A stretch of 39,642 bases of DNA, taken from assembly GCA_020429495.1 (NCBI GenBank), contig JAGQLJ010000002.1, forward strand, positions 1 through 39,642, in the 5' to 3' direction. This stretch comes from Candidatus Dojkabacteria bacterium (GTDB taxonomy: Bacteria; Patescibacteriota; Dojkabacteria; J137). The notes under the pieces were generated by a model, which had not been told where the DNA came from, made no database searches, and worked only from the letters and a program-made list of their open reading frames with translations. A program made the position numbers and the translations under genes. Shown here in pieces: positions 1 through 39,642 of this stretch (position 1 is the stretch's first letter; every line of letters starts with the position of its first letter).

Positions 1-310
1 AAAAATTTTTTGCATTTTCTGTATTAAATTCCTTACACGAGTATACATCGATACTTGCAAATCCTCTTTTTGCAAAAGTATGTATACTAATATGTGACTC
101 TGCTATAACAATAAACCCAGTTATTCCTCCGGGGTCTTTACCTCCTTGTTCTTCGTTACTAGCAGCTTTAAAAGTGTAAGGAGGTATCAGTGCTTTCATA
201 TCTAATATTTCAACTGCCTCTCTTAGAGAGTTATGACATTCTTCTAAACTATTAAGCTTATCAAAATCACATCCATATAAATCAATTGTTAGATGAAAAC
301 CGAATTGCAT
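1..310 (-). CDS. speH: S-adenosylmethionine decarboxylase proenzyme (pyruvoyl-dependent, bacterial/archaeal class 1), N-terminal ~103 codons; C-terminus lies beyond the window start
   Basis: Not in the ORF track because there is no stop inside the window. The reverse complement from 310 reads ATG then MQFGFHLTIDLYGCDFDKLNSLEECHNSLREAVEILDMKALIPPYTFKAASNEEQGGKDPGGITGFIVIAESHISIHTFAKRGFASIDVYSCKEF... The block GITGFIVIAESHISIHTF matches the self-processing Glu-Ser pyruvoyl motif of small AdoMetDCs (compare ..VVISESHLTIHTWPE.. in Thermotoga/Bacillus enzymes). The N-terminal G.HL..DLYGCD also fits. Confidence 0.7.
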   Translation of the reverse strand, partial: MQFGFHLTIDLYGCDFDKLNSLEECHNSLREAVEILDMKALIPPYTFKAASNEEQGGKDPGGITGFIVIAESHISIHTFAKRGFASIDVYSCKEFNTENAKNF

Positions 311-432
311 ATTATGTTAAATAACTAATAAATTTCAGTATATCATGATACTACTGTCAATACTATTTGACAACGATATGCTCCTGTTGATAAGAAATAT
401 GACAAAGCATTTAATTAAGGTGTCAAAATTAA

Positions 433-462
433 TTAACATAAATCTAAATAAAGAGGTATAAT
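433..462 (+). promoter_or_regulatory. candidate sigma70-type promoter for 468..1931 (-35 TTAACA 433-438, 18-nt spacer, -10 TATAAT 457-462)
   Basis: Hexamers read directly. The -10 ends 5 nt before the ATG at 468, which would give a leaderless or near-leaderless mRNA. The AT-rich background makes chance matches likely. Confidence 0.3.
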
Positions 463-467
463 TATTA

Positions 468-1931
468 ATGGATAAACAAATAGATAGGCAGGATACAATT
501 GAAAGTTATGAAAGAAGGGTTCAAGAACTGAATGTGCAGATTGATCAACTTGATGCTACTATAGAAAATATAAAGGTTTTAGAAGAGAAGCTTGAAAGAG
601 CGAGTAAATCAGTTGTCGATCGTATTCTATGCGAGTACTCACTAAAAGGTAAAGCAAAAGAACCATTAATACTTTATGACCTATCTCAGCCCCATCTGAA
701 GGGTACGCTAACTTTAGCACCTACTGCAAAATTGGTTAATATTGATAAGGGAAGCATACTTGAACATGGGAGTTCTGATGAGATTGGAAGATTAATGGCA
801 ATGCTTGGTGAAGAGGAAATGAGGAGATATTCAACTTGGGTTGATGAACTAAAAGATAACCCAGATTTAATAAAAGAATACCAGAAAAAAGGTAAATGGT
901 ACGATGCTCCATCAGCAGCTATAGGTTGGTTATCTGATTATGTTACATCAACTGGAAGTGCTGCATCAAGAATGTCTTTGATGACGCTTGACAAAAGAAT
1001 AATTGGCGCATCTGCGCATCTTGGTGGTGAAAATTATCAGCAAACAGTACAGATTATAAGTGATAATATACGTAAGTACCTATATTTAAGTAGTGGTACT
1101 GATCCATGGTTAGCTAAGCAATATGAAGCAAGTATTGCTACAATTGAATCAAACTTGTTAAGAAATCTACATGCTTTAGACAATACCTCTACTGCATATA
1201 TTGCTCAGTTATTCTTTAGTCCAGATAGAGCTTTCCCAATCCTAGAATCAAGCGATAATACAACAAGACTATGGAATGCGTTCTCTTCCAAAGAGGTTAA
1301 TGAATCTAAGATATTTCACGAAGATCCTATAATAGATTCGTATATTAGAAATTTATTAAATTCTCTTCCTGATAAAGACACTAATAATTTAAATACTAAA
1401 GATCAGCAATATTATTTATATAGGCTACTCTTTACTTTAAATATTACAGTTCCAATTTTAGAACTAAAACAACAACAAAAGTCACTAGGTAGAGGAGAAG
1501 ACCTACAAATCGCAACATGGACACAGACAGGTATTGCTAATGATAAAATGGCACAAATTTTCGATTTATTTTTCCTACTGCAGAAATTAGGTAACGATAT
1601 TCATGATAAAGAGACAGCTGATACAAAAAAATATTTGTATTTATATTCTATTCGAAAAGGTATATTAAATCTTAACCCACTACCAGGATGGCTAAAGGAC
1701 CAGTTTAGGATTTTTGGTGAGTGTTTAAGTAATGTGTATAGATCAAATGTTATTGATGAATCTTATTCAGTAAAACTAGCTGATGGGACTTCAAAACACC
1801 CTGGTGTGTATGTCATTTCTTTCGATGCACAAAGACTCTTAGATTTATTTGGAGATGTTAAAAGATCCGCTGCATTGCTTAGTTTCAATCCTAAGTATTG
1901 GAAAATCATGATCTCGTCGCAAGAGCAATAG
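468..1931 (+). CDS. hypothetical protein, 487 aa, N-terminal coiled coil, no motif recognised
   Basis: Long ORF in the track. The N-terminus (ERRVQELNVQIDQLDATIENIKVLEEKLERASK) is heptad-like. The stop TAG at 1929-1931 is followed 1 nt later by the ATG of the next gene, suggesting translational coupling. Confidence 0.6.
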   Translation: MDKQIDRQDTIESYERRVQELNVQIDQLDATIENIKVLEEKLERASKSVVDRILCEYSLKGKAKEPLILYDLSQPHLKGTLTLAPTAKLVNIDKGSILEHGSSDEIGRLMAMLGEEEMRRYSTWVDELKDNPDLIKEYQKKGKWYDAPSAAIGWLSDYVTSTGSAASRMSLMTLDKRIIGASAHLGGENYQQTVQIISDNIRKYLYLSSGTDPWLAKQYEASIATIESNLLRNLHALDNTSTAYIAQLFFSPDRAFPILESSDNTTRLWNAFSSKEVNESKIFHEDPIIDSYIRNLLNSLPDKDTNNLNTKDQQYYLYRLLFTLNITVPILELKQQQKSLGRGEDLQIATWTQTGIANDKMAQIFDLFFLLQKLGNDIHDKETADTKKYLYLYSIRKGILNLNPLPGWLKDQFRIFGECLSNVYRSNVIDESYSVKLADGTSKHPGVYVISFDAQRLLDLFGDVKRSAALLSFNPKYWKIMISSQEQ

Positions 1932-1932
1932 G

Positions 1933-2898
1933 ATGAAGAAGTTAATAGAGTACATATCAAATATTGCTAAATTTGAGAGTGCTTTGTTTCAGAATAATTT
2001 CTCTGCGCAATCTTATCTTCACACATATTATCCTGATAAATTCGATATAAACGAATACTTGAACACATCTAAAATTTTATATAATTTATTTTCGAAAAGT
2101 AATTCTCTAATTGAAATTAACTCCATAAAAGAAGAGACGAATCTTAGAGAAGAAGAAATTGAAAATATAGCCATACTAAACTTTTTAGAAAAGGTAGTTA
2201 TTTATCTTCTTGGTAAAAATAAGAATAACTTTCTAGTTTTGGATGTAGGAGGTGGACCCACTATCTATCAACATATTTTTAACTCTCTTATAGCTAAATG
2301 TATTATTCATACTGATTTTTTAGAGGAAAATAGAGCAGAAGTGATTAAATGGAGAGATACAACTGAAGGCTCATACAGTTGGCTTAGTTATATTGATCTA
2401 GTAAAAAAAATAATGGAAAGCAGTAATGACATTAACTTAAAAAACTATTCAAAAAATATTGATACTACGTCTCTAAGGTCGAGATTAAAAAGAAAGTTAA
2501 AGTTTATTAAATTTGGTGATGTATTTGATTTTAATTTGGGACTTGATGAAGCTACTATTAACTATATCAAAAAGAATAAAGGGGTTGATCTGCTGACCTC
2601 AAATTTTACAGTTGAATCAGCAACTTCAAGTACTAAAAGGTGGGTAGAAGGTATGATTAACATAATAAATTTTGTAAAAGTAGATGGATATATCTCAATA
2701 TCAGCAATAAGTAACGCTTATTGGTATCAAGTTGGTACAAAAAAATTGCCTGCAGCGGCAATAACTTTAAAAGATTTAACTCAATTTCTAAAAAAACATA
2801 ATTTTGAAATAATTTTTCACTATAATCTCCATGGCAGCGAAAAGGAAAAAGTAGGATATGACGGCATGTTATTTGTCTTCGCTAGAAAAGTAAAGTGA
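1933..2898 (+). CDS. SAM-dependent methyltransferase of the NNMT/PNMT/TEMT family (animal-type small-molecule N-methyltransferase fold)
   Basis: FSAQSYLHTYY resembles NNMT FNPRDYLEKYY. LVLDVGGGPTIYQHIFNSLIAKCIIHTDFLEENRAEVIKW resembles [40 protein letters not shown]. The C-terminal DGMLFVFARK resembles EGLFSLVARK. Collinear similarity over the whole length to human NNMT as I remember it. Confidence 0.7.
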   Translation: MKKLIEYISNIAKFESALFQNNFSAQSYLHTYYPDKFDINEYLNTSKILYNLFSKSNSLIEINSIKEETNLREEEIENIAILNFLEKVVIYLLGKNKNNFLVLDVGGGPTIYQHIFNSLIAKCIIHTDFLEENRAEVIKWRDTTEGSYSWLSYIDLVKKIMESSNDINLKNYSKNIDTTSLRSRLKRKLKFIKFGDVFDFNLGLDEATINYIKKNKGVDLLTSNFTVESATSSTKRWVEGMINIINFVKVDGYISISAISNAYWYQVGTKKLPAAAITLKDLTQFLKKHNFEIIFHYNLHGSEKEKVGYDGMLFVFARKVK

Positions 2899-2952
2899 TG
2901 AGGTAGAAATCTTTAGGCTATTGCTATAACATTAGTTAGTTTTATCATACCA

Positions 2953-5601
2953 TTGACTTTAGCTAACGTAATATACATTATAATTTTGCTGGTTAGTTTT
3001 TTTACTGCTACTTATGTTCTTCTGGCTAGTAAAAAAGTCGTAAGCATAATATTTGTTTTACTTACTTACACACTAGGTTTTTGGGTATTTACAAACTTTT
3101 TACTAGATAATATTCAAGACAACAATTTAGGGCTAATAATAATTCGGTTATCTGTGTTGGGGCCGATATTAATTGGACCTTTATTTTTCAATTTCGCTAT
3201 GCTTTTCCCGTCTATTCAGCAGGGCTATAAGCATAAGTATATATATTTAACACTTTTAAGTACTATATTTTTTATACCCTTTATACCTACCAAGTATAAT
3301 ATTTCGTATATAAACATTACCGAAGAAGAAGGTGTAGATTTTGGTCTAGGTCAGATGTATTGGATCTTTATAATATATTTGTGTGTATTTGTATTGCTTG
3401 CAATATACTTCTTAATAAAGAAATATAGAAAATCTATTGGAATAGAAAAGCTGCAGCTTAGCCTTTTTGGAATCAGTTTTTTTACAACATTCATACTTGC
3501 TATTGTATTTGCATTATTGATTCCCCAGCTTGGATATCCTGAACTTGGAGTAATAGGCCCTTTAAGTTCTGTCATTTTTATTGGTGTTACAGCCTACACC
3601 CTAATCCGACACGGCTTATTTGATATTAGATTAATTTTAGGAAAGATCACTTATTTCACGCTTTCTGCATTTATTCTATACATATCGTTTTACATATTTG
3701 TATCGTTAGATATATTTGTATTTAATGGAATATACTCACCAGAATCTCTATTTATAGGCATATTTTTTGCCTATCTATTTGTACTTATTTACGATAACTA
3801 TAACGAATTTATTAAGGAAAAAGTTGAATCTAGTATTATTAATCCAGGTTACAATCCAAACGAGGTTATTAGGCAGTTAAATCATTCAATTAATACTCAA
3901 CTTGAGTATATTCCTAATATCGAATCAATTATTTCCGCTATCTCGCAGACTATCAGGCCATTATCAAAGTGGATTATTGTTAGTAAAGGTACAGAGATAG
4001 AGAGATTTGGTCCAAAAGAAATTGAGTTAAAAAAAGATCAGATCAATCATTTATTTGAGCTATTTCAATCAATTGAAACAGATACTTTTGTAAAAGATGA
4101 GTATCTTAATGAAGCAAGTAGGAATATTAGTCCTATTAAGAATGTGATAAATGAAATATTAGGCATGATTGAAAATTTAGATATCTCAGTTATACTTGGG
4201 ATAAAGAATCAGAATGCAGAAACGATAGCACTACTAATTCTTGGACATAAAGATGGTTATGTTCCATATTCACTTACAGAAGTAAGATTTTTAAGAACAT
4301 TAGCAGATATGCTTTCTGTATCTCTAACAAGATCATTCTTATTCGAAGAAGTGAAGCAATTTAATGCAACACTTCAAAAGAAAGTTGATGACGCAACTGC
4401 AGAGCTGGCACAAAGAAACGATCAGCTTGGAGAACAGCTAAGAAAAGAGCGAGACATGATGGATATTCTTGGACATGAGCTTAGAACTCCTTTGGGTACT
4501 GCACGTAATGCACTTGTTATGATTGACTCTCTTCAAAAGAAAGGTGCAATTGATGAAAAGAAATTTGATAAATACTTCACAATATCTCTAAGGAACATTA
4601 GAAGAGAAAAAGACCTACTTGAAACAATTTTACAATCTGCAAGGTTAGAAAACAGTAGAATTCAGATTAATCTAGAGAAAGTTGCAGTACAAGATGTTAT
4701 TGATGATTCAATGACAGCATTTCAAGAACAGGCTGAGCAGAAGGGTCTAGAGCTAACTGCTAAAGTTGAAGTTCCGAATGCATATATTAATGTTGATAGA
4801 ACTGCAATACAGCAAATTATGGATAATCTTGTAAGTAATGCTGTAAAGTACACGTATAAAGGCTATGTACACGTAACAGTAACAGAGGAAGAAGGTGGAT
4901 TTATTAGATTTAAAGTAGAAGATACTGGTGAAGGAATTAGCGAAGAAGACTTAAAGAATATTGGTAAGAAATTCTTTAGGGCCAATACACATTTGGATTC
5001 TGCAGGAAAGATTGGGGACAGAAAAATTGTGCGTCCAGGAGGAACAGGAATTGGGGTATACGTAATAATGGGATTACTAAAAGAGTTTGGAAGCAAGCTA
5101 GAGATTCAAAGTGAATTTGGCAAAGGGAGTACATTCAGCTTTAAACTTAAAAAGCTTGATATGAACCAGCTAAGTAAAAAAATAGAGATCAAAAGAGAGA
5201 CTGTAGCGCCAGATATACTAAAACAAAAAGAAGCAGAGAGAAAAGCTCAGCAAGATAAAAAGATGGAAGAAATTAGAGCAAATGTACAAAAGAATAAAGA
5301 GCAAACATCTGAAGATCCTAAACCTGTTGTAGCTAAGCCAGAAGTTACACCACAAAACCAACCTGCACTAGCCGAAGTGCCTGCTCCAGCTCCAGAGCAA
5401 GTAGAAGCTCAGAATGCTAGTGAACTACAAAAAATAGAGAATAAAGAGGCTAGTAGTCCTGTTGTATCAGAAACTGCTCCACAAAATCCTGCTCCAACAG
5501 AACAGCAGGCAGAGATGGCTCCAACACAGGCAACTCCTGTTGCAACTCCAGAGCAACAAGTGGGTGAAGAGAAGAAGAGTGGGTTGAATACAACGCTGTA
5601 A
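2953..5601 (+). CDS. membrane-bound sensor histidine kinase with a long low-complexity C-terminal tail
   Basis: About 8 N-terminal hydrophobic segments, then a central sensor-like region. H-box ILGHELRTPLG at about nt 4470-4500. N-box MDNLVSNAVKYT. G-boxes EDTGEGIS and GGTGIGVYV. TTG start as in the track (no nearby in-frame ATG). The last ~150 aa are P/Q/A/E-rich. Confidence 0.85.
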   Translation: MTLANVIYIIILLVSFFTATYVLLASKKVVSIIFVLLTYTLGFWVFTNFLLDNIQDNNLGLIIIRLSVLGPILIGPLFFNFAMLFPSIQQGYKHKYIYLTLLSTIFFIPFIPTKYNISYINITEEEGVDFGLGQMYWIFIIYLCVFVLLAIYFLIKKYRKSIGIEKLQLSLFGISFFTTFILAIVFALLIPQLGYPELGVIGPLSSVIFIGVTAYTLIRHGLFDIRLILGKITYFTLSAFILYISFYIFVSLDIFVFNGIYSPESLFIGIFFAYLFVLIYDNYNEFIKEKVESSIINPGYNPNEVIRQLNHSINTQLEYIPNIESIISAISQTIRPLSKWIIVSKGTEIERFGPKEIELKKDQINHLFELFQSIETDTFVKDEYLNEASRNISPIKNVINEILGMIENLDISVILGIKNQNAETIALLILGHKDGYVPYSLTEVRFLRTLADMLSVSLTRSFLFEEVKQFNATLQKKVDDATAELAQRNDQLGEQLRKERDMMDILGHELRTPLGTARNALVMIDSLQKKGAIDEKKFDKYFTISLRNIRREKDLLETILQSARLENSRIQINLEKVAVQDVIDDSMTAFQEQAEQKGLELTAKVEVPNAYINVDRTAIQQIMDNLVSNAVKYTYKGYVHVTVTEEEGGFIRFKVEDTGEGISEEDLKNIGKKFFRANTHLDSAGKIGDRKIVRPGGTGIGVYVIMGLLKEFGSKLEIQSEFGKGSTFSFKLKKLDMNQLSKKIEIKRETVAPDILKQKEAERKAQQDKKMEEIRANVQKNKEQTSEDPKPVVAKPEVTPQNQPALAEVPAPAPEQVEAQNASELQKIENKEASSPVVSETAPQNPAPTEQQAEMAPTQATPVATPEQQVGEEKKSGLNTTL

Positions 5602-5607
5602 GCTAAA

Positions 5608-5630
5608 AACATTGTATTGCAATACAAATT
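5608..5630. promoter_or_regulatory. 23-bp motif AACATTGTATTGCAATACAAATT containing a perfect 16-bp palindrome TTGTATTGCAATACAA (5612-5627); copy 1 of 2
   Basis: Read directly. It sits exactly between the convergent stops at 5599-5601 (+) and 5631-5633 (-). A second copy with one central mismatch lies at 11938-11960. It could be an operator, a weak bidirectional terminator or a module boundary. Confidence 0.5.
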
Positions 5631-6290
5631 CTATTTGATCTTATCTAAAAAACTATTCTTCATTTGGTCGTATACAGCTGTATCAATACTTGTTTTGATA
5701 CATTCTTTATATGAATCTGCAGAATTTGGGTCTATGCAACTATTAAATTTACCTTTATCAATAATTTTTGCATCTATTGACATTTTAACTTCAAAATATT
5801 CAGAATCATTTACTGAGATATATGAAAAACTAGGATGAATATCACTATAGTCAAAAATTGGTGATTGTAAATCAAATACTCCTAAAGCAAGCTTACTATC
5901 TGCATGAATTGCTTCTGATTTAATTTCTATTGTAATACCTGCTCCACAAGAATATGCAAACAGATTGAAGTTATCAACGGGATAGTGAGTATTTATATCT
6001 TTTAAATATTCTTCAATATTATTAGAATAGTCAGTTTTGTCTACTTGATTTTTATCTACAGTTGTAAGTGATAAATTAATTTTGGAATTATTATAAAATT
6101 TTGTTCCTGAATTGACAGTACACTCTCCTCCAACATATTCTAAGGAGTTTTTATTTATTATGCTTGTAGATGAAATAGCCTCATGTCTTGTATTGTGACT
6201 TGTGCAAAGTAAATAACCAATGATAACTACTATAACAAATATTACTATAAAAATTGTTTGACTAATCTTTAGTTTATAATTATTTTTCAT
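5631..6290 (-). CDS. hypothetical N-terminally anchored exported protein (219 aa)
   Basis: The track ORF 5631..6425 overlaps the 3' end of the upstream giant gene. The in-frame ATG at 6290 gives MKNNYKLKISQTIFIVIFVIVVIIGYLLC..., a signal anchor. It lies 10 nt downstream of the giant gene's stop (6301-6303). No motif recognised. Confidence 0.6.
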   Translation of the reverse strand: MKNNYKLKISQTIFIVIFVIVVIIGYLLCTSHNTRHEAISSTSIINKNSLEYVGGECTVNSGTKFYNNSKINLSLTTVDKNQVDKTDYSNNIEEYLKDINTHYPVDNFNLFAYSCGAGITIEIKSEAIHADSKLALGVFDLQSPIFDYSDIHPSFSYISVNDSEYFEVKMSIDAKIIDKGKFNSCIDPNSADSYKECIKTSIDTAVYDQMKNSFLDKIK

Positions 6291-6300
6291 ACGATTGTTA

Positions 6301-9300
6301 TTAAAATTTAATAAATGAGCTTGGCCATCTCCAGTCACCCGGAGATAGTATTCTTGTACCAAATGCATGCGTATTTGGCCACCCATTATATTCACTAATA
6401 AGAATATCTCCATTTGAAAATACATATTCTACAAATGCAACATGCCCCACTGGTCCTGTGTATACACTTCCCGTTACTGGATTTGATATACTTCCTTCAA
6501 ATACAGCAACAGTATTTTTTTCAGGAAAACTTTGTACGGTAAATCCTATATACCGTGCATTATCGTCCCATGTATTAGCATTCCCAAATTTACCAGTTAA
6601 ACCATTAGGTCCTTTCATACTATTGCTAAAAAAATAGTATTCAATACTTTGTCCAGGATTAGTAGTTCCTTTTAATTCGTTAACCTTCCAAGCAGCATAT
6701 GAAGTGCATTGTTTTATTATAAAATTCCAATAATCTGCACTAGACGTATCTGCAAGGCTACTAGGGTATGTATTGATCAGATTTAAATCGATACATACAC
6801 CATTATCCATTCTTTCAAATTCATTGCAACTAAGTACCTGACAAGATTTACTATCGTTACTCCATATTTGATCACTTGTGCAAATACTTTCTCCACATAT
6901 CCATCTTGTTTCAAAATCCTGGCATAATCGACCACTATTTTCATCTAAGTGAACACCACCAATTGGAAACCCCCATTTACTTCTTGTGCCTTTTTGTCCA
7001 TTTTCATCTCCCCACTTTTCATATTGTTCAAAGATATTTCCATAAACTGCCCAAGTAGATTTGAACTTGTTATTATGATAAATTCCTCCACGCTCATACA
7101 TTTGGTATGTACCTTTTGTTCCTTGAGGAGATTTTGCCGCATTATTTGGATATTGCATAGTAGGTATACCAAGTAGGTCACATTCACTTGTTCCTTCTAA
7201 ATCATCATAAAATGCAGCTCTGTAGTAATCCTTTTGTAAAATATATACAAAATCATTTAATTTTGAACTGAAGTAAATATCTCCAATAAATTCACCACTT
7301 ACTTTATGAACCTCATATTTTTCAATTCCACAATAGTTCGATGGGTTTGAATATCTATGATCGGTATCATTTAAGATCTTTTGAGTGATGGCATAACGCG
7401 CATAGTTGAAATCAGGTATAGCATAAAAGGCTATATGCTCGTAGGTCCAAGTAGTTGGCCATTTCTGCTGTACGTATTCTTTTTCACTATCACTAATAGT
7501 ATAGAAGTGGTTAGCATATGGATTACTCCAAAAACGATGGACATTAGCTGTATATGGTTCAAGATTTGGATAAGCATAGAACGCAACCTTTTCATATTTC
7601 CAATCTCCTTTTTTACCTGCAAGAACTATATTTTTTTCACCTTCACTCATTGTATAAAAGTGTGCGCTAAGTGAATCACTCCAAAATCTATAAACGGGTA
7701 ATGTTCCTTTCGGTGGTGTCTCACTCTCAATAGGCTCGTATGCATAAAATGCTACACGTTCATATTGCCAGTGGGATGACATATAGTTAATTACGTCATT
7801 CTTTTCATCTTCAAATATTGTATAAAAGTGTCCATTATATATTGGACTCCAGAATCTATAAACAGGTTTCAATTTACTCCATACTATTGGATTTATTTCT
7901 GAGTTTCCATACCCAAAATCCCCTAACTCACTTAATCCTAAAATTACAGGACTATCAATCTCACCATACTGGAAAAGTAATTCTGGATCTATTGGATAAG
8001 CTGAACCATCTGAATTTAATCTATGAGTTTCAAAGTGTAGGTGACAACCTTTTGGCTCATACTCGCTATCTTCGTTTCCCCTAACGTAACCCGTGTTTCC
8101 ACTTGTACCAATTGCTTGACCTTGAGCTACATTTTGACCTGGAACAACATAAACCTGGTCTAAATGCCAATATCTTGTTTGAAATTTATATACCTCTCCA
8201 GTTTCTGGATCAGGGTTAGATTGGTGCTCAATAATTACGTAATTAGCAGGAGTTTCTGGAGTACTATTGTTTCCAATAGCAATTCCATCTGTAGATGTGT
8301 ATAAAACAATACCGCTTGCAGCTGCGTATAGCTCACTCCCACAATATAGTCCATAGTCAATTCCTGTATGGTATGTTCCGTCTCTTCCACCAAAATCGCT
8401 TGTTATGTCTATATCATAATAATCTCCATTTGGATCGGTTCCTGGATCATCATAGGGTCTTACAAATTCAACATAGTCTATCCAGTTATAAACTTGTCCA
8501 TCTTTAGTTATGCATATGAATGAATCAGGTACGTAGCCACTTCTTCCATCAAGCGTTAAAACTTGTAACCAACCATCTCCTTTAGTACTTGGCAATTCTT
8601 CAAGAATATATATTTCTTGATTTAAGTTTAAATATTCAATTATATTACTATCCCAACTTGGATTCGTTCGCATTTCAGTTCTTCTTGCATCACAAACAAA
8701 TGCTTTTTCTCTGTATGTATCATTTGTTAATAAGTTTGGTAGAGTAGTGCTTAAATCTTTTTCGCAGTTTAAATTCTCAATATTTACCCAACCAACTGTA
8801 TTTGGTTTAAATAAAACCTGAGCGTAATCGTTATTATAGTTAAACGCATAAACTGCTGAATTTTTTGCATGAACTACTAACGTATCAGCACCTGGTGCAA
8901 TTAATAAATCAGATTCAGATTTAAGTGTACAAACTACTGGTGCATATTCTCCCCAACCAAAATCATCGTTATTAGTATAGTCTCCTAAAACATTTCCAAA
9001 ATCATCATCTGCTAATATATCTTTTATCTCTAAATTAATTTTGTAAGTTTGAACTCCCTGTGTTGCAAACCAAGTTACACCTTCATGTACAGCATCTAAT
9101 TCTAAAATATATTTTCCAGGCTTGTCTGGTGTAAGTACATTAAGCCTTACGTCATTATAAATAGAATTACTTTGCACCATTGTTGAAAGATGAGCTCTAT
9201 TTCCATTCCAAACATAATAGCTTCCTGTATCTACATTAAACCAATGGTAAGAAAGGTTTGTTGGATTTGCAATTGTGCCTTCTGGATACCAAGGTATTGT

Positions 9301-11892
9301 TCCTGTATTTTTTGCATCAAAAACTAAAATTACTTCTTGATATGTATATAAATCATTTGGAAATGTATTTAGAGAATAGGTAGAGATGATATTTGCATTT
9401 GATATGTAATCATCATTTATATATTCAATTCCATAATATAAATCCACAATTCCAGAACCGGTGTTATCTGGATCATTAATTAAAATATCATCTTTAACTG
9501 TACTAGAAATATTTCCTGCCTCGTCTTTAAATCTTACAAAAACTGTTGCTAGACCTTCTGTTATTCCTAAATTAATTGAATTTAGTTCAATACTTTCAGT
9601 ATTAATTTCGCTAAATTCACTCCAATTTAATCCATCTATACTATAAGAGTAATAAACTGGATTATCAGAATTATTTGAATCTTGAGAAATTACAGCATCT
9701 ACAATACTTAATTGCGTACTTGATTGACCATTATTAATTAAAACACTTCCACTTGGCGCTTTAGTATCTAGAATAATTTGATCACAAGAAAGAGGAGAGA
9801 TATTACCTAATTGGTCTTTAACCTCTACACAAATTTCTTTTAATCCATCAACTGAACCATTCATTAAGTAGTCTGGAAATTCTTGAGTTAATCCAAGTGA
9901 GTCATTCCATTTGCTCCATTCAGATTGTTTGGATTGATTAGTATTTAAATCTTTATATGTATACCGTGCATAATTATCTAAAGAAGCATCAGCTGTTTCT
10001 ACTGTTACACTCTTTTTAATCAAATCTTTTGTTGTGTATTTATCGTTATTATTAATTACAATTGTTGCTTTTGGATTTCTTATAATTAACGTTGCTTGTC
10101 CCACCTCTCGTCTTTGGCTTCCAATACTATTTATATATGTAACTCTAGTTAGTGTTCTTAATACATGACCAGATTTTAATTCAGAATTATTTTCAACTTC
10201 ACCATTAATTAATAAAGTTATTTTTGTATTCTTATCTACATTGCCTAGATTTAGCTGAATAAACTTAACTCCATCAGTATTTATAGTAAGTTCATTTTTT
10301 GAAGTCATACCATTTATTTGAACACTTGCTCCTTCTAAATCTAAGTTTAAGTATTCGGGATAAAAGAATTTTAGAACTAAATCTTTAGTTGGAACTTTTG
10401 TAGGTACTTTTGTTTCAATCTTTAAACTAACTGGAAATCCTTTATTTGTATTAGTTGAGCTAACCCATTCATTTGTTTTGGGATTTAGCACTGTTGTTTT
10501 TGTTGTTACTTTTTCTGTTCTTACTGATTCTGTGTCTGCTTCAGTTGAATTTCCAGATCGATCATCTTCAGTTGAATTCCAATTACTTTCAATCTTGATA
10601 TTGTTACTAAAATTATCTTTAGCAAGTAAATCTGACTCGTTTGAGTAATTTTGCTTTACTAATGCAGTATATTCCAACTCAACCTGTTGACTAAGCCCAA
10701 TATTAGGAACTTGCCAAAATAGAGTAGTTGTACCATCCTCATTTGAGGCTACATTAGCAGCATCAATTGTACTAGAAATAAATTCCAAACCATCTGGAAG
10801 AATGTCTGTTAAAACAACAGAATCAAAACTATAGAATTGAGATGTCTTGATTACAATCTTGTAAGTTATTAGATCTCCAGGATTTACTATAGATTTATCT
10901 GAACTCTTATTTATAGTTATATATTTTGCATTAATACTATCTTGTTTAGATAAATCGATTGTGACTGAATCATCTCCTGTTTCGTATACTGCACTAACAT
11001 TAGTATCAATATTCAATTTTTCATCTTCATTTATAATCTCATCGTTTGATTTAGAGTAAGGGACTCCAATTTTATAAGAGATATTTATTGGATTTTCAAA
11101 ATTATCCTTTTTTAGTTGATCAATAATCCATTGTAAAAATGTTTTTCCATCTGCTTGCTCTTCTGCATTAAACTCAAAGTCTGCAGGATTATCAATATTA
11201 TTTATTAAATCCTCTCTGTTCCATTCAAACTCAACACCATCTTCTAATGTTTCAGATACTGTAACTTTATCATCTACGCTACTATTAACCTCTGGATTAT
11301 TCTTTATTGAAATATTTCTATCTACAGAATCTTCTCCTACTAAAATGTTATTACTAATATTTGTATCAACAGAGTATGCTTTGATTTCTGTAGTTTCTTC
11401 AATTTCTTTAAAAATATCTGATGTAAATATTGGACTGTGAGATGCCTTCGCATTAATTTTAAAATCAACATTATCTCCAATTGCAAAAGTAGGCTCACCT
11501 TCGAATTTTAGCCTTGCAGATACAATAAATTCCTCATCAGGTTGTAAATCTGTAATATTCTCCCAAGCAACTAGATCGTTAGTTTTCTTAGTTGGCTTAA
11601 CTAATTCATTTTCTTCTGGCTCTACTGCTGCATCAAATCTTACTCCGTCTACTAAATTTAAATCTATACCTAAATTATAGACTGGTGTGTCTGTAGTATT
11701 TTTTACTTTAAGCTCTATAATACCAGTGCTACCTAATAAAGGTGGTTCTATAAATTCAGCAGTTAGATCAATTAGGTCTGAATTCTCTAAAATAATAGAG
11801 GCATTTACTGACTGAACAAGAGGACCAAATAGAGTTGAAAGTGTAAAAAGTGAGATGAGAAAAAGCTTTACTATGGTTTTTATGCTTTTCAT
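6301..11892 (-). CDS. giant secreted multidomain peptidoglycan hydrolase: adhesin-like repeats + SH3b + M23 metalloendopeptidase + DUF5648-type repeats + C-terminal CHAP amidase/peptidase
   Basis: 1863 aa. Signal peptide MKSIKTIVKLFLISLFTLSTLFGPLVQSVNA. DUF11-type motif VVLTDILPDGLEFIS at about nt 10770-10810. SH3b-like GWVNIENL and GWLQVLTLDGRSGYVPDSF at about 8525-8590. M23 motifs HTGIDYG at about 8350-8372 and GCHLHFETH at about 8022-8047. Three VYRFWS..HFYT..W.YE.VAFYA repeats. LGFP-like WGFPIGG at about 6950. CHAP catalytic Cys in QCTSYAAWKV at about 6690-6715 and His in GHVAFVE at about 6435-6455. Confidence 0.85.
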   Translation of the reverse strand: MKSIKTIVKLFLISLFTLSTLFGPLVQSVNASIILENSDLIDLTAEFIEPPLLGSTGIIELKVKNTTDTPVYNLGIDLNLVDGVRFDAAVEPEENELVKPTKKTNDLVAWENITDLQPDEEFIVSARLKFEGEPTFAIGDNVDFKINAKASHSPIFTSDIFKEIEETTEIKAYSVDTNISNNILVGEDSVDRNISIKNNPEVNSSVDDKVTVSETLEDGVEFEWNREDLINNIDNPADFEFNAEEQADGKTFLQWIIDQLKKDNFENPINISYKIGVPYSKSNDEIINEDEKLNIDTNVSAVYETGDDSVTIDLSKQDSINAKYITINKSSDKSIVNPGDLITYKIVIKTSQFYSFDSVVLTDILPDGLEFISSTIDAANVASNEDGTTTLFWQVPNIGLSQQVELEYTALVKQNYSNESDLLAKDNFSNNIKIESNWNSTEDDRSGNSTEADTESVRTEKVTTKTTVLNPKTNEWVSSTNTNKGFPVSLKIETKVPTKVPTKDLVLKFFYPEYLNLDLEGASVQINGMTSKNELTINTDGVKFIQLNLGNVDKNTKITLLINGEVENNSELKSGHVLRTLTRVTYINSIGSQRREVGQATLIIRNPKATIVINNNDKYTTKDLIKKSVTVETADASLDNYARYTYKDLNTNQSKQSEWSKWNDSLGLTQEFPDYLMNGSVDGLKEICVEVKDQLGNISPLSCDQIILDTKAPSGSVLINNGQSSTQLSIVDAVISQDSNNSDNPVYYSYSIDGLNWSEFSEINTESIELNSINLGITEGLATVFVRFKDEAGNISSTVKDDILINDPDNTGSGIVDLYYGIEYINDDYISNANIISTYSLNTFPNDLYTYQEVILVFDAKNTGTIPWYPEGTIANPTNLSYHWFNVDTGSYYVWNGNRAHLSTMVQSNSIYNDVRLNVLTPDKPGKYILELDAVHEGVTWFATQGVQTYKINLEIKDILADDDFGNVLGDYTNNDDFGWGEYAPVVCTLKSESDLLIAPGADTLVVHAKNSAVYAFNYNNDYAQVLFKPNTVGWVNIENLNCEKDLSTTLPNLLTNDTYREKAFVCDARRTEMRTNPSWDSNIIEYLNLNQEIYILEELPSTKGDGWLQVLTLDGRSGYVPDSFICITKDGQVYNWIDYVEFVRPYDDPGTDPNGDYYDIDITSDFGGRDGTYHTGIDYGLYCGSELYAAASGIVLYTSTDGIAIGNNSTPETPANYVIIEHQSNPDPETGEVYKFQTRYWHLDQVYVVPGQNVAQGQAIGTSGNTGYVRGNEDSEYEPKGCHLHFETHRLNSDGSAYPIDPELLFQYGEIDSPVILGLSELGDFGYGNSEINPIVWSKLKPVYRFWSPIYNGHFYTIFEDEKNDVINYMSSHWQYERVAFYAYEPIESETPPKGTLPVYRFWSDSLSAHFYTMSEGEKNIVLAGKKGDWKYEKVAFYAYPNLEPYTANVHRFWSNPYANHFYTISDSEKEYVQQKWPTTWTYEHIAFYAIPDFNYARYAITQKILNDTDHRYSNPSNYCGIEKYEVHKVSGEFIGDIYFSSKLNDFVYILQKDYYRAAFYDDLEGTSECDLLGIPTMQYPNNAAKSPQGTKGTYQMYERGGIYHNNKFKSTWAVYGNIFEQYEKWGDENGQKGTRSKWGFPIGGVHLDENSGRLCQDFETRWICGESICTSDQIWSNDSKSCQVLSCNEFERMDNGVCIDLNLINTYPSSLADTSSADYWNFIIKQCTSYAAWKVNELKGTTNPGQSIEYYFFSNSMKGPNGLTGKFGNANTWDDNARYIGFTVQSFPEKNTVAVFEGSISNPVTGSVYTGPVGHVAFVEYVFSNGDILISEYNGWPNTHAFGTRILSPGDWRWPSSFIKF
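7411..7872 (-). repeat. three tandem ~55-codon coding repeats (DUF5648-type, YRFW..HFYT..W.YE..AFYA) inside the giant hydrolase
   Basis: The protein reads KPVYRFWSPIYNGHFYTIFEDEKNDV..WQYERVAFYAY, then LPVYRFWSDSLSAHFYTMSEGEKNIV..WKYEKVAFYAY, then NVHRFWSNPYANHFYTISDSEKEYV..WTYEHIAFYAI. Confidence 0.8.
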
Positions 11893-11937
11893 TTATATAC
11901 AATAAATGCATGAAGTATATAGAAGCTTTCAAATAAT

Positions 11938-11960
11938 AACATTGTATTACAATACAAATT
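11938..11960. promoter_or_regulatory. second copy of the 23-bp palindromic motif (AACATTGTATTACAATACAAATT)
   Basis: 22 of 23 positions identical to 5608-5630. It lies 46-68 nt upstream of the ATG (11892) of the giant hydrolase gene, a position typical of an operator or activator site near the -35. Confidence 0.5.
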
Positions 11961-12049
11961 TCTGAAAAATTAAAAATGATAAATTAAAGGTTAAAAATAT
12001 AATTTATGAATAATATAAAGATATTTCTAAGATAGACTTTTTTCAGAAA

Positions 12050-12098
12050 CTGCGAGGAATGAATCCCGATTCATCGGGATGAAAGACGTGGCAGTCCC
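12050..12098 (+). repeat. structured intergenic repeat, family B: CTGCGAGGA-[hairpin]-GACGTGGCAGTCCC
   Basis: The flanks CTGCGAGGA and GACGTGGCAGTCCC recur in inverted orientation at 20426-20463. Here the centre carries the perfect inverted repeat ATCCCGAT/ATCGGGAT (12063-12080). CTGC/GCAG can close an outer stem. Confidence 0.5.
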
Positions 12099-12252
12099 CC
12101 ATACATTATTAGATAATATTAACCGCCTACGAACGATGGCTACCTTCCTTTATGTTAAATTCTTAAATGTTTATTAGAAACTTCAGTCCATAGAATCATC
12201 ACATAGGTATTTATTTCGTACTTTTGTGGGCACAAAAGTACTGCAAAAAGCC

Positions 12253-12322
12253 TTGGGGTGATAGAATGCCCTTCTCGAGCTTAATCTCAATCTACCAGTT
12301 ATTCGGTACTCTATCACCCCAA
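12253..12322 (+). other. candidate structured RNA element in the photolyase 5' region (13-bp long-range stem TTGGGGTGATAGA / TCTATCACCCCAA enclosing 44 nt)
   Basis: 12253-12265 is the exact reverse complement of 12310-12322. It is preceded by a 10-bp-stem hairpin GTACTTTTGT-GGGC-ACAAAAGTAC at 12218-12241 and ends 45 nt before the ATG at 12368. Confidence 0.3.
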
Positions 12323-12367
12323 ACCCCACATGCTAGTTGAAATTCTTTTCGAATGATACACTAGATT

Positions 12368-13741
12368 ATGTCCACTTTTCTCAAAAAAAGAATAAAAAAA
12401 TTAAACTCAGCAGAGGTTAAAGATGGCAAAAGTATTCTTTATATTATGTCACGTGATCAACGAGTTAAAGATAATCACGCATTAGCTGCTGCACTTAATC
12501 ACGCACAAAGTTTAAATCTTCCACTAATTGTTTGTTTTAATGTTTATACACAGATTGAGAATAGAGCTAAGAATCAATATATTTGGATGTTTGAAGGGTT
12601 AAAAAAATTAGAGAAAGATTTAAAAGACAAAGATATACCATTTGTAATTGAAATAGGAAAAGCTGTTAAAGCATACAAACACTGGGAAGAAGAATTTAAA
12701 CCGGCTGCAATATACTTTGACTTTTCACCATTAAAGGGACCAAGAAGCACTAAAAAAGAGTTTGCAGATAAATCTAGCACTCCTTGTTATGTTGTAGATA
12801 CACATAATATTGTGCCTGTTTGGGAAGCAAGCGACAAACACGAGACTGCTGCAAGAACAATAAGGCCAAAGCTTTTTAAAAAGCTGGAAGAATATTTTAT
12901 TGAACCAGACAAAATAAAAAAGAATCCTATTAAATCTAAGTTTAAAATTGATAATCCAAGCTGGGATCAAATTATAAAAAAGATAAAGGCAGAAGAATTA
13001 AGCGACTACACTCCAATTGTAAAATCAGGTGAAGATGAAGCTCTAAAGCATTTAAATCATTTTATAAAAAATAAACTAAAAGATTATCCAGAAGATAGAA
13101 ATGAACCTGTAAAAGATGGACAATCAAATTTGAGTGCATACTTACACTTTGGTCAGATTTCAAGTCTCAGAGTGCTTTTAGAAATTGCAAAGCAAAAAGA
13201 TATTAATCCAGATCAAATAACTGAGCATAAACTTTCAAAAGCTTTGGTAAACGAGATGTTTGTTTGGAAAGAACTATCTGATAATTTTTGCTATTACAAA
13301 AAGGATTATGACAATATTCATGGAGCAAGTGAATGGGCTATAAAAAGTTTGGACAAGCATAGAAAAGATGAAAGAGATTCTGTTTACACTCTGGAAGAGC
13401 TAGAAAAACTTAGAACTCATGACGATGCATGGAATGCAGCTCAAAACCAGATGATGAAAACAGGAAAAATGCATGGATATATGAGAATGTATTGGGCTAA
13501 AAAAGTCTTAGAATGGTCTAGCGAGCCGGAAATCGCTATTAAAAATGCAATAATTTTAAATGATAAGTACGAGCTTGATGGCTATGATCCAAATGGTTAT
13601 GCAGGAATTATGTGGAGTATTGCAGGAGTTCATGATCATGGATGGACTGAACGAGATATATTCGGAAAAATTAGGTACATGAATTTTGAGGGACTTAAAA
13701 GAAAATTTGATATTGAGGCATATATTAATAAATGGCTATAG
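12368..13741 (+). CDS. phr: deoxyribodipyrimidine (CPD) photolyase, class II
   Basis: 457 aa. N-terminal photolyase alpha/beta region (RDQRVKDNHAL). C-terminal FAD-binding signature typical of class II enzymes: GKMHGYMRMYWAKKVLEWS ... DPNGYAGIMWSIAGVHDHGW. Confidence 0.9.
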   Translation: MSTFLKKRIKKLNSAEVKDGKSILYIMSRDQRVKDNHALAAALNHAQSLNLPLIVCFNVYTQIENRAKNQYIWMFEGLKKLEKDLKDKDIPFVIEIGKAVKAYKHWEEEFKPAAIYFDFSPLKGPRSTKKEFADKSSTPCYVVDTHNIVPVWEASDKHETAARTIRPKLFKKLEEYFIEPDKIKKNPIKSKFKIDNPSWDQIIKKIKAEELSDYTPIVKSGEDEALKHLNHFIKNKLKDYPEDRNEPVKDGQSNLSAYLHFGQISSLRVLLEIAKQKDINPDQITEHKLSKALVNEMFVWKELSDNFCYYKKDYDNIHGASEWAIKSLDKHRKDERDSVYTLEELEKLRTHDDAWNAAQNQMMKTGKMHGYMRMYWAKKVLEWSSEPEIAIKNAIILNDKYELDGYDPNGYAGIMWSIAGVHDHGWTERDIFGKIRYMNFEGLKRKFDIEAYINKWL

Positions 13742-13742
13742 C

Positions 13743-14573
13743 TTATTGTACTTCAATGCCAAAATGATTATAGAAGTCTTCAATTGCAACTTTTGCTCTT
13801 CTAACTTTTTTAGGAAAGCAGTCCATTAAATCTTCCCAGGTGCTATCTCGATTTATTTTATAAAGTTTTTCTAGAAAGTTTTGAACTCTTTGTTGATTAG
13901 CAAAACCATATCTATCAACAAATTGTCCCCATATAGAATTCCCTCTAAGTCCTGGATTTTCAACATCAAATAAACTTTCTTCGAAACTTTTAGGAAATTG
14001 AGAAAGGTACCCTCTCGTATTATTTAACCAAGAAACACTTTCAACCCATTTTGCATCTGGGTGATTTTTTGTAATATGCTCAAACATTAATTGGAAATTT
14101 CTTACCCTTTCTGCCAGATAATCTTCTTGAAATGGACCAATTTCTCCTCTTGCACTTGGTAAAAAATGAATTTTTATACTTTTATCGAAACTTCCATCAG
14201 GATTAACAACTTTCCAGATATCATAGGAGCAAGTTATAAATTTTCTGGTATCAGGATTTAACTCACTATATTCTGCTACATGTGCTTCATAATTTGAATC
14301 AGGTCTTTTGGTATACGCATCCCATAATGTTTGACATAAATCTCCAAAGTATATTGCACTATCCCAGATGGCGTTAGAGTTGTCTACATTTTTATCTCCA
14401 GTAACTCTTCTAAACAGTGCGGTATTTTGTCTTAAAGATTCTTCAAGTGAAATTCCTGTAAGAAGGGCTGCTTTTGCTGCAAATGCTACTTGAACATCAA
14501 AGTATTCTCTAGGATATTCAAGTACGTTCACTTCGCTAGGGTCTTTGTCTTTCGGCTCGTCAAAATTGCTCAT
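13743..14573 (-). CDS. hypothetical cytoplasmic protein, 276 aa
   Basis: Clean ORF with no competing frame and no motif I can name with confidence. Its stop (13743-13745) is 1 nt from the photolyase stop (13739-13741). Confidence 0.6.
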   Translation of the reverse strand: MSNFDEPKDKDPSEVNVLEYPREYFDVQVAFAAKAALLTGISLEESLRQNTALFRRVTGDKNVDNSNAIWDSAIYFGDLCQTLWDAYTKRPDSNYEAHVAEYSELNPDTRKFITCSYDIWKVVNPDGSFDKSIKIHFLPSARGEIGPFQEDYLAERVRNFQLMFEHITKNHPDAKWVESVSWLNNTRGYLSQFPKSFEESLFDVENPGLRGNSIWGQFVDRYGFANQQRVQNFLEKLYKINRDSTWEDLMDCFPKKVRRAKVAIEDFYNHFGIEVQ

Positions 14574-14666
14574 GAGTTTAATTTTAATGTGGGATTATAT
14601 CATCAATATCACTGGAAAAGTATTTCAATTCAAGATAAACTTTCCCAAGTGACTTTTAATTAAATA

Positions 14667-15452
14667 ATGAGACTTTTTAAAGAATATATTTATCCTAGAT
14701 TAATTCTAGATTTAATAACATTTTTTGTGCCATTAATGGCGGTAGGGATTATTGCAGCAAGATTAAACATCTTTTCTTTTGGTGTTTGGCTTGGAATTTT
14801 TGCAAACTACTTAATGCTAGCATTCGCATTTATATATAATGATGTTGAAGATGCTGAAGATGATGCAAAATATCAGTTTGAAGCTTTAGGAATTTTGACT
14901 CATTTAAAAATGAATCTTGGTTTACATGAGCAAAAACCGGGATTCAGAAGATTTCAAAATCCTTTTTCTAATGGAATGTTAACCAGGGCAGATGGGTTTA
15001 ACTTATTGATAAGTATAATAATAATCTCAGTAGTAATTAGTTTTTTAGTTGGTGGTTTTTATGGATTTTTAATAGCACTTACAAATCTTGTGATTGGAAT
15101 TTTATACTCAGGCGGAGTAGTAAGATTTAAAGCATATGCACTTTTAGATGTTCTTTCGCATTGCTATTTATTAGCAGGTGTACAAGTTTTGTACTTTTTT
15201 ACATACAATGAAGCGAGAGTAGACTTATTTTCTTTTGTTCTACTTGCTGGAGCAATGCTTTATTCGGTTGGTGGAGATCTTTGGAATGAATATAGAGATT
15301 TTGATGAAGATAAAGCAGCAGGACTTAAAAATACAGCAAGTTATCTTGGCAAACAGAATACTAATTTAGCTAGCAAAGTTTTAACAATTGGTTCTCTTTT
15401 ACTTTCAGCAACTATATCTGGTTATATACTAATATCTCCATACATATTTTAG
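14667..15452 (+). CDS. UbiA-family integral membrane prenyltransferase
   Basis: Polytopic 261-aa protein with the two Asp-rich motifs of the family: NDVEDAEDD after TM2 and DLWNEYRDFDEDKAAG in the second half. Confidence 0.75.
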   Translation: MRLFKEYIYPRLILDLITFFVPLMAVGIIAARLNIFSFGVWLGIFANYLMLAFAFIYNDVEDAEDDAKYQFEALGILTHLKMNLGLHEQKPGFRRFQNPFSNGMLTRADGFNLLISIIIISVVISFLVGGFYGFLIALTNLVIGILYSGGVVRFKAYALLDVLSHCYLLAGVQVLYFFTYNEARVDLFSFVLLAGAMLYSVGGDLWNEYRDFDEDKAAGLKNTASYLGKQNTNLASKVLTIGSLLLSATISGYILISPYIF

Positions 15453-15517
15453 ATATCTCAAATATTTATTGTTTTCTGCGTATAATATGATAATATCTAC
15501 GCGTTTAATAATAAAAG

Positions 15518-15934
15518 ATGACAGAGAATGGTAACGAACTCTTTGTGAATTTTGTTGAGTCAATAATGACTGGATTGAGATCAGTCGATATTATGGTTCA
15601 ACTTAATGCTAAAAGACGATTATACGAAAAAAGTCTCAATGATCCGGATATAGCTAAAAAATTTGGTGGTGTACAGAGTGCAATTCAAAAGCATATAGAT
15701 GATTATAAGAACCAGTTGGTTGAAGAGAAAACAGGTAGTACAACTACTGCTATTCCTCAGGACAGAGCAGAAAGAATTGCAGCAAGACTTGCTCAAAAAG
15801 AAAATGAGACTCAAAACTTAAGGGATTTAATTGATGCTGCTGCAAAAAAAACTCCAACATATATAGAACGAAATGGATATACAAATGAACCAACTTTTCC
15901 TACAGATGAAGAGGGCAATCCGCTAGAATCATAA
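15518..15934 (+). CDS. hypothetical protein, 138 aa, helical/charged
   Basis: ORF in the track with coding-like composition. No motif recognised. Confidence 0.5.
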   Translation: MTENGNELFVNFVESIMTGLRSVDIMVQLNAKRRLYEKSLNDPDIAKKFGGVQSAIQKHIDDYKNQLVEEKTGSTTTAIPQDRAERIAARLAQKENETQNLRDLIDAAAKKTPTYIERNGYTNEPTFPTDEEGNPLES

Positions 15935-15972
15935 TTTAGCTAAAAGCTAGAAGCTCGTGGCTAGCAGCTAAA
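15935..15972 (+). repeat. GCTAG-rich intergenic hairpin, family C (TTTAGCT-aaaa-GCTAG-aagctcgtgg-CTAGC-AGCTAAA)
   Basis: Starts immediately after the stop at 15932-15934. 7+5 bp stem. The core GCTAGAAGCTCGTGGCTAGCAGC (15946-15968) matches 20498-20520 at 19 of 23 positions. A shortened inverted copy lies at 29605-29620. Confidence 0.5.
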
Positions 15973-15990
15973 CCATGGTATTCTGTATTC

Positions 15991-16602
15991 ATGCAAATAA
16001 CTTCTATTGTTCAGCAAAAGAGAAACGAAGATAACGTTAATCTATTTTTAGATAACAAATTCTGGTGTTCTATTTCTAAAGATACTCTTTTAGAATTTCA
16101 ACTTCATAAAGGTAAAACAATTACTCAAGATCAAAAACAAGAGTTAGAAAAACTTTCTTCCGAAAATTTTATAAAAGAAAAAGCTTTAAAATATATATTC
16201 ATTAGGCCAAGAAGCAAAAAAGAACTTTATGACTATTTGGTTTACAAAAAAGATTTTGAAAAAGAATCTGTAGAGATTGTATTAACTAAACTTGAATCTA
16301 AAGGTACTGTAAACGATACAGAATTTGCAAAATGGTTTGTTTCTCAAAGATTAATTAGTAATAAGTACGGAGAGCAAAGAATTAGAAATGATTTAATTAA
16401 AAAAGGAATTTCTAAAAATCTTATAGATATTTCACTAAAAGAATTAGTTAAGAAAGATGATCAAATAGAGAAAATAAAAGAGCTTATAAAGAAATTTGAA
16501 AAAGAGATTAAAGAGGAAGATGTATATAAGAAGAAGCAGAAAATAACTAGGCGTTTATTATCTAGAGGATTTAGTTATGACGATATTAAGAAAGAGCTAT
16601 AG
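15991..16602 (+). CDS. recX: RecA regulator RecX
   Basis: 203 aa with the repeated three-helix pattern typical of RecX: ALKYIFIRPRSKKELYDYL.., VLTKLESKGTVNDTEFAKWFVSQR, GEQRIRNDLIKKGISKNLI, and a C-terminal RRLLSRGFSYDDI. Confidence 0.7.
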   Translation: MQITSIVQQKRNEDNVNLFLDNKFWCSISKDTLLEFQLHKGKTITQDQKQELEKLSSENFIKEKALKYIFIRPRSKKELYDYLVYKKDFEKESVEIVLTKLESKGTVNDTEFAKWFVSQRLISNKYGEQRIRNDLIKKGISKNLIDISLKELVKKDDQIEKIKELIKKFEKEIKEEDVYKKKQKITRRLLSRGFSYDDIKKEL

Positions 16603-16632
16603 CTTGTAGCTTTCTTCCCAATACTATAAACT

Positions 16633-17697
16633 TTGATAATGGAACCACATCCAGTCCCACAAGATATTTTAAACACCGAATTTAAACTATTCGGAAGCTT
16701 TACTTTAAAGCAGTTTTTAAAACTGTTAATGGGAGCACTTGTTGCGCTGGTTATTTTTATAGTTCCAATGCCTGCAATAATTAAATGGCCACTAATTGGA
16801 GTATCTTTACTTATTGGTGTGGGATTAGCCATAGTTCCAAGATTTGGAGTGTGGTTATCAAATTATCTTAAAGCAATGTTTATTGCGCCAAGATATGTTT
16901 GGGTACAAACAACAGAAGCTCCAGATGTACTAAATGAGCAAATTAAAAAGACCATTAAAGAGGATCAAAAAGTAAGCAAAAGCAAAAATAGTGATAAAGT
17001 AAATTTGGATGAAATTTCATTAACCAAATTATTATCCGCAAGAGACAATCCAAGAAAAAGCACTCCATTACCAAAACAAGAAACTACTGATGCACTTGAC
17101 GAACCTGTTCGACAAAACAATATAGATAGATTAATGACAGACGTATTTAAAGGACAGCAACCAAAAGTACAACCTACAAAACCAGTTCAACAAGAACCAG
17201 CAAATAATCTACCTGCAGCAACTCCTGCACAGCCAAGAACCCAAGAGGAATATGCAGCTGAAATACAAAAATTAAAACAAGAAATGCAGTCAATTGGCAA
17301 AGATCAAAAATATAAAGATAGAGAAGCCGATATTCTTCACAGAATAAATGATCTTATGCACGAAATGAAAGTACTCGAGAATAATGACAATCAGCAAGTA
17401 CCAGTAAAAAAAATTAATATTACTGATGATATAGAGGGGCAATATGTGTTTGGTATAGTTGTTGATCAAAAAGGCCAACCAATAAGCAATGCACAGATTA
17501 TATTTGACGACGAGGGAGGTAATCGTGATATATTGGCTTTAACAGGAAATGATGGACGTTTTGCAAGTACACAAAAATTGCAGAAAGGAGTTACTTATAA
17601 TATTTCTGCAAAGCACGATGGCTATACATTTCACACATATAAAATTAGTGTTGGTGATCAAAAATTACCAGCATATAAATTAAGAGCAAAAAAATGA
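16633..17697 (+). CDS. PrgI-family (VirB3-like) membrane protein fused to a C-terminal carboxypeptidase-regulatory-like beta-sandwich
   Basis: The N-terminus MEPHPVPQDILNTEFKLFGSFTLKQFLKLLMGALVALVIF plus a second TM is the characteristic PrgI-family start. A Q/P/K-rich linker follows. The C-terminus GIVVDQKGQPISNAQIIFDDEGGNRDILALTGNDGRFAS..YNISAKHDGY fits a CarboxypepD_reg-like fold. Start is TTG 16633 or ATG 16639. Confidence 0.65.
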   Translation: MIMEPHPVPQDILNTEFKLFGSFTLKQFLKLLMGALVALVIFIVPMPAIIKWPLIGVSLLIGVGLAIVPRFGVWLSNYLKAMFIAPRYVWVQTTEAPDVLNEQIKKTIKEDQKVSKSKNSDKVNLDEISLTKLLSARDNPRKSTPLPKQETTDALDEPVRQNNIDRLMTDVFKGQQPKVQPTKPVQQEPANNLPAATPAQPRTQEEYAAEIQKLKQEMQSIGKDQKYKDREADILHRINDLMHEMKVLENNDNQQVPVKKINITDDIEGQYVFGIVVDQKGQPISNAQIIFDDEGGNRDILALTGNDGRFASTQKLQKGVTYNISAKHDGYTFHTYKISVGDQKLPAYKLRAKK

Positions 17698-17960
17698 AAA
17701 AATCTTACGAAGAACTTCAGATATTGCTCACAAATGCATCAGAGCAAATTAAGCTGGGTAGTTATTGGACTCATTATAAAAATCCTAATAAAAAATACGA
17801 AATTAAAGATCTTGTGATTATTGAAGAAACTGAGAAAGTAGGAATAGTATATGAATCAGAAGATAATCCAGGTATAAAGTTTTTAAGGCCATTTGAAGAA
17901 TTTTTTGAAGATGTTGAGTTTGAAGAAAAGATCATAAAAAGATTTAGACCACTTTCTTAA
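17694..17960 (+). CDS. DUF1653 domain protein
   Basis: 88 aa. WTHYKNPNKKYEIKDLVIIEETEKVGIVYES...FLRPFEEF follows the DUF1653 pattern (Y.HYKG..Y.....E....VvY....w.RP...F). ATGA start/stop overlap with the upstream gene at 17694-17697. Confidence 0.6.
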   Translation: MKKSYEELQILLTNASEQIKLGSYWTHYKNPNKKYEIKDLVIIEETEKVGIVYESEDNPGIKFLRPFEEFFEDVEFEEKIIKRFRPLS

Positions 17961-17963
17961 TCA

Positions 17964-17978
17964 ATACCCGAGGAGGGA
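17964..17978 (-). repeat. 15-nt exact duplicate of the tRNA-Leu 3' end (TCCCTCCTCGGGTAT on the tRNA strand); att-like scar
   Basis: ATACCCGAGGAGGGA at 17964-17978 is identical to 18155-18169, which covers the T-stem, acceptor 3' strand and discriminator of the tRNA at 18156-18239. The T-loop is missing in this copy, so it is a fragment and not a gene. Confidence 0.6.
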
Positions 17979-18118
17979 GTCCCTTATTTCAATTCAATCA
18001 TACCCTTCACAAGCTCAGGGTGATTTCATTGAAAAAGGATCTCGATTTTCTATGCACTCGTTACCTTGTGCAGAAAATCAGAGTCGAACCGTCGGTTCAT
18101 TCAAATAATCGAATATAC

Positions 18119-18142
18119 AAAATAAAAACAACCTAAAGGTTG
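18119..18142 (-). terminator. candidate intrinsic terminator of the tRNA-Leu transcript
   Basis: On the minus strand: CAACC-TTTA-GGTTG followed by TTTTTATTTT, beginning about 14 nt after the tRNA 3' end. The stem is only 5 bp. Confidence 0.4.
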
Positions 18143-18155
18143 CTTTCATTTTATA

Positions 18156-18239
18156 TACCCGAGGAGGGACTCGAACCCTCACGCCTATAACGGCAACGGA
18201 TTTTAAGTCCGCAGTGTCTACCGATTCCACCACCCGGGC
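18156..18239 (-). tRNA. tRNA-Leu (anticodon UAA), class II with long variable arm, no encoded CCA
   Basis: The reverse complement is GCCCGGGTGGTGGAATCGGTAGACACTGCGGACTTAAAATCCGTTGCCGTTATAGGCGTGAGGGTTCGAGTCCCTCCTCGGGTA. It has a 7-bp acceptor stem, D-arm GGAATCGGTAGAC, anticodon loop CTTAAAA, long variable arm and T-arm GAGGG-TTCGAGT-CCCTC. The 5' half is nearly identical to E. coli tRNA-Leu(UAA). TAT follows instead of CCA. Confidence 0.9.
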
Positions 18240-18254
18240 GTATTGAACAGGATT

Positions 18255-18283
18255 ATTTTAACATCCATACTAAATTCTTTGAA
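18255..18283 (-). promoter_or_regulatory. candidate promoter of tRNA-Leu (-35 TTCAAA, 17-nt spacer, -10 TAAAAT on the minus strand)
   Basis: Read from the reverse complement of 18255-18283. The -10 ends 15 nt upstream of the mature tRNA 5' end. Confidence 0.35.
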
Positions 18284-18324
18284 GAGATATTATAATGAAG
18301 GATATTAATTAAAATTCCGACAGA

Positions 18325-19557
18325 ATGGATGACATGCAGCCTACTCAATCAACAGATACAGATATTGCAAATATTCGAGAAGAACGTGCTCAATCAGAGT
18401 GGGATCTGTATAGAAAACTTGCAGAGGAATTTGATGATAAAAGCCTTGTTGAGAGGGTAACTGAGATAAGAGAATATATATTTGACAAGTATGGAAATAT
18501 CAAGGGTGATCCAGTTGTAAGAATTAGAGACAGAAATGTATATTCAGGAAATTTTTCCTTTATTGACCACGAAGAACTTGGTCCTAAATACTTTCCAGAG
18601 TTAGTTAAAAAGATAGATTTACTATATGAATATATTTACGACACGAAAGAAAGCTTCAATATTTCAGATAATTTTGACAGATTACTAAGATTTGCGTCAG
18701 TGGTTTATTCATTAGGTATTACCATCCATCCATATATAGATGGTAATGGGCAAACATTTAGGATTACTGCAATGACATACCTAAGTGAATTTTTTGATAA
18801 AGAATTTAATTTCAAGGAAAATACAAAAATTAGAGGGTCAGTTCCTACCGATATAACTGACGAACTTCCAAAAACTCAACCGCCGAGTAAAACAAGACTT
18901 CAAGTAGCTAAAGATATTGCATATGAGAATTTAGATGCTGAACTTCAGAACATAGTTCAATTGAGGTATAAAAGTCCTACAGATCTTGAATCTGTTGTCC
19001 CACACGAATTTACAGAGCTATTTTTTAGTATGGATATTAGTGACCCAGACAGTATAGAGAAAGTTACATCAGAATTACATAAGGCTTATCCAAGATACAC
19101 AGAATACATAGATTATATTGTAGAGATTTATACTAAATATCCAGAAGAAAATTTCCAGGATCTTGCTGATATTTATGAGTTCCCATTTGATAAATTGATA
19201 GATTCCTATGATGATATAGCTATTTCATTATTTACACATAGTCAAATAGATCAGGTAGAAGAATTAAAAAAATATTTAGATGCCATACTCATAGATCCAG
19301 TAGGATATCGCTTACTTATAGATTATATAGATGGTATAAAAATGGAATATGATAGTGGTTTGCACAAAGCCGCCGCGGGCTCATTTGAAAGAGTTTTTGA
19401 CCAAATTACAAAACTAGCTAATATTTCGGATAAATTTTTGGGACAAAATATGTCTATATCAGTTAGTGACTTTAGAAATAAACTTAGTGGAAAAAATATT
19501 TTGGCTAAGAAAATTAAGCTAACATTAAGGAATATGATTGCATCGCTACGTCAATGA
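18325..19557 (+). CDS. Fic/DOC-family protein with non-canonical active-site motif
   Basis: 410 aa. HPYIDGNGQTFRITAM corresponds to the Fic core HxFx(D/E)GNGRxxR with F->Y and the first R->Q. The rest is unrecognised. TATAAT at 18291-18296 lies upstream. Confidence 0.65.
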   Translation: MDDMQPTQSTDTDIANIREERAQSEWDLYRKLAEEFDDKSLVERVTEIREYIFDKYGNIKGDPVVRIRDRNVYSGNFSFIDHEELGPKYFPELVKKIDLLYEYIYDTKESFNISDNFDRLLRFASVVYSLGITIHPYIDGNGQTFRITAMTYLSEFFDKEFNFKENTKIRGSVPTDITDELPKTQPPSKTRLQVAKDIAYENLDAELQNIVQLRYKSPTDLESVVPHEFTELFFSMDISDPDSIEKVTSELHKAYPRYTEYIDYIVEIYTKYPEENFQDLADIYEFPFDKLIDSYDDIAISLFTHSQIDQVEELKKYLDAILIDPVGYRLLIDYIDGIKMEYDSGLHKAAAGSFERVFDQITKLANISDKFLGQNMSISVSDFRNKLSGKNILAKKIKLTLRNMIASLRQ

Positions 19558-19583
19558 TTAAACTACTAATTTCAATTTATTTA

Positions 19584-20393
19584 TTACTTTAAAGTAAGTC
19601 CAACTGCAAAATTTCTTTTAGGTAGATCGTGAGCTTTTGCATATGTTGCAGAAAAGAGCCTTCCTTTTTCTTGTTCATCATATGTATTTACCCCCGTTAC
19701 AAAAATACTACCTTCATCAATTCCTTCATTTTTGAAATCACTAACAAGCTTTCTTTCTATGTCCATGCTAAACATATCTTTTTCTATATTTGTAAAATCA
19801 GCCCAATGTGGATCTTTTGCTAGTCTGCCTCTTAATTTATCGTCCAAAGATTTTTTATAGTAGTTGCTTGATACTGAAGGGAAAATAAATACTTTCATAT
19901 CAGAAGCTTCGTAGTTATCCCTAATTAATTTTAATGCAATAGTATGGATCTTTAACATTGTTCCATAAATACCAGCGTGCAGATTTGTAATAAACCTTTT
20001 TCCATCTTTCTTATCAACTCCAGTAATACAAATAATTGCGCAGTCAGCTGGAGTAATGATAAGAGGGATGTTTGTAAGCTTAGTGATTAATCCATCAGTA
20101 TTAATTACTACAAACCCAGATTTGTCGTGTCTATTGAATGCTTGATAGATAGGTAAATTATTTTCATCAAGAAATTGAACTTCGTTATTATGTGATGAGC
20201 CAATATAAATAACTTCAGATAAGTTTATTTCTAATAAATCAAATAATTTTTTATATTTTTCGTTTGCATCTTCACTAGAAATTCCCATGTGACCCCATAT
20301 GGAATTATCATATGTAAAAAAATTCTTAACACCAAGCTCTTCAAGTTCGGTAAAGAATCCTAAATTATTTTTTTCTTTAAAACCAGTGTGCAT
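19584..20393 (-). CDS. YfiH/PgeF-family (DUF152, laccase-domain) protein: peptidoglycan editing factor / purine nucleoside phosphorylase type
   Basis: 269 aa. The conserved His-Cys-His triad context is present: SSHNNEV (aligns with the first-His VHG motif), ITPADCAIICI (TADCxPV-type) and NLHAGIYGT (HAGWRG-type). The C-terminal FSATYAK...RNFAVGLTL resembles FFSYRRD..GR. Confidence 0.7.
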   Translation of the reverse strand: MHTGFKEKNNLGFFTELEELGVKNFFTYDNSIWGHMGISSEDANEKYKKLFDLLEINLSEVIYIGSSHNNEVQFLDENNLPIYQAFNRHDKSGFVVINTDGLITKLTNIPLIITPADCAIICITGVDKKDGKRFITNLHAGIYGTMLKIHTIALKLIRDNYEASDMKVFIFPSVSSNYYKKSLDDKLRGRLAKDPHWADFTNIEKDMFSMDIERKLVSDFKNEGIDEGSIFVTGVNTYDEQEKGRLFSATYAKAHDLPKRNFAVGLTLK

Positions 20394-20425
20394 ATCTTAA
20401 ATTATAACTTAGTTGATAATTGAAC

Positions 20426-20463
20426 GGGACTGCCACGTCATTCACTACGTTCACTCCTCGCAG
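20426..20463 (-). repeat. family B intergenic repeat, inverted copy
   Basis: The reverse complement reads CTGCGAGGAGTGAACGTAGTGAATGACGTGGCAGTCCC. It has the same 9-nt and 14-nt flanks as 12050-12098 but a different, shorter centre. Confidence 0.5.
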
Positions 20464-20497
20464 AACGCCGGACTTATTTAGCTTTCTTGTGCTTGTA

Positions 20498-20520
20498 GCT
20501 AGAGGCTCGCAGCTAGTAGC
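20498..20520 (+). repeat. family C GCTAG-rich repeat core (GCTAGAGGCTCGCAGCTAGTAGC)
   Basis: 19 of 23 positions identical to 15946-15968. Like that copy, it is preceded by TTTAGCT (20477-20483). The flanking GCTTGTAGCT / AGCTTTCTT strings recur at 16603-16620. Confidence 0.45.
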
Positions 20521-20558
20521 TTTTTACTGATATAATAACTTCAATATTGATATAAAAC

Positions 20559-22064
20559 ATGATTGATCTAACAATTCCAAAATTTATTGAACTTATTCCA
20601 GACTATGTAATATCTATTGCAGAAGATTTACAAGCAGCTGGATTTGAAGCATATTTAGTTGGAGGAAGTATTAGAGACGTTCTACTAGGAAAAATCCCAA
20701 CAGACTATGATATTGCAACTAATGCATACCCTGAAGATATTCAAAATATATTTCAAAAAACTGTACCAACAGGTGCAAAATTTGGAACAATAATCGTTGT
20801 TTCAGAAAATGAACAAGGAGAACGATTTGACGTTGAGGTAACAACATATAGATCAGATGCAGATTATGTTGGTGGAAGATGGCCAACTAAAGTTGAGTTT
20901 ACTAAAACAATTGAAGAAGATTTAGCCAGAAGAGATTTTACAATAAATGCAATTGCTCTTGATTTGCAGAATTTTGATGAGAGTGATGTAAACATACAAG
21001 AAATTTTAGTTGATCCTTATAATGGAATTTCAGATCTTGAAAATAAAGTTATAAAAGCAGTAAGAGATCCATTAGAAAGATTTACTGAAGATGGCTTAAG
21101 AGCAGTTAGAGCTTGTAGGCTTGCGGCTCAGCTAGAGTTTGAAATAGAGTCAACCACATTTGAAGCAATGAAGCAGACTAACCACATAACTAAACAGATT
21201 TCAGTTGAAAGATTTAGAGATGAGCTAATGAAATTGCTAATGAAATCACCAAAACCATCAGTTGGATTAAGATTAATGAAAGATGCAGGAATCCTAGCTT
21301 TATTTATTCCAGAACTGCTTGAAGGAATAGATGTGACACAACCTGAATACCATGTTGAAGATGTTTTTGAACATAGTTTAAAAACTTGTGATGCAGCAGA
21401 AGATTCAATTAAAGTTGCAGCACTTTTTCATGATATTGGAAAACCAAGAACAATGAGTAAAGATGATAAAGGAACACACTTTTATGGACATGATCAAAAA
21501 GGCGCTGAAATAACAAAAGAAATTATGCAAAGACTAAAATTCCCTAATGCAGAAATAGAAAGAACTGTAAAATTAGTTAGGTGGCATATGTTCTATTATC
21601 CTTCAGGAGATTGGAGAAAAGAAAATCTTGGAGCAGCAAATGTAGCACCAGAAGATCATTATTTAGAGTCTGAGATTAGTGGAGATTCTACAGATTCTTC
21701 TGCACTTGGCTGGACAGACGGAGCAATCAGAAGATTAATAATGAACGTTGGAGGAGAAGATGCAATAGATGATTTATTTAAACTACGAATTGCGGACGCA
21801 ACATCAAATCCCAAAGCACCATTTAACCCAAAAGAAATCGATGCACTTGCCTCAAGAGTAGCAAGAGTAAGGGCAGAAGAAATGGCTCTAAAAGTTACTG
21901 ATTTAGATATAAATGGACATGATCTTACAGAAATTGGAGTTGAAGGAGGAAAACAAATGGGAGAGATTCTGAATCAATTACTAGAAATGGTTATTGACGA
22001 TCCAATGCTAAATAAAAAAGAAACACTGTTAGAGAAAGCTAAAGAGTTAAAAGTTAAGAGCTAA
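20559..22064 (+). CDS. cca: CCA-adding enzyme (tRNA nucleotidyltransferase) with HD phosphohydrolase domain
   Basis: 501 aa. Head-domain motifs GGSIRDVLLGKIPTDYDIAT and RRDFTINAIA. HD domain around AALFHDIGKP. A candidate extended -10 TGATATAAT lies at 20528-20536. Confidence 0.85.
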   Translation: MIDLTIPKFIELIPDYVISIAEDLQAAGFEAYLVGGSIRDVLLGKIPTDYDIATNAYPEDIQNIFQKTVPTGAKFGTIIVVSENEQGERFDVEVTTYRSDADYVGGRWPTKVEFTKTIEEDLARRDFTINAIALDLQNFDESDVNIQEILVDPYNGISDLENKVIKAVRDPLERFTEDGLRAVRACRLAAQLEFEIESTTFEAMKQTNHITKQISVERFRDELMKLLMKSPKPSVGLRLMKDAGILALFIPELLEGIDVTQPEYHVEDVFEHSLKTCDAAEDSIKVAALFHDIGKPRTMSKDDKGTHFYGHDQKGAEITKEIMQRLKFPNAEIERTVKLVRWHMFYYPSGDWRKENLGAANVAPEDHYLESEISGDSTDSSALGWTDGAIRRLIMNVGGEDAIDDLFKLRIADATSNPKAPFNPKEIDALASRVARVRAEEMALKVTDLDINGHDLTEIGVEGGKQMGEILNQLLEMVIDDPMLNKKETLLEKAKELKVKS

Positions 22065-22069
22065 TTTTT

Positions 22070-22108
22070 CTTCTCCACTTAGCCTGCCTAGCGGCAGACA
22101 GTGAGAAG
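22070..22108 (+). terminator. strong compound hairpin just after the cca stop (candidate terminator)
   Basis: CTTCTC(C)ACT...AGTGAGAAG forms an outer stem of 9 bp. The inner stem is CTGCC-TAGC-GGCAG. It begins 5 nt after the stop. The downstream sequence ATGAATTTTGC gives only a short, displaced U-tract. Confidence 0.4.
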
Positions 22109-22175
22109 ATGAATTTTGCTAGAGGTAAAAGAAAGGTGAGGTCTGAAACTTAAGGTACAAATCCTTTTATAATTA

Positions 22176-22232
22176 ACACCTTCCGTCTCTACTTCGCTCA
22201 AGCTAAGTAGAGCCACCTTCCTCAAGGAAGGA
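22176..22232 (+). repeat. structured intergenic repeat, family A: ACACCTTCCGTCT-[variable hairpin]-GCCACCTTCCTCAAGGAAGGA
   Basis: It shares the 13-nt 5' block and 22-nt 3' block with 29761-29814. The central hairpin differs in sequence but not in form: CTCTACTT..AAGTAGAG here and GCCC(C)AA..TTGGGC there. The 3' block contains the hairpin CCTTCC-TCAA-GGAAGG. Confidence 0.55.
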
Positions 22233-22314
22233 ATAATCTATTAATTTCCTAATCTAATACTTTATCTTTGTGTAAATTTCCTCTATATTGTTCTAAAGAC
22301 TATATTTAGAAACA

Positions 22315-23658
22315 ATGAGTTATCAAGCAAGGCGAATAACAATAGCCATATTAATATTACTTACTGTTTTATTAGCAGGAGTAACAATATATGTTGGATT
22401 AAGTTTAAATAATCAACCTACAGACACATCTGTTGCAAATGGAACACTTCCTCTTGGTGCTGCATGCGATGCAGGTAATGATCAATGTTCAGGTAATTTA
22501 GTTTGTTCCCCAAGTTCAGCAGGAGGAGGAAATGTATGTAGTGATCCAGGTGCTGGTGGAACTTGTCCAACAGGAGAAACATGTAGCAGAATTTTAGCCT
22601 TTCACTGTGATCAGCTAGATAATGATGGTAGATGTAATGGTAATAGAACTGAGGTTGCTTCATTCTCTGCAGGACTTGATGTTGCAGCAGGGTGTGGTCA
22701 GGTAGACACTGTTTGTTCTGTTACTGATCAAACTTGTGGAGATTTTCAAATTGTAGGAGGAAGTTGTAGTACTGCTACAACCAATTATACATGTGATACA
22801 GCAAATAATACTTGTGTTGCAGATACGACTGGAGCTTATACATCACTTGGAGATTGTCAAACAGCTTGTGCAGCACAACCTTCATACACATGTACAGCCC
22901 AATATACATGTGCTCAAGTTGCAGCAGGTGAAGGAGAATTTGCAGATGCAGCAAGTTGCGAAGCAGGATGTAATCCACCAGCAGTTAAATATTTATGCGA
23001 TACAACAACATATACTTGTAGAGGAGATGCAAGTGGAACTTATTCAAGCTTTGCAGCTTGTGATGCTGAATGTATAGCTCCTGCTTACAAGTGCGATACA
23101 ACAACATATACTTGTACTCAAGATACAACTGGAACTTACTCTTCAATGCAATCTTGTGAATCAAACTGTATTGAGCCTACAGCTGAAACCAGATACTTAT
23201 GCGACACAAGCACATATACTTGTAGAGGAGATGCAACAGGTCAATATACTGATTTACCGTCATGCCAAAATGGATGTGTTCCACAATTCTGCGGACAGCC
23301 ATGTGGAGGAAAAGATGGAATATCATGTCCAACAGGACACGTGTGTGACCAAAGTCAAAATAGATGTGTACTAACTCAATGTTTAAATAATCCATCTTGT
23401 ACAAATAATGGATGTGTTCTACCAAATACAGCAATTGGAGATGATCCTAAAGACTATGCGATATTTGGTATTTTAATGGTTCTTGCAGGAATTGCAGTAT
23501 ACAAACTACAAGTAGTTTCTAATAGCGTTCTGCTATTACAAGAAATGTTGGGTTCTGGCTTAAGGTCTGAAAAGAAGTCTCAGCTTGAAAAAGAGATGGA
23601 AAAGCTACAAAAAGACAGAGAATCTTATCAATCTAAATTTGAAAAAACTAGCTTTTGA
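22315..23658 (+). CDS. exported Cys-rich repeat protein with LPNTA motif + TM anchor + charged tail
   Basis: 447 aa. N-terminal signal anchor (ITIAILILLTVLLAGVTIYVGL). Five tandem ~33-aa four-Cys modules. LPNTA at 23419-23433 is followed by the TM IFGILMVLAGIAVYKL and a ~50-aa K/E-rich tail. Confidence 0.75.
   Translation: MSYQARRITIAILILLTVLLAGVTIYVGLSLNNQPTDTSVANGTLPLGAACDAGNDQCSGNLVCSPSSAGGGNVCSDPGAGGTCPTGETCSRILAFHCDQLDNDGRCNGNRTEVASFSAGLDVAAGCGQVDTVCSVTDQTCGDFQIVGGSCSTATTNYTCDTANNTCVADTTGAYTSLGDCQTACAAQPSYTCTAQYTCAQVAAGEGEFADAASCEAGCNPPAVKYLCDTTTYTCRGDASGTYSSFAACDAECIAPAYKCDTTTYTCTQDTTGTYSSMQSCESNCIEPTAETRYLCDTSTYTCRGDATGQYTDLPSCQNGCVPQFCGQPCGGKDGISCPTGHVCDQSQNRCVLTQCLNNPSCTNNGCVLPNTAIGDDPKDYAIFGILMVLAGIAVYKLQVVSNSVLLLQEMLGSGLRSEKKSQLEKEMEKLQKDRESYQSKFEKTSF
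22786..23277 (+). repeat. five tandem ~99-nt coding repeats (33-aa module Y.C.....Y.C.......G.Y.S...C...C)
   Basis: Modules: YTCDTANNTCVADTTGAYTSLGDCQTAC; YTCTAQYTCAQVAAGEGEFADAASCEAGC; YLCDTTTYTCRGDASGTYSSFAACDAEC; YKCDTTTYTCTQDTTGTYSSMQSCESNC; YLCDTSTYTCRGDATGQYTDLPSCQNGC. The 24-nt string TGCGATACAACAACATATACTTGT is exact at 22996-23019 and 23092-23115. Confidence 0.85.
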
Positions 23659-23671
23659 GTAAACTGGTGAA

Positions 23672-26600
23672 ATGGATAAAAAGAAAATATTAACAATAAT
23701 ACTGATTCTCTTATTAATTGCATCTCTTGGAGCGGGTGGCTATTACTATTATCAAAATAATATAAGCCAGCCAGATACTAGTGTTTCAGATACAGGTACA
23801 GTGAGAAGTGATGGAAAATGTAGAATAGGTTTATATGCTGCTCATGATGCAGTTGCAAGTAACTTAGATAATAGCCGAAGTGCACTACCTTTATCTACAT
23901 TGCAGTCAGCTTTTAACGTTGCAACAAGTAATATTGATGCAAACAATAAAGAGTTAAGAACAATAACATCAGCTGATGGTTTTAATAAATTTGATAATCT
24001 TGATTTTATTTTTATTACAGATGCAAATTTAGGAGAGCAAACATCAACTCCAACTAAGAACTCTGCTGCGCATCAAAGTATTCAAAGTTATATTCAACAA
24101 AAATGGTATGACGGAACAAATCTTATTATTATGGGAGATAGTTCCCAGCATACAGATGGCTCAACAAATGCAAGCGGGCAAACAATTTATGTAGGAGACC
24201 ATGCAGCAGGAACTGCTGGCCCATATACAACAAACATTTCAAATAATACTATTAGATATCTTTATGATCAGCAACTAGGAGGTGGAACTTATTTTCAAGA
24301 GAAAGAAAATTGGGGACATTTTAGAAATAATAGTGGAGAATACTTCTTAGGCTTTACTCCAAGACAAACAGCAACACTAAATGATACTGATGCACCTCCT
24401 TTTATAAATGGTGCTACATTGAATTTTTTAGCAAATACAACACCTGGAATGTTGATTGTTGATAATAACTTTGCAAAATGTATTTATGAGGCACCACTAA
24501 AAGGAGGAGACCCATCAACTGGAAATCAATTTCCAACTGTTCCTTCATATCCCGCATCAGGAAGCTGTATAGCGGCATATATTCAAAAGGACTCATTTGC
24601 ATCAACAGGATATCCAAATAATGGGTTTATGCTTGTTGATGGAAACTATGGAGCAATAACTAAGTCTAAATTAGTAGAAATATTAAATTCATCACCAGAT
24701 TGTGCAAATTCAACAACGCCAACACCAGATCCAACGCCAACACCAGATCCAACTCCTCCACCAGTAAGTGGTCCAGGAGGGCTTATTCTTCAACCTGTGT
24801 GCGTAAATGGAAAACCACAAATTAATGTAACTTGGAATATTGTTCCAAGTCCTGACGGGTACTTTGTAGATGTAGATATTGATGATGCAAATGTTTGGCT
24901 ATTAGATTCAAATACTAACAATTATTTCTGGAACCAAAAAATTTCTGGAGATACAGCAAGTTCAGGTACAAGAACAGCAACTATTCCAACATCATTTAAA
25001 GCATATTATAGTGGAGATCCAAATGTATCACCTAACAATAGAGATGCAATGCCTGAGCTGCAAGAAAATACTAAATATAGAGTAAGAGTTTCATCAATTC
25101 AACCTGCAGGTGGAGGAAATCCAATCGGCGATACAAATGGTCTATCTGTAACAACTGCTTCTTGTACAAAAACATGTTATCAATGTAATACCTCAACCTT
25201 TGCTTGTAGCTCAGCTACAGTGAATACTGAGGTTAGATGCAATGGTTCAGATGGTTACTATACATCAAATTCATTGTGTCAGACTGGTTGTTCAGAACCA
25301 ACAAAGACTTGCTATAAATGTAATACAACATCTTATACATGTTCATTTGAAACTGTATCACAATCAACAAGCTGTAATGGAACATCTGGAACATATTCTG
25401 ATATATCAACATGTACAAATTCATGTAATGAACCAACAAAAACTTGTTATACATGCGATTCAGCAAATAGTACATGTAATGCAGTTCAAGTGTCACAGTC
25501 AACAAGCTGTGATGGAACAGGAACGTATTTTGATGCAGAATCAACATGCCAAACAAATTGTGTAACGCCAACAATCCCTGATCCAACAATAGAGAAAACT
25601 GGAACACCTGGTACAACTGGACCAGAACAAACAGAAGTTTCTTATTCAGTTGTAGTATCAAACACTCATACAGCAGATAGAGTATTTGATATAAAAGATA
25701 ATTTACCTAGTGGAATAACAGGTGCTACAAATATATCTAATTCTGGAACTTATGACTCAGCATCTAATGCAATAACATGGGATGATATTACAATTCCTGC
25801 ATCGGATTCTGTAACTTTGACTTATACACTAACTGTGCCAAGAGCTGCATATGGAAGTTTATTAAATACAGCTCAAGTGCTTGAATCAGACTCATCAGCA
25901 GTAATTACTCAAACAACTGAAACTGTTGAAATTACATATACAAATCTTGAAATTGTTAAAGACGGATTATTAAATGATGTTAATACAAACAATGCAGATA
26001 TTTCATATACTCTGCAAGTTTCTAATCCAAACGATTTTGCTGTACAAAATGCAAGTGTAAAAGATAATTTACCAGTTGGAGTAACAGCTATAAATAATGT
26101 AAATCCTGCAGCAACAACTGAGAATGTAGCAGGAAGAACAATTGAATGGACAGGCTTAACATTTGCTGCATTTGAAACAAAAACATTTACTTATAATTTA
26201 ACAATAGGATCAACTGGATTCTCTCCTGCAGGTCCTGCTAGTGTTGATAATATAGCTGAAGTAGCAGTTGATGGAGTACAACAAGACAATGATGATGAAT
26301 CAATTCCTGTTGATGCAACAACTGCAGCAACAATTTCAAAAGCTTCGACAATTGTTTATTCTGAAGACAGTGTTACTGTTAACTATACAATTACAGCAAG
26401 AAATATTGGTGATACCAATATTGTTGACTACAGCGTTGTTGATGACTTAGATTCAAAAGTTACAGATGCTATGGTTTCTAATATAAGTAATTCAGGAACT
26501 TTAAGTGGAGGATCAATTACATGGTCTAATGTTGATATTAATATAAATCAAAGCCAAACATTCACATATACAGTCACAATACCTAGAACTAGCCCAGGTG

Positions 26601-26974
26601 ACTATAACAATGTTGCAACATTATATGATGCTTCAAATAACCAGGTAGCTCAAGATGATCAAAGTGTAAATGTTCCAGCAATAGTAGTTGTTCAAGATGC
26701 ACCAACGCCAACACCAACACCTACACCAACACCTAGCCCAACGCCAACGCCAAGCAGTCCGGCACCACAACCTGCACAAATTCCAGCAACAGGTCTTGTG
26801 GATGATTCTGGAATATACATAATTTTTGGTTCACTATTATTAATGGCAGGATTAGCAGTGTATAAATTAAGAGTAGGTAAAACAGTATTACAAAAACTTG
26901 GAGCTGAAGACTATACATACGCAGAGCTAGAGATGACAGATAAAAACAAAGTTGAATTAAGAAAAAAGAAATAG
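23672..26974 (+). CDS. large cell-surface protein: unknown N-terminal domain, PT linkers, 3 six-Cys modules, DUF11-type repeats, IPATG sorting-like signal
   Basis: 1100 aa. N-terminal TM/signal (ILTIILILLLIASLGAGGYYYY). PT-rich linkers at about 24714-24765 and 26701-26757. DUF11-like repeats (DIKDNLPSGITGATNISNSG, VKDNLPVGVTAINNV, VVDDLDSKVTDAMVSNISNSG). IPATG at 26780-26794, then the TM IFGSLLLMAGLAVYKL and a charged tail. Confidence 0.8.
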   Translation: MDKKKILTIILILLLIASLGAGGYYYYQNNISQPDTSVSDTGTVRSDGKCRIGLYAAHDAVASNLDNSRSALPLSTLQSAFNVATSNIDANNKELRTITSADGFNKFDNLDFIFITDANLGEQTSTPTKNSAAHQSIQSYIQQKWYDGTNLIIMGDSSQHTDGSTNASGQTIYVGDHAAGTAGPYTTNISNNTIRYLYDQQLGGGTYFQEKENWGHFRNNSGEYFLGFTPRQTATLNDTDAPPFINGATLNFLANTTPGMLIVDNNFAKCIYEAPLKGGDPSTGNQFPTVPSYPASGSCIAAYIQKDSFASTGYPNNGFMLVDGNYGAITKSKLVEILNSSPDCANSTTPTPDPTPTPDPTPPPVSGPGGLILQPVCVNGKPQINVTWNIVPSPDGYFVDVDIDDANVWLLDSNTNNYFWNQKISGDTASSGTRTATIPTSFKAYYSGDPNVSPNNRDAMPELQENTKYRVRVSSIQPAGGGNPIGDTNGLSVTTASCTKTCYQCNTSTFACSSATVNTEVRCNGSDGYYTSNSLCQTGCSEPTKTCYKCNTTSYTCSFETVSQSTSCNGTSGTYSDISTCTNSCNEPTKTCYTCDSANSTCNAVQVSQSTSCDGTGTYFDAESTCQTNCVTPTIPDPTIEKTGTPGTTGPEQTEVSYSVVVSNTHTADRVFDIKDNLPSGITGATNISNSGTYDSASNAITWDDITIPASDSVTLTYTLTVPRAAYGSLLNTAQVLESDSSAVITQTTETVEITYTNLEIVKDGLLNDVNTNNADISYTLQVSNPNDFAVQNASVKDNLPVGVTAINNVNPAATTENVAGRTIEWTGLTFAAFETKTFTYNLTIGSTGFSPAGPASVDNIAEVAVDGVQQDNDDESIPVDATTAATISKASTIVYSEDSVTVNYTITARNIGDTNIVDYSVVDDLDSKVTDAMVSNISNSGTLSGGSITWSNVDININQSQTFTYTVTIPRTSPGDYNNVATLYDASNNQVAQDDQSVNVPAIVVVQDAPTPTPTPTPTPSPTPTPSSPAPQPAQIPATGLVDDSGIYIIFGSLLLMAGLAVYKLRVGKTVLQKLGAEDYTYAELEMTDKNKVELRKKK
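25169..25573 (+). repeat. three tandem 135-nt coding repeats (45-aa six-Cys module KTCY.C....(F/Y).C.......(S/R)C.G..G.Y.....C...C..PT)
   Basis: KTCYQCNTSTFACSSATVNTEVRCNGSDGYYTSNSLCQTGCSEPT; KTCYKCNTTSYTCSFETVSQSTSCNGTSGTYSDISTCTNSCNEPT; KTCYTCDSANSTCNAVQVSQSTSCDGTGTYFDAESTCQTNCVTPT. Confidence 0.85.
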
Positions 26975-27031
26975 TAATATCAACAAATAGAAAAATACTT
27001 CCCCATTAGTTTATTTTTTATAAAATAGCAA

Positions 27032-28252
27032 ATGAGGAAGTTTTTTATTTTAATAGTATGTCTTCTTCTGTTACCAATTTTTATTATTCCCGCTAAAGCG
27101 CAGCAAGTGTCACCTAATCTAATAATTAAAGAAATGATGATCAACCCTAAAGGTGATGATAGAGGAAAAGAGTGGATTAAAGTTACTAATTTGGATAGCT
27201 CAACATTAAATACAGAAGATGTTTATATTTATTCAGAGGGAAGATCAGAAGATATATCAAACTACTGCCCAATAATACAATCTGAAGAAGCTTGCATCAT
27301 AGAGTTCCAAGATTTGTTCTTGCATAATGATTTTGGTGAAATAAATTTGATGTATGATGGTGAAGTTTTAGATGAATTTATCTATAACAAAGAAATTGCA
27401 GATAACACTTTAATTGAGCATATTTCGGAAGATTGGCTGATTACAAACCTAGATGATACTAGTCTAGATGAACAAGAAGTAGATAATAATTTTGAGCTTA
27501 TTTTTACAGAAATCTATCCATCACCAAATGCTGGTGAGGTTGAATGGTTAAAAATTTATAACAACCTTTCAGAAGATTCTCCACTAAAAACAATAACAAT
27601 ACATAGAGATTCTTGTGATTCTGACTTAGTTACAAAGTTTACTGATGAAATAATAATTGCTAATTCGTACTATCAAATTAGCGATTCAATGTTAAAAAAG
27701 AATTTATTAAATGCTGGTGGAACACTGGTGCTTTGTGATGAGGAAATAGAATTAGATAAAGTAACCTATCCAGAAATTAAAAAGGGAGAGTCTTACTATC
27801 TAGAGTCTGGTATTTGGAAAAATTCTGGAGATACAACTTCAGAAGAAAATATAGAAGCTAATCAAACATCTACTATAAAAACTAAAGAAGAAAGTAATAT
27901 TGTTTCAACACCAACAACAAATACAAATACTCAACAGACAAAATTAATTACTAGTTCATCTAATATAGTTCAACCACAAGTTTTATCAGTAAATACAAAA
28001 GAACAAGTAGATATAAAATATGCTTTACCAAATTTACAAAAACAAGATTTGTCTTTAGCAGATAACCAGCCTATTAAATTAAATAGTGGATTTTATATTA
28101 ACCAGAACCTATGGATTATACTTTTGCTAATAAGTCTTACAATCCTATCAACTTTAATCATAAATAATAAAGAATTTTTACTTTACTTTTATCAAAAGAT
28201 AAAAACAGCAATAAAAAACTACGAAAGGCCAGTAGAATATTTTAGGCGTTAG
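27032..28252 (+). CDS. exported protein with two lamin-tail-domain (LTD)-like modules and a C-terminal TM anchor
   Basis: 406 aa. Signal peptide MRKFFILIVCLLLLPIFIIPAKA. LTD-type starts LIIKEMMINPKGDDRGKEWIKVTN and LIFTEIYPSPNAGEVEWLKIYN. T/N/Q-rich linker. C-terminal TM LWIILLLISLTILSTLII plus a basic tail. Confidence 0.7.
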   Translation: MRKFFILIVCLLLLPIFIIPAKAQQVSPNLIIKEMMINPKGDDRGKEWIKVTNLDSSTLNTEDVYIYSEGRSEDISNYCPIIQSEEACIIEFQDLFLHNDFGEINLMYDGEVLDEFIYNKEIADNTLIEHISEDWLITNLDDTSLDEQEVDNNFELIFTEIYPSPNAGEVEWLKIYNNLSEDSPLKTITIHRDSCDSDLVTKFTDEIIIANSYYQISDSMLKKNLLNAGGTLVLCDEEIELDKVTYPEIKKGESYYLESGIWKNSGDTTSEENIEANQTSTIKTKEESNIVSTPTTNTNTQQTKLITSSSNIVQPQVLSVNTKEQVDIKYALPNLQKQDLSLADNQPIKLNSGFYINQNLWIILLLISLTILSTLIINNKEFLLYFYQKIKTAIKNYERPVEYFRR

Positions 28253-28260
28253 ATTAAGGT

Positions 28261-28269
28261 TGCTATAAT
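28261..28269 (+). promoter_or_regulatory. extended -10 box TGCTATAAT placed 6 nt before the sufB ATG (leaderless-type promoter)
   Basis: Read directly. There is no Shine-Dalgarno sequence between it and the ATG at 28276, and no convincing -35. Confidence 0.4.
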
Positions 28270-28275
28270 TTTTAA

Positions 28276-29598
28276 ATGAAAGGATTAAGTAAAAAAGTAG
28301 TTGAAGAAATATCTAAGTCTAAGAACGAGCCAGACTGGATGTTAGAAACAAGATTTAAAGCTTTCGAACATTATAAAAATTCTGTAGTACCAGATTGGGG
28401 AGTAGATTTAAGTAGTCTTAAAGATAGTGAAATAGATTTTTTTATTCCAAATAAAAAAATTAAAGCTAGAAGTTGGGATGAAGTTCCAGTAGAAATGAAA
28501 CAGGTTTATGAAGATTTAAGAATTCCAGAGTCAGAGAGAAAATTTTTAGCAGGAGTAGAAACTCAGTTTGATTCAAATGTTGTGTATGGAAGAATAAAAA
28601 AGAAGTGGGAAGATCAAGGAGTTATTTTTACAAATACAGAAGAAGGTTTACAAAAGCATCCTGACCTTTTTAAGAAATGGTTTGGAAGAGTAATTCCATA
28701 TTCAGATAATAAATATGCAGCGCTTAACACTGCTTGCTGGAGTGGTGGAAGTTTTGTGTATATTCCAAAGGGAGTAAAAGTAGAAGTTCCTCTTCAGGCA
28801 TACTTCTATATAAAAACTAAAAGTATGGGGCAGTTTGAAAGAACTATGATTATTGCAGATGAGGGTGCGGAAGTTCATTATGTAGAAGGTTGCTCTGCAC
28901 CAATTTATAATTCAAATTCACTACATACAGGAGTAATTGAACTCATTGCAATGGAGAATGCAAAGATTAGATATACAACAGTTCAAAACTGGTCACAAAA
29001 TATTTTCAATTTGGTTACACAAAGGGGATTAGCTTTTAGAAATGCCAGAATAGAATGGGTTGATTGTAATATTGGTTCTAAATCTACAATGAAATATCCA
29101 AGTGTAATTTTAAATGGTGATAATTCAAGTGGTGAAGTTCTATCAATTTCTGTTGCAGATAAAGGCCAATGGCAAGATACTGGTGGAAAGATGACTCATG
29201 TTGGTAAAAATACATCCAGCACAATTACAACAAAATCAATTTGTAAAAATGGTGGAAGAACTTCTTATAGAGGTCTAATTAAAATTCCAAAAGGAGCTAA
29301 AAATGCTAAAAGCAAAGTTGTTTGCGATGCACTAATTTTAGATAATAAGTCCCAAACAGATACCTACCCAACAAATGACATTTCAGAAAATAGTGCGTAT
29401 ATTGAGCACGAAGCAAGTGTTAGTAAAATTTCAGAGAAACAGCTCTTCTATTCAACAAGTAAAGGCCTAACAGAAGAGCAAGCGCGAGGACTATTAGTCG
29501 CAGGATTTTTAGAACCGGTAACAAAAGAGCTACCAATGGAATATGCAATGGAAATGAATGAACTCATTAGAATGAGTATGGAAGGTAGCGTCGGATAA
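28276..29598 (+). CDS. sufB: Fe-S cluster assembly protein SufB
   Basis: 440 aa with conserved SufB blocks: VHYVEGCSAP, YTTVQNWS, MKYPSVILNGDNSSGEVLSIS, GKMTHVGKNTSSTITTKSI, GGRTSYRGLIKI, KVVCDALILD, IEHEASVSKISEKQLFY, GLTEEQARGLLVAGF. Confidence 0.9.
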   Translation: MKGLSKKVVEEISKSKNEPDWMLETRFKAFEHYKNSVVPDWGVDLSSLKDSEIDFFIPNKKIKARSWDEVPVEMKQVYEDLRIPESERKFLAGVETQFDSNVVYGRIKKKWEDQGVIFTNTEEGLQKHPDLFKKWFGRVIPYSDNKYAALNTACWSGGSFVYIPKGVKVEVPLQAYFYIKTKSMGQFERTMIIADEGAEVHYVEGCSAPIYNSNSLHTGVIELIAMENAKIRYTTVQNWSQNIFNLVTQRGLAFRNARIEWVDCNIGSKSTMKYPSVILNGDNSSGEVLSISVADKGQWQDTGGKMTHVGKNTSSTITTKSICKNGGRTSYRGLIKIPKGAKNAKSKVVCDALILDNKSQTDTYPTNDISENSAYIEHEASVSKISEKQLFYSTSKGLTEEQARGLLVAGFLEPVTKELPMEYAMEMNELIRMSMEGSVG

Positions 29599-29604
29599 CT
29601 ACTT

Positions 29605-29620
29605 GCTACTGGCCTCTAGC
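29605..29620 (-). repeat. shortened inverted copy of the family C GCTAG-rich repeat
   Basis: The reverse complement GCTAGAGGCCAGTAGC equals the 20498-20520 core with an internal 7-nt deletion (one base differs at the junction). It begins 7 nt after the sufB stop. Confidence 0.35.
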
Positions 29621-29760
29621 CGCTAGTCAATGTCACTACGAGTGACTTACGAAGTTTGGTCGTCAACCTGCCGTTTACACATTAGCATTATTCCCTCCTT
29701 GAGGAGGGTACTTAATGCCAATTTATTGGTATTAAGGGGGAGGTGTTACTGTTAACAATT

Positions 29761-29814
29761 ACACCTTCCGTCTTGCCCCAACAAGTTGGGCTCGCCACCT
29801 TCCTCAAGGAAGGA
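29761..29814 (+). repeat. family A structured intergenic repeat, second copy
   Basis: ACACCTTCCGTCT-TGCCCCAACAAGTTGGGCTC-GCCACCTTCCTCAAGGAAGGA. Upstream GGGAGGTGT (29738-29746) can pair with ACACCTTCC. It ends 11 nt before the stop of the convergent gene at 29825. Confidence 0.55.
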
Positions 29815-29824
29815 AAAATAATTT

Positions 29825-30313
29825 TTAACTAAATATTTCCTTTTCTAGCTCATGCAATATTTTCTTATGCACTTTGTAATCTGGCATAATTTCTTCAACA
29901 ATTGCCCAAAAGTTTTTTGAATGGTTCATTTGCTTTGTATGTGCCAGTTCATGAACAAAAACATAATCTATACTTTTTAAAGGTGTAAAAATTAATCTCC
30001 AACTAAAGTTTAAATTTAATTTTGAAGAACAACTTCCCCATCTTGAGCGTGTATCTTTAATTGCAATTCTATTAAATTCAAATTTATATATATCTGAAAA
30101 GAAATTAACTCGCTCTTCTGCATGCTTTCTAAATCTTTCTCTTAACCATTTTTCAAGTGTAGATTCATGGTTATGATCGTGAAGCTCTGAAATAAAAACT
30201 TTAAGAGAGTTACTTTCTTCAAAAACAATAGGTTTAGTTGCTTTAATTTGCTCAAAAGTTATTCTTTTAGATTCTCCTAAAATTGGGAGCATTTGATTAT
30301 GAATTATTTTCAT
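29825..30313 (-). CDS. YgjP/DUF45-family zinc metallohydrolase (M48-like)
   Basis: 162 aa. RWGSCSSKLNLNFSWRLIFTPLKSIDYVFVHELAHTKQMNHSKNFW shows the family's WGSC block followed by HExxH. Confidence 0.8.
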   Translation of the reverse strand: MKIIHNQMLPILGESKRITFEQIKATKPIVFEESNSLKVFISELHDHNHESTLEKWLRERFRKHAEERVNFFSDIYKFEFNRIAIKDTRSRWGSCSSKLNLNFSWRLIFTPLKSIDYVFVHELAHTKQMNHSKNFWAIVEEIMPDYKVHKKILHELEKEIFS

Positions 30314-30389
30314 TTTTAAATTATACTATGGTTTTAAAAGACCCATTTTTGTTGAGTAATGAGCTGAATTACATTAAACTAATAACAAT

Positions 30390-30812
30390 ATGAATACTGA
30401 CGAAATTAGGTCTAAATTGCATGAAACACTAAAAGAAGCAGGAGTTGAGGGTGATCAAATAGATGTTTTTTTATATCTTTTGCAGCCTTTAATTACTGAG
30501 TATTTACAAATGCTTATTGAAAAAAATATTTCAGAAGCTCAGGCAAACGAACTTGCTCTACAAGGATTAGAAGAAGGATTAGATGAAAAGGAAATTGCAG
30601 TAGCAATGCAATATTTATATGAAGAAAAAACTGGAAAAACATTGCAAGATGAAATAAATACACTTGTTAGTATGTTGGCAGACAACATAAAGGCAATGCA
30701 AACTGAAATGAAACAAAGATTGGATGAAATTATGAGTTTACCAGCAGACCAAAGGCTTGAAGAGTTTCAGAAGGATATTTTAAAAGATTTAGAACCATCG
30801 CAAAATGAGTGA
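30390..30812 (+). CDS. small acidic all-helical protein, first gene of the giant-protein operon
   Basis: 140 aa, E/D/L/Q-rich, with no hydrophobic segment. Its TGA (30810-30812) overlaps the ATG (30805) of the next gene in ATGAGTGA. Confidence 0.6.
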   Translation: MNTDEIRSKLHETLKEAGVEGDQIDVFLYLLQPLITEYLQMLIEKNISEAQANELALQGLEEGLDEKEIAVAMQYLYEEKTGKTLQDEINTLVSMLADNIKAMQTEMKQRLDEIMSLPADQRLEEFQKDILKDLEPSQNE

Positions 30813-33800
30813 TACTCAAAATAATACAAGCAGTGAAGGAAATGTATTTAAAGATATTCAAGATCCTAGAGGAACAGGTGAGGTTATTCCACAAGTAAGA
30901 GTAAGGGTACAAGGTAATACTAGAAGCCTTGTTGATTATCGTGAGAATCCTAATGGAGATGTTTATGATGCAAACGAAATTGATAAAATGGACCTGACTG
31001 CTGAACAAAGAGAGTGGATAGCTAATAGACCTGAACTTAACCCACAATCTAATAATGATAATATACCTGACAATAGAGCCATTCAGCCTACATATAACTC
31101 AGCTCAAAATAATTCAAATAATGAAGATATTATTGAAGGTGAGTGGTATGAAGCAGATGATGATTCTGATATAAATCAGAAAATAGAGCCTAATCAAATA
31201 TCTATTCAGCAAGATGGCTCAACAGTAATCAATGGTGCTCCACCACAAAATCAGAATAATGATAATGTACAACAGGATGATGATGTTATACAAAATGTGA
31301 CTATTGATGATAAAGATTGGAGTAATAGAATAAATAATGCTGGGACAGAAGAAGAGATTAATAATTTAGCTCGTGAATTACAAGGTTTGAACATTGATAA
31401 TAATCAAAGATTAAGGCTTCAAAGGCAAATAAATACTAGAGCTGCTAATCTGTCTAGAATAAATAGAATATCTCAAGCTAATACAGATGAGGATGATAAA
31501 GTAGAACAAGATCGACCGGTTGCTGTACCTGTAGCAAATCTTGATACTAAAGATGATAGTCCAACAGTAACAGCTGATGATTTAGATGACTTAGATACTC
31601 CTGATGATGAAGATATTTTAGATGATATTGATGATGTTCAATTAACAACTATAAGGGAAGCTCTTGTTAGTGTTTATGATCGAACTAGAGAAGGAATAAG
31701 AGAGCGATTAAGAAATAGAAGAGAGGAGCTAAATGTTATTAGGCAAGAATTAATTGATTCTTGGGATGCAAGAACTGAAGATAATACACTTACAAGATTA
31801 GGTGTGGGTATTTTAGGAACAGGAAGAGTTGCACTTGAAAATATTAGGAACTCAAGAACATTGGTAATGAATTTAAGAGAAAAGCTTAGAGGGCCAGAAT
31901 TAACAGATGCTGAAAAAAAAGAAAATGATAGAGCTATAAAAAGGGCATACAAAGTATCAAGAGAAAGTATTCAAAAAGGTATAAGAGGGGAAGACAATAG
32001 TGCTTTTAGAGCAAATCTATTCTATAGATCTACAAGAGGAGTACTTAGAGGTATGCTGCAAACTCAAAGACTTATAAATAGAGTTGAAAATACACAATTA
32101 GGTAGATATATAGCTCAAGCTAGAGTATTAGCAGGTACAAATTCTGATGGTTCTCCTAGATATGAATATACAGCTTTAGGTGACAGCAGACTAAATAGAA
32201 GGCAAAGATTTTGGCTAAATTTTAGAGAACTAACAGGTATTTATAGAGATCAAGATTTTGTAGTCAGAGGAGGGATGAATGTAGCGCAAAAGAAAGAACT
32301 TGCAGATGCAATTGCAAATGCTGGGCTAACTATGAGTGAAGAAATTGCAAGAAAAGGGCGAAGATCTGCAATTAATGCATTTTCAAGTGGTCGGGGAATT
32401 TCGGGCAGATTAAGCAGAACAAATGCAGTAAGAAATGGGATTGCCCTAGGTTTAAGATTAGGGGCATCAACACTTGGTGTTATGGGAATACAACCAGAGT
32501 CACTATATAATCTGACACGTCTAGCAAGTATGACAATTTCTCCATTAGCAACAATTGCTAATAAAAGAAGGGAAATGATTGATAAGTTTGGAACATCAGC
32601 TTGGAAAAGAATGGTTGTTCCAATGACACTTATGTCAGGAATTTCAGGTTACCTTTCTTATCTGGGTCCACTTAGAGAAGCATCTGACAATATTGTAAAC
32701 GATTTATTAGTAAACAGAGCAGGTGGAGTTTTGTTAGATGATGCAAAAAAGCGAACTGCAGAAATGGTTACATCATGGGGGCTTAGATATACAACTAACT
32801 ATATTGCTGGTCCAATACTTGGAACAATGTATGCACTAGTTTATGGTGCAGGAGGTGCGGATCAAGGTCAGGTTGCAGGAAGATGGAAAAGATCAGTTGG
32901 TCTTGGATTAGCATCAGCATCAATTGCTGCTCAAGGTGCATCAATGGCAGGTGCAATTTCATTTGCTTCAGACATTGGATTAGTTAATGCAACAAAAAAC
33001 ATTCTATTTGGAAAACATGTTTCTATAGAAAACTCTCCAGATCCACTTGCAGTATATGAATCTCAAAATTCAGATGGGGCAACAGAGTTACTAGATTCAA
33101 CAAAGGAAATTATTACCTCTTTGGTAGCAGATGGAAATGAAGCAGTAAATTTGCCAAATGGTGATATTGGATATTTGAATGTTGGTGGAGTTCTAGTTCC
33201 ACTAGAGCATCCAAATGTTCCAAAAGGAATTATGAACGATTTGGTAAACAGGCAACCAAATAATATATTTGGTAATCCTGTTGCTAGTGCATCAAGACAG
33301 TTAACAGAAAATGCTGGAATAGCAGGAGATTTATTTAATGGGGTAGATAGAGATCAAGTTGTTGTAAATATAGGTAGCGGCTCTCCTGAATACGTTAGAG
33401 TATCTGGAATAGAACTTGATCCAAATATAAGAGTACCTTGGAATACAGGAGAAAGAACGTTATTAAATGTACCTGATGGAGTTGGAAGCAGTAACTCAAT
33501 GCTTTATTTAGGTCACGATCAAATAGGTTATGGTCTAAATAATGGTGAGGTTAATCTTGTTATGGATCCAGAAAATCCAGCTATACTTAGACAAATTGGA
33601 AATCCAGGAGCTCTTTATTCTGCACCTGAAGTTGAAGCATATATAAATGGAAATACTGTAAATGTTCCTAATCCTATAGGAATTGAAGTATATGGAGAAA
33701 ATGGAGATGTAACCAGAGTACTAAGACATGTAAGCGATGTACCAAACGTTGACGATAGAATATTTGGAGGAGTGGCTACATATCAAGATGCATCTGAATT

Positions 33801-36360
33801 AACTGGAAATGTTTATAATGCAAATGGAGATGTAATTGCCTTTAAAGCTGAAAATATTCGAATTCCGGTAGATGGACAAGAAGTACAACTTGGAGATACA
33901 TATGCAGTTCAAAGTCCAACTGAGGCAAATCAATATTTTGTTGGTGCTACATCTTCAACTAGGATTGGATTAGAAAGAGATCCAAATGGAGAGTTTGTGG
34001 TAAATAAAGTTGTCTTTAATAATCATGAATATTTATATGGTCAATCACCAGATCAAGTTGGAACAACATTCTATTTCTCTGGATCTGCAACAGAAAATCC
34101 TTCTGCAGTAGAATTAATTAGAGATTCTGTGACTGGTAATCTTACCGCTCATGAAGTATTCACAGTTAACCCAACAAACGATCCTAATGTGTTTGAGCTT
34201 CCTTTTGGAGTAGATCCTAACAACTTAACATCGTTACAAACTCAGGCAGGAAGCATTGACCAAATAGATTTCTTTACAACAAATAATGCAGGTAGAATTG
34301 TTGGAATTGGACCTGCTGAAAATGGTATTAGAAGAGTATTTGAAGCAACAGGACATGCACCTGGTTCAACACTAAGGTTAATAGAAAATCAGAGTGTAAT
34401 TGAAAATAATATACATACAATTGCTACAGGAAATTCACAAAATGGTCCTGTTCAATATTTAGTGCCAGCTGATGGTTCTGCTGATCCGGGAGATTTAGTT
34501 TATTCTCTTAACTCAGAAGCACCAACAACACTTGCACCAAATTCAAATCATATTGCGTACTTGATGGGTACAACACAAAATGAAGTGGCTGCAAGCATTG
34601 AATTTGATAATGCTGGGAATATAATTAGCTTTAATGGTACAAATTTGGAGTTAGAAAATGGGGCACCGAATTATGATTTAATAAATACTATTCATAGAGA
34701 TTTTGGAATAGATACAAATAGACCAATTATCTTAGATCGAAGCAATCTAGATGTAACTTATAGACGAATTGGAGATAATTCTGAATTTAATCCATTACCA
34801 GAGCAGCCTTTAACACCAGAAGCAGCTACCTTACTAGAATCACCAGCTGGAGCACCAGTAGCTACTCCAGAAAATAATGGTAATTTACTTGGGGCTGCTC
34901 AAAATGGTCAAGGACAACCAACAACATTACCAGGTCAAGTTAATGGTGCAGCAGTCCCTAGCCGAATAGAAGGAGCAGGAGAAAGAGTTGAAGGTCCATT
35001 TACAGATCAATTGCCAGGAAGATCAGAAACAGGTGGTGAGTTTGTTAATCCACAAAATTCAACTCCTGTTGTAACAACTAGCACCAGAGTTGACCCAAGT
35101 GTATTGGTACAAGGTTTAAGAGATAGAAATTTTGCATATGGAAATAATACAGGAGCACTGTATGTTGCAACAGATGTATATAATCAACTATCAAATGTTC
35201 AGAACGAACAACAGTTTAATGCATTTTTATCTGAGTATGGAATTACTTTAGCAGATGGTCGAGATGCTCAATTTTACTTAGGAAGTACCGAAAACAGATG
35301 GCATTTATCTTTTGATGTTGCAGATGCGGTTGCTACTGCAGATTATAATAGGGTAATTGAAATTAGAGATAGTGCTGATCCACAAGCTTTAACAACTGCA
35401 ATTATGCAAACTTGGAGACAAGGTGTGGAAAAAGGAACCAATAATATTCTTGCAGATAACATTACTCCATACATTACTCCACAAGAAGTTGCAATACAAA
35501 ATGCAGGCAGTGCAAGATTGATTAATGTAAACATTGATAATAAAACAGAAGTAACAGTAAATGCAGCTGCAATACCAGGCGAAAGAGACGAAAGTGCAAT
35601 TTTAGATTTAGTTCAAAGGACTTTTGATGATCTTGTTGATACTAGTCAAACAGTGTTAGATGCTGGTTTAAACTTTATTGGAGGCAGAATAAATGATTTA
35701 GATAGAATTCTTGCAGATGTAACAGGACTTAGAAGAACAGATGAAGGATTATTTGAAGGGCTTATTGAAAGAAATTTAGGTGAAAATACTGCAGCAGGGC
35801 AAGAGCTAAGAAGATTAGTTAATCCAATTGGGCGAGATATTAATATCCATCCAGAAAGATGGACGCTGGGTACAATAGCTTTATTAGGACTGTCTAACTG
35901 GGGTCCTGGGCAAATAATCAGAATGCCAACAAACTTCGCATTTGGTAAGTTGGGTCTAGATATGCCTTTAGCCAAAACTCCACATGCAGGTTGGAGATCA
36001 CCTGGAAAATATTTACTTCCACAAAGTAGAAGGGCAGAACTTGAAGTGGTAAGAATAGAGAGAAATCTTAAACAACTCGAAAGAGAGTTAGATAGAATAG
36101 ACTTATTAAAAGTTAAGAAAGGGTATGGCACACCGGGTGCAGCCATACCTCCAGGAGCTCCAGCAGCAGCATTAACTTTTCAAACTAATCAAACAGATAG
36201 GGTAAATAGGATAAAGGATAGAATAGATAAATATGAGACAAAATATGGAATAGATAAAGTTAAAGTAAAAAGAAAGTTTATGCAAGATAATTTAAATACA
36301 AGATTGGCTAAGGCTAAATCTGATCTAACACCATTAGCAGCTAGAATTTCATTAATATAA
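30805..36360 (+). CDS. giant (1851 aa) polytopic membrane protein of unknown function
   Basis: N/D/Q-rich low-complexity N-terminus (to about nt 31650). Arg-rich helical region. About 5 Gly/Ala-rich hydrophobic segments at about 32430-32990 (GIALGLRLGASTLGVMGI, MVVPMTLMSGISGYLSYLG, YIAGPILGTMYALVYGAGG, SVGLGLASASIAAQGASMAGAISFA). About 900 aa of N/G/V/P-rich sequence that is probably exposed. A hydrophobic segment WTLGTIALLGLSNWGPG at about 35860-35910. C-terminal coiled coil. No catalytic or family motif recognised. Confidence 0.8.
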   Translation: MSDTQNNTSSEGNVFKDIQDPRGTGEVIPQVRVRVQGNTRSLVDYRENPNGDVYDANEIDKMDLTAEQREWIANRPELNPQSNNDNIPDNRAIQPTYNSAQNNSNNEDIIEGEWYEADDDSDINQKIEPNQISIQQDGSTVINGAPPQNQNNDNVQQDDDVIQNVTIDDKDWSNRINNAGTEEEINNLARELQGLNIDNNQRLRLQRQINTRAANLSRINRISQANTDEDDKVEQDRPVAVPVANLDTKDDSPTVTADDLDDLDTPDDEDILDDIDDVQLTTIREALVSVYDRTREGIRERLRNRREELNVIRQELIDSWDARTEDNTLTRLGVGILGTGRVALENIRNSRTLVMNLREKLRGPELTDAEKKENDRAIKRAYKVSRESIQKGIRGEDNSAFRANLFYRSTRGVLRGMLQTQRLINRVENTQLGRYIAQARVLAGTNSDGSPRYEYTALGDSRLNRRQRFWLNFRELTGIYRDQDFVVRGGMNVAQKKELADAIANAGLTMSEEIARKGRRSAINAFSSGRGISGRLSRTNAVRNGIALGLRLGASTLGVMGIQPESLYNLTRLASMTISPLATIANKRREMIDKFGTSAWKRMVVPMTLMSGISGYLSYLGPLREASDNIVNDLLVNRAGGVLLDDAKKRTAEMVTSWGLRYTTNYIAGPILGTMYALVYGAGGADQGQVAGRWKRSVGLGLASASIAAQGASMAGAISFASDIGLVNATKNILFGKHVSIENSPDPLAVYESQNSDGATELLDSTKEIITSLVADGNEAVNLPNGDIGYLNVGGVLVPLEHPNVPKGIMNDLVNRQPNNIFGNPVASASRQLTENAGIAGDLFNGVDRDQVVVNIGSGSPEYVRVSGIELDPNIRVPWNTGERTLLNVPDGVGSSNSMLYLGHDQIGYGLNNGEVNLVMDPENPAILRQIGNPGALYSAPEVEAYINGNTVNVPNPIGIEVYGENGDVTRVLRHVSDVPNVDDRIFGGVATYQDASELTGNVYNANGDVIAFKAENIRIPVDGQEVQLGDTYAVQSPTEANQYFVGATSSTRIGLERDPNGEFVVNKVVFNNHEYLYGQSPDQVGTTFYFSGSATENPSAVELIRDSVTGNLTAHEVFTVNPTNDPNVFELPFGVDPNNLTSLQTQAGSIDQIDFFTTNNAGRIVGIGPAENGIRRVFEATGHAPGSTLRLIENQSVIENNIHTIATGNSQNGPVQYLVPADGSADPGDLVYSLNSEAPTTLAPNSNHIAYLMGTTQNEVAASIEFDNAGNIISFNGTNLELENGAPNYDLINTIHRDFGIDTNRPIILDRSNLDVTYRRIGDNSEFNPLPEQPLTPEAATLLESPAGAPVATPENNGNLLGAAQNGQGQPTTLPGQVNGAAVPSRIEGAGERVEGPFTDQLPGRSETGGEFVNPQNSTPVVTTSTRVDPSVLVQGLRDRNFAYGNNTGALYVATDVYNQLSNVQNEQQFNAFLSEYGITLADGRDAQFYLGSTENRWHLSFDVADAVATADYNRVIEIRDSADPQALTTAIMQTWRQGVEKGTNNILADNITPYITPQEVAIQNAGSARLINVNIDNKTEVTVNAAAIPGERDESAILDLVQRTFDDLVDTSQTVLDAGLNFIGGRINDLDRILADVTGLRRTDEGLFEGLIERNLGENTAAGQELRRLVNPIGRDINIHPERWTLGTIALLGLSNWGPGQIIRMPTNFAFGKLGLDMPLAKTPHAGWRSPGKYLLPQSRRAELEVVRIERNLKQLERELDRIDLLKVKKGYGTPGAAIPPGAPAAALTFQTNQTDRVNRIKDRIDKYETKYGIDKVKVKRKFMQDNLNTRLAKAKSDLTPLAARISLI

Positions 36361-36361
36361 T

Positions 36362-37105
36362 ATGTACAGAATAAAATTAGCAACAACATCACCAGATATA
36401 GTTACATTTCTATTTAGAGATTTTGTTAACTATCAAACAGAAGAACCTGTAGAGGGTATTCAAGCTTTAACCGTGCATTCAATTTTTGAAGCAACAGAAA
36501 TGCCAATTATTCTAAAACAAAAAGAAAGTGATGCTTCTTACGCGTTTTTCTTTCTACCATTGTTAGAAGAGTTAGTTGGGTTGCCAGTAGAAGTTGAAGA
36601 TAATATCTTCTATATAAAATATGGCGATAACAGAGTAGGCGTTTTAGAGCAAACAATGGACGAGCTAGTAGAGATTATTGAAGAATATATTGAAGAACTA
36701 CCACCAATTAAACCCCAGCCATTCTTCCATCCACTTTCAAAGCTTGAATTTAATGTTGGGGAACATGTTTTAATCTTTGGAAATGATGATTTTAAAATCT
36801 ATAGATCAAGATCAGTTTTACCAACATATACATTAATCACTGAAAATACTGCACAAGATCCAGATTTTAACGGACAAAAATTTGTTGTACCTTTAGAATT
36901 ATTGGGTGAAGATTTATATGCATTTGTTGGAAGTGGATTTAGGGCACCAATTGAGCAATATGTTGGAGATTTAGAAAATAATTTCTCGGAAAATATGTAT
37001 ACTGAATTAATAGAAAAAATTAAATCATTTAATAATTTAACTGACGATAGCAAAGCAGAATTTAATATAGTGTTAGAAGAAGAATCTAATGAGGAAAATA
37101 GCTAA
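36362..37105 (+). CDS. acidic cytoplasmic hypothetical protein, 247 aa
   Basis: The ATG is 1 nt after the giant gene's stop. No signal or TM segment. E/D-rich. Confidence 0.6.
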   Translation: MYRIKLATTSPDIVTFLFRDFVNYQTEEPVEGIQALTVHSIFEATEMPIILKQKESDASYAFFFLPLLEELVGLPVEVEDNIFYIKYGDNRVGVLEQTMDELVEIIEEYIEELPPIKPQPFFHPLSKLEFNVGEHVLIFGNDDFKIYRSRSVLPTYTLITENTAQDPDFNGQKFVVPLELLGEDLYAFVGSGFRAPIEQYVGDLENNFSENMYTELIEKIKSFNNLTDDSKAEFNIVLEEESNEENS

Positions 37106-37895
37106 ATCAACAGTTATCATGCTTTTTGTTTTTGCAATTACTAGTGTTTTTGTTTCACCTGTAAAAGCAATTCAGCTTGATGGAGAGACACAGCTAGATT
37201 TAGGAGATACAACAGCAGTGGAGATTCTAGCTAATCCAACAATGACAGATGCTACAACAGCACAAATCTCTTTGGGTCTAGAAGATAAATTAAAAGTAGT
37301 AGAGTATGTTCCACCACTAAATCCAACCTGGTCTCCTGAAATTGGAACTTGTGAAAATGGAGCTTTGTTTGAATCCAATACTGTATGTGTAGATTTAATA
37401 AAATTAGATGGAACAATAGAAATTGGAGAAAGCCTTGGAATTTTTGTTGTTCAAGGAGCAATGCCTGGGGAAGGTAATATATTTGGGTTTAGTGATAATG
37501 GGTATAAAAATGCAAATGGAGATTTTGAAGCACAATCTGGATTACTATATAAAATAGTAGTAAGTGGAGATGAAACATTGCCAACAACTAGTGGTCAACC
37601 TCCAGCTACAGATAATCCTTATATCCCCACAACTACAAGTATTCCTGAAACAGCACTTTTTATTAAAGATAATACAATGTTTAAGGCATTTATAAGCTTT
37701 ATGATGGCAGCAACTCTTGCATTATTTGCAATTCTTATGCAATATGTAGATAGGAAAAATATTATGCTAGCTTTTAATGGATATAAAGAAAACATTCAAG
37801 ATTTCTTTGCAGCATTAAAAGAAGAAGAACAAGAGTATAAAAAAGAACAGTACGCTAGTAAGGTATTAAAATCTAAACAATATAAAAATGAGTGA
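37089..37895 (+). CDS. exported protein with signal peptide and IPETA + TM + charged-tail C-terminus
   Basis: 268 aa. Signal MRKIAKSTVIMLFVFAITSVFVSPVKA. Beta-rich middle, possibly cohesin-like (weak). IPETA at 37641-37655, then the TM FISFMMAATLALFAILM and a ~50-aa K/E tail. It overlaps the upstream gene by 17 nt. Confidence 0.65.
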   Translation: MRKIAKSTVIMLFVFAITSVFVSPVKAIQLDGETQLDLGDTTAVEILANPTMTDATTAQISLGLEDKLKVVEYVPPLNPTWSPEIGTCENGALFESNTVCVDLIKLDGTIEIGESLGIFVVQGAMPGEGNIFGFSDNGYKNANGDFEAQSGLLYKIVVSGDETLPTTSGQPPATDNPYIPTTTSIPETALFIKDNTMFKAFISFMMAATLALFAILMQYVDRKNIMLAFNGYKENIQDFFAALKEEEQEYKKEQYASKVLKSKQYKNE

Positions 37896-38631
37896 TAAAA
37901 AATTAACACCAATAATGTATATAGTAGTAACGTTCATTGCAATACTAGGATTTTTAATCCTTCTTGTTGTTGATTCTGGAAATAATACTAACAATAATAA
38001 TGGCGATGTATCTGTAACAGGATTTGGTGAAGAAGCTACAAGAGAATTATTTCCAGCTATTGCACAAGCATTTTTAAACACCGACTGTGATGCTCTATTC
38101 CACGAAGGATATTTAAACGATTCCAGATTTACAAATTTAAGCACATCTGGATTTAGTTTATCTTCAGAAAAAATATCACCTGTTGATAATAGACCTCTTC
38201 AATGTTTTTATGATTTAGGAAATGGGAAAGCATTTACTGTAAAAGTAAATACATATAGCTCTAATTCTATTATCGATGCAACCAGATCAGATTTATTTAC
38301 AAGAGTAAATGCAGAATATATAGATAATTTAATTGATCAAGATAGAATAGGAATTTTAGATTATTCTTTTGGAACTGATGTGGCAGACAGCACACAGTGT
38401 GTTTCAACTGTATTTCATCCTCTTAACGATTTTGAATCAATAAGCATAGAATATTTTGGGTTTGATTGTGAACAAAGCTATGACTTAAACCGTGAAGTAG
38501 TTGCTGCAATTGGAAACTATATTGTATTTATGGTTGAAGATGTATATGTGGCAAATGGAACCTCAACTGAGGCATTGTTAGATAAGTGGGGCTACGATGA
38601 ATACATAACTAATTTGGAATTTTACAGATAA
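37888..38631 (+). CDS. N-terminally anchored exported hypothetical protein, 247 aa
   Basis: TM IMYIVVTFIAILGFLILLVV. ATGAGTGA overlap with the upstream gene. No motif recognised. Confidence 0.6.
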   Translation: MSDKKLTPIMYIVVTFIAILGFLILLVVDSGNNTNNNNGDVSVTGFGEEATRELFPAIAQAFLNTDCDALFHEGYLNDSRFTNLSTSGFSLSSEKISPVDNRPLQCFYDLGNGKAFTVKVNTYSSNSIIDATRSDLFTRVNAEYIDNLIDQDRIGILDYSFGTDVADSTQCVSTVFHPLNDFESISIEYFGFDCEQSYDLNREVVAAIGNYIVFMVEDVYVANGTSTEALLDKWGYDEYITNLEFYR

Positions 38632-38635
38632 TCAA

Positions 38636-39642
38636 ATGAATAAAAAAACTTCATTAATATTTTTTGGACTATTATTTGTAGCAGTTTTTTCATTATTGTT
38701 AATTTCTGCTTTGTTTAAAAATAGTAGAACTGAAAATGTAAATGAATCAACTGGAGATACTCAAGGAGCATATACACAGTCTGATGAAGGATATATTCAA
38801 TACATTACTACTCAAACACGAAAAACAGTTCCAGCAAATGCACCTGAACAAAAAGATGAGCCTAGTGTTGAGAGAAACGGAGCTGACGAACCAGTTATTG
38901 ATGTAGTTGTTGAGGAAGATGATAACAAACAAACAATAAATTTTGTGAGTGATACAAGTAATCCATTCAATTATACGGATGTTTCAGTATCTGTAAGTTA
39001 TTGTCCACAAGATTCTTGTCCCGACGGTACAGTAATACCTGAAGATAATAATCCTGTTCATAACACATGTGTAGATAGATTAGCTCAAGCTTGTATAGGA
39101 CATGAAGGAACAAACACAACAGGAGGATCAACAGGTGGAGCATGCAGTAGCGCATATCCAACTTCTAAAGGATGCTTTGGAGCAGCTCCAGGTACACCAG
39201 TGGGATTAGCTGGTGGTGGAGAGTGTGTTTGCACAATCACGACAGGTAATTTATGTTCTTGTGTAACAACCAAAGAGCCAGAAACATCTACAACACTACC
39301 AGGAGATCAAAATGGATTTAATTTTGATGAGACAATATCGGGCAATGATTTTGACGCAAACTATTCTGCTACATCAAGATGGAACTATACAACCTCTAGA
39401 GGATGTATTTCAGATGTTGAACTAGGAACTACTCCAGGTTCTGGAAAATATGCAACCTATTCTGAATGTCATAGTGCAAATTTAAAATACAATCTTTCAA
39501 ATGGAATTTGTATTGGAAGCTTAACAGGTACTTATTCAACATATCAAGAATGTAAAAATGCTTTAGTTGTTCAACAAGATCAAAATTCAGGAGATAAATG
39601 TACTTATCCGGATCAATGTATAAATTATAAAAGGTGTACAAC
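38636..39642 (+). CDS. N-terminally anchored, Cys-rich exported protein; partial, continues beyond the window end
   Basis: Not in the ORF track (no stop). My translation from ATG 38636 stays open to 39642: MNKKTSLIFFGLLFVAVFSLLLISALFKNS...CPQDSCPDG...ACIGHEGT...GECVCTITTGNLCSCVTT...GKYATYSECHSAN...GTYSTYQECKNAL... The G.Y.TY.EC strings echo the module of 22315..23658. Confidence 0.65.
   Translation, partial: MNKKTSLIFFGLLFVAVFSLLLISALFKNSRTENVNESTGDTQGAYTQSDEGYIQYITTQTRKTVPANAPEQKDEPSVERNGADEPVIDVVVEEDDNKQTINFVSDTSNPFNYTDVSVSVSYCPQDSCPDGTVIPEDNNPVHNTCVDRLAQACIGHEGTNTTGGSTGGACSSAYPTSKGCFGAAPGTPVGLAGGGECVCTITTGNLCSCVTTKEPETSTTLPGDQNGFNFDETISGNDFDANYSATSRWNYTTSRGCISDVELGTTPGSGKYATYSECHSANLKYNLSNGICIGSLTGTYSTYQECKNALVVQQDQNSGDKCTYPDQCINYKRCT

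Follow-up and report, generated by a model that had tools for sequence, protein, structure and literature searches.

CdiA-CT/CdiI (contact-dependent inhibition, CDI) and Rhs-CT/RhsI are polymorphic toxin systems with orphan arrays. Lysostaphin and zoocin A are bacteriolysins (class III bacteriocins), in which a secreted M23 endopeptidase is combined with a wall-targeting domain and used against other bacteria, and the producer is protected by a FemABX-like change to its cross-bridge. A Rhs system has also been reported in Serratia (PMC10539506). The account of TelC-TipC in Streptococcus intermedius describes a T7SS LXG toxin that acts outside the membrane and a membrane-bound immunity protein (PMC6193138). 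Since a TelC-type toxin acts in the wall compartment of a monoderm-type envelope, its immunity protein is needed on the membrane's outer face. Tae/Tai pairs, such as Tae5/Tai5, are described as T6SS peptidoglycan amidase effectors with immunity proteins (bioRxiv 10.1101/2020.02.18.954545). The Bacteroidales antibacterial toxins BSAP-2 and BSAP-3 carry a DUF5648 domain, a three-bladed, glycan-binding propeller that recognises glycans and defines the target (bioRxiv 10.1101/2025.01.06.631476). We found no description of polymorphic toxin-immunity systems in the phylum to which the Dojkabacteria belong.

In this study, we analysed a 39,642-nt stretch of DNA (the window) from an ultra-small bacterium of the Dojkabacteria (Patescibacteria/CPR). 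The genome is 1.08 Mb in size and 83% complete, and its closest homologues carry the name Candidatus Dojkabacteria. It encodes four Mur ligases, indicating that the bacterium makes its own peptidoglycan. The open reading frame at 6301..11892 (minus strand) encodes a 1863-aa secreted modular protein (P0001), a putative effector with domains assigned by Pfam. A second one at 5631..6290 (minus strand) starts 10 nt past the P0001 stop and encodes a 219-aa type-II membrane-anchored protein (P0027), a candidate cognate immunity or partner protein. All features of the two genes given below lie on the minus strand. With moderate confidence, we propose that P0001 and P0027 form an effector-partner module of the polymorphic-toxin type.

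The pair is surrounded by chromosomal housekeeping genes (histidine kinase, photolyase, UbiA, RecX), and no phage genes were found among the flanking genes. The histidine kinase gene follows P0027 directly, with no orphan cassette between them, and no orphan tip-partner cassette was found in the window or elsewhere in the source genome, which has one pre-tip region and one CHAP. A prophage or phage-derived lysis module, in which a membrane protein of the holin or spanin kind is encoded after a multidomain endolysin, could in principle look similar, since phage endolysins may have dual catalytic domains plus SH3b and DUF5648 was once seen on an enterococcal prophage endolysin. We consider this origin highly implausible in view of the chromosomal flanks, the conserved chromosomal synteny of the locus in congeners, the Sec signal and adhesin-like trunk of the 1863-aa P0001, and the single-pass topology of the 219-aa partner, which is unlike holins.

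P0001 starts with a Sec-type signal peptide (residues 1-31, 11800..11892), read by eye directly from the sequence. It combines a basic N-terminus with a hydrophobic core and an AxA-like site, and cleavage is predicted after VNA. The original prediction had named this signal, about 1000 aa of DUF11/Ig-like repeats, SH3b-like modules, an M23 domain, three DUF5648 repeats, an LGFP-like motif and a C-terminal CHAP domain, and most of these were recovered. For the repeat region, a single DUF11 (CLIPPER) beta-sandwich was detectable at residues 325-450 (10543..10920; Pfam E=4e-10, or E=9e-11 when the segment was scanned alone), and the Ig-like part was borne out by structure prediction. An AF2 model of residues 606-1135, built from an 8-sequence alignment, has a mean pLDDT of 72 (80-93 over the first ~200 residues, then lower) and shows tandem beta-sandwiches followed by two small barrels. 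In Foldseek, it matched beta-sandwich arrays of the adhesin extender, BIg and macroglobulin kinds. The Ig-like sandwiches occupy residues ~606-960 (9013..10077), and the conserved core common to all eight relatives, with invariant columns, begins here at residue ~606. The two barrels (residues ~985-1040 and 1074-1125; 8518..8940) are SH3b-like, and the second matches SH3_3 at 26.2 bits, just under the curated Pfam cut-off of 27.

The barrels are followed by the trunk's constant Peptidase M23 domain (residues 1174-1291, 8020..8373; Pfam E=2e-15) and by DUF5648 (residues 1343-1491, 7420..7866; Pfam E=7e-34). The predicted three DUF5648 repeats turned out to be the three blades of one domain, with a match spanning profile positions 1-133 of 134. 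This propeller is likely a glycan- or receptor-binding module, and no other part of the trunk diverges as much (32-60% identity to the closest relative, P0003, vs 80-98% in the adjoining trunk). The conserved pre-tip region (residues 1495-1666, 6895..7410) is 84-94% identical to P0003 in the alignment and has the junction motif LCQDFETRWIC at its end. It includes an LGFP-like repeat at residues 1581-1632 (24.8 bits vs a Pfam cut-off of 22, segment scanned alone). A Cys-rich linker follows (C1666, C1671, C1684, C1689 and C1700; 6793..6897), and DNA alignment showed that homology with the closest relative decays across it. The C-terminal module is a CHAP domain (residues 1721-1836, 6385..6732; Pfam PF05257, E=5e-13, 49.7 bits vs a cut-off of 26; tip alone E=1e-13). 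Sequence inspection of P0001 revealed no sortase signal and no C-terminal anchor, which does not favour the surface stalk acting at a distance that had been suggested; the protein may or may not stay on its producer.

All four motifs cited in the original prediction (HTGIDYG, GCHLHFETH, QCTSYAAWKV and GHVAFVE) are present in the open reading frame, and the loss of catalytic residues on alignment, named there as grounds for rejecting it, was not observed. The M23 zinc ligands and catalytic His (HxxxD, HxH; H1175, D1179, H1243, H1284 and H1286) do not vary among eight family members. The CHAP set comprises C1729 (QCTSY), H1817 (GHVAFVE), and E1834 and N1836 (ISEYN), and the stretch with His and Glu could be aligned to 5t1q, a staphylococcal CHAP structure. 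Judged by their residues, both domains appear catalytically intact.

We compared eight full-length homologues from Dojkabacteria, and found that the trunk is common up to the junction and wholly different beyond it. The junction motif just ahead of the variable part reads LCQ(D/E)F(E/D)GG..C, with Q1658 and F1660 invariant, and it also occurs at the 5' end of orphan cassettes. By Pfam, the tips comprise CHAP, three M23 tips, Peptidase_C39_2, a Vps62/NPP1-like tip and one tip without assignment, giving at least five types in the eight relatives. In addition, G075 carries a NAGPA-like tip, recognised by eye only. The M23 tips of P0003/G056 and G058 are 46% identical, and both are distinct from the P0006 tip. 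Even within the genus of the window, the four species differ: one has CHAP, two have M23 (tips 46% identical), and one has a tip without assignment that aligns to C39_2 tips. On this sequence comparison, at least six C-terminal modules replace one another on the trunk, and CHAP is one such exchangeable tip. Contrary to the original prediction, the dual-hydrolase architecture is therefore no fixed design.

Furthermore, we examined the locus of the closest relative, P0003, which is 77% identical to P0001 over residues 1-1699 and unrelated beyond. This locus (L002) is syntenic with the window and lies between photolyase and histidine kinase genes. DNA identity to L002 is 80-93% down to ~6970, decays through the linker, stays at the random level (~40%) from ~6850 to 5627, and returns to 83-95% in the 3' end of the histidine kinase gene. 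The breakpoint on the tip side falls at ~6850-6970, and the breakpoints bracket the tip and the small gene, defining an exchanged cassette of ~1.2 kb (5627..6850, minus strand). The identity profile indicates that tip and downstream gene were replaced together between the syntenic relatives. A 16-bp palindrome, TTGTATTGCAATACAA (5612..5627), borders the cassette on its 3' side. It is kept after the partner gene in L002 too and has a second copy with one mismatch upstream of P0001 (11942-11957). The palindrome is not specific to this locus, because 7-9 copies occur genome-wide.

P0027 has a strong N-terminal hydrophobic helix (residues 12-30), and AF2 gave a confident helix at residues 5-35 in a model that is uninformative overall (pLDDT 41). 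In agreement with the original prediction of an anchored protein without recognisable motif, P0027 had no Pfam or NCBIfam match. No homologue turned up among 220 genomes from this class, among 5.8 billion clustered proteins, or among 1.84 billion representatives. An N-terminal transmembrane helix is present in all 18 small proteins downstream of tips, every tip examined having such a partner, and the baseline for N-anchored proteins among tight downstream neighbours in the source genome is 7.3%. We also found that the partner family tracks the tip family. M23 'b' tips go with L002_233, L006_265 and G058_181 (E down to 1e-48), M23 'c' tips with L004_208 and L006_227 (E=4e-7), and the tip lacking assignment with L008_310 and G061_197 (E=3e-13). 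The partners of the three C39_2-type tips had no detectable mutual similarity. Secreted stand-alone CHAP genes in six other Dojkabacteria (at most 52% identical to the P0001 tip) are followed within 30 nt by a gene for an N-anchored protein of 186-235 aa. P0027 did not match the profile of these partners, and two giant proteins that carry CHAP at the N-terminus are not followed by an N-anchored protein. No obvious immunity gene was found for the constant M23 of the trunk.

Three relatives (L006, L004 and G058) contain start-less orphan tips, each with the matching partner next to it, and L006 has near-identical repeats of ~190 nt of pre-tip/linker DNA. Additional partner-like genes, with no tip beside them, have collected downstream of the loci. 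These arrangements help to separate an immunity role from that of a cognate accessory factor, in which the anchored proteins would be membrane docks for the secreted effector, export or folding helpers, or tip-specific activators. The co-variation of tips and partners would fit such a factor too, as it and the tight linkage fit any specific protein-protein partnership. A membrane partner could also provide anchorage, because P0001 has no anchor of its own. Weak PsbP-like matches in 4 of 10 partners point in the same direction, the PsbP-like fold being used by binding or chaperone proteins. We nevertheless regard accessory factors as unlikely. A helper is not expected to outlast an enzyme that is no longer produced, but partner genes are kept beside start-less or broken tips in orphan arrays, as is typical of retained immunity genes, and tip-less partner-like genes pile up downstream. 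Taken together, the comparative sequence evidence (joint replacement of tip and gene, family co-variation, and orphan cassettes in relatives) lends real weight to the downstream anchored protein as a candidate cognate protective partner. The original prediction would fall if the downstream gene did not co-occur with the hydrolase in relatives, and for P0027 itself no homologue was found anywhere in the collections searched, so that its candidate immunity role is put forward from where the gene lies, from its topology and by analogy. The original prediction was thus partly supported overall.

The distribution of the trunk also bears on whether P0001 could be a housekeeping autolysin for the cell's own wall growth or division, with P0027 as a membrane regulator and the tip differences as ordinary domain shuffling. 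M23 and CHAP enzymes are common as autolysins, P0001 showed weak likeness in NCBIfam to ShyA, MepM, PcsB and DipM, the genome makes peptidoglycan, and the P0001 tip is its only CHAP. The trunk is patchy, however, with the pre-tip region present in only 11/221 genomes of the class. The NCBIfam autolysin scores were all far under the curated cut-offs. Congeners carry chemically unrelated modules in place of the tip, among them the Vps62/NPP1-like and NAGPA-like ones, which are of a non-peptidoglycan type. Together with the hypervariable glycan-binding propeller and the orphan cassettes and recombination repeats of relatives, these observations make a housekeeping autolysin quite improbable.

The effector-partner module that we favour shares with CDI and Rhs systems a conserved trunk, a sharp junction motif and unrelated C-terminal modules in close relatives. 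Further resemblances are seen in relatives: a small gene directly downstream that co-varies with the tip at family level (in three tip families), a part that P0027 may play in the window, and start-less downstream orphan tip-partner cassettes with common junction DNA for recombination, of which the window has none. Unlike CDI and Rhs systems, it has no T5SS, T6SS or T7SS and only a simple Sec signal for export; Pfam detected no RHS/YD, filamentous haemagglutinin, PAAR, VgrG, MIX, LXG or WXG domain in P0001 or its neighbours. The tips would be extracellular envelope hydrolases, not nucleases, deaminases or NADases, the trunk has a constant M23 hydrolase with intact residues and a putative glycan-binding propeller, and the partners, which are anchored in the membrane, fall into none of the known immunity families.

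P0027 and 18/18 partners resemble TipC in their predicted outer-face topology, whereas the lipid II phosphatase, T7SS export and LXG domain of TelC are all absent from P0001. As in Tae/Tai, a putative peptidoglycan-cleaving effector is paired with a candidate cognate protein from the adjoining gene in the wall compartment, neutralisation being known for Tae/Tai. The Tae effectors are small stand-alone proteins injected by a contractile machine into the Gram-negative periplasm, and the tips described here belong to a Sec-exported protein of 1863 aa. With lysostaphin and zoocin A, P0001 shares a secreted M23 joined to an SH3b-type wall-targeting domain. Those bacteriolysins lack an exchangeable second enzyme and orphan cassettes; here, the candidate immunity protein would be an anchored binding protein, and no FemABX-like gene is near the locus (no FemAB-type match in P0027 or other neighbours). 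The DUF5648 propeller is shared with BSAP-2 and BSAP-3, which are MACPF pore-formers with a C-terminal propeller, unlike P0001 with its internal propeller and hydrolase modules.

We therefore suggest the following working model for the effector-partner module. P0001 would be exported by Sec, its Ig-like beta-sandwiches would give reach, and the two SH3b-like barrels, the DUF5648 propeller and the LGFP-like repeat may bind wall or glycan. The trunk would contribute a constant M23 endopeptidase, and the exchangeable tip beyond the junction and Cys-rich linker would act as an enzyme, here a putative CHAP amidase/endopeptidase with Cys, His and Glu intact. Tip and next gene would be gained or lost jointly by recombination at conserved pre-tip/linker DNA and in the DNA downstream of the partner gene. 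P0027 would sit in the producer membrane with its ~185-aa domain outside, and its most likely role would be self-immunity, by binding the cognate tip at the wall of the producer itself and blocking it there. The target may be the envelope of another cell, either a host or competing Dojkabacteria. The swapping of tip and partner in the manner of toxin-antidote pairs would offer a starting point, open to experiment, for learning how such bacteria may attack hosts or rivals.

The effector gene occupies positions 6301-11892 on the minus strand and encodes a protein of 1863 aa (P0001), in whose translation we found all the motifs quoted in the original prediction. Pfam places in it DUF11 (residues 325-450), SH3_3 (1074-1125, slightly below the cut-off), M23 (1174-1291), DUF5648 (1343-1491), LGFP (1581-1632) and CHAP (1721-1836) domains. 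Against NCBIfam, named autolysins match weakly, all below threshold. Judged by eye, the N-terminus resembles a Sec signal with a predicted cut at VNA|S, and we found no sortase signal or C-terminal anchor in P0001. All eight sequences of the family alignment share the zinc ligands and catalytic histidines of M23 (H1175, D1179, H1243, H1284 and H1286), and the catalytic residues of the CHAP domain are C1729, H1817 and E1834.

Two details of the predicted architecture had to be revised. Instead of about 1000 aa of DUF11 repeats, a single DUF11 is detectable with Pfam, and the supposed three DUF5648 repeats are three blades of one DUF5648 propeller (Pfam; bioRxiv 10.1101/2025.01.06.631476). The adhesin-like character of the trunk nevertheless holds at the structural level. 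Specifically, the AlphaFold2 model of residues 606-1135, built on an alignment of eight sequences (mean pLDDT 72), is all-beta and shows tandem sandwiches together with a pair of small barrels, and its Foldseek matches are extender and BIg domains of giant adhesins and macroglobulin arrays.

The homologues closest to P0001 are annotated as Candidatus Dojkabacteria. The assembly (1.08 Mb, 182 contigs, 83% complete) encodes four Mur ligases, indicating that the organism builds peptidoglycan. It also encodes four M23 proteins and a single CHAP domain, the one in P0001. The effector gene and the small gene form an isolated pair, with a convergent histidine kinase gene on one side, a divergent photolyase gene on the other, and no adjoining phage or secretion-system genes. 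A prophage was considered and rejected because there are no phage genes in the neighbourhood, and it is highly improbable that the locus is a phage lysis module, since the gene context does not fit one. A promoter and terminator scan of the locus gave nothing better than shuffled sequence.

Elsewhere in the window, we observed more large surface-type proteins (23672-28252 and 30805-36360), including one of 1100 aa that has three stretches of DUF11 and an Ig match of pilin-tip type, one of 406 aa that carries Lamin-tail and T-Q ester-bond domains, and one of 1851 aa without any Pfam match. A PrgI-family (T4SS VirB3-like) protein fused to a CarboxypepD_reg/Big_1-like domain is encoded at 16633-17697, with no other T4SS gene nearby in the window. 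The gene at 1933-2898 encodes an NNMT/PNMT/TEMT-family methyltransferase (Pfam E=9e-24), of a kind that is unusual among bacteria.

We compared P0001 with seven full-length relatives in other Dojkabacteria (P0003-P0009). Their common core starts at about residue 610, takes in the M23, DUF5648 and LGFP-like parts and stops at the junction LCQ(D/E)F(E/D)GG..C, whose Q1658 and F1660 do not vary. Beyond this junction, nothing is common among the eight proteins. The C-terminal tip is CHAP in this window alone, M23 'b' in P0003 and genome G058, M23 'c' in P0006 ('b' and 'c' being distinct M23 tips), a papain-like Peptidase_C39_2 in P0009 and, by similarity, in P0004 and P0005, Vps62/NPP1-like in P0008, and an unassigned module of about 300 aa in P0007 and genome G061. 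In the more distant genome G075, the tip was recognised by eye as NAGPA-like. The family amounts to about ten loci, with one genome per species behind most comparisons; the pre-tip region is present in 11/221 genomes of the class and in all four species of the window's genus, where the tips are CHAP, M23 in two species (46% identical to each other) and one aligning to C39_2. When the pre-tip region served as query in a focused search for homologues, P0001 and P0003 were the only hits. In G058 (L044, ~10950-11060) and G061 (L045, ~9680-9920), the effector gene is disrupted shortly before the pre-tip region, by an in-frame TAG or a break in the reading frame, which could represent pseudogenisation, assembly error or a recombination scar.

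Each tip examined is followed by a protein of 160-380 aa with one N-terminal hydrophobic helix, mostly at a gap below 25 nt or with overlapping genes. The helix was found in 18/18 downstream proteins from eight loci, and also in the G075 partner; as a baseline, 7.3% of tight same-strand downstream neighbours in this genome have that form. The partners are mostly unrelated to one another, and a recurring tip family is accompanied by a recurring partner family. This applies to M23 'b' tips (partners L002_233, L006_265 and G058_181; E = 7e-19 to 1e-48), M23 'c' tips (L004_208 and L006_227; E = 3e-7 to 4e-7) and the unassigned tip (L008_310 and G061_197; E = 3e-13). The partners of the three C39_2-type tips are dissimilar. 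Pfam searches with ten partner proteins gave weak, sub-threshold PsbP-like hints in four and nothing else.

Several of these recurring pairings are orphan cassettes. Downstream of the P0008 gene (L006, 11940-15720) lies an array that begins with a start-less M23 'b' tip, starting within the pre-tip region, and its partner, continues with a broken M23 'c' tip and partner, and ends in a third junction remnant. One orphan tip at this locus is split into two ORFs. The pre-tip and Cys-rich-linker DNA is repeated there over ~190 nt at ~98% identity (about 12150-12330 and 15480-15680), and a shorter copy lies around 13750. Similar orphan remnants follow P0006 and occur in G058. That the partner is a cognate accessory or docking factor rather than an antidote seems rather unlikely, as partner genes are kept beside dead tips. 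We consider an immunity protein the probable identity of the partner, with some reservation.

The locus of the closest relative, P0003, has the same order of photolyase, effector, small gene and histidine kinase. P0001 and P0003 are 77% identical over residues 1-1699, where similarity ends. DNA identity is 80-93% down to window position ~6970, decays across the Cys-rich linker, and is at the random level (~40%) between ~6850 and 5627. Identity picks up again at a 28-nt palindromic motif that both loci have right after the small gene, and reaches 83-95% in the 3' end of the kinase gene; the P0003 locus has one extra gene of 262 aa in between (L002, 8687-9475). Since the breakpoints bracket the tip and the small gene, the replaced unit is exactly these two, about 1.2 kb. 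The tip and its partner very probably form an exchangeable cassette. We found no compositional anomaly in the cassette (GC 0.30 versus 0.32 in the trunk, with similar GC3), so nothing in the data points to a recent foreign source.

The 262-aa protein is akin to a 379-aa protein at another relative's locus (L003, 12861-14000; E=2e-10). This second family of anchored proteins follows the first partner gene in two congeners with different tips, is absent from the window, and may represent either an additional gene of immunity type or a conserved accessory gene. We also observed a 16-bp palindrome, TTGTATTGCAATACAA, just past the partner gene at 5612-5627, inside a conserved context of ~22 nt (CATTGTATTGCAATACAAAT). 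A copy with one mismatch lies at 11942-11957, ~50 nt upstream of the effector ATG, overlapping a weak promoter-like match. The palindrome has 7-9 copies genome-wide and is conserved past the partner gene in the congener too; it resembles an operator or a landmark for recombination.

The predicted small gene 10 nt downstream of the effector was confirmed as an ORF at 5631-6290 on the same strand, starting 10 nt past the P0001 stop. Its 219-aa product (P0027) has a helix at residues 12-30 preceded by basic residues, which predict an N-in, C-out topology, and four cysteines in the outside domain. Searches of 220 genomes of the class, of 5.8 billion clustered proteins (word-indexed) and of 1.84 billion representatives (full phmmer scan) found no homologue, and neither Pfam nor NCBIfam gave a match. 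In the AlphaFold2 model of P0027 alone (pLDDT 41), the transmembrane helix is the one confident part, the rest being unreliable. The assignment of P0027 as cognate partner therefore draws on where its gene lies, on its topology, on its being part of the segment that is exchanged and on how the analogous genes behave.

The best matches to the CHAP tip in the class are secreted CHAP proteins of 200-243 aa, up to 52% identical. At all six stand-alone CHAP loci inspected, an N-anchored protein of 186-235 aa is encoded within 30 nt downstream, indicating that CHAP plus an anchored partner is a recurring unit in the class; two giant N-terminal-CHAP proteins have no such anchored protein downstream. 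The P0001 tip may derive from such a pair. By hhalign, P0027 did not match a profile of the six partners. At L047, L015, L017, L019 and L021, the pairs lie within a conserved cluster of 3-4 genes, with a tail-fibre-like protein upstream (C-terminal motif WPDYVF..Y.L..L....HLPNIP) and another secreted protein of 200-300 aa.

The only part of the trunk to have diverged strongly is the DUF5648 propeller, which is 32-60% identical to P0003 compared with 80-98% around it. DUF5648 is the glycan-recognising receptor-binding domain of the antibacterial toxins BSAP-2 and BSAP-3 (bioRxiv 10.1101/2025.01.06.631476). The divergence (window 7420-7866, residues 1343-1516) is strongest in the third blade, and the N-terminal 450 residues are also more divergent from the congener (46-80% identical). 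Both patterns suggest diversifying selection or recombination on parts putatively involved in target recognition. That the effector is a housekeeping autolysin and the small protein its regulator is improbable given this hypervariable targeting domain, the patchy distribution of the family, the orphan cassettes and the tips that are not peptidoglycan enzymes.

We favour an effector with a dedicated immunity protein. The effector would be exported via Sec, as its sequence supports, and its Ig-like trunk, SH3b-like barrels, LGFP-like repeat and propeller would bind wall or surface glycan. The constant M23 and the variable tip, here CHAP, would then cut the envelope of the bound cell, and the anchored partner would bind the tip at the membrane surface, sparing the producer's own wall. 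Recombination would bring in new cassettes, with one site in the conserved pre-tip/linker DNA and the other past the partner gene, in line with the observed breakpoints.

CDI and Rhs polymorphic toxins follow the same logic: a motif marks the junction, the gene downstream co-varies and orphan arrays occur, as seen at the relatives' loci. However, the Dojkabacteria family lacks their delivery machinery and uses plain Sec export, its trunk has a constant hydrolase and a glycan-binding propeller, its tips are predicted extracellular hydrolases, and its partners are membrane-anchored and outside any known immunity family. For the partner topology, TelC-TipC (PMC6193138) is the nearest analogue. 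We found no such system described in the literature on Patescibacteria or Dojkabacteria and polymorphic toxins or peptidoglycan hydrolases.

Few CPR bacteria have been cultivated, and little is known of how they break into host cells, feed on them or compete for them. A family with swappable hydrolase tips, a hypervariable glycan-binding domain and tip-matched partners offers concrete candidate factors for attack and self-protection. It is possible, and we propose it tentatively, that Dojkabacteria, perhaps Patescibacteria at large, have their own Sec-dependent polymorphic effector-immunity system. Its trunk would carry a constant M23 'wall opener', a target-choosing propeller and an exchangeable tip, whose counterparts would be a new class of extracellular inhibitors tethered to the membrane; propeller and cassette would both diversify, together setting host range and/or strain-versus-strain exclusion on a shared host. 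If true, this would extend the polymorphic toxin principle to a phylum for which we found no account of it, a plain Sec route and extracellularly acting hydrolase tips. The partners would constitute new natural inhibitors of wall hydrolases of the CHAP, M23 and papain-like types, and the propeller and tips would be primary determinants of episymbiont-host specificity.

Follow-up and report, generated by a model that had tools for sequence, protein, structure and literature searches.

A real gene cluster, probably related to the cell envelope or cell surface and with a putative function, is described here from a Candidatus Dojkabacteria MAG; the whole contig that carries it (39,642 bp) is called the window below. 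Our best explanation, held tentatively and with less than even confidence, is that the cluster would build a lineage-restricted, membrane-anchored cell-surface complex. The giant product of the second gene (g2) would keep its acidic and Arg-rich N-terminal ~540 residues and a K/R-rich, coiled-coil C-terminal tail of ~150 residues in the cytoplasm, engage the membrane through a Gly/Ala-rich small-xxx-small helix bundle (aa ~541–735) and a C-terminal segment (aa 1687–1705), and display ~940 acidic, beta-rich, and nearly lysine-free residues outside the cell. As chaperone or adaptor, the products of g1, coupled to g2 by a conserved overlap, and of g3 may serve the cytoplasmic parts; outside the cell, the ectodomain may be joined by g4 (Sec signal and sortase-like anchor), g5 (putatively disulfide-bonded, most constrained), and g6 (variable, Cys-rich). 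In a CPR bacterium, such a complex would likely serve to contact a host or partner cell or to organise the envelope.

Six plus-strand ORFs were found (Table 1), the last one open at the window end, with junctions of -8, +1, -17, -8, and +4 nt in order from g1/g2 to g5/g6; the end of g1 and the beginning of g2 share 8 nt (ATGAGTGA). The initial annotation had described six tightly packed plus-strand genes forming one unit in a host-dependent bacterium with a small genome. ORFs and junctions match this description, the organism is a CPR bacterium, and the single unit is supported by its relatives: the order g1–g5 is kept in three further MAG lineages (L001, L002/L003, and L006), and the 8-nt g1/g2 overlap occurs in all four genomes (window, L001, L002, L006). 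Upstream, SufBD and YgjP genes flank the cluster in each of the four genomes; AsnB is located downstream in L001 and L002/L003. The only Pfam families among the cluster neighbours (L001, L002, L003, L006) are SufBD, YgjP, AsnB, LTD, and 23S_rRNA_IVP. Because the window is the entire contig and g6 runs to its end, g6 is cut by the assembly; g6–g8 are present in both relatives with contigs that reach so far. We propose that the cluster forms an operon, chromosomal and lineage-restricted, with no fewer than six genes and with eight (g1–g8) in these two relatives.

Table 1 Positions of the cluster genes and of their protein features in the window. aa, amino acids of the respective protein; KD, Kyte-Doolittle mean; TM, transmembrane segment.
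Feature	Position	Strand	Description
g1	30390..30812	+	140 aa, acidic (pI 4.3), no TM, no Cys
g2	30805..36360	+	1851 aa, orphan family; no Cys; K 2.4%, R 7.1%
g2 aa 1–300	30805..31704	+	Acidic, N/Q/D-rich, poorly conserved, probably disordered
g2 aa 301–540	31705..32424	+	Arg-rich helical; best-conserved motifs RGMLQTxRLIxRVEN, NFRELTGIY
g2 aa 541–735	32425..33009	+	Four Gly/Ala-rich, small-xxx-small, weakly hydrophobic helices
g2 aa 740–1340	33022..34824	+	Beta-rich, acidic, nearly Lys-free (K 0.7%)
g2 aa 1341–1686	34825..35862	+	Pro/Gly-rich linker, then variable region
g2 aa 1687–1705	35863..35919	+	C-terminal hydrophobic segment; KD 0.91 here, 1.89 in L006 homologue
g2 aa 1706–1851	35920..36357	+	K/R-rich tail, cytoplasmic-like composition
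g3	36362..37105	+	247 aa, acidic (pI 4.2), no TM, no Cys; predicted cytoplasmic
g4	37089..37895	+	268-aa exported protein; 2 conserved Cys in ectodomain
g4 signal peptide (aa 1–27)	37089..37169	+	Ends VKA
g4 IPETA motif	37641..37655	+	Precedes TM
g4 TM	37680..37748	+	Strong; followed by 48-aa charged tail (aa 221–268)
g5	37888..38631	+	247-aa bitopic protein; alpha+beta ectodomain
g5 TM	37912..37971	+	N-terminal
g6 5' fragment	38636..39642	+	Cys-rich exported region; cut by contig end
g6 TM	38654..38716	+	N-terminal

Searches of Pfam, NCBIfam, and PHROGs with g1–g6 gave no domain match, nor did PADLOC with g1–g5 and a g6 homologue of full length. The giant protein, searched in Pfam and NCBIfam at E ≤ 1 (its homologues at E ≤ 0.1), matched nothing there, in PHROGs, in PADLOC, or among PDB sequences; g3 had no family or PDB match, and g1 gave sub-threshold matches only, those in PHROGs being of unknown function. 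The g7 and g8 proteins of the relatives contain no ATPase and no Pfam domain. Profile searches thus place none of the six proteins in a known family, in keeping with the initial annotation, which had recognised no catalytic, pilus, secretion-system, or adhesin motif; no such family is detectable by sequence. Its likening of the set to a trans-envelope machine found no support; neither an ATPase nor a channel nor anything secretin-like is present. The AlphaFold models were of too low quality for fold assignment or contact tests.

The composition ascribed earlier to the giant protein was reproduced throughout by block counts: N+Q 11–31% and D+E 17–26% per 100-aa block in the N-terminal 300 residues, 16 Arg per 100 aa in residues 300–500, and G+A ~24% in residues 500–800. 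Alignment conservation over aa 1–300 is low except for a short acidic motif (VANLDTKDDSPTVTADD) in common with L002. Lys falls to 0.6% in aa 1341–1680; aa 1681–1851 contain 9.4% K and 8.8% R, and the C-terminal coiled coil annotated earlier comes down to one heptad-patterned stretch (aa 1740–1767, crude scan). In the AF2 model of aa 380–1340 (pLDDT 45.6), secondary structure is mainly helical at aa 380–740, with short strands near aa 435–490, mixed at ~740–900, and beta-rich from ~900 to 1280, all at low confidence. The helical module diverges in mosaic fashion.

Four Gly/Ala-rich segments were located at about aa 544–562, 603–621, 667–685, and 700–718, with KD means of 1.1–1.3 and Hessa-scale sums of +5.5 to +6.1 kcal/mol; with the C-terminal segment included, all five span 0.9–1.3 and +5.5 to +7.9 kcal/mol, respectively. 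Transmembrane helices of the same window, taken for comparison from g4, g5, g6, a histidine kinase, and a polytopic protein at 14667–15452 (the last not subjected to a family search), score KD 2.0–3.0 and -5 to +1 kcal/mol. In these scores, the g2 segments are on a par with the strongest hydrophobic runs in soluble domains, and the "membrane segments" of the initial annotation differ from real transmembrane helices here. Because the Gly/Ala-rich segments are only marginally hydrophobic, its term "polytopic" is unproven as far as hydropathy goes. K+R amounts to 18% in aa 380–540, 4.5% in aa 740–1340, and 18% in aa 1680–1851, so that a positive-inside pattern is present around the hydrophobic cluster. 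A crude composition classifier, trained on about 18 proteins, grouped g2 aa 740–1680 with the exported proteins of this genome and g1, g3, and the g2 termini with cytoplasmic ones. Charge and composition are consistent with an in-out-in topology, and aa 541–735 may be a marginal transmembrane or membrane-interacting bundle.

These same properties bear on another reading. Here g2 would be a very large scaffold in the cytoplasm or at the membrane periphery, similar to a cytoskeleton or an attachment organelle; g1 and g3 would be its soluble partners, and the surface proteins g4–g6 would merely be co-transcribed with it, whether organised by it from inside or unrelated to it in function. We regard this as rather unlikely. 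It would account for a protein with no signal peptide, no TM-grade segment, zero Cys (other exported proteins here contain Cys), long charged Arg-rich helices, a coiled-coil tail, and cytoplasmic-type partners. Against it, the central 940 aa (K 0.6–0.7%) have an export-like composition unlike that of every cytoplasmic protein tested, charge on either side of the hydrophobic cluster is distributed as the positive-inside rule predicts, and the hydrophobic segments are conserved in position among homologues and TM-grade in one of them (KD up to 1.5 in L002 and 1.89 for the C-terminal segment in L006, versus ≤1.26 in the window protein).

Lysine avoidance is extreme in g2 and Arg is retained; the L001 homologue has 0 Lys over ~1300 aa. 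Translocator/chaperone pairs and Lys-poor toxin chains may be analogues. With the weakly hydrophobic small-xxx-small helices, the mosaic helical module, and an acidic small protein coupled upstream in all four genomes, this composition would suit an exported effector or a membrane-inserting, pore- or translocon-like protein that is kept soluble by a g1 chaperone and delivered to a partner cell, g4–g6 serving as surface platform; its glycine-zipper-like helices would insert only after release, and in the target, Lys avoidance would shield it from modification or degradation directed at Lys. Such a role is improbable, given that the cluster and its immediate surroundings showed neither a secretion ATPase nor a channel nor a known export signal and that g2 has no toxin or enzymatic domain; its K/R-rich tail and hydrophobic segment are anchor-like, and Lys is generally depleted in the exported proteins of this genome as well (1–6%). 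A further speculation, which we consider quite improbable, is a new apparatus in which a chaperoned, essentially lysine-free giant protein is exported without a Sec signal for host contact or translocation. It would imply a giant protein that inserts via glycine-zipper-like helices into its own or a partner membrane, with three dedicated surface-anchored proteins, and lysine avoidance as an adaptation that would spare it modification or degradation directed at Lys.

In the membrane-anchored surface complex that we favour, g1 and g3 would be the cytoplasmic-type and g4–g6 the exported or anchored components, a mix noted in the initial annotation. The g1 and g3 proteins are acidic, as annotated initially, and without hydrophobic segment, and g1 is a candidate cytoplasmic partner or chaperone of g2. 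The earlier description of g4 (signal peptide, IPETA with TM), of the N-terminal anchors of g5 and g6, and of g6 as Cys-rich was confirmed. The g4 signal peptide (MRKIAKSTVIMLFVFAITSVFVSPVKA, cleavage followed by IQ) has a hydrophobic core of KD 2.16 and an AXA-like site, and is conserved in the four homologues. A [LI]PxT[AN]-spacer-TM-tail arrangement closes the g4 homologues of all four genomes, the motif lying 7–11 aa before a TM of KD 2.3–2.8; two DUF11/Cys-rich surface proteins encoded elsewhere in the window have it too. In g5, the most conserved cluster member, four Cys of the ectodomain (67, 106, 171, and 194) are invariant. The g5 model (AF2, pLDDT 60.5, pTM 0.58), of low confidence, gave no PDB match at E < 0.01 in Foldseek; its top matches, none with a TM-score above 0.3, were helix-grip, Tsi3, and MTC28 folds. 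In the g6 fragment, 17 of 335 residues are Cys; g6 is 900–1044 aa long in the relatives, and across clades only its first ~170 aa are conserved.

The C-terminal anchor of g4 appears sortase-signal-like. Sortase is reported to be common in CPR (PMC6851277); a sortase domain was found in none of 17 window proteins (Pfam; nine other ORFs of at least 130 aa lay outside the scan). In the manner of the sortase-anchored, LPXTG-type surface proteins of monoderm bacteria and CPR, g4 has a cleavable-type signal peptide and, near its C-terminus, a [LI]PxT[AN] motif ahead of a strong TM with a charged tail behind it; two other large surface proteins of the contig (LPNTA, IPATG) have this architecture as well. 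The g4-type motif, however, is non-canonical, the 7–11-aa spacer precedes the TM, and the mixed-charge tail of 28–52 aa is unusually long; the likeness is limited to g4 and does not extend to the giant protein. The window also encodes a DUF11/M23/CHAP protein of 1863 aa (6301–11892) and a DUF11 protein of 1100 aa (23672–26974), and these two plausibly have a role in contact with other cells. Other giant CPR surface proteins are, like g2, large, acidic, Lys-poor, and beta-rich, and belong to small host-dependent genomes; they have signal peptides, recognisable domains, and Cys, whereas g2 has none of these and sits in a coupled operon with cytoplasmic partners.

Chaperone followed by giant helical Gly/Ala-rich protein recalls the layout of tape-measure loci, and the cluster shares with these a small acidic protein coupled to a giant with long charged helices and weakly hydrophobic Gly/Ala-rich segments. 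It also recalls a type IV secretion system (T4SS), with ~five hydrophobic helices and a very large hydrophilic domain beside small bitopic proteins. Extended VirB6 proteins combine at least five hydrophobic helices with large hydrophilic domains; in some Patescibacteria classes, VirB6 is reported to be rare or too divergent (PMC12857230, PMC12102498); T4SS are important in cultivated Patescibacteria (PMC12857230). Together with a weak PrgI/VirB3-like match elsewhere in the window (16633–17697), these likenesses would fit an extremely diverged known machine, either a T4SS of the monoderm/Patescibacteria type (g2 extended VirB6-like, g5 VirB8-like) or a domesticated phage tail module (g1 chaperone, g2 tape measure). 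We give this very little probability, and at sequence level it is already largely refuted. No cluster gene matched VirB6/TrbL, VirB4, VirD4, or VirB8 even at E ≤ 1. A VirB6/TrbL/PrgH-type identity of g2 was rejected, there being no family match and the segments scoring +5.5 to +7.9 versus -5 to +1, far less hydrophobic; a VirB4/VirD4 ATPase in or beside the cluster was rejected on Pfam results for g1–g6, g7/g8, and neighbours, and no genome showed an ATPase in the cluster. Foldseek retrieved no VirB8-like NTF2 fold for g5, its top matches not being VirB8, PrgL, or TraM, an outcome limited by the model's pLDDT. The tape-measure module was likewise rejected: g2 has no PHROG match at E ≤ 1, the cluster proteins have no relatives in phage, plasmid, or IMG/VR collections (tblastn over 50,697 phage records was empty), no tail, baseplate, or capsid genes are present, ~900 aa of g2 are beta-rich, the downstream genes encode Sec-exported, membrane-anchored proteins, and the conserved neighbours are housekeeping genes. 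A polymorphic toxin/immunity module was rejected as well, g2 having no Pfam, NCBIfam, or PADLOC domain; its C-terminus is a conserved K/R-rich, coiled-coil-like tail and no variable enzymatic domain.

The important function that the initial annotation had expected is tempered by a narrow distribution, the g2 family comprising four members in total among 1.84 billion representative proteins searched. In one sister MAG (GCA_964635995.1, L006), g2 carries six in-frame stops of mixed type and a frameshift, and g3 is frameshifted too, with flanking genes intact; the system is thus dispensable at least there. Decay of the giant ORF in sister genomes, which the initial annotation had named as evidence that would speak against its reading, is therefore seen in part. 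The N- and C-terminal parts of g2 evolve fast, with an apparent dN/dS of 0.3–0.7 at saturated dS. That the giant ORF is an ORFan of short evolutionary life, dispensable, soon to be lost, and without important function is nevertheless very unlikely: the frame is uninterrupted over 1850–1997 aa in three lineages, and gene order and 8-nt coupling are conserved. The part of g2 most constrained relative to L002 is aa 740–1340, with 84% identity over aa 1095–1340 and a dN/dS of 0.16 over codons 1095–1244 (0.16–0.17 over aa 1095–1394); dN/dS is 0.05 for g5 (vs. L002) and 0.11 for g3 (vs. L003, 80% identity). Judged from these comparisons, g5, g3, and the centre of g2 are under purifying selection; g1 is 42% identical to its L001 homologue.

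The six plus-strand ORFs (g1–g6) listed in the initial annotation were recovered at exactly the coordinates it gave, and its description proved accurate for the most part. Successive junctions measure -8, +1, -17, -8 and +4 nt; since the window is the entire contig of 39,642 bp, g6 ends where the assembly ends. The product of g2 is identical to KC678_00155, annotated at NCBI as a hypothetical protein in a Candidatus Dojkabacteria MAG from activated sludge (isolate names with the prefix HKST). GC content of the operon is 0.32–0.37, the same as in the remainder of the contig, whose genome is AT-rich. No Rfam family and no tRNA were found in the region, and scans for promoter- and terminator-like matches gave no excess over shuffled expectation.

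Features of the window, in nucleotide positions of the contig, and regions of the giant protein g2, in amino acids (aa); TM, transmembrane
Feature	Position	Strand	Description
Putative histidine kinase	2953-5601	+	Multi-TM, read as such from sequence; C-terminal low-complexity tail of ~150 aa, rich in Pro, Ala, Gln and Glu
Second giant protein, 1863 aa	6301-11892	-	Signal peptide; DUF11, SH3, peptidase M23, two DUF5648, LGFP, CHAP
Putative polytopic membrane protein	14667-15452		Used as TM reference
PrgI/VirB3-like protein (weak match)	16633-17697	+	Two-TM N-terminal region, E 8e-5, below Pfam cutoff; CarboxypepD_reg/Big-like beta-sandwich
Surface protein	22315-23658	+	LPNTA, spacer, TM, long charged tail; Cys-rich
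Surface protein	23672-26974	+	IPATG, spacer, TM, long charged tail; Cys-rich; DUF11 domains
g1	30390-30812	+	ORF
g2	30805-36360	+	ORF, 1851 aa
g3	36362-37105	+	ORF
g4	37089-37895	+	ORF
g5	37888-38631	+	ORF
g6	38636 to window end	+	Open frame, 5' part
g2 region	aa 1-300		Acidic, N/Q-rich, little conserved
g2 region	aa 300-540		Arg-rich (16 per 100 aa); modelled part, aa 380-540, predicted mostly helical; best-conserved motifs
g2 region	aa 541-735		Four Gly/Ala-rich small-xxx-small helices
g2 region	aa 740-1340		Acidic, beta-rich, almost without lysine
g2 region	aa 1341-1686		Pro/Gly linker, then variable region
g2 region	aa 1687-1705		Weakly hydrophobic
g2 region	last ~150 aa		K/R-rich; one heptad-patterned stretch

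The cluster is real and conserved, and at the family level it is a true orphan. Matching loci were found in L001 (GCA_964437465.1, a 26-kb contig), with g1–g6 and the upstream housekeeping genes SufBD and YgjP ordered as in the window and a g2 relative (P0002) of 1850 aa, 30% identical over aa 390-1332; in L002 (GCA_020429545.1) and L003 (ENA assembly), together one closer relative of matching arrangement with a g2 of 1997 aa; and in L006 (GCA_964635995.1, contig CAZWRA010000032.1), a fourth lineage, with g1–g5 in order. The 8-nt overlap of g1 and g2 is kept in all four genomes. Beyond the end of the window's contig, g6 reaches a full length of 900 aa in L001 and 1044 aa in L002, and next come g7 (238 and 251 aa, respectively; 29% identity) and the small g8 (84 and 80 aa). 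In L002, g8 is immediately followed by a convergent asparagine synthase gene (AsnB); in L001, an additional ORF of 420 aa lies between the two. With all eight genes, the cluster spans about 13 kb. The MAG that carries L001 bears the title 'uncultured Candidatus Saccharibacteria bacterium', although its SufBD-YgjP-operon-AsnB synteny is the one found in Dojkabacteria MAGs; the label may be loose.

Between the window and L002/L003, dN/dS is 0.05 for g5, 0.11 for g3, 0.16–0.17 for g2 codons 1095-1394, 0.21 for the N-terminal part of g6 and 0.31 for g4, all rough values with synonymous sites close to saturation; even so, the regions of g2–g6 measured clearly read as coding sequences under selection. 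In L006 (4368-11560), g2 carries a single frameshift near 5060-5126 and six in-frame stops (TAA 4521, TAG 5126, TGA 5306, TGA 6287, TAA 8876, TGA 9767), and g3 a frameshift close to its 3' end; SufBD, YgjP, g1, g4 and g5 are intact. An alternative genetic code was ruled out by the mixture of TAA, TAG and TGA together with the frameshift. Clustered in g2 and g3, the lesions suggest a real inactivation, and g2 is probably a pseudogene, an error in the MAG consensus being possible. Frameshifts in such MAGs are to be interpreted with caution, as the case of g3 in L002 illustrates: it is split there into ORFs of 102 and 143 aa (8470-9221, contig coverage 3.8x) and intact, with 247 aa, in the near-identical sequence of L003 (4306-5049; g5 is 91% identical to the window in both), and the split is probably an assembly error. 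Probable decay of g2 in sister genomes, which the initial annotation had named as evidence against its reading, is seen in one of three relatives. That g2 is a dispensable ORFan in decay, as the L006 lesions might be taken to mean, is very unlikely, given also the dN/dS of its codons 1095-1394. In L006, YgjP and g1 are separated by two additional genes, of 245 and 148 aa.

The family is narrow. When 1.84 billion representative proteins (50% identity) were searched exhaustively with a HMMER profile, four true members of the g2 family came up; g2, g5 and a g5 profile, used as queries in word-indexed searches of 5.8 billion proteins, retrieved the same four lineages and none further. A further HMMER match, P0006 (cell-wall-binding-type repeats, E 1e-4), is weak and was set aside as a coincidence of beta-hairpin repeats. 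No further relatives were found in scans of GTDB species representatives, two JGI metagenome sets and IMG/VR, nor by tblastn in phage and plasmid records. Searches of g1–g6 against Pfam, NCBIfam and PHROGs gave nothing significant, only sub-threshold noise (YtxH, DUF445, FliL, ComGG); PADLOC gave nothing significant for g1–g5 and for g6–g8 of L002, and Pfam zero matches for full-length g6, g7, g8 and the g2 homologues of the relatives. For g2, g3, g4 and g5, neither the single sequences nor the profiles had a real match among PDB sequences; a resemblance of the g4 tail to HP0242 was judged a spurious low-complexity match, and an impression of a cohesin-like g4 ectodomain was dropped, Pfam giving it no support. 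BLAST detected no internal repeats in g2, and no operon protein was paralogous to any of the window's other proteins, nor was g3 to g7. A hyper-diverged type IV secretion system (T4SS) or phage-tail module (for background, see PMC12857230 and PMC12102498) is highly improbable, the least likely of the readings considered: neither an ATPase nor a VirB6, VirB8 or tape-measure signal nor a phage context was found.

For g2, the initial annotation had proposed a polytopic protein in a trans-envelope machine, and this is only partly supported. Hydropathy speaks against the proposed membrane segments: they have Kyte-Doolittle (KD) means of 0.9–1.3 and summed Hessa insertion values of +5.5 to +7.9 kcal/mol, as do the most hydrophobic stretches in soluble domains of the contig, compared with 2.0–3.0 and -5 to +1 kcal/mol for TM helices of g4, g5, g6, the histidine kinase and the polytopic membrane protein. 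Three observations favor membrane insertion: the positions of the segments are conserved in homologues, the C-terminal one being TM-grade in L006 (KD 1.89); K+R amounts to 18% on either flank (aa 380-540 and 1680-1851) versus 4.5% in aa 740-1340, which agrees with the positive-inside rule for an in-out-in topology; and by a simple composition log-odds, for which 11 cytoplasmic proteins and 7 exported proteins or ectodomains from the contig served as training set, aa 740-1680 fall with the exported set, and g1, g3 and the g2 termini with the cytoplasmic set. Weighing the weak hydropathy against these, membrane anchoring of g2 is plausible but unproven. A cytoplasmic or peripheral scaffold, which would need no TM-grade segments and would leave the charge pattern and exported-like composition to be explained otherwise, is unlikely.

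Lysine avoidance is a further property of g2, with K 2.4% and R 7.1% versus 6.8% and 3.0% in other contig proteins. The homologue in L001 (5720-11272) has zero Lys across about 1300 consecutive residues (~200 to 1500); Lys reappears in the final 100–200 residues of all g2 homologues. Exported proteins of the contig are Lys-poor in general (1–6%), g2 being more extreme, and its bias reaches into the Arg-rich helical region. Cys is absent from three of the four homologues and occurs once in the other. Divergence is mosaic: two blocks in aa 391-740 (31975-33024) are 48% and 39% identical to the distant L001 versus 29% and 23% to the close relative L002, and aa 1095-1340 are 84% identical to L002 and 29% to L001. 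This reversal indicates that in the L002 lineage the helical/hydrophobic module was exchanged or, by an acceleration specific to that lineage, diverged very fast.

AlphaFold2 models were built on alignments of four sequences, all that could be gathered. For g2 (aa 380-1340) the model, with a pLDDT of 45.6, is unusable as a fold model; at this low confidence its secondary structure is mostly helical to ~aa 740, mixed at ~740-900 and beta-rich from ~900, and Foldseek against the PDB gave generic beta-propeller noise only (TM-score <=0.1). The model of g5 is mediocre (pLDDT 60.5, pTM 0.58) and shows helices following the TM segment, an antiparallel sheet of six to seven strands and, at the C-terminus, a long helix; compared with the PDB by Foldseek, it had no match at E < 0.01, the best being helix-grip, Tsi3 and MTC28 folds (TM-score <= 0.3).

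The partners of g2 differ in character. Both g1 (pI 4.3) and g3 (pI 4.2) are acidic, without hydrophobic segment and without Cys. A chaperoned, exported, membrane-inserting effector, with which an acidic coupled partner and marginally hydrophobic helices would be compatible, is an improbable identity for g2. The g5 protein, bitopic and with Cys invariant at four positions, is far better conserved than the rest of the cluster; g6 is N-anchored and Cys-rich, with cross-clade conservation limited to the first ~170 residues and different Cys-rich repeats substituted between clades in the remainder. The g4 protein has a signal peptide with a cleavage-type site (VKA) and in all four genomes ends in [LI]PxT[AN], 7–11 residues, a strong TM segment and a 28–52-aa charged tail. 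Among ORFs of at least 100 aa in the four loci, this architecture recurs only in the large Cys-rich surface proteins at 22315-23658 and 23672-26974 of the window. It may be a sorting signal of sortase type in a form particular to the clade. Sortases are reported to be common in CPR (PMC6851277; PMC4736985); a Pfam scan of 17 window proteins hit no sortase domain. Both surface proteins contain repeated Cys-rich mini-domains (Y..C....G.Y.S...C...C), and g6 has similar ones.

The best-supported reading, which we hold tentatively, is a lineage-restricted, membrane-anchored surface complex. In this complex the Gly/Ala-rich helical bundle and the C-terminal segment would anchor g2, with ~940 residues exposed, its cytoplasmic ends would be the targets of g1 and g3, and g4, g5 and g6 would associate with it outside the cell. 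Broadly, we class the cluster with a known kind of locus, in which several genes of a CPR bacterium encode surface or envelope proteins. CPR/Patescibacteria rely on physical contact with other cells, and small genomes are expected in the lineage; to our knowledge, contact-mediating molecules are almost unknown outside Saccharibacteria (type IV pili, T4SS). The cluster is a concrete, conserved candidate for CPR cell contact. Its value is limited by a family carried by a handful of uncultured MAGs and probably lost in one lineage, and by little mechanistic information. The lysine-free stretch, the marginally hydrophobic conserved helices, the mosaic helical module and the coupled acidic partner are possible hints to the handling or surroundings of g2, and a lysine-free giant with coupled partners is unusual enough to deserve structural and expression study.

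Elsewhere in the window, no VirB4 gene adjoins the PrgI/VirB3-like protein, the next genes being an 88-aa ORF and a Fic-domain protein. From its domains, the second giant protein is a predicted multi-domain secreted peptidoglycan hydrolase, possibly used against a host cell wall.
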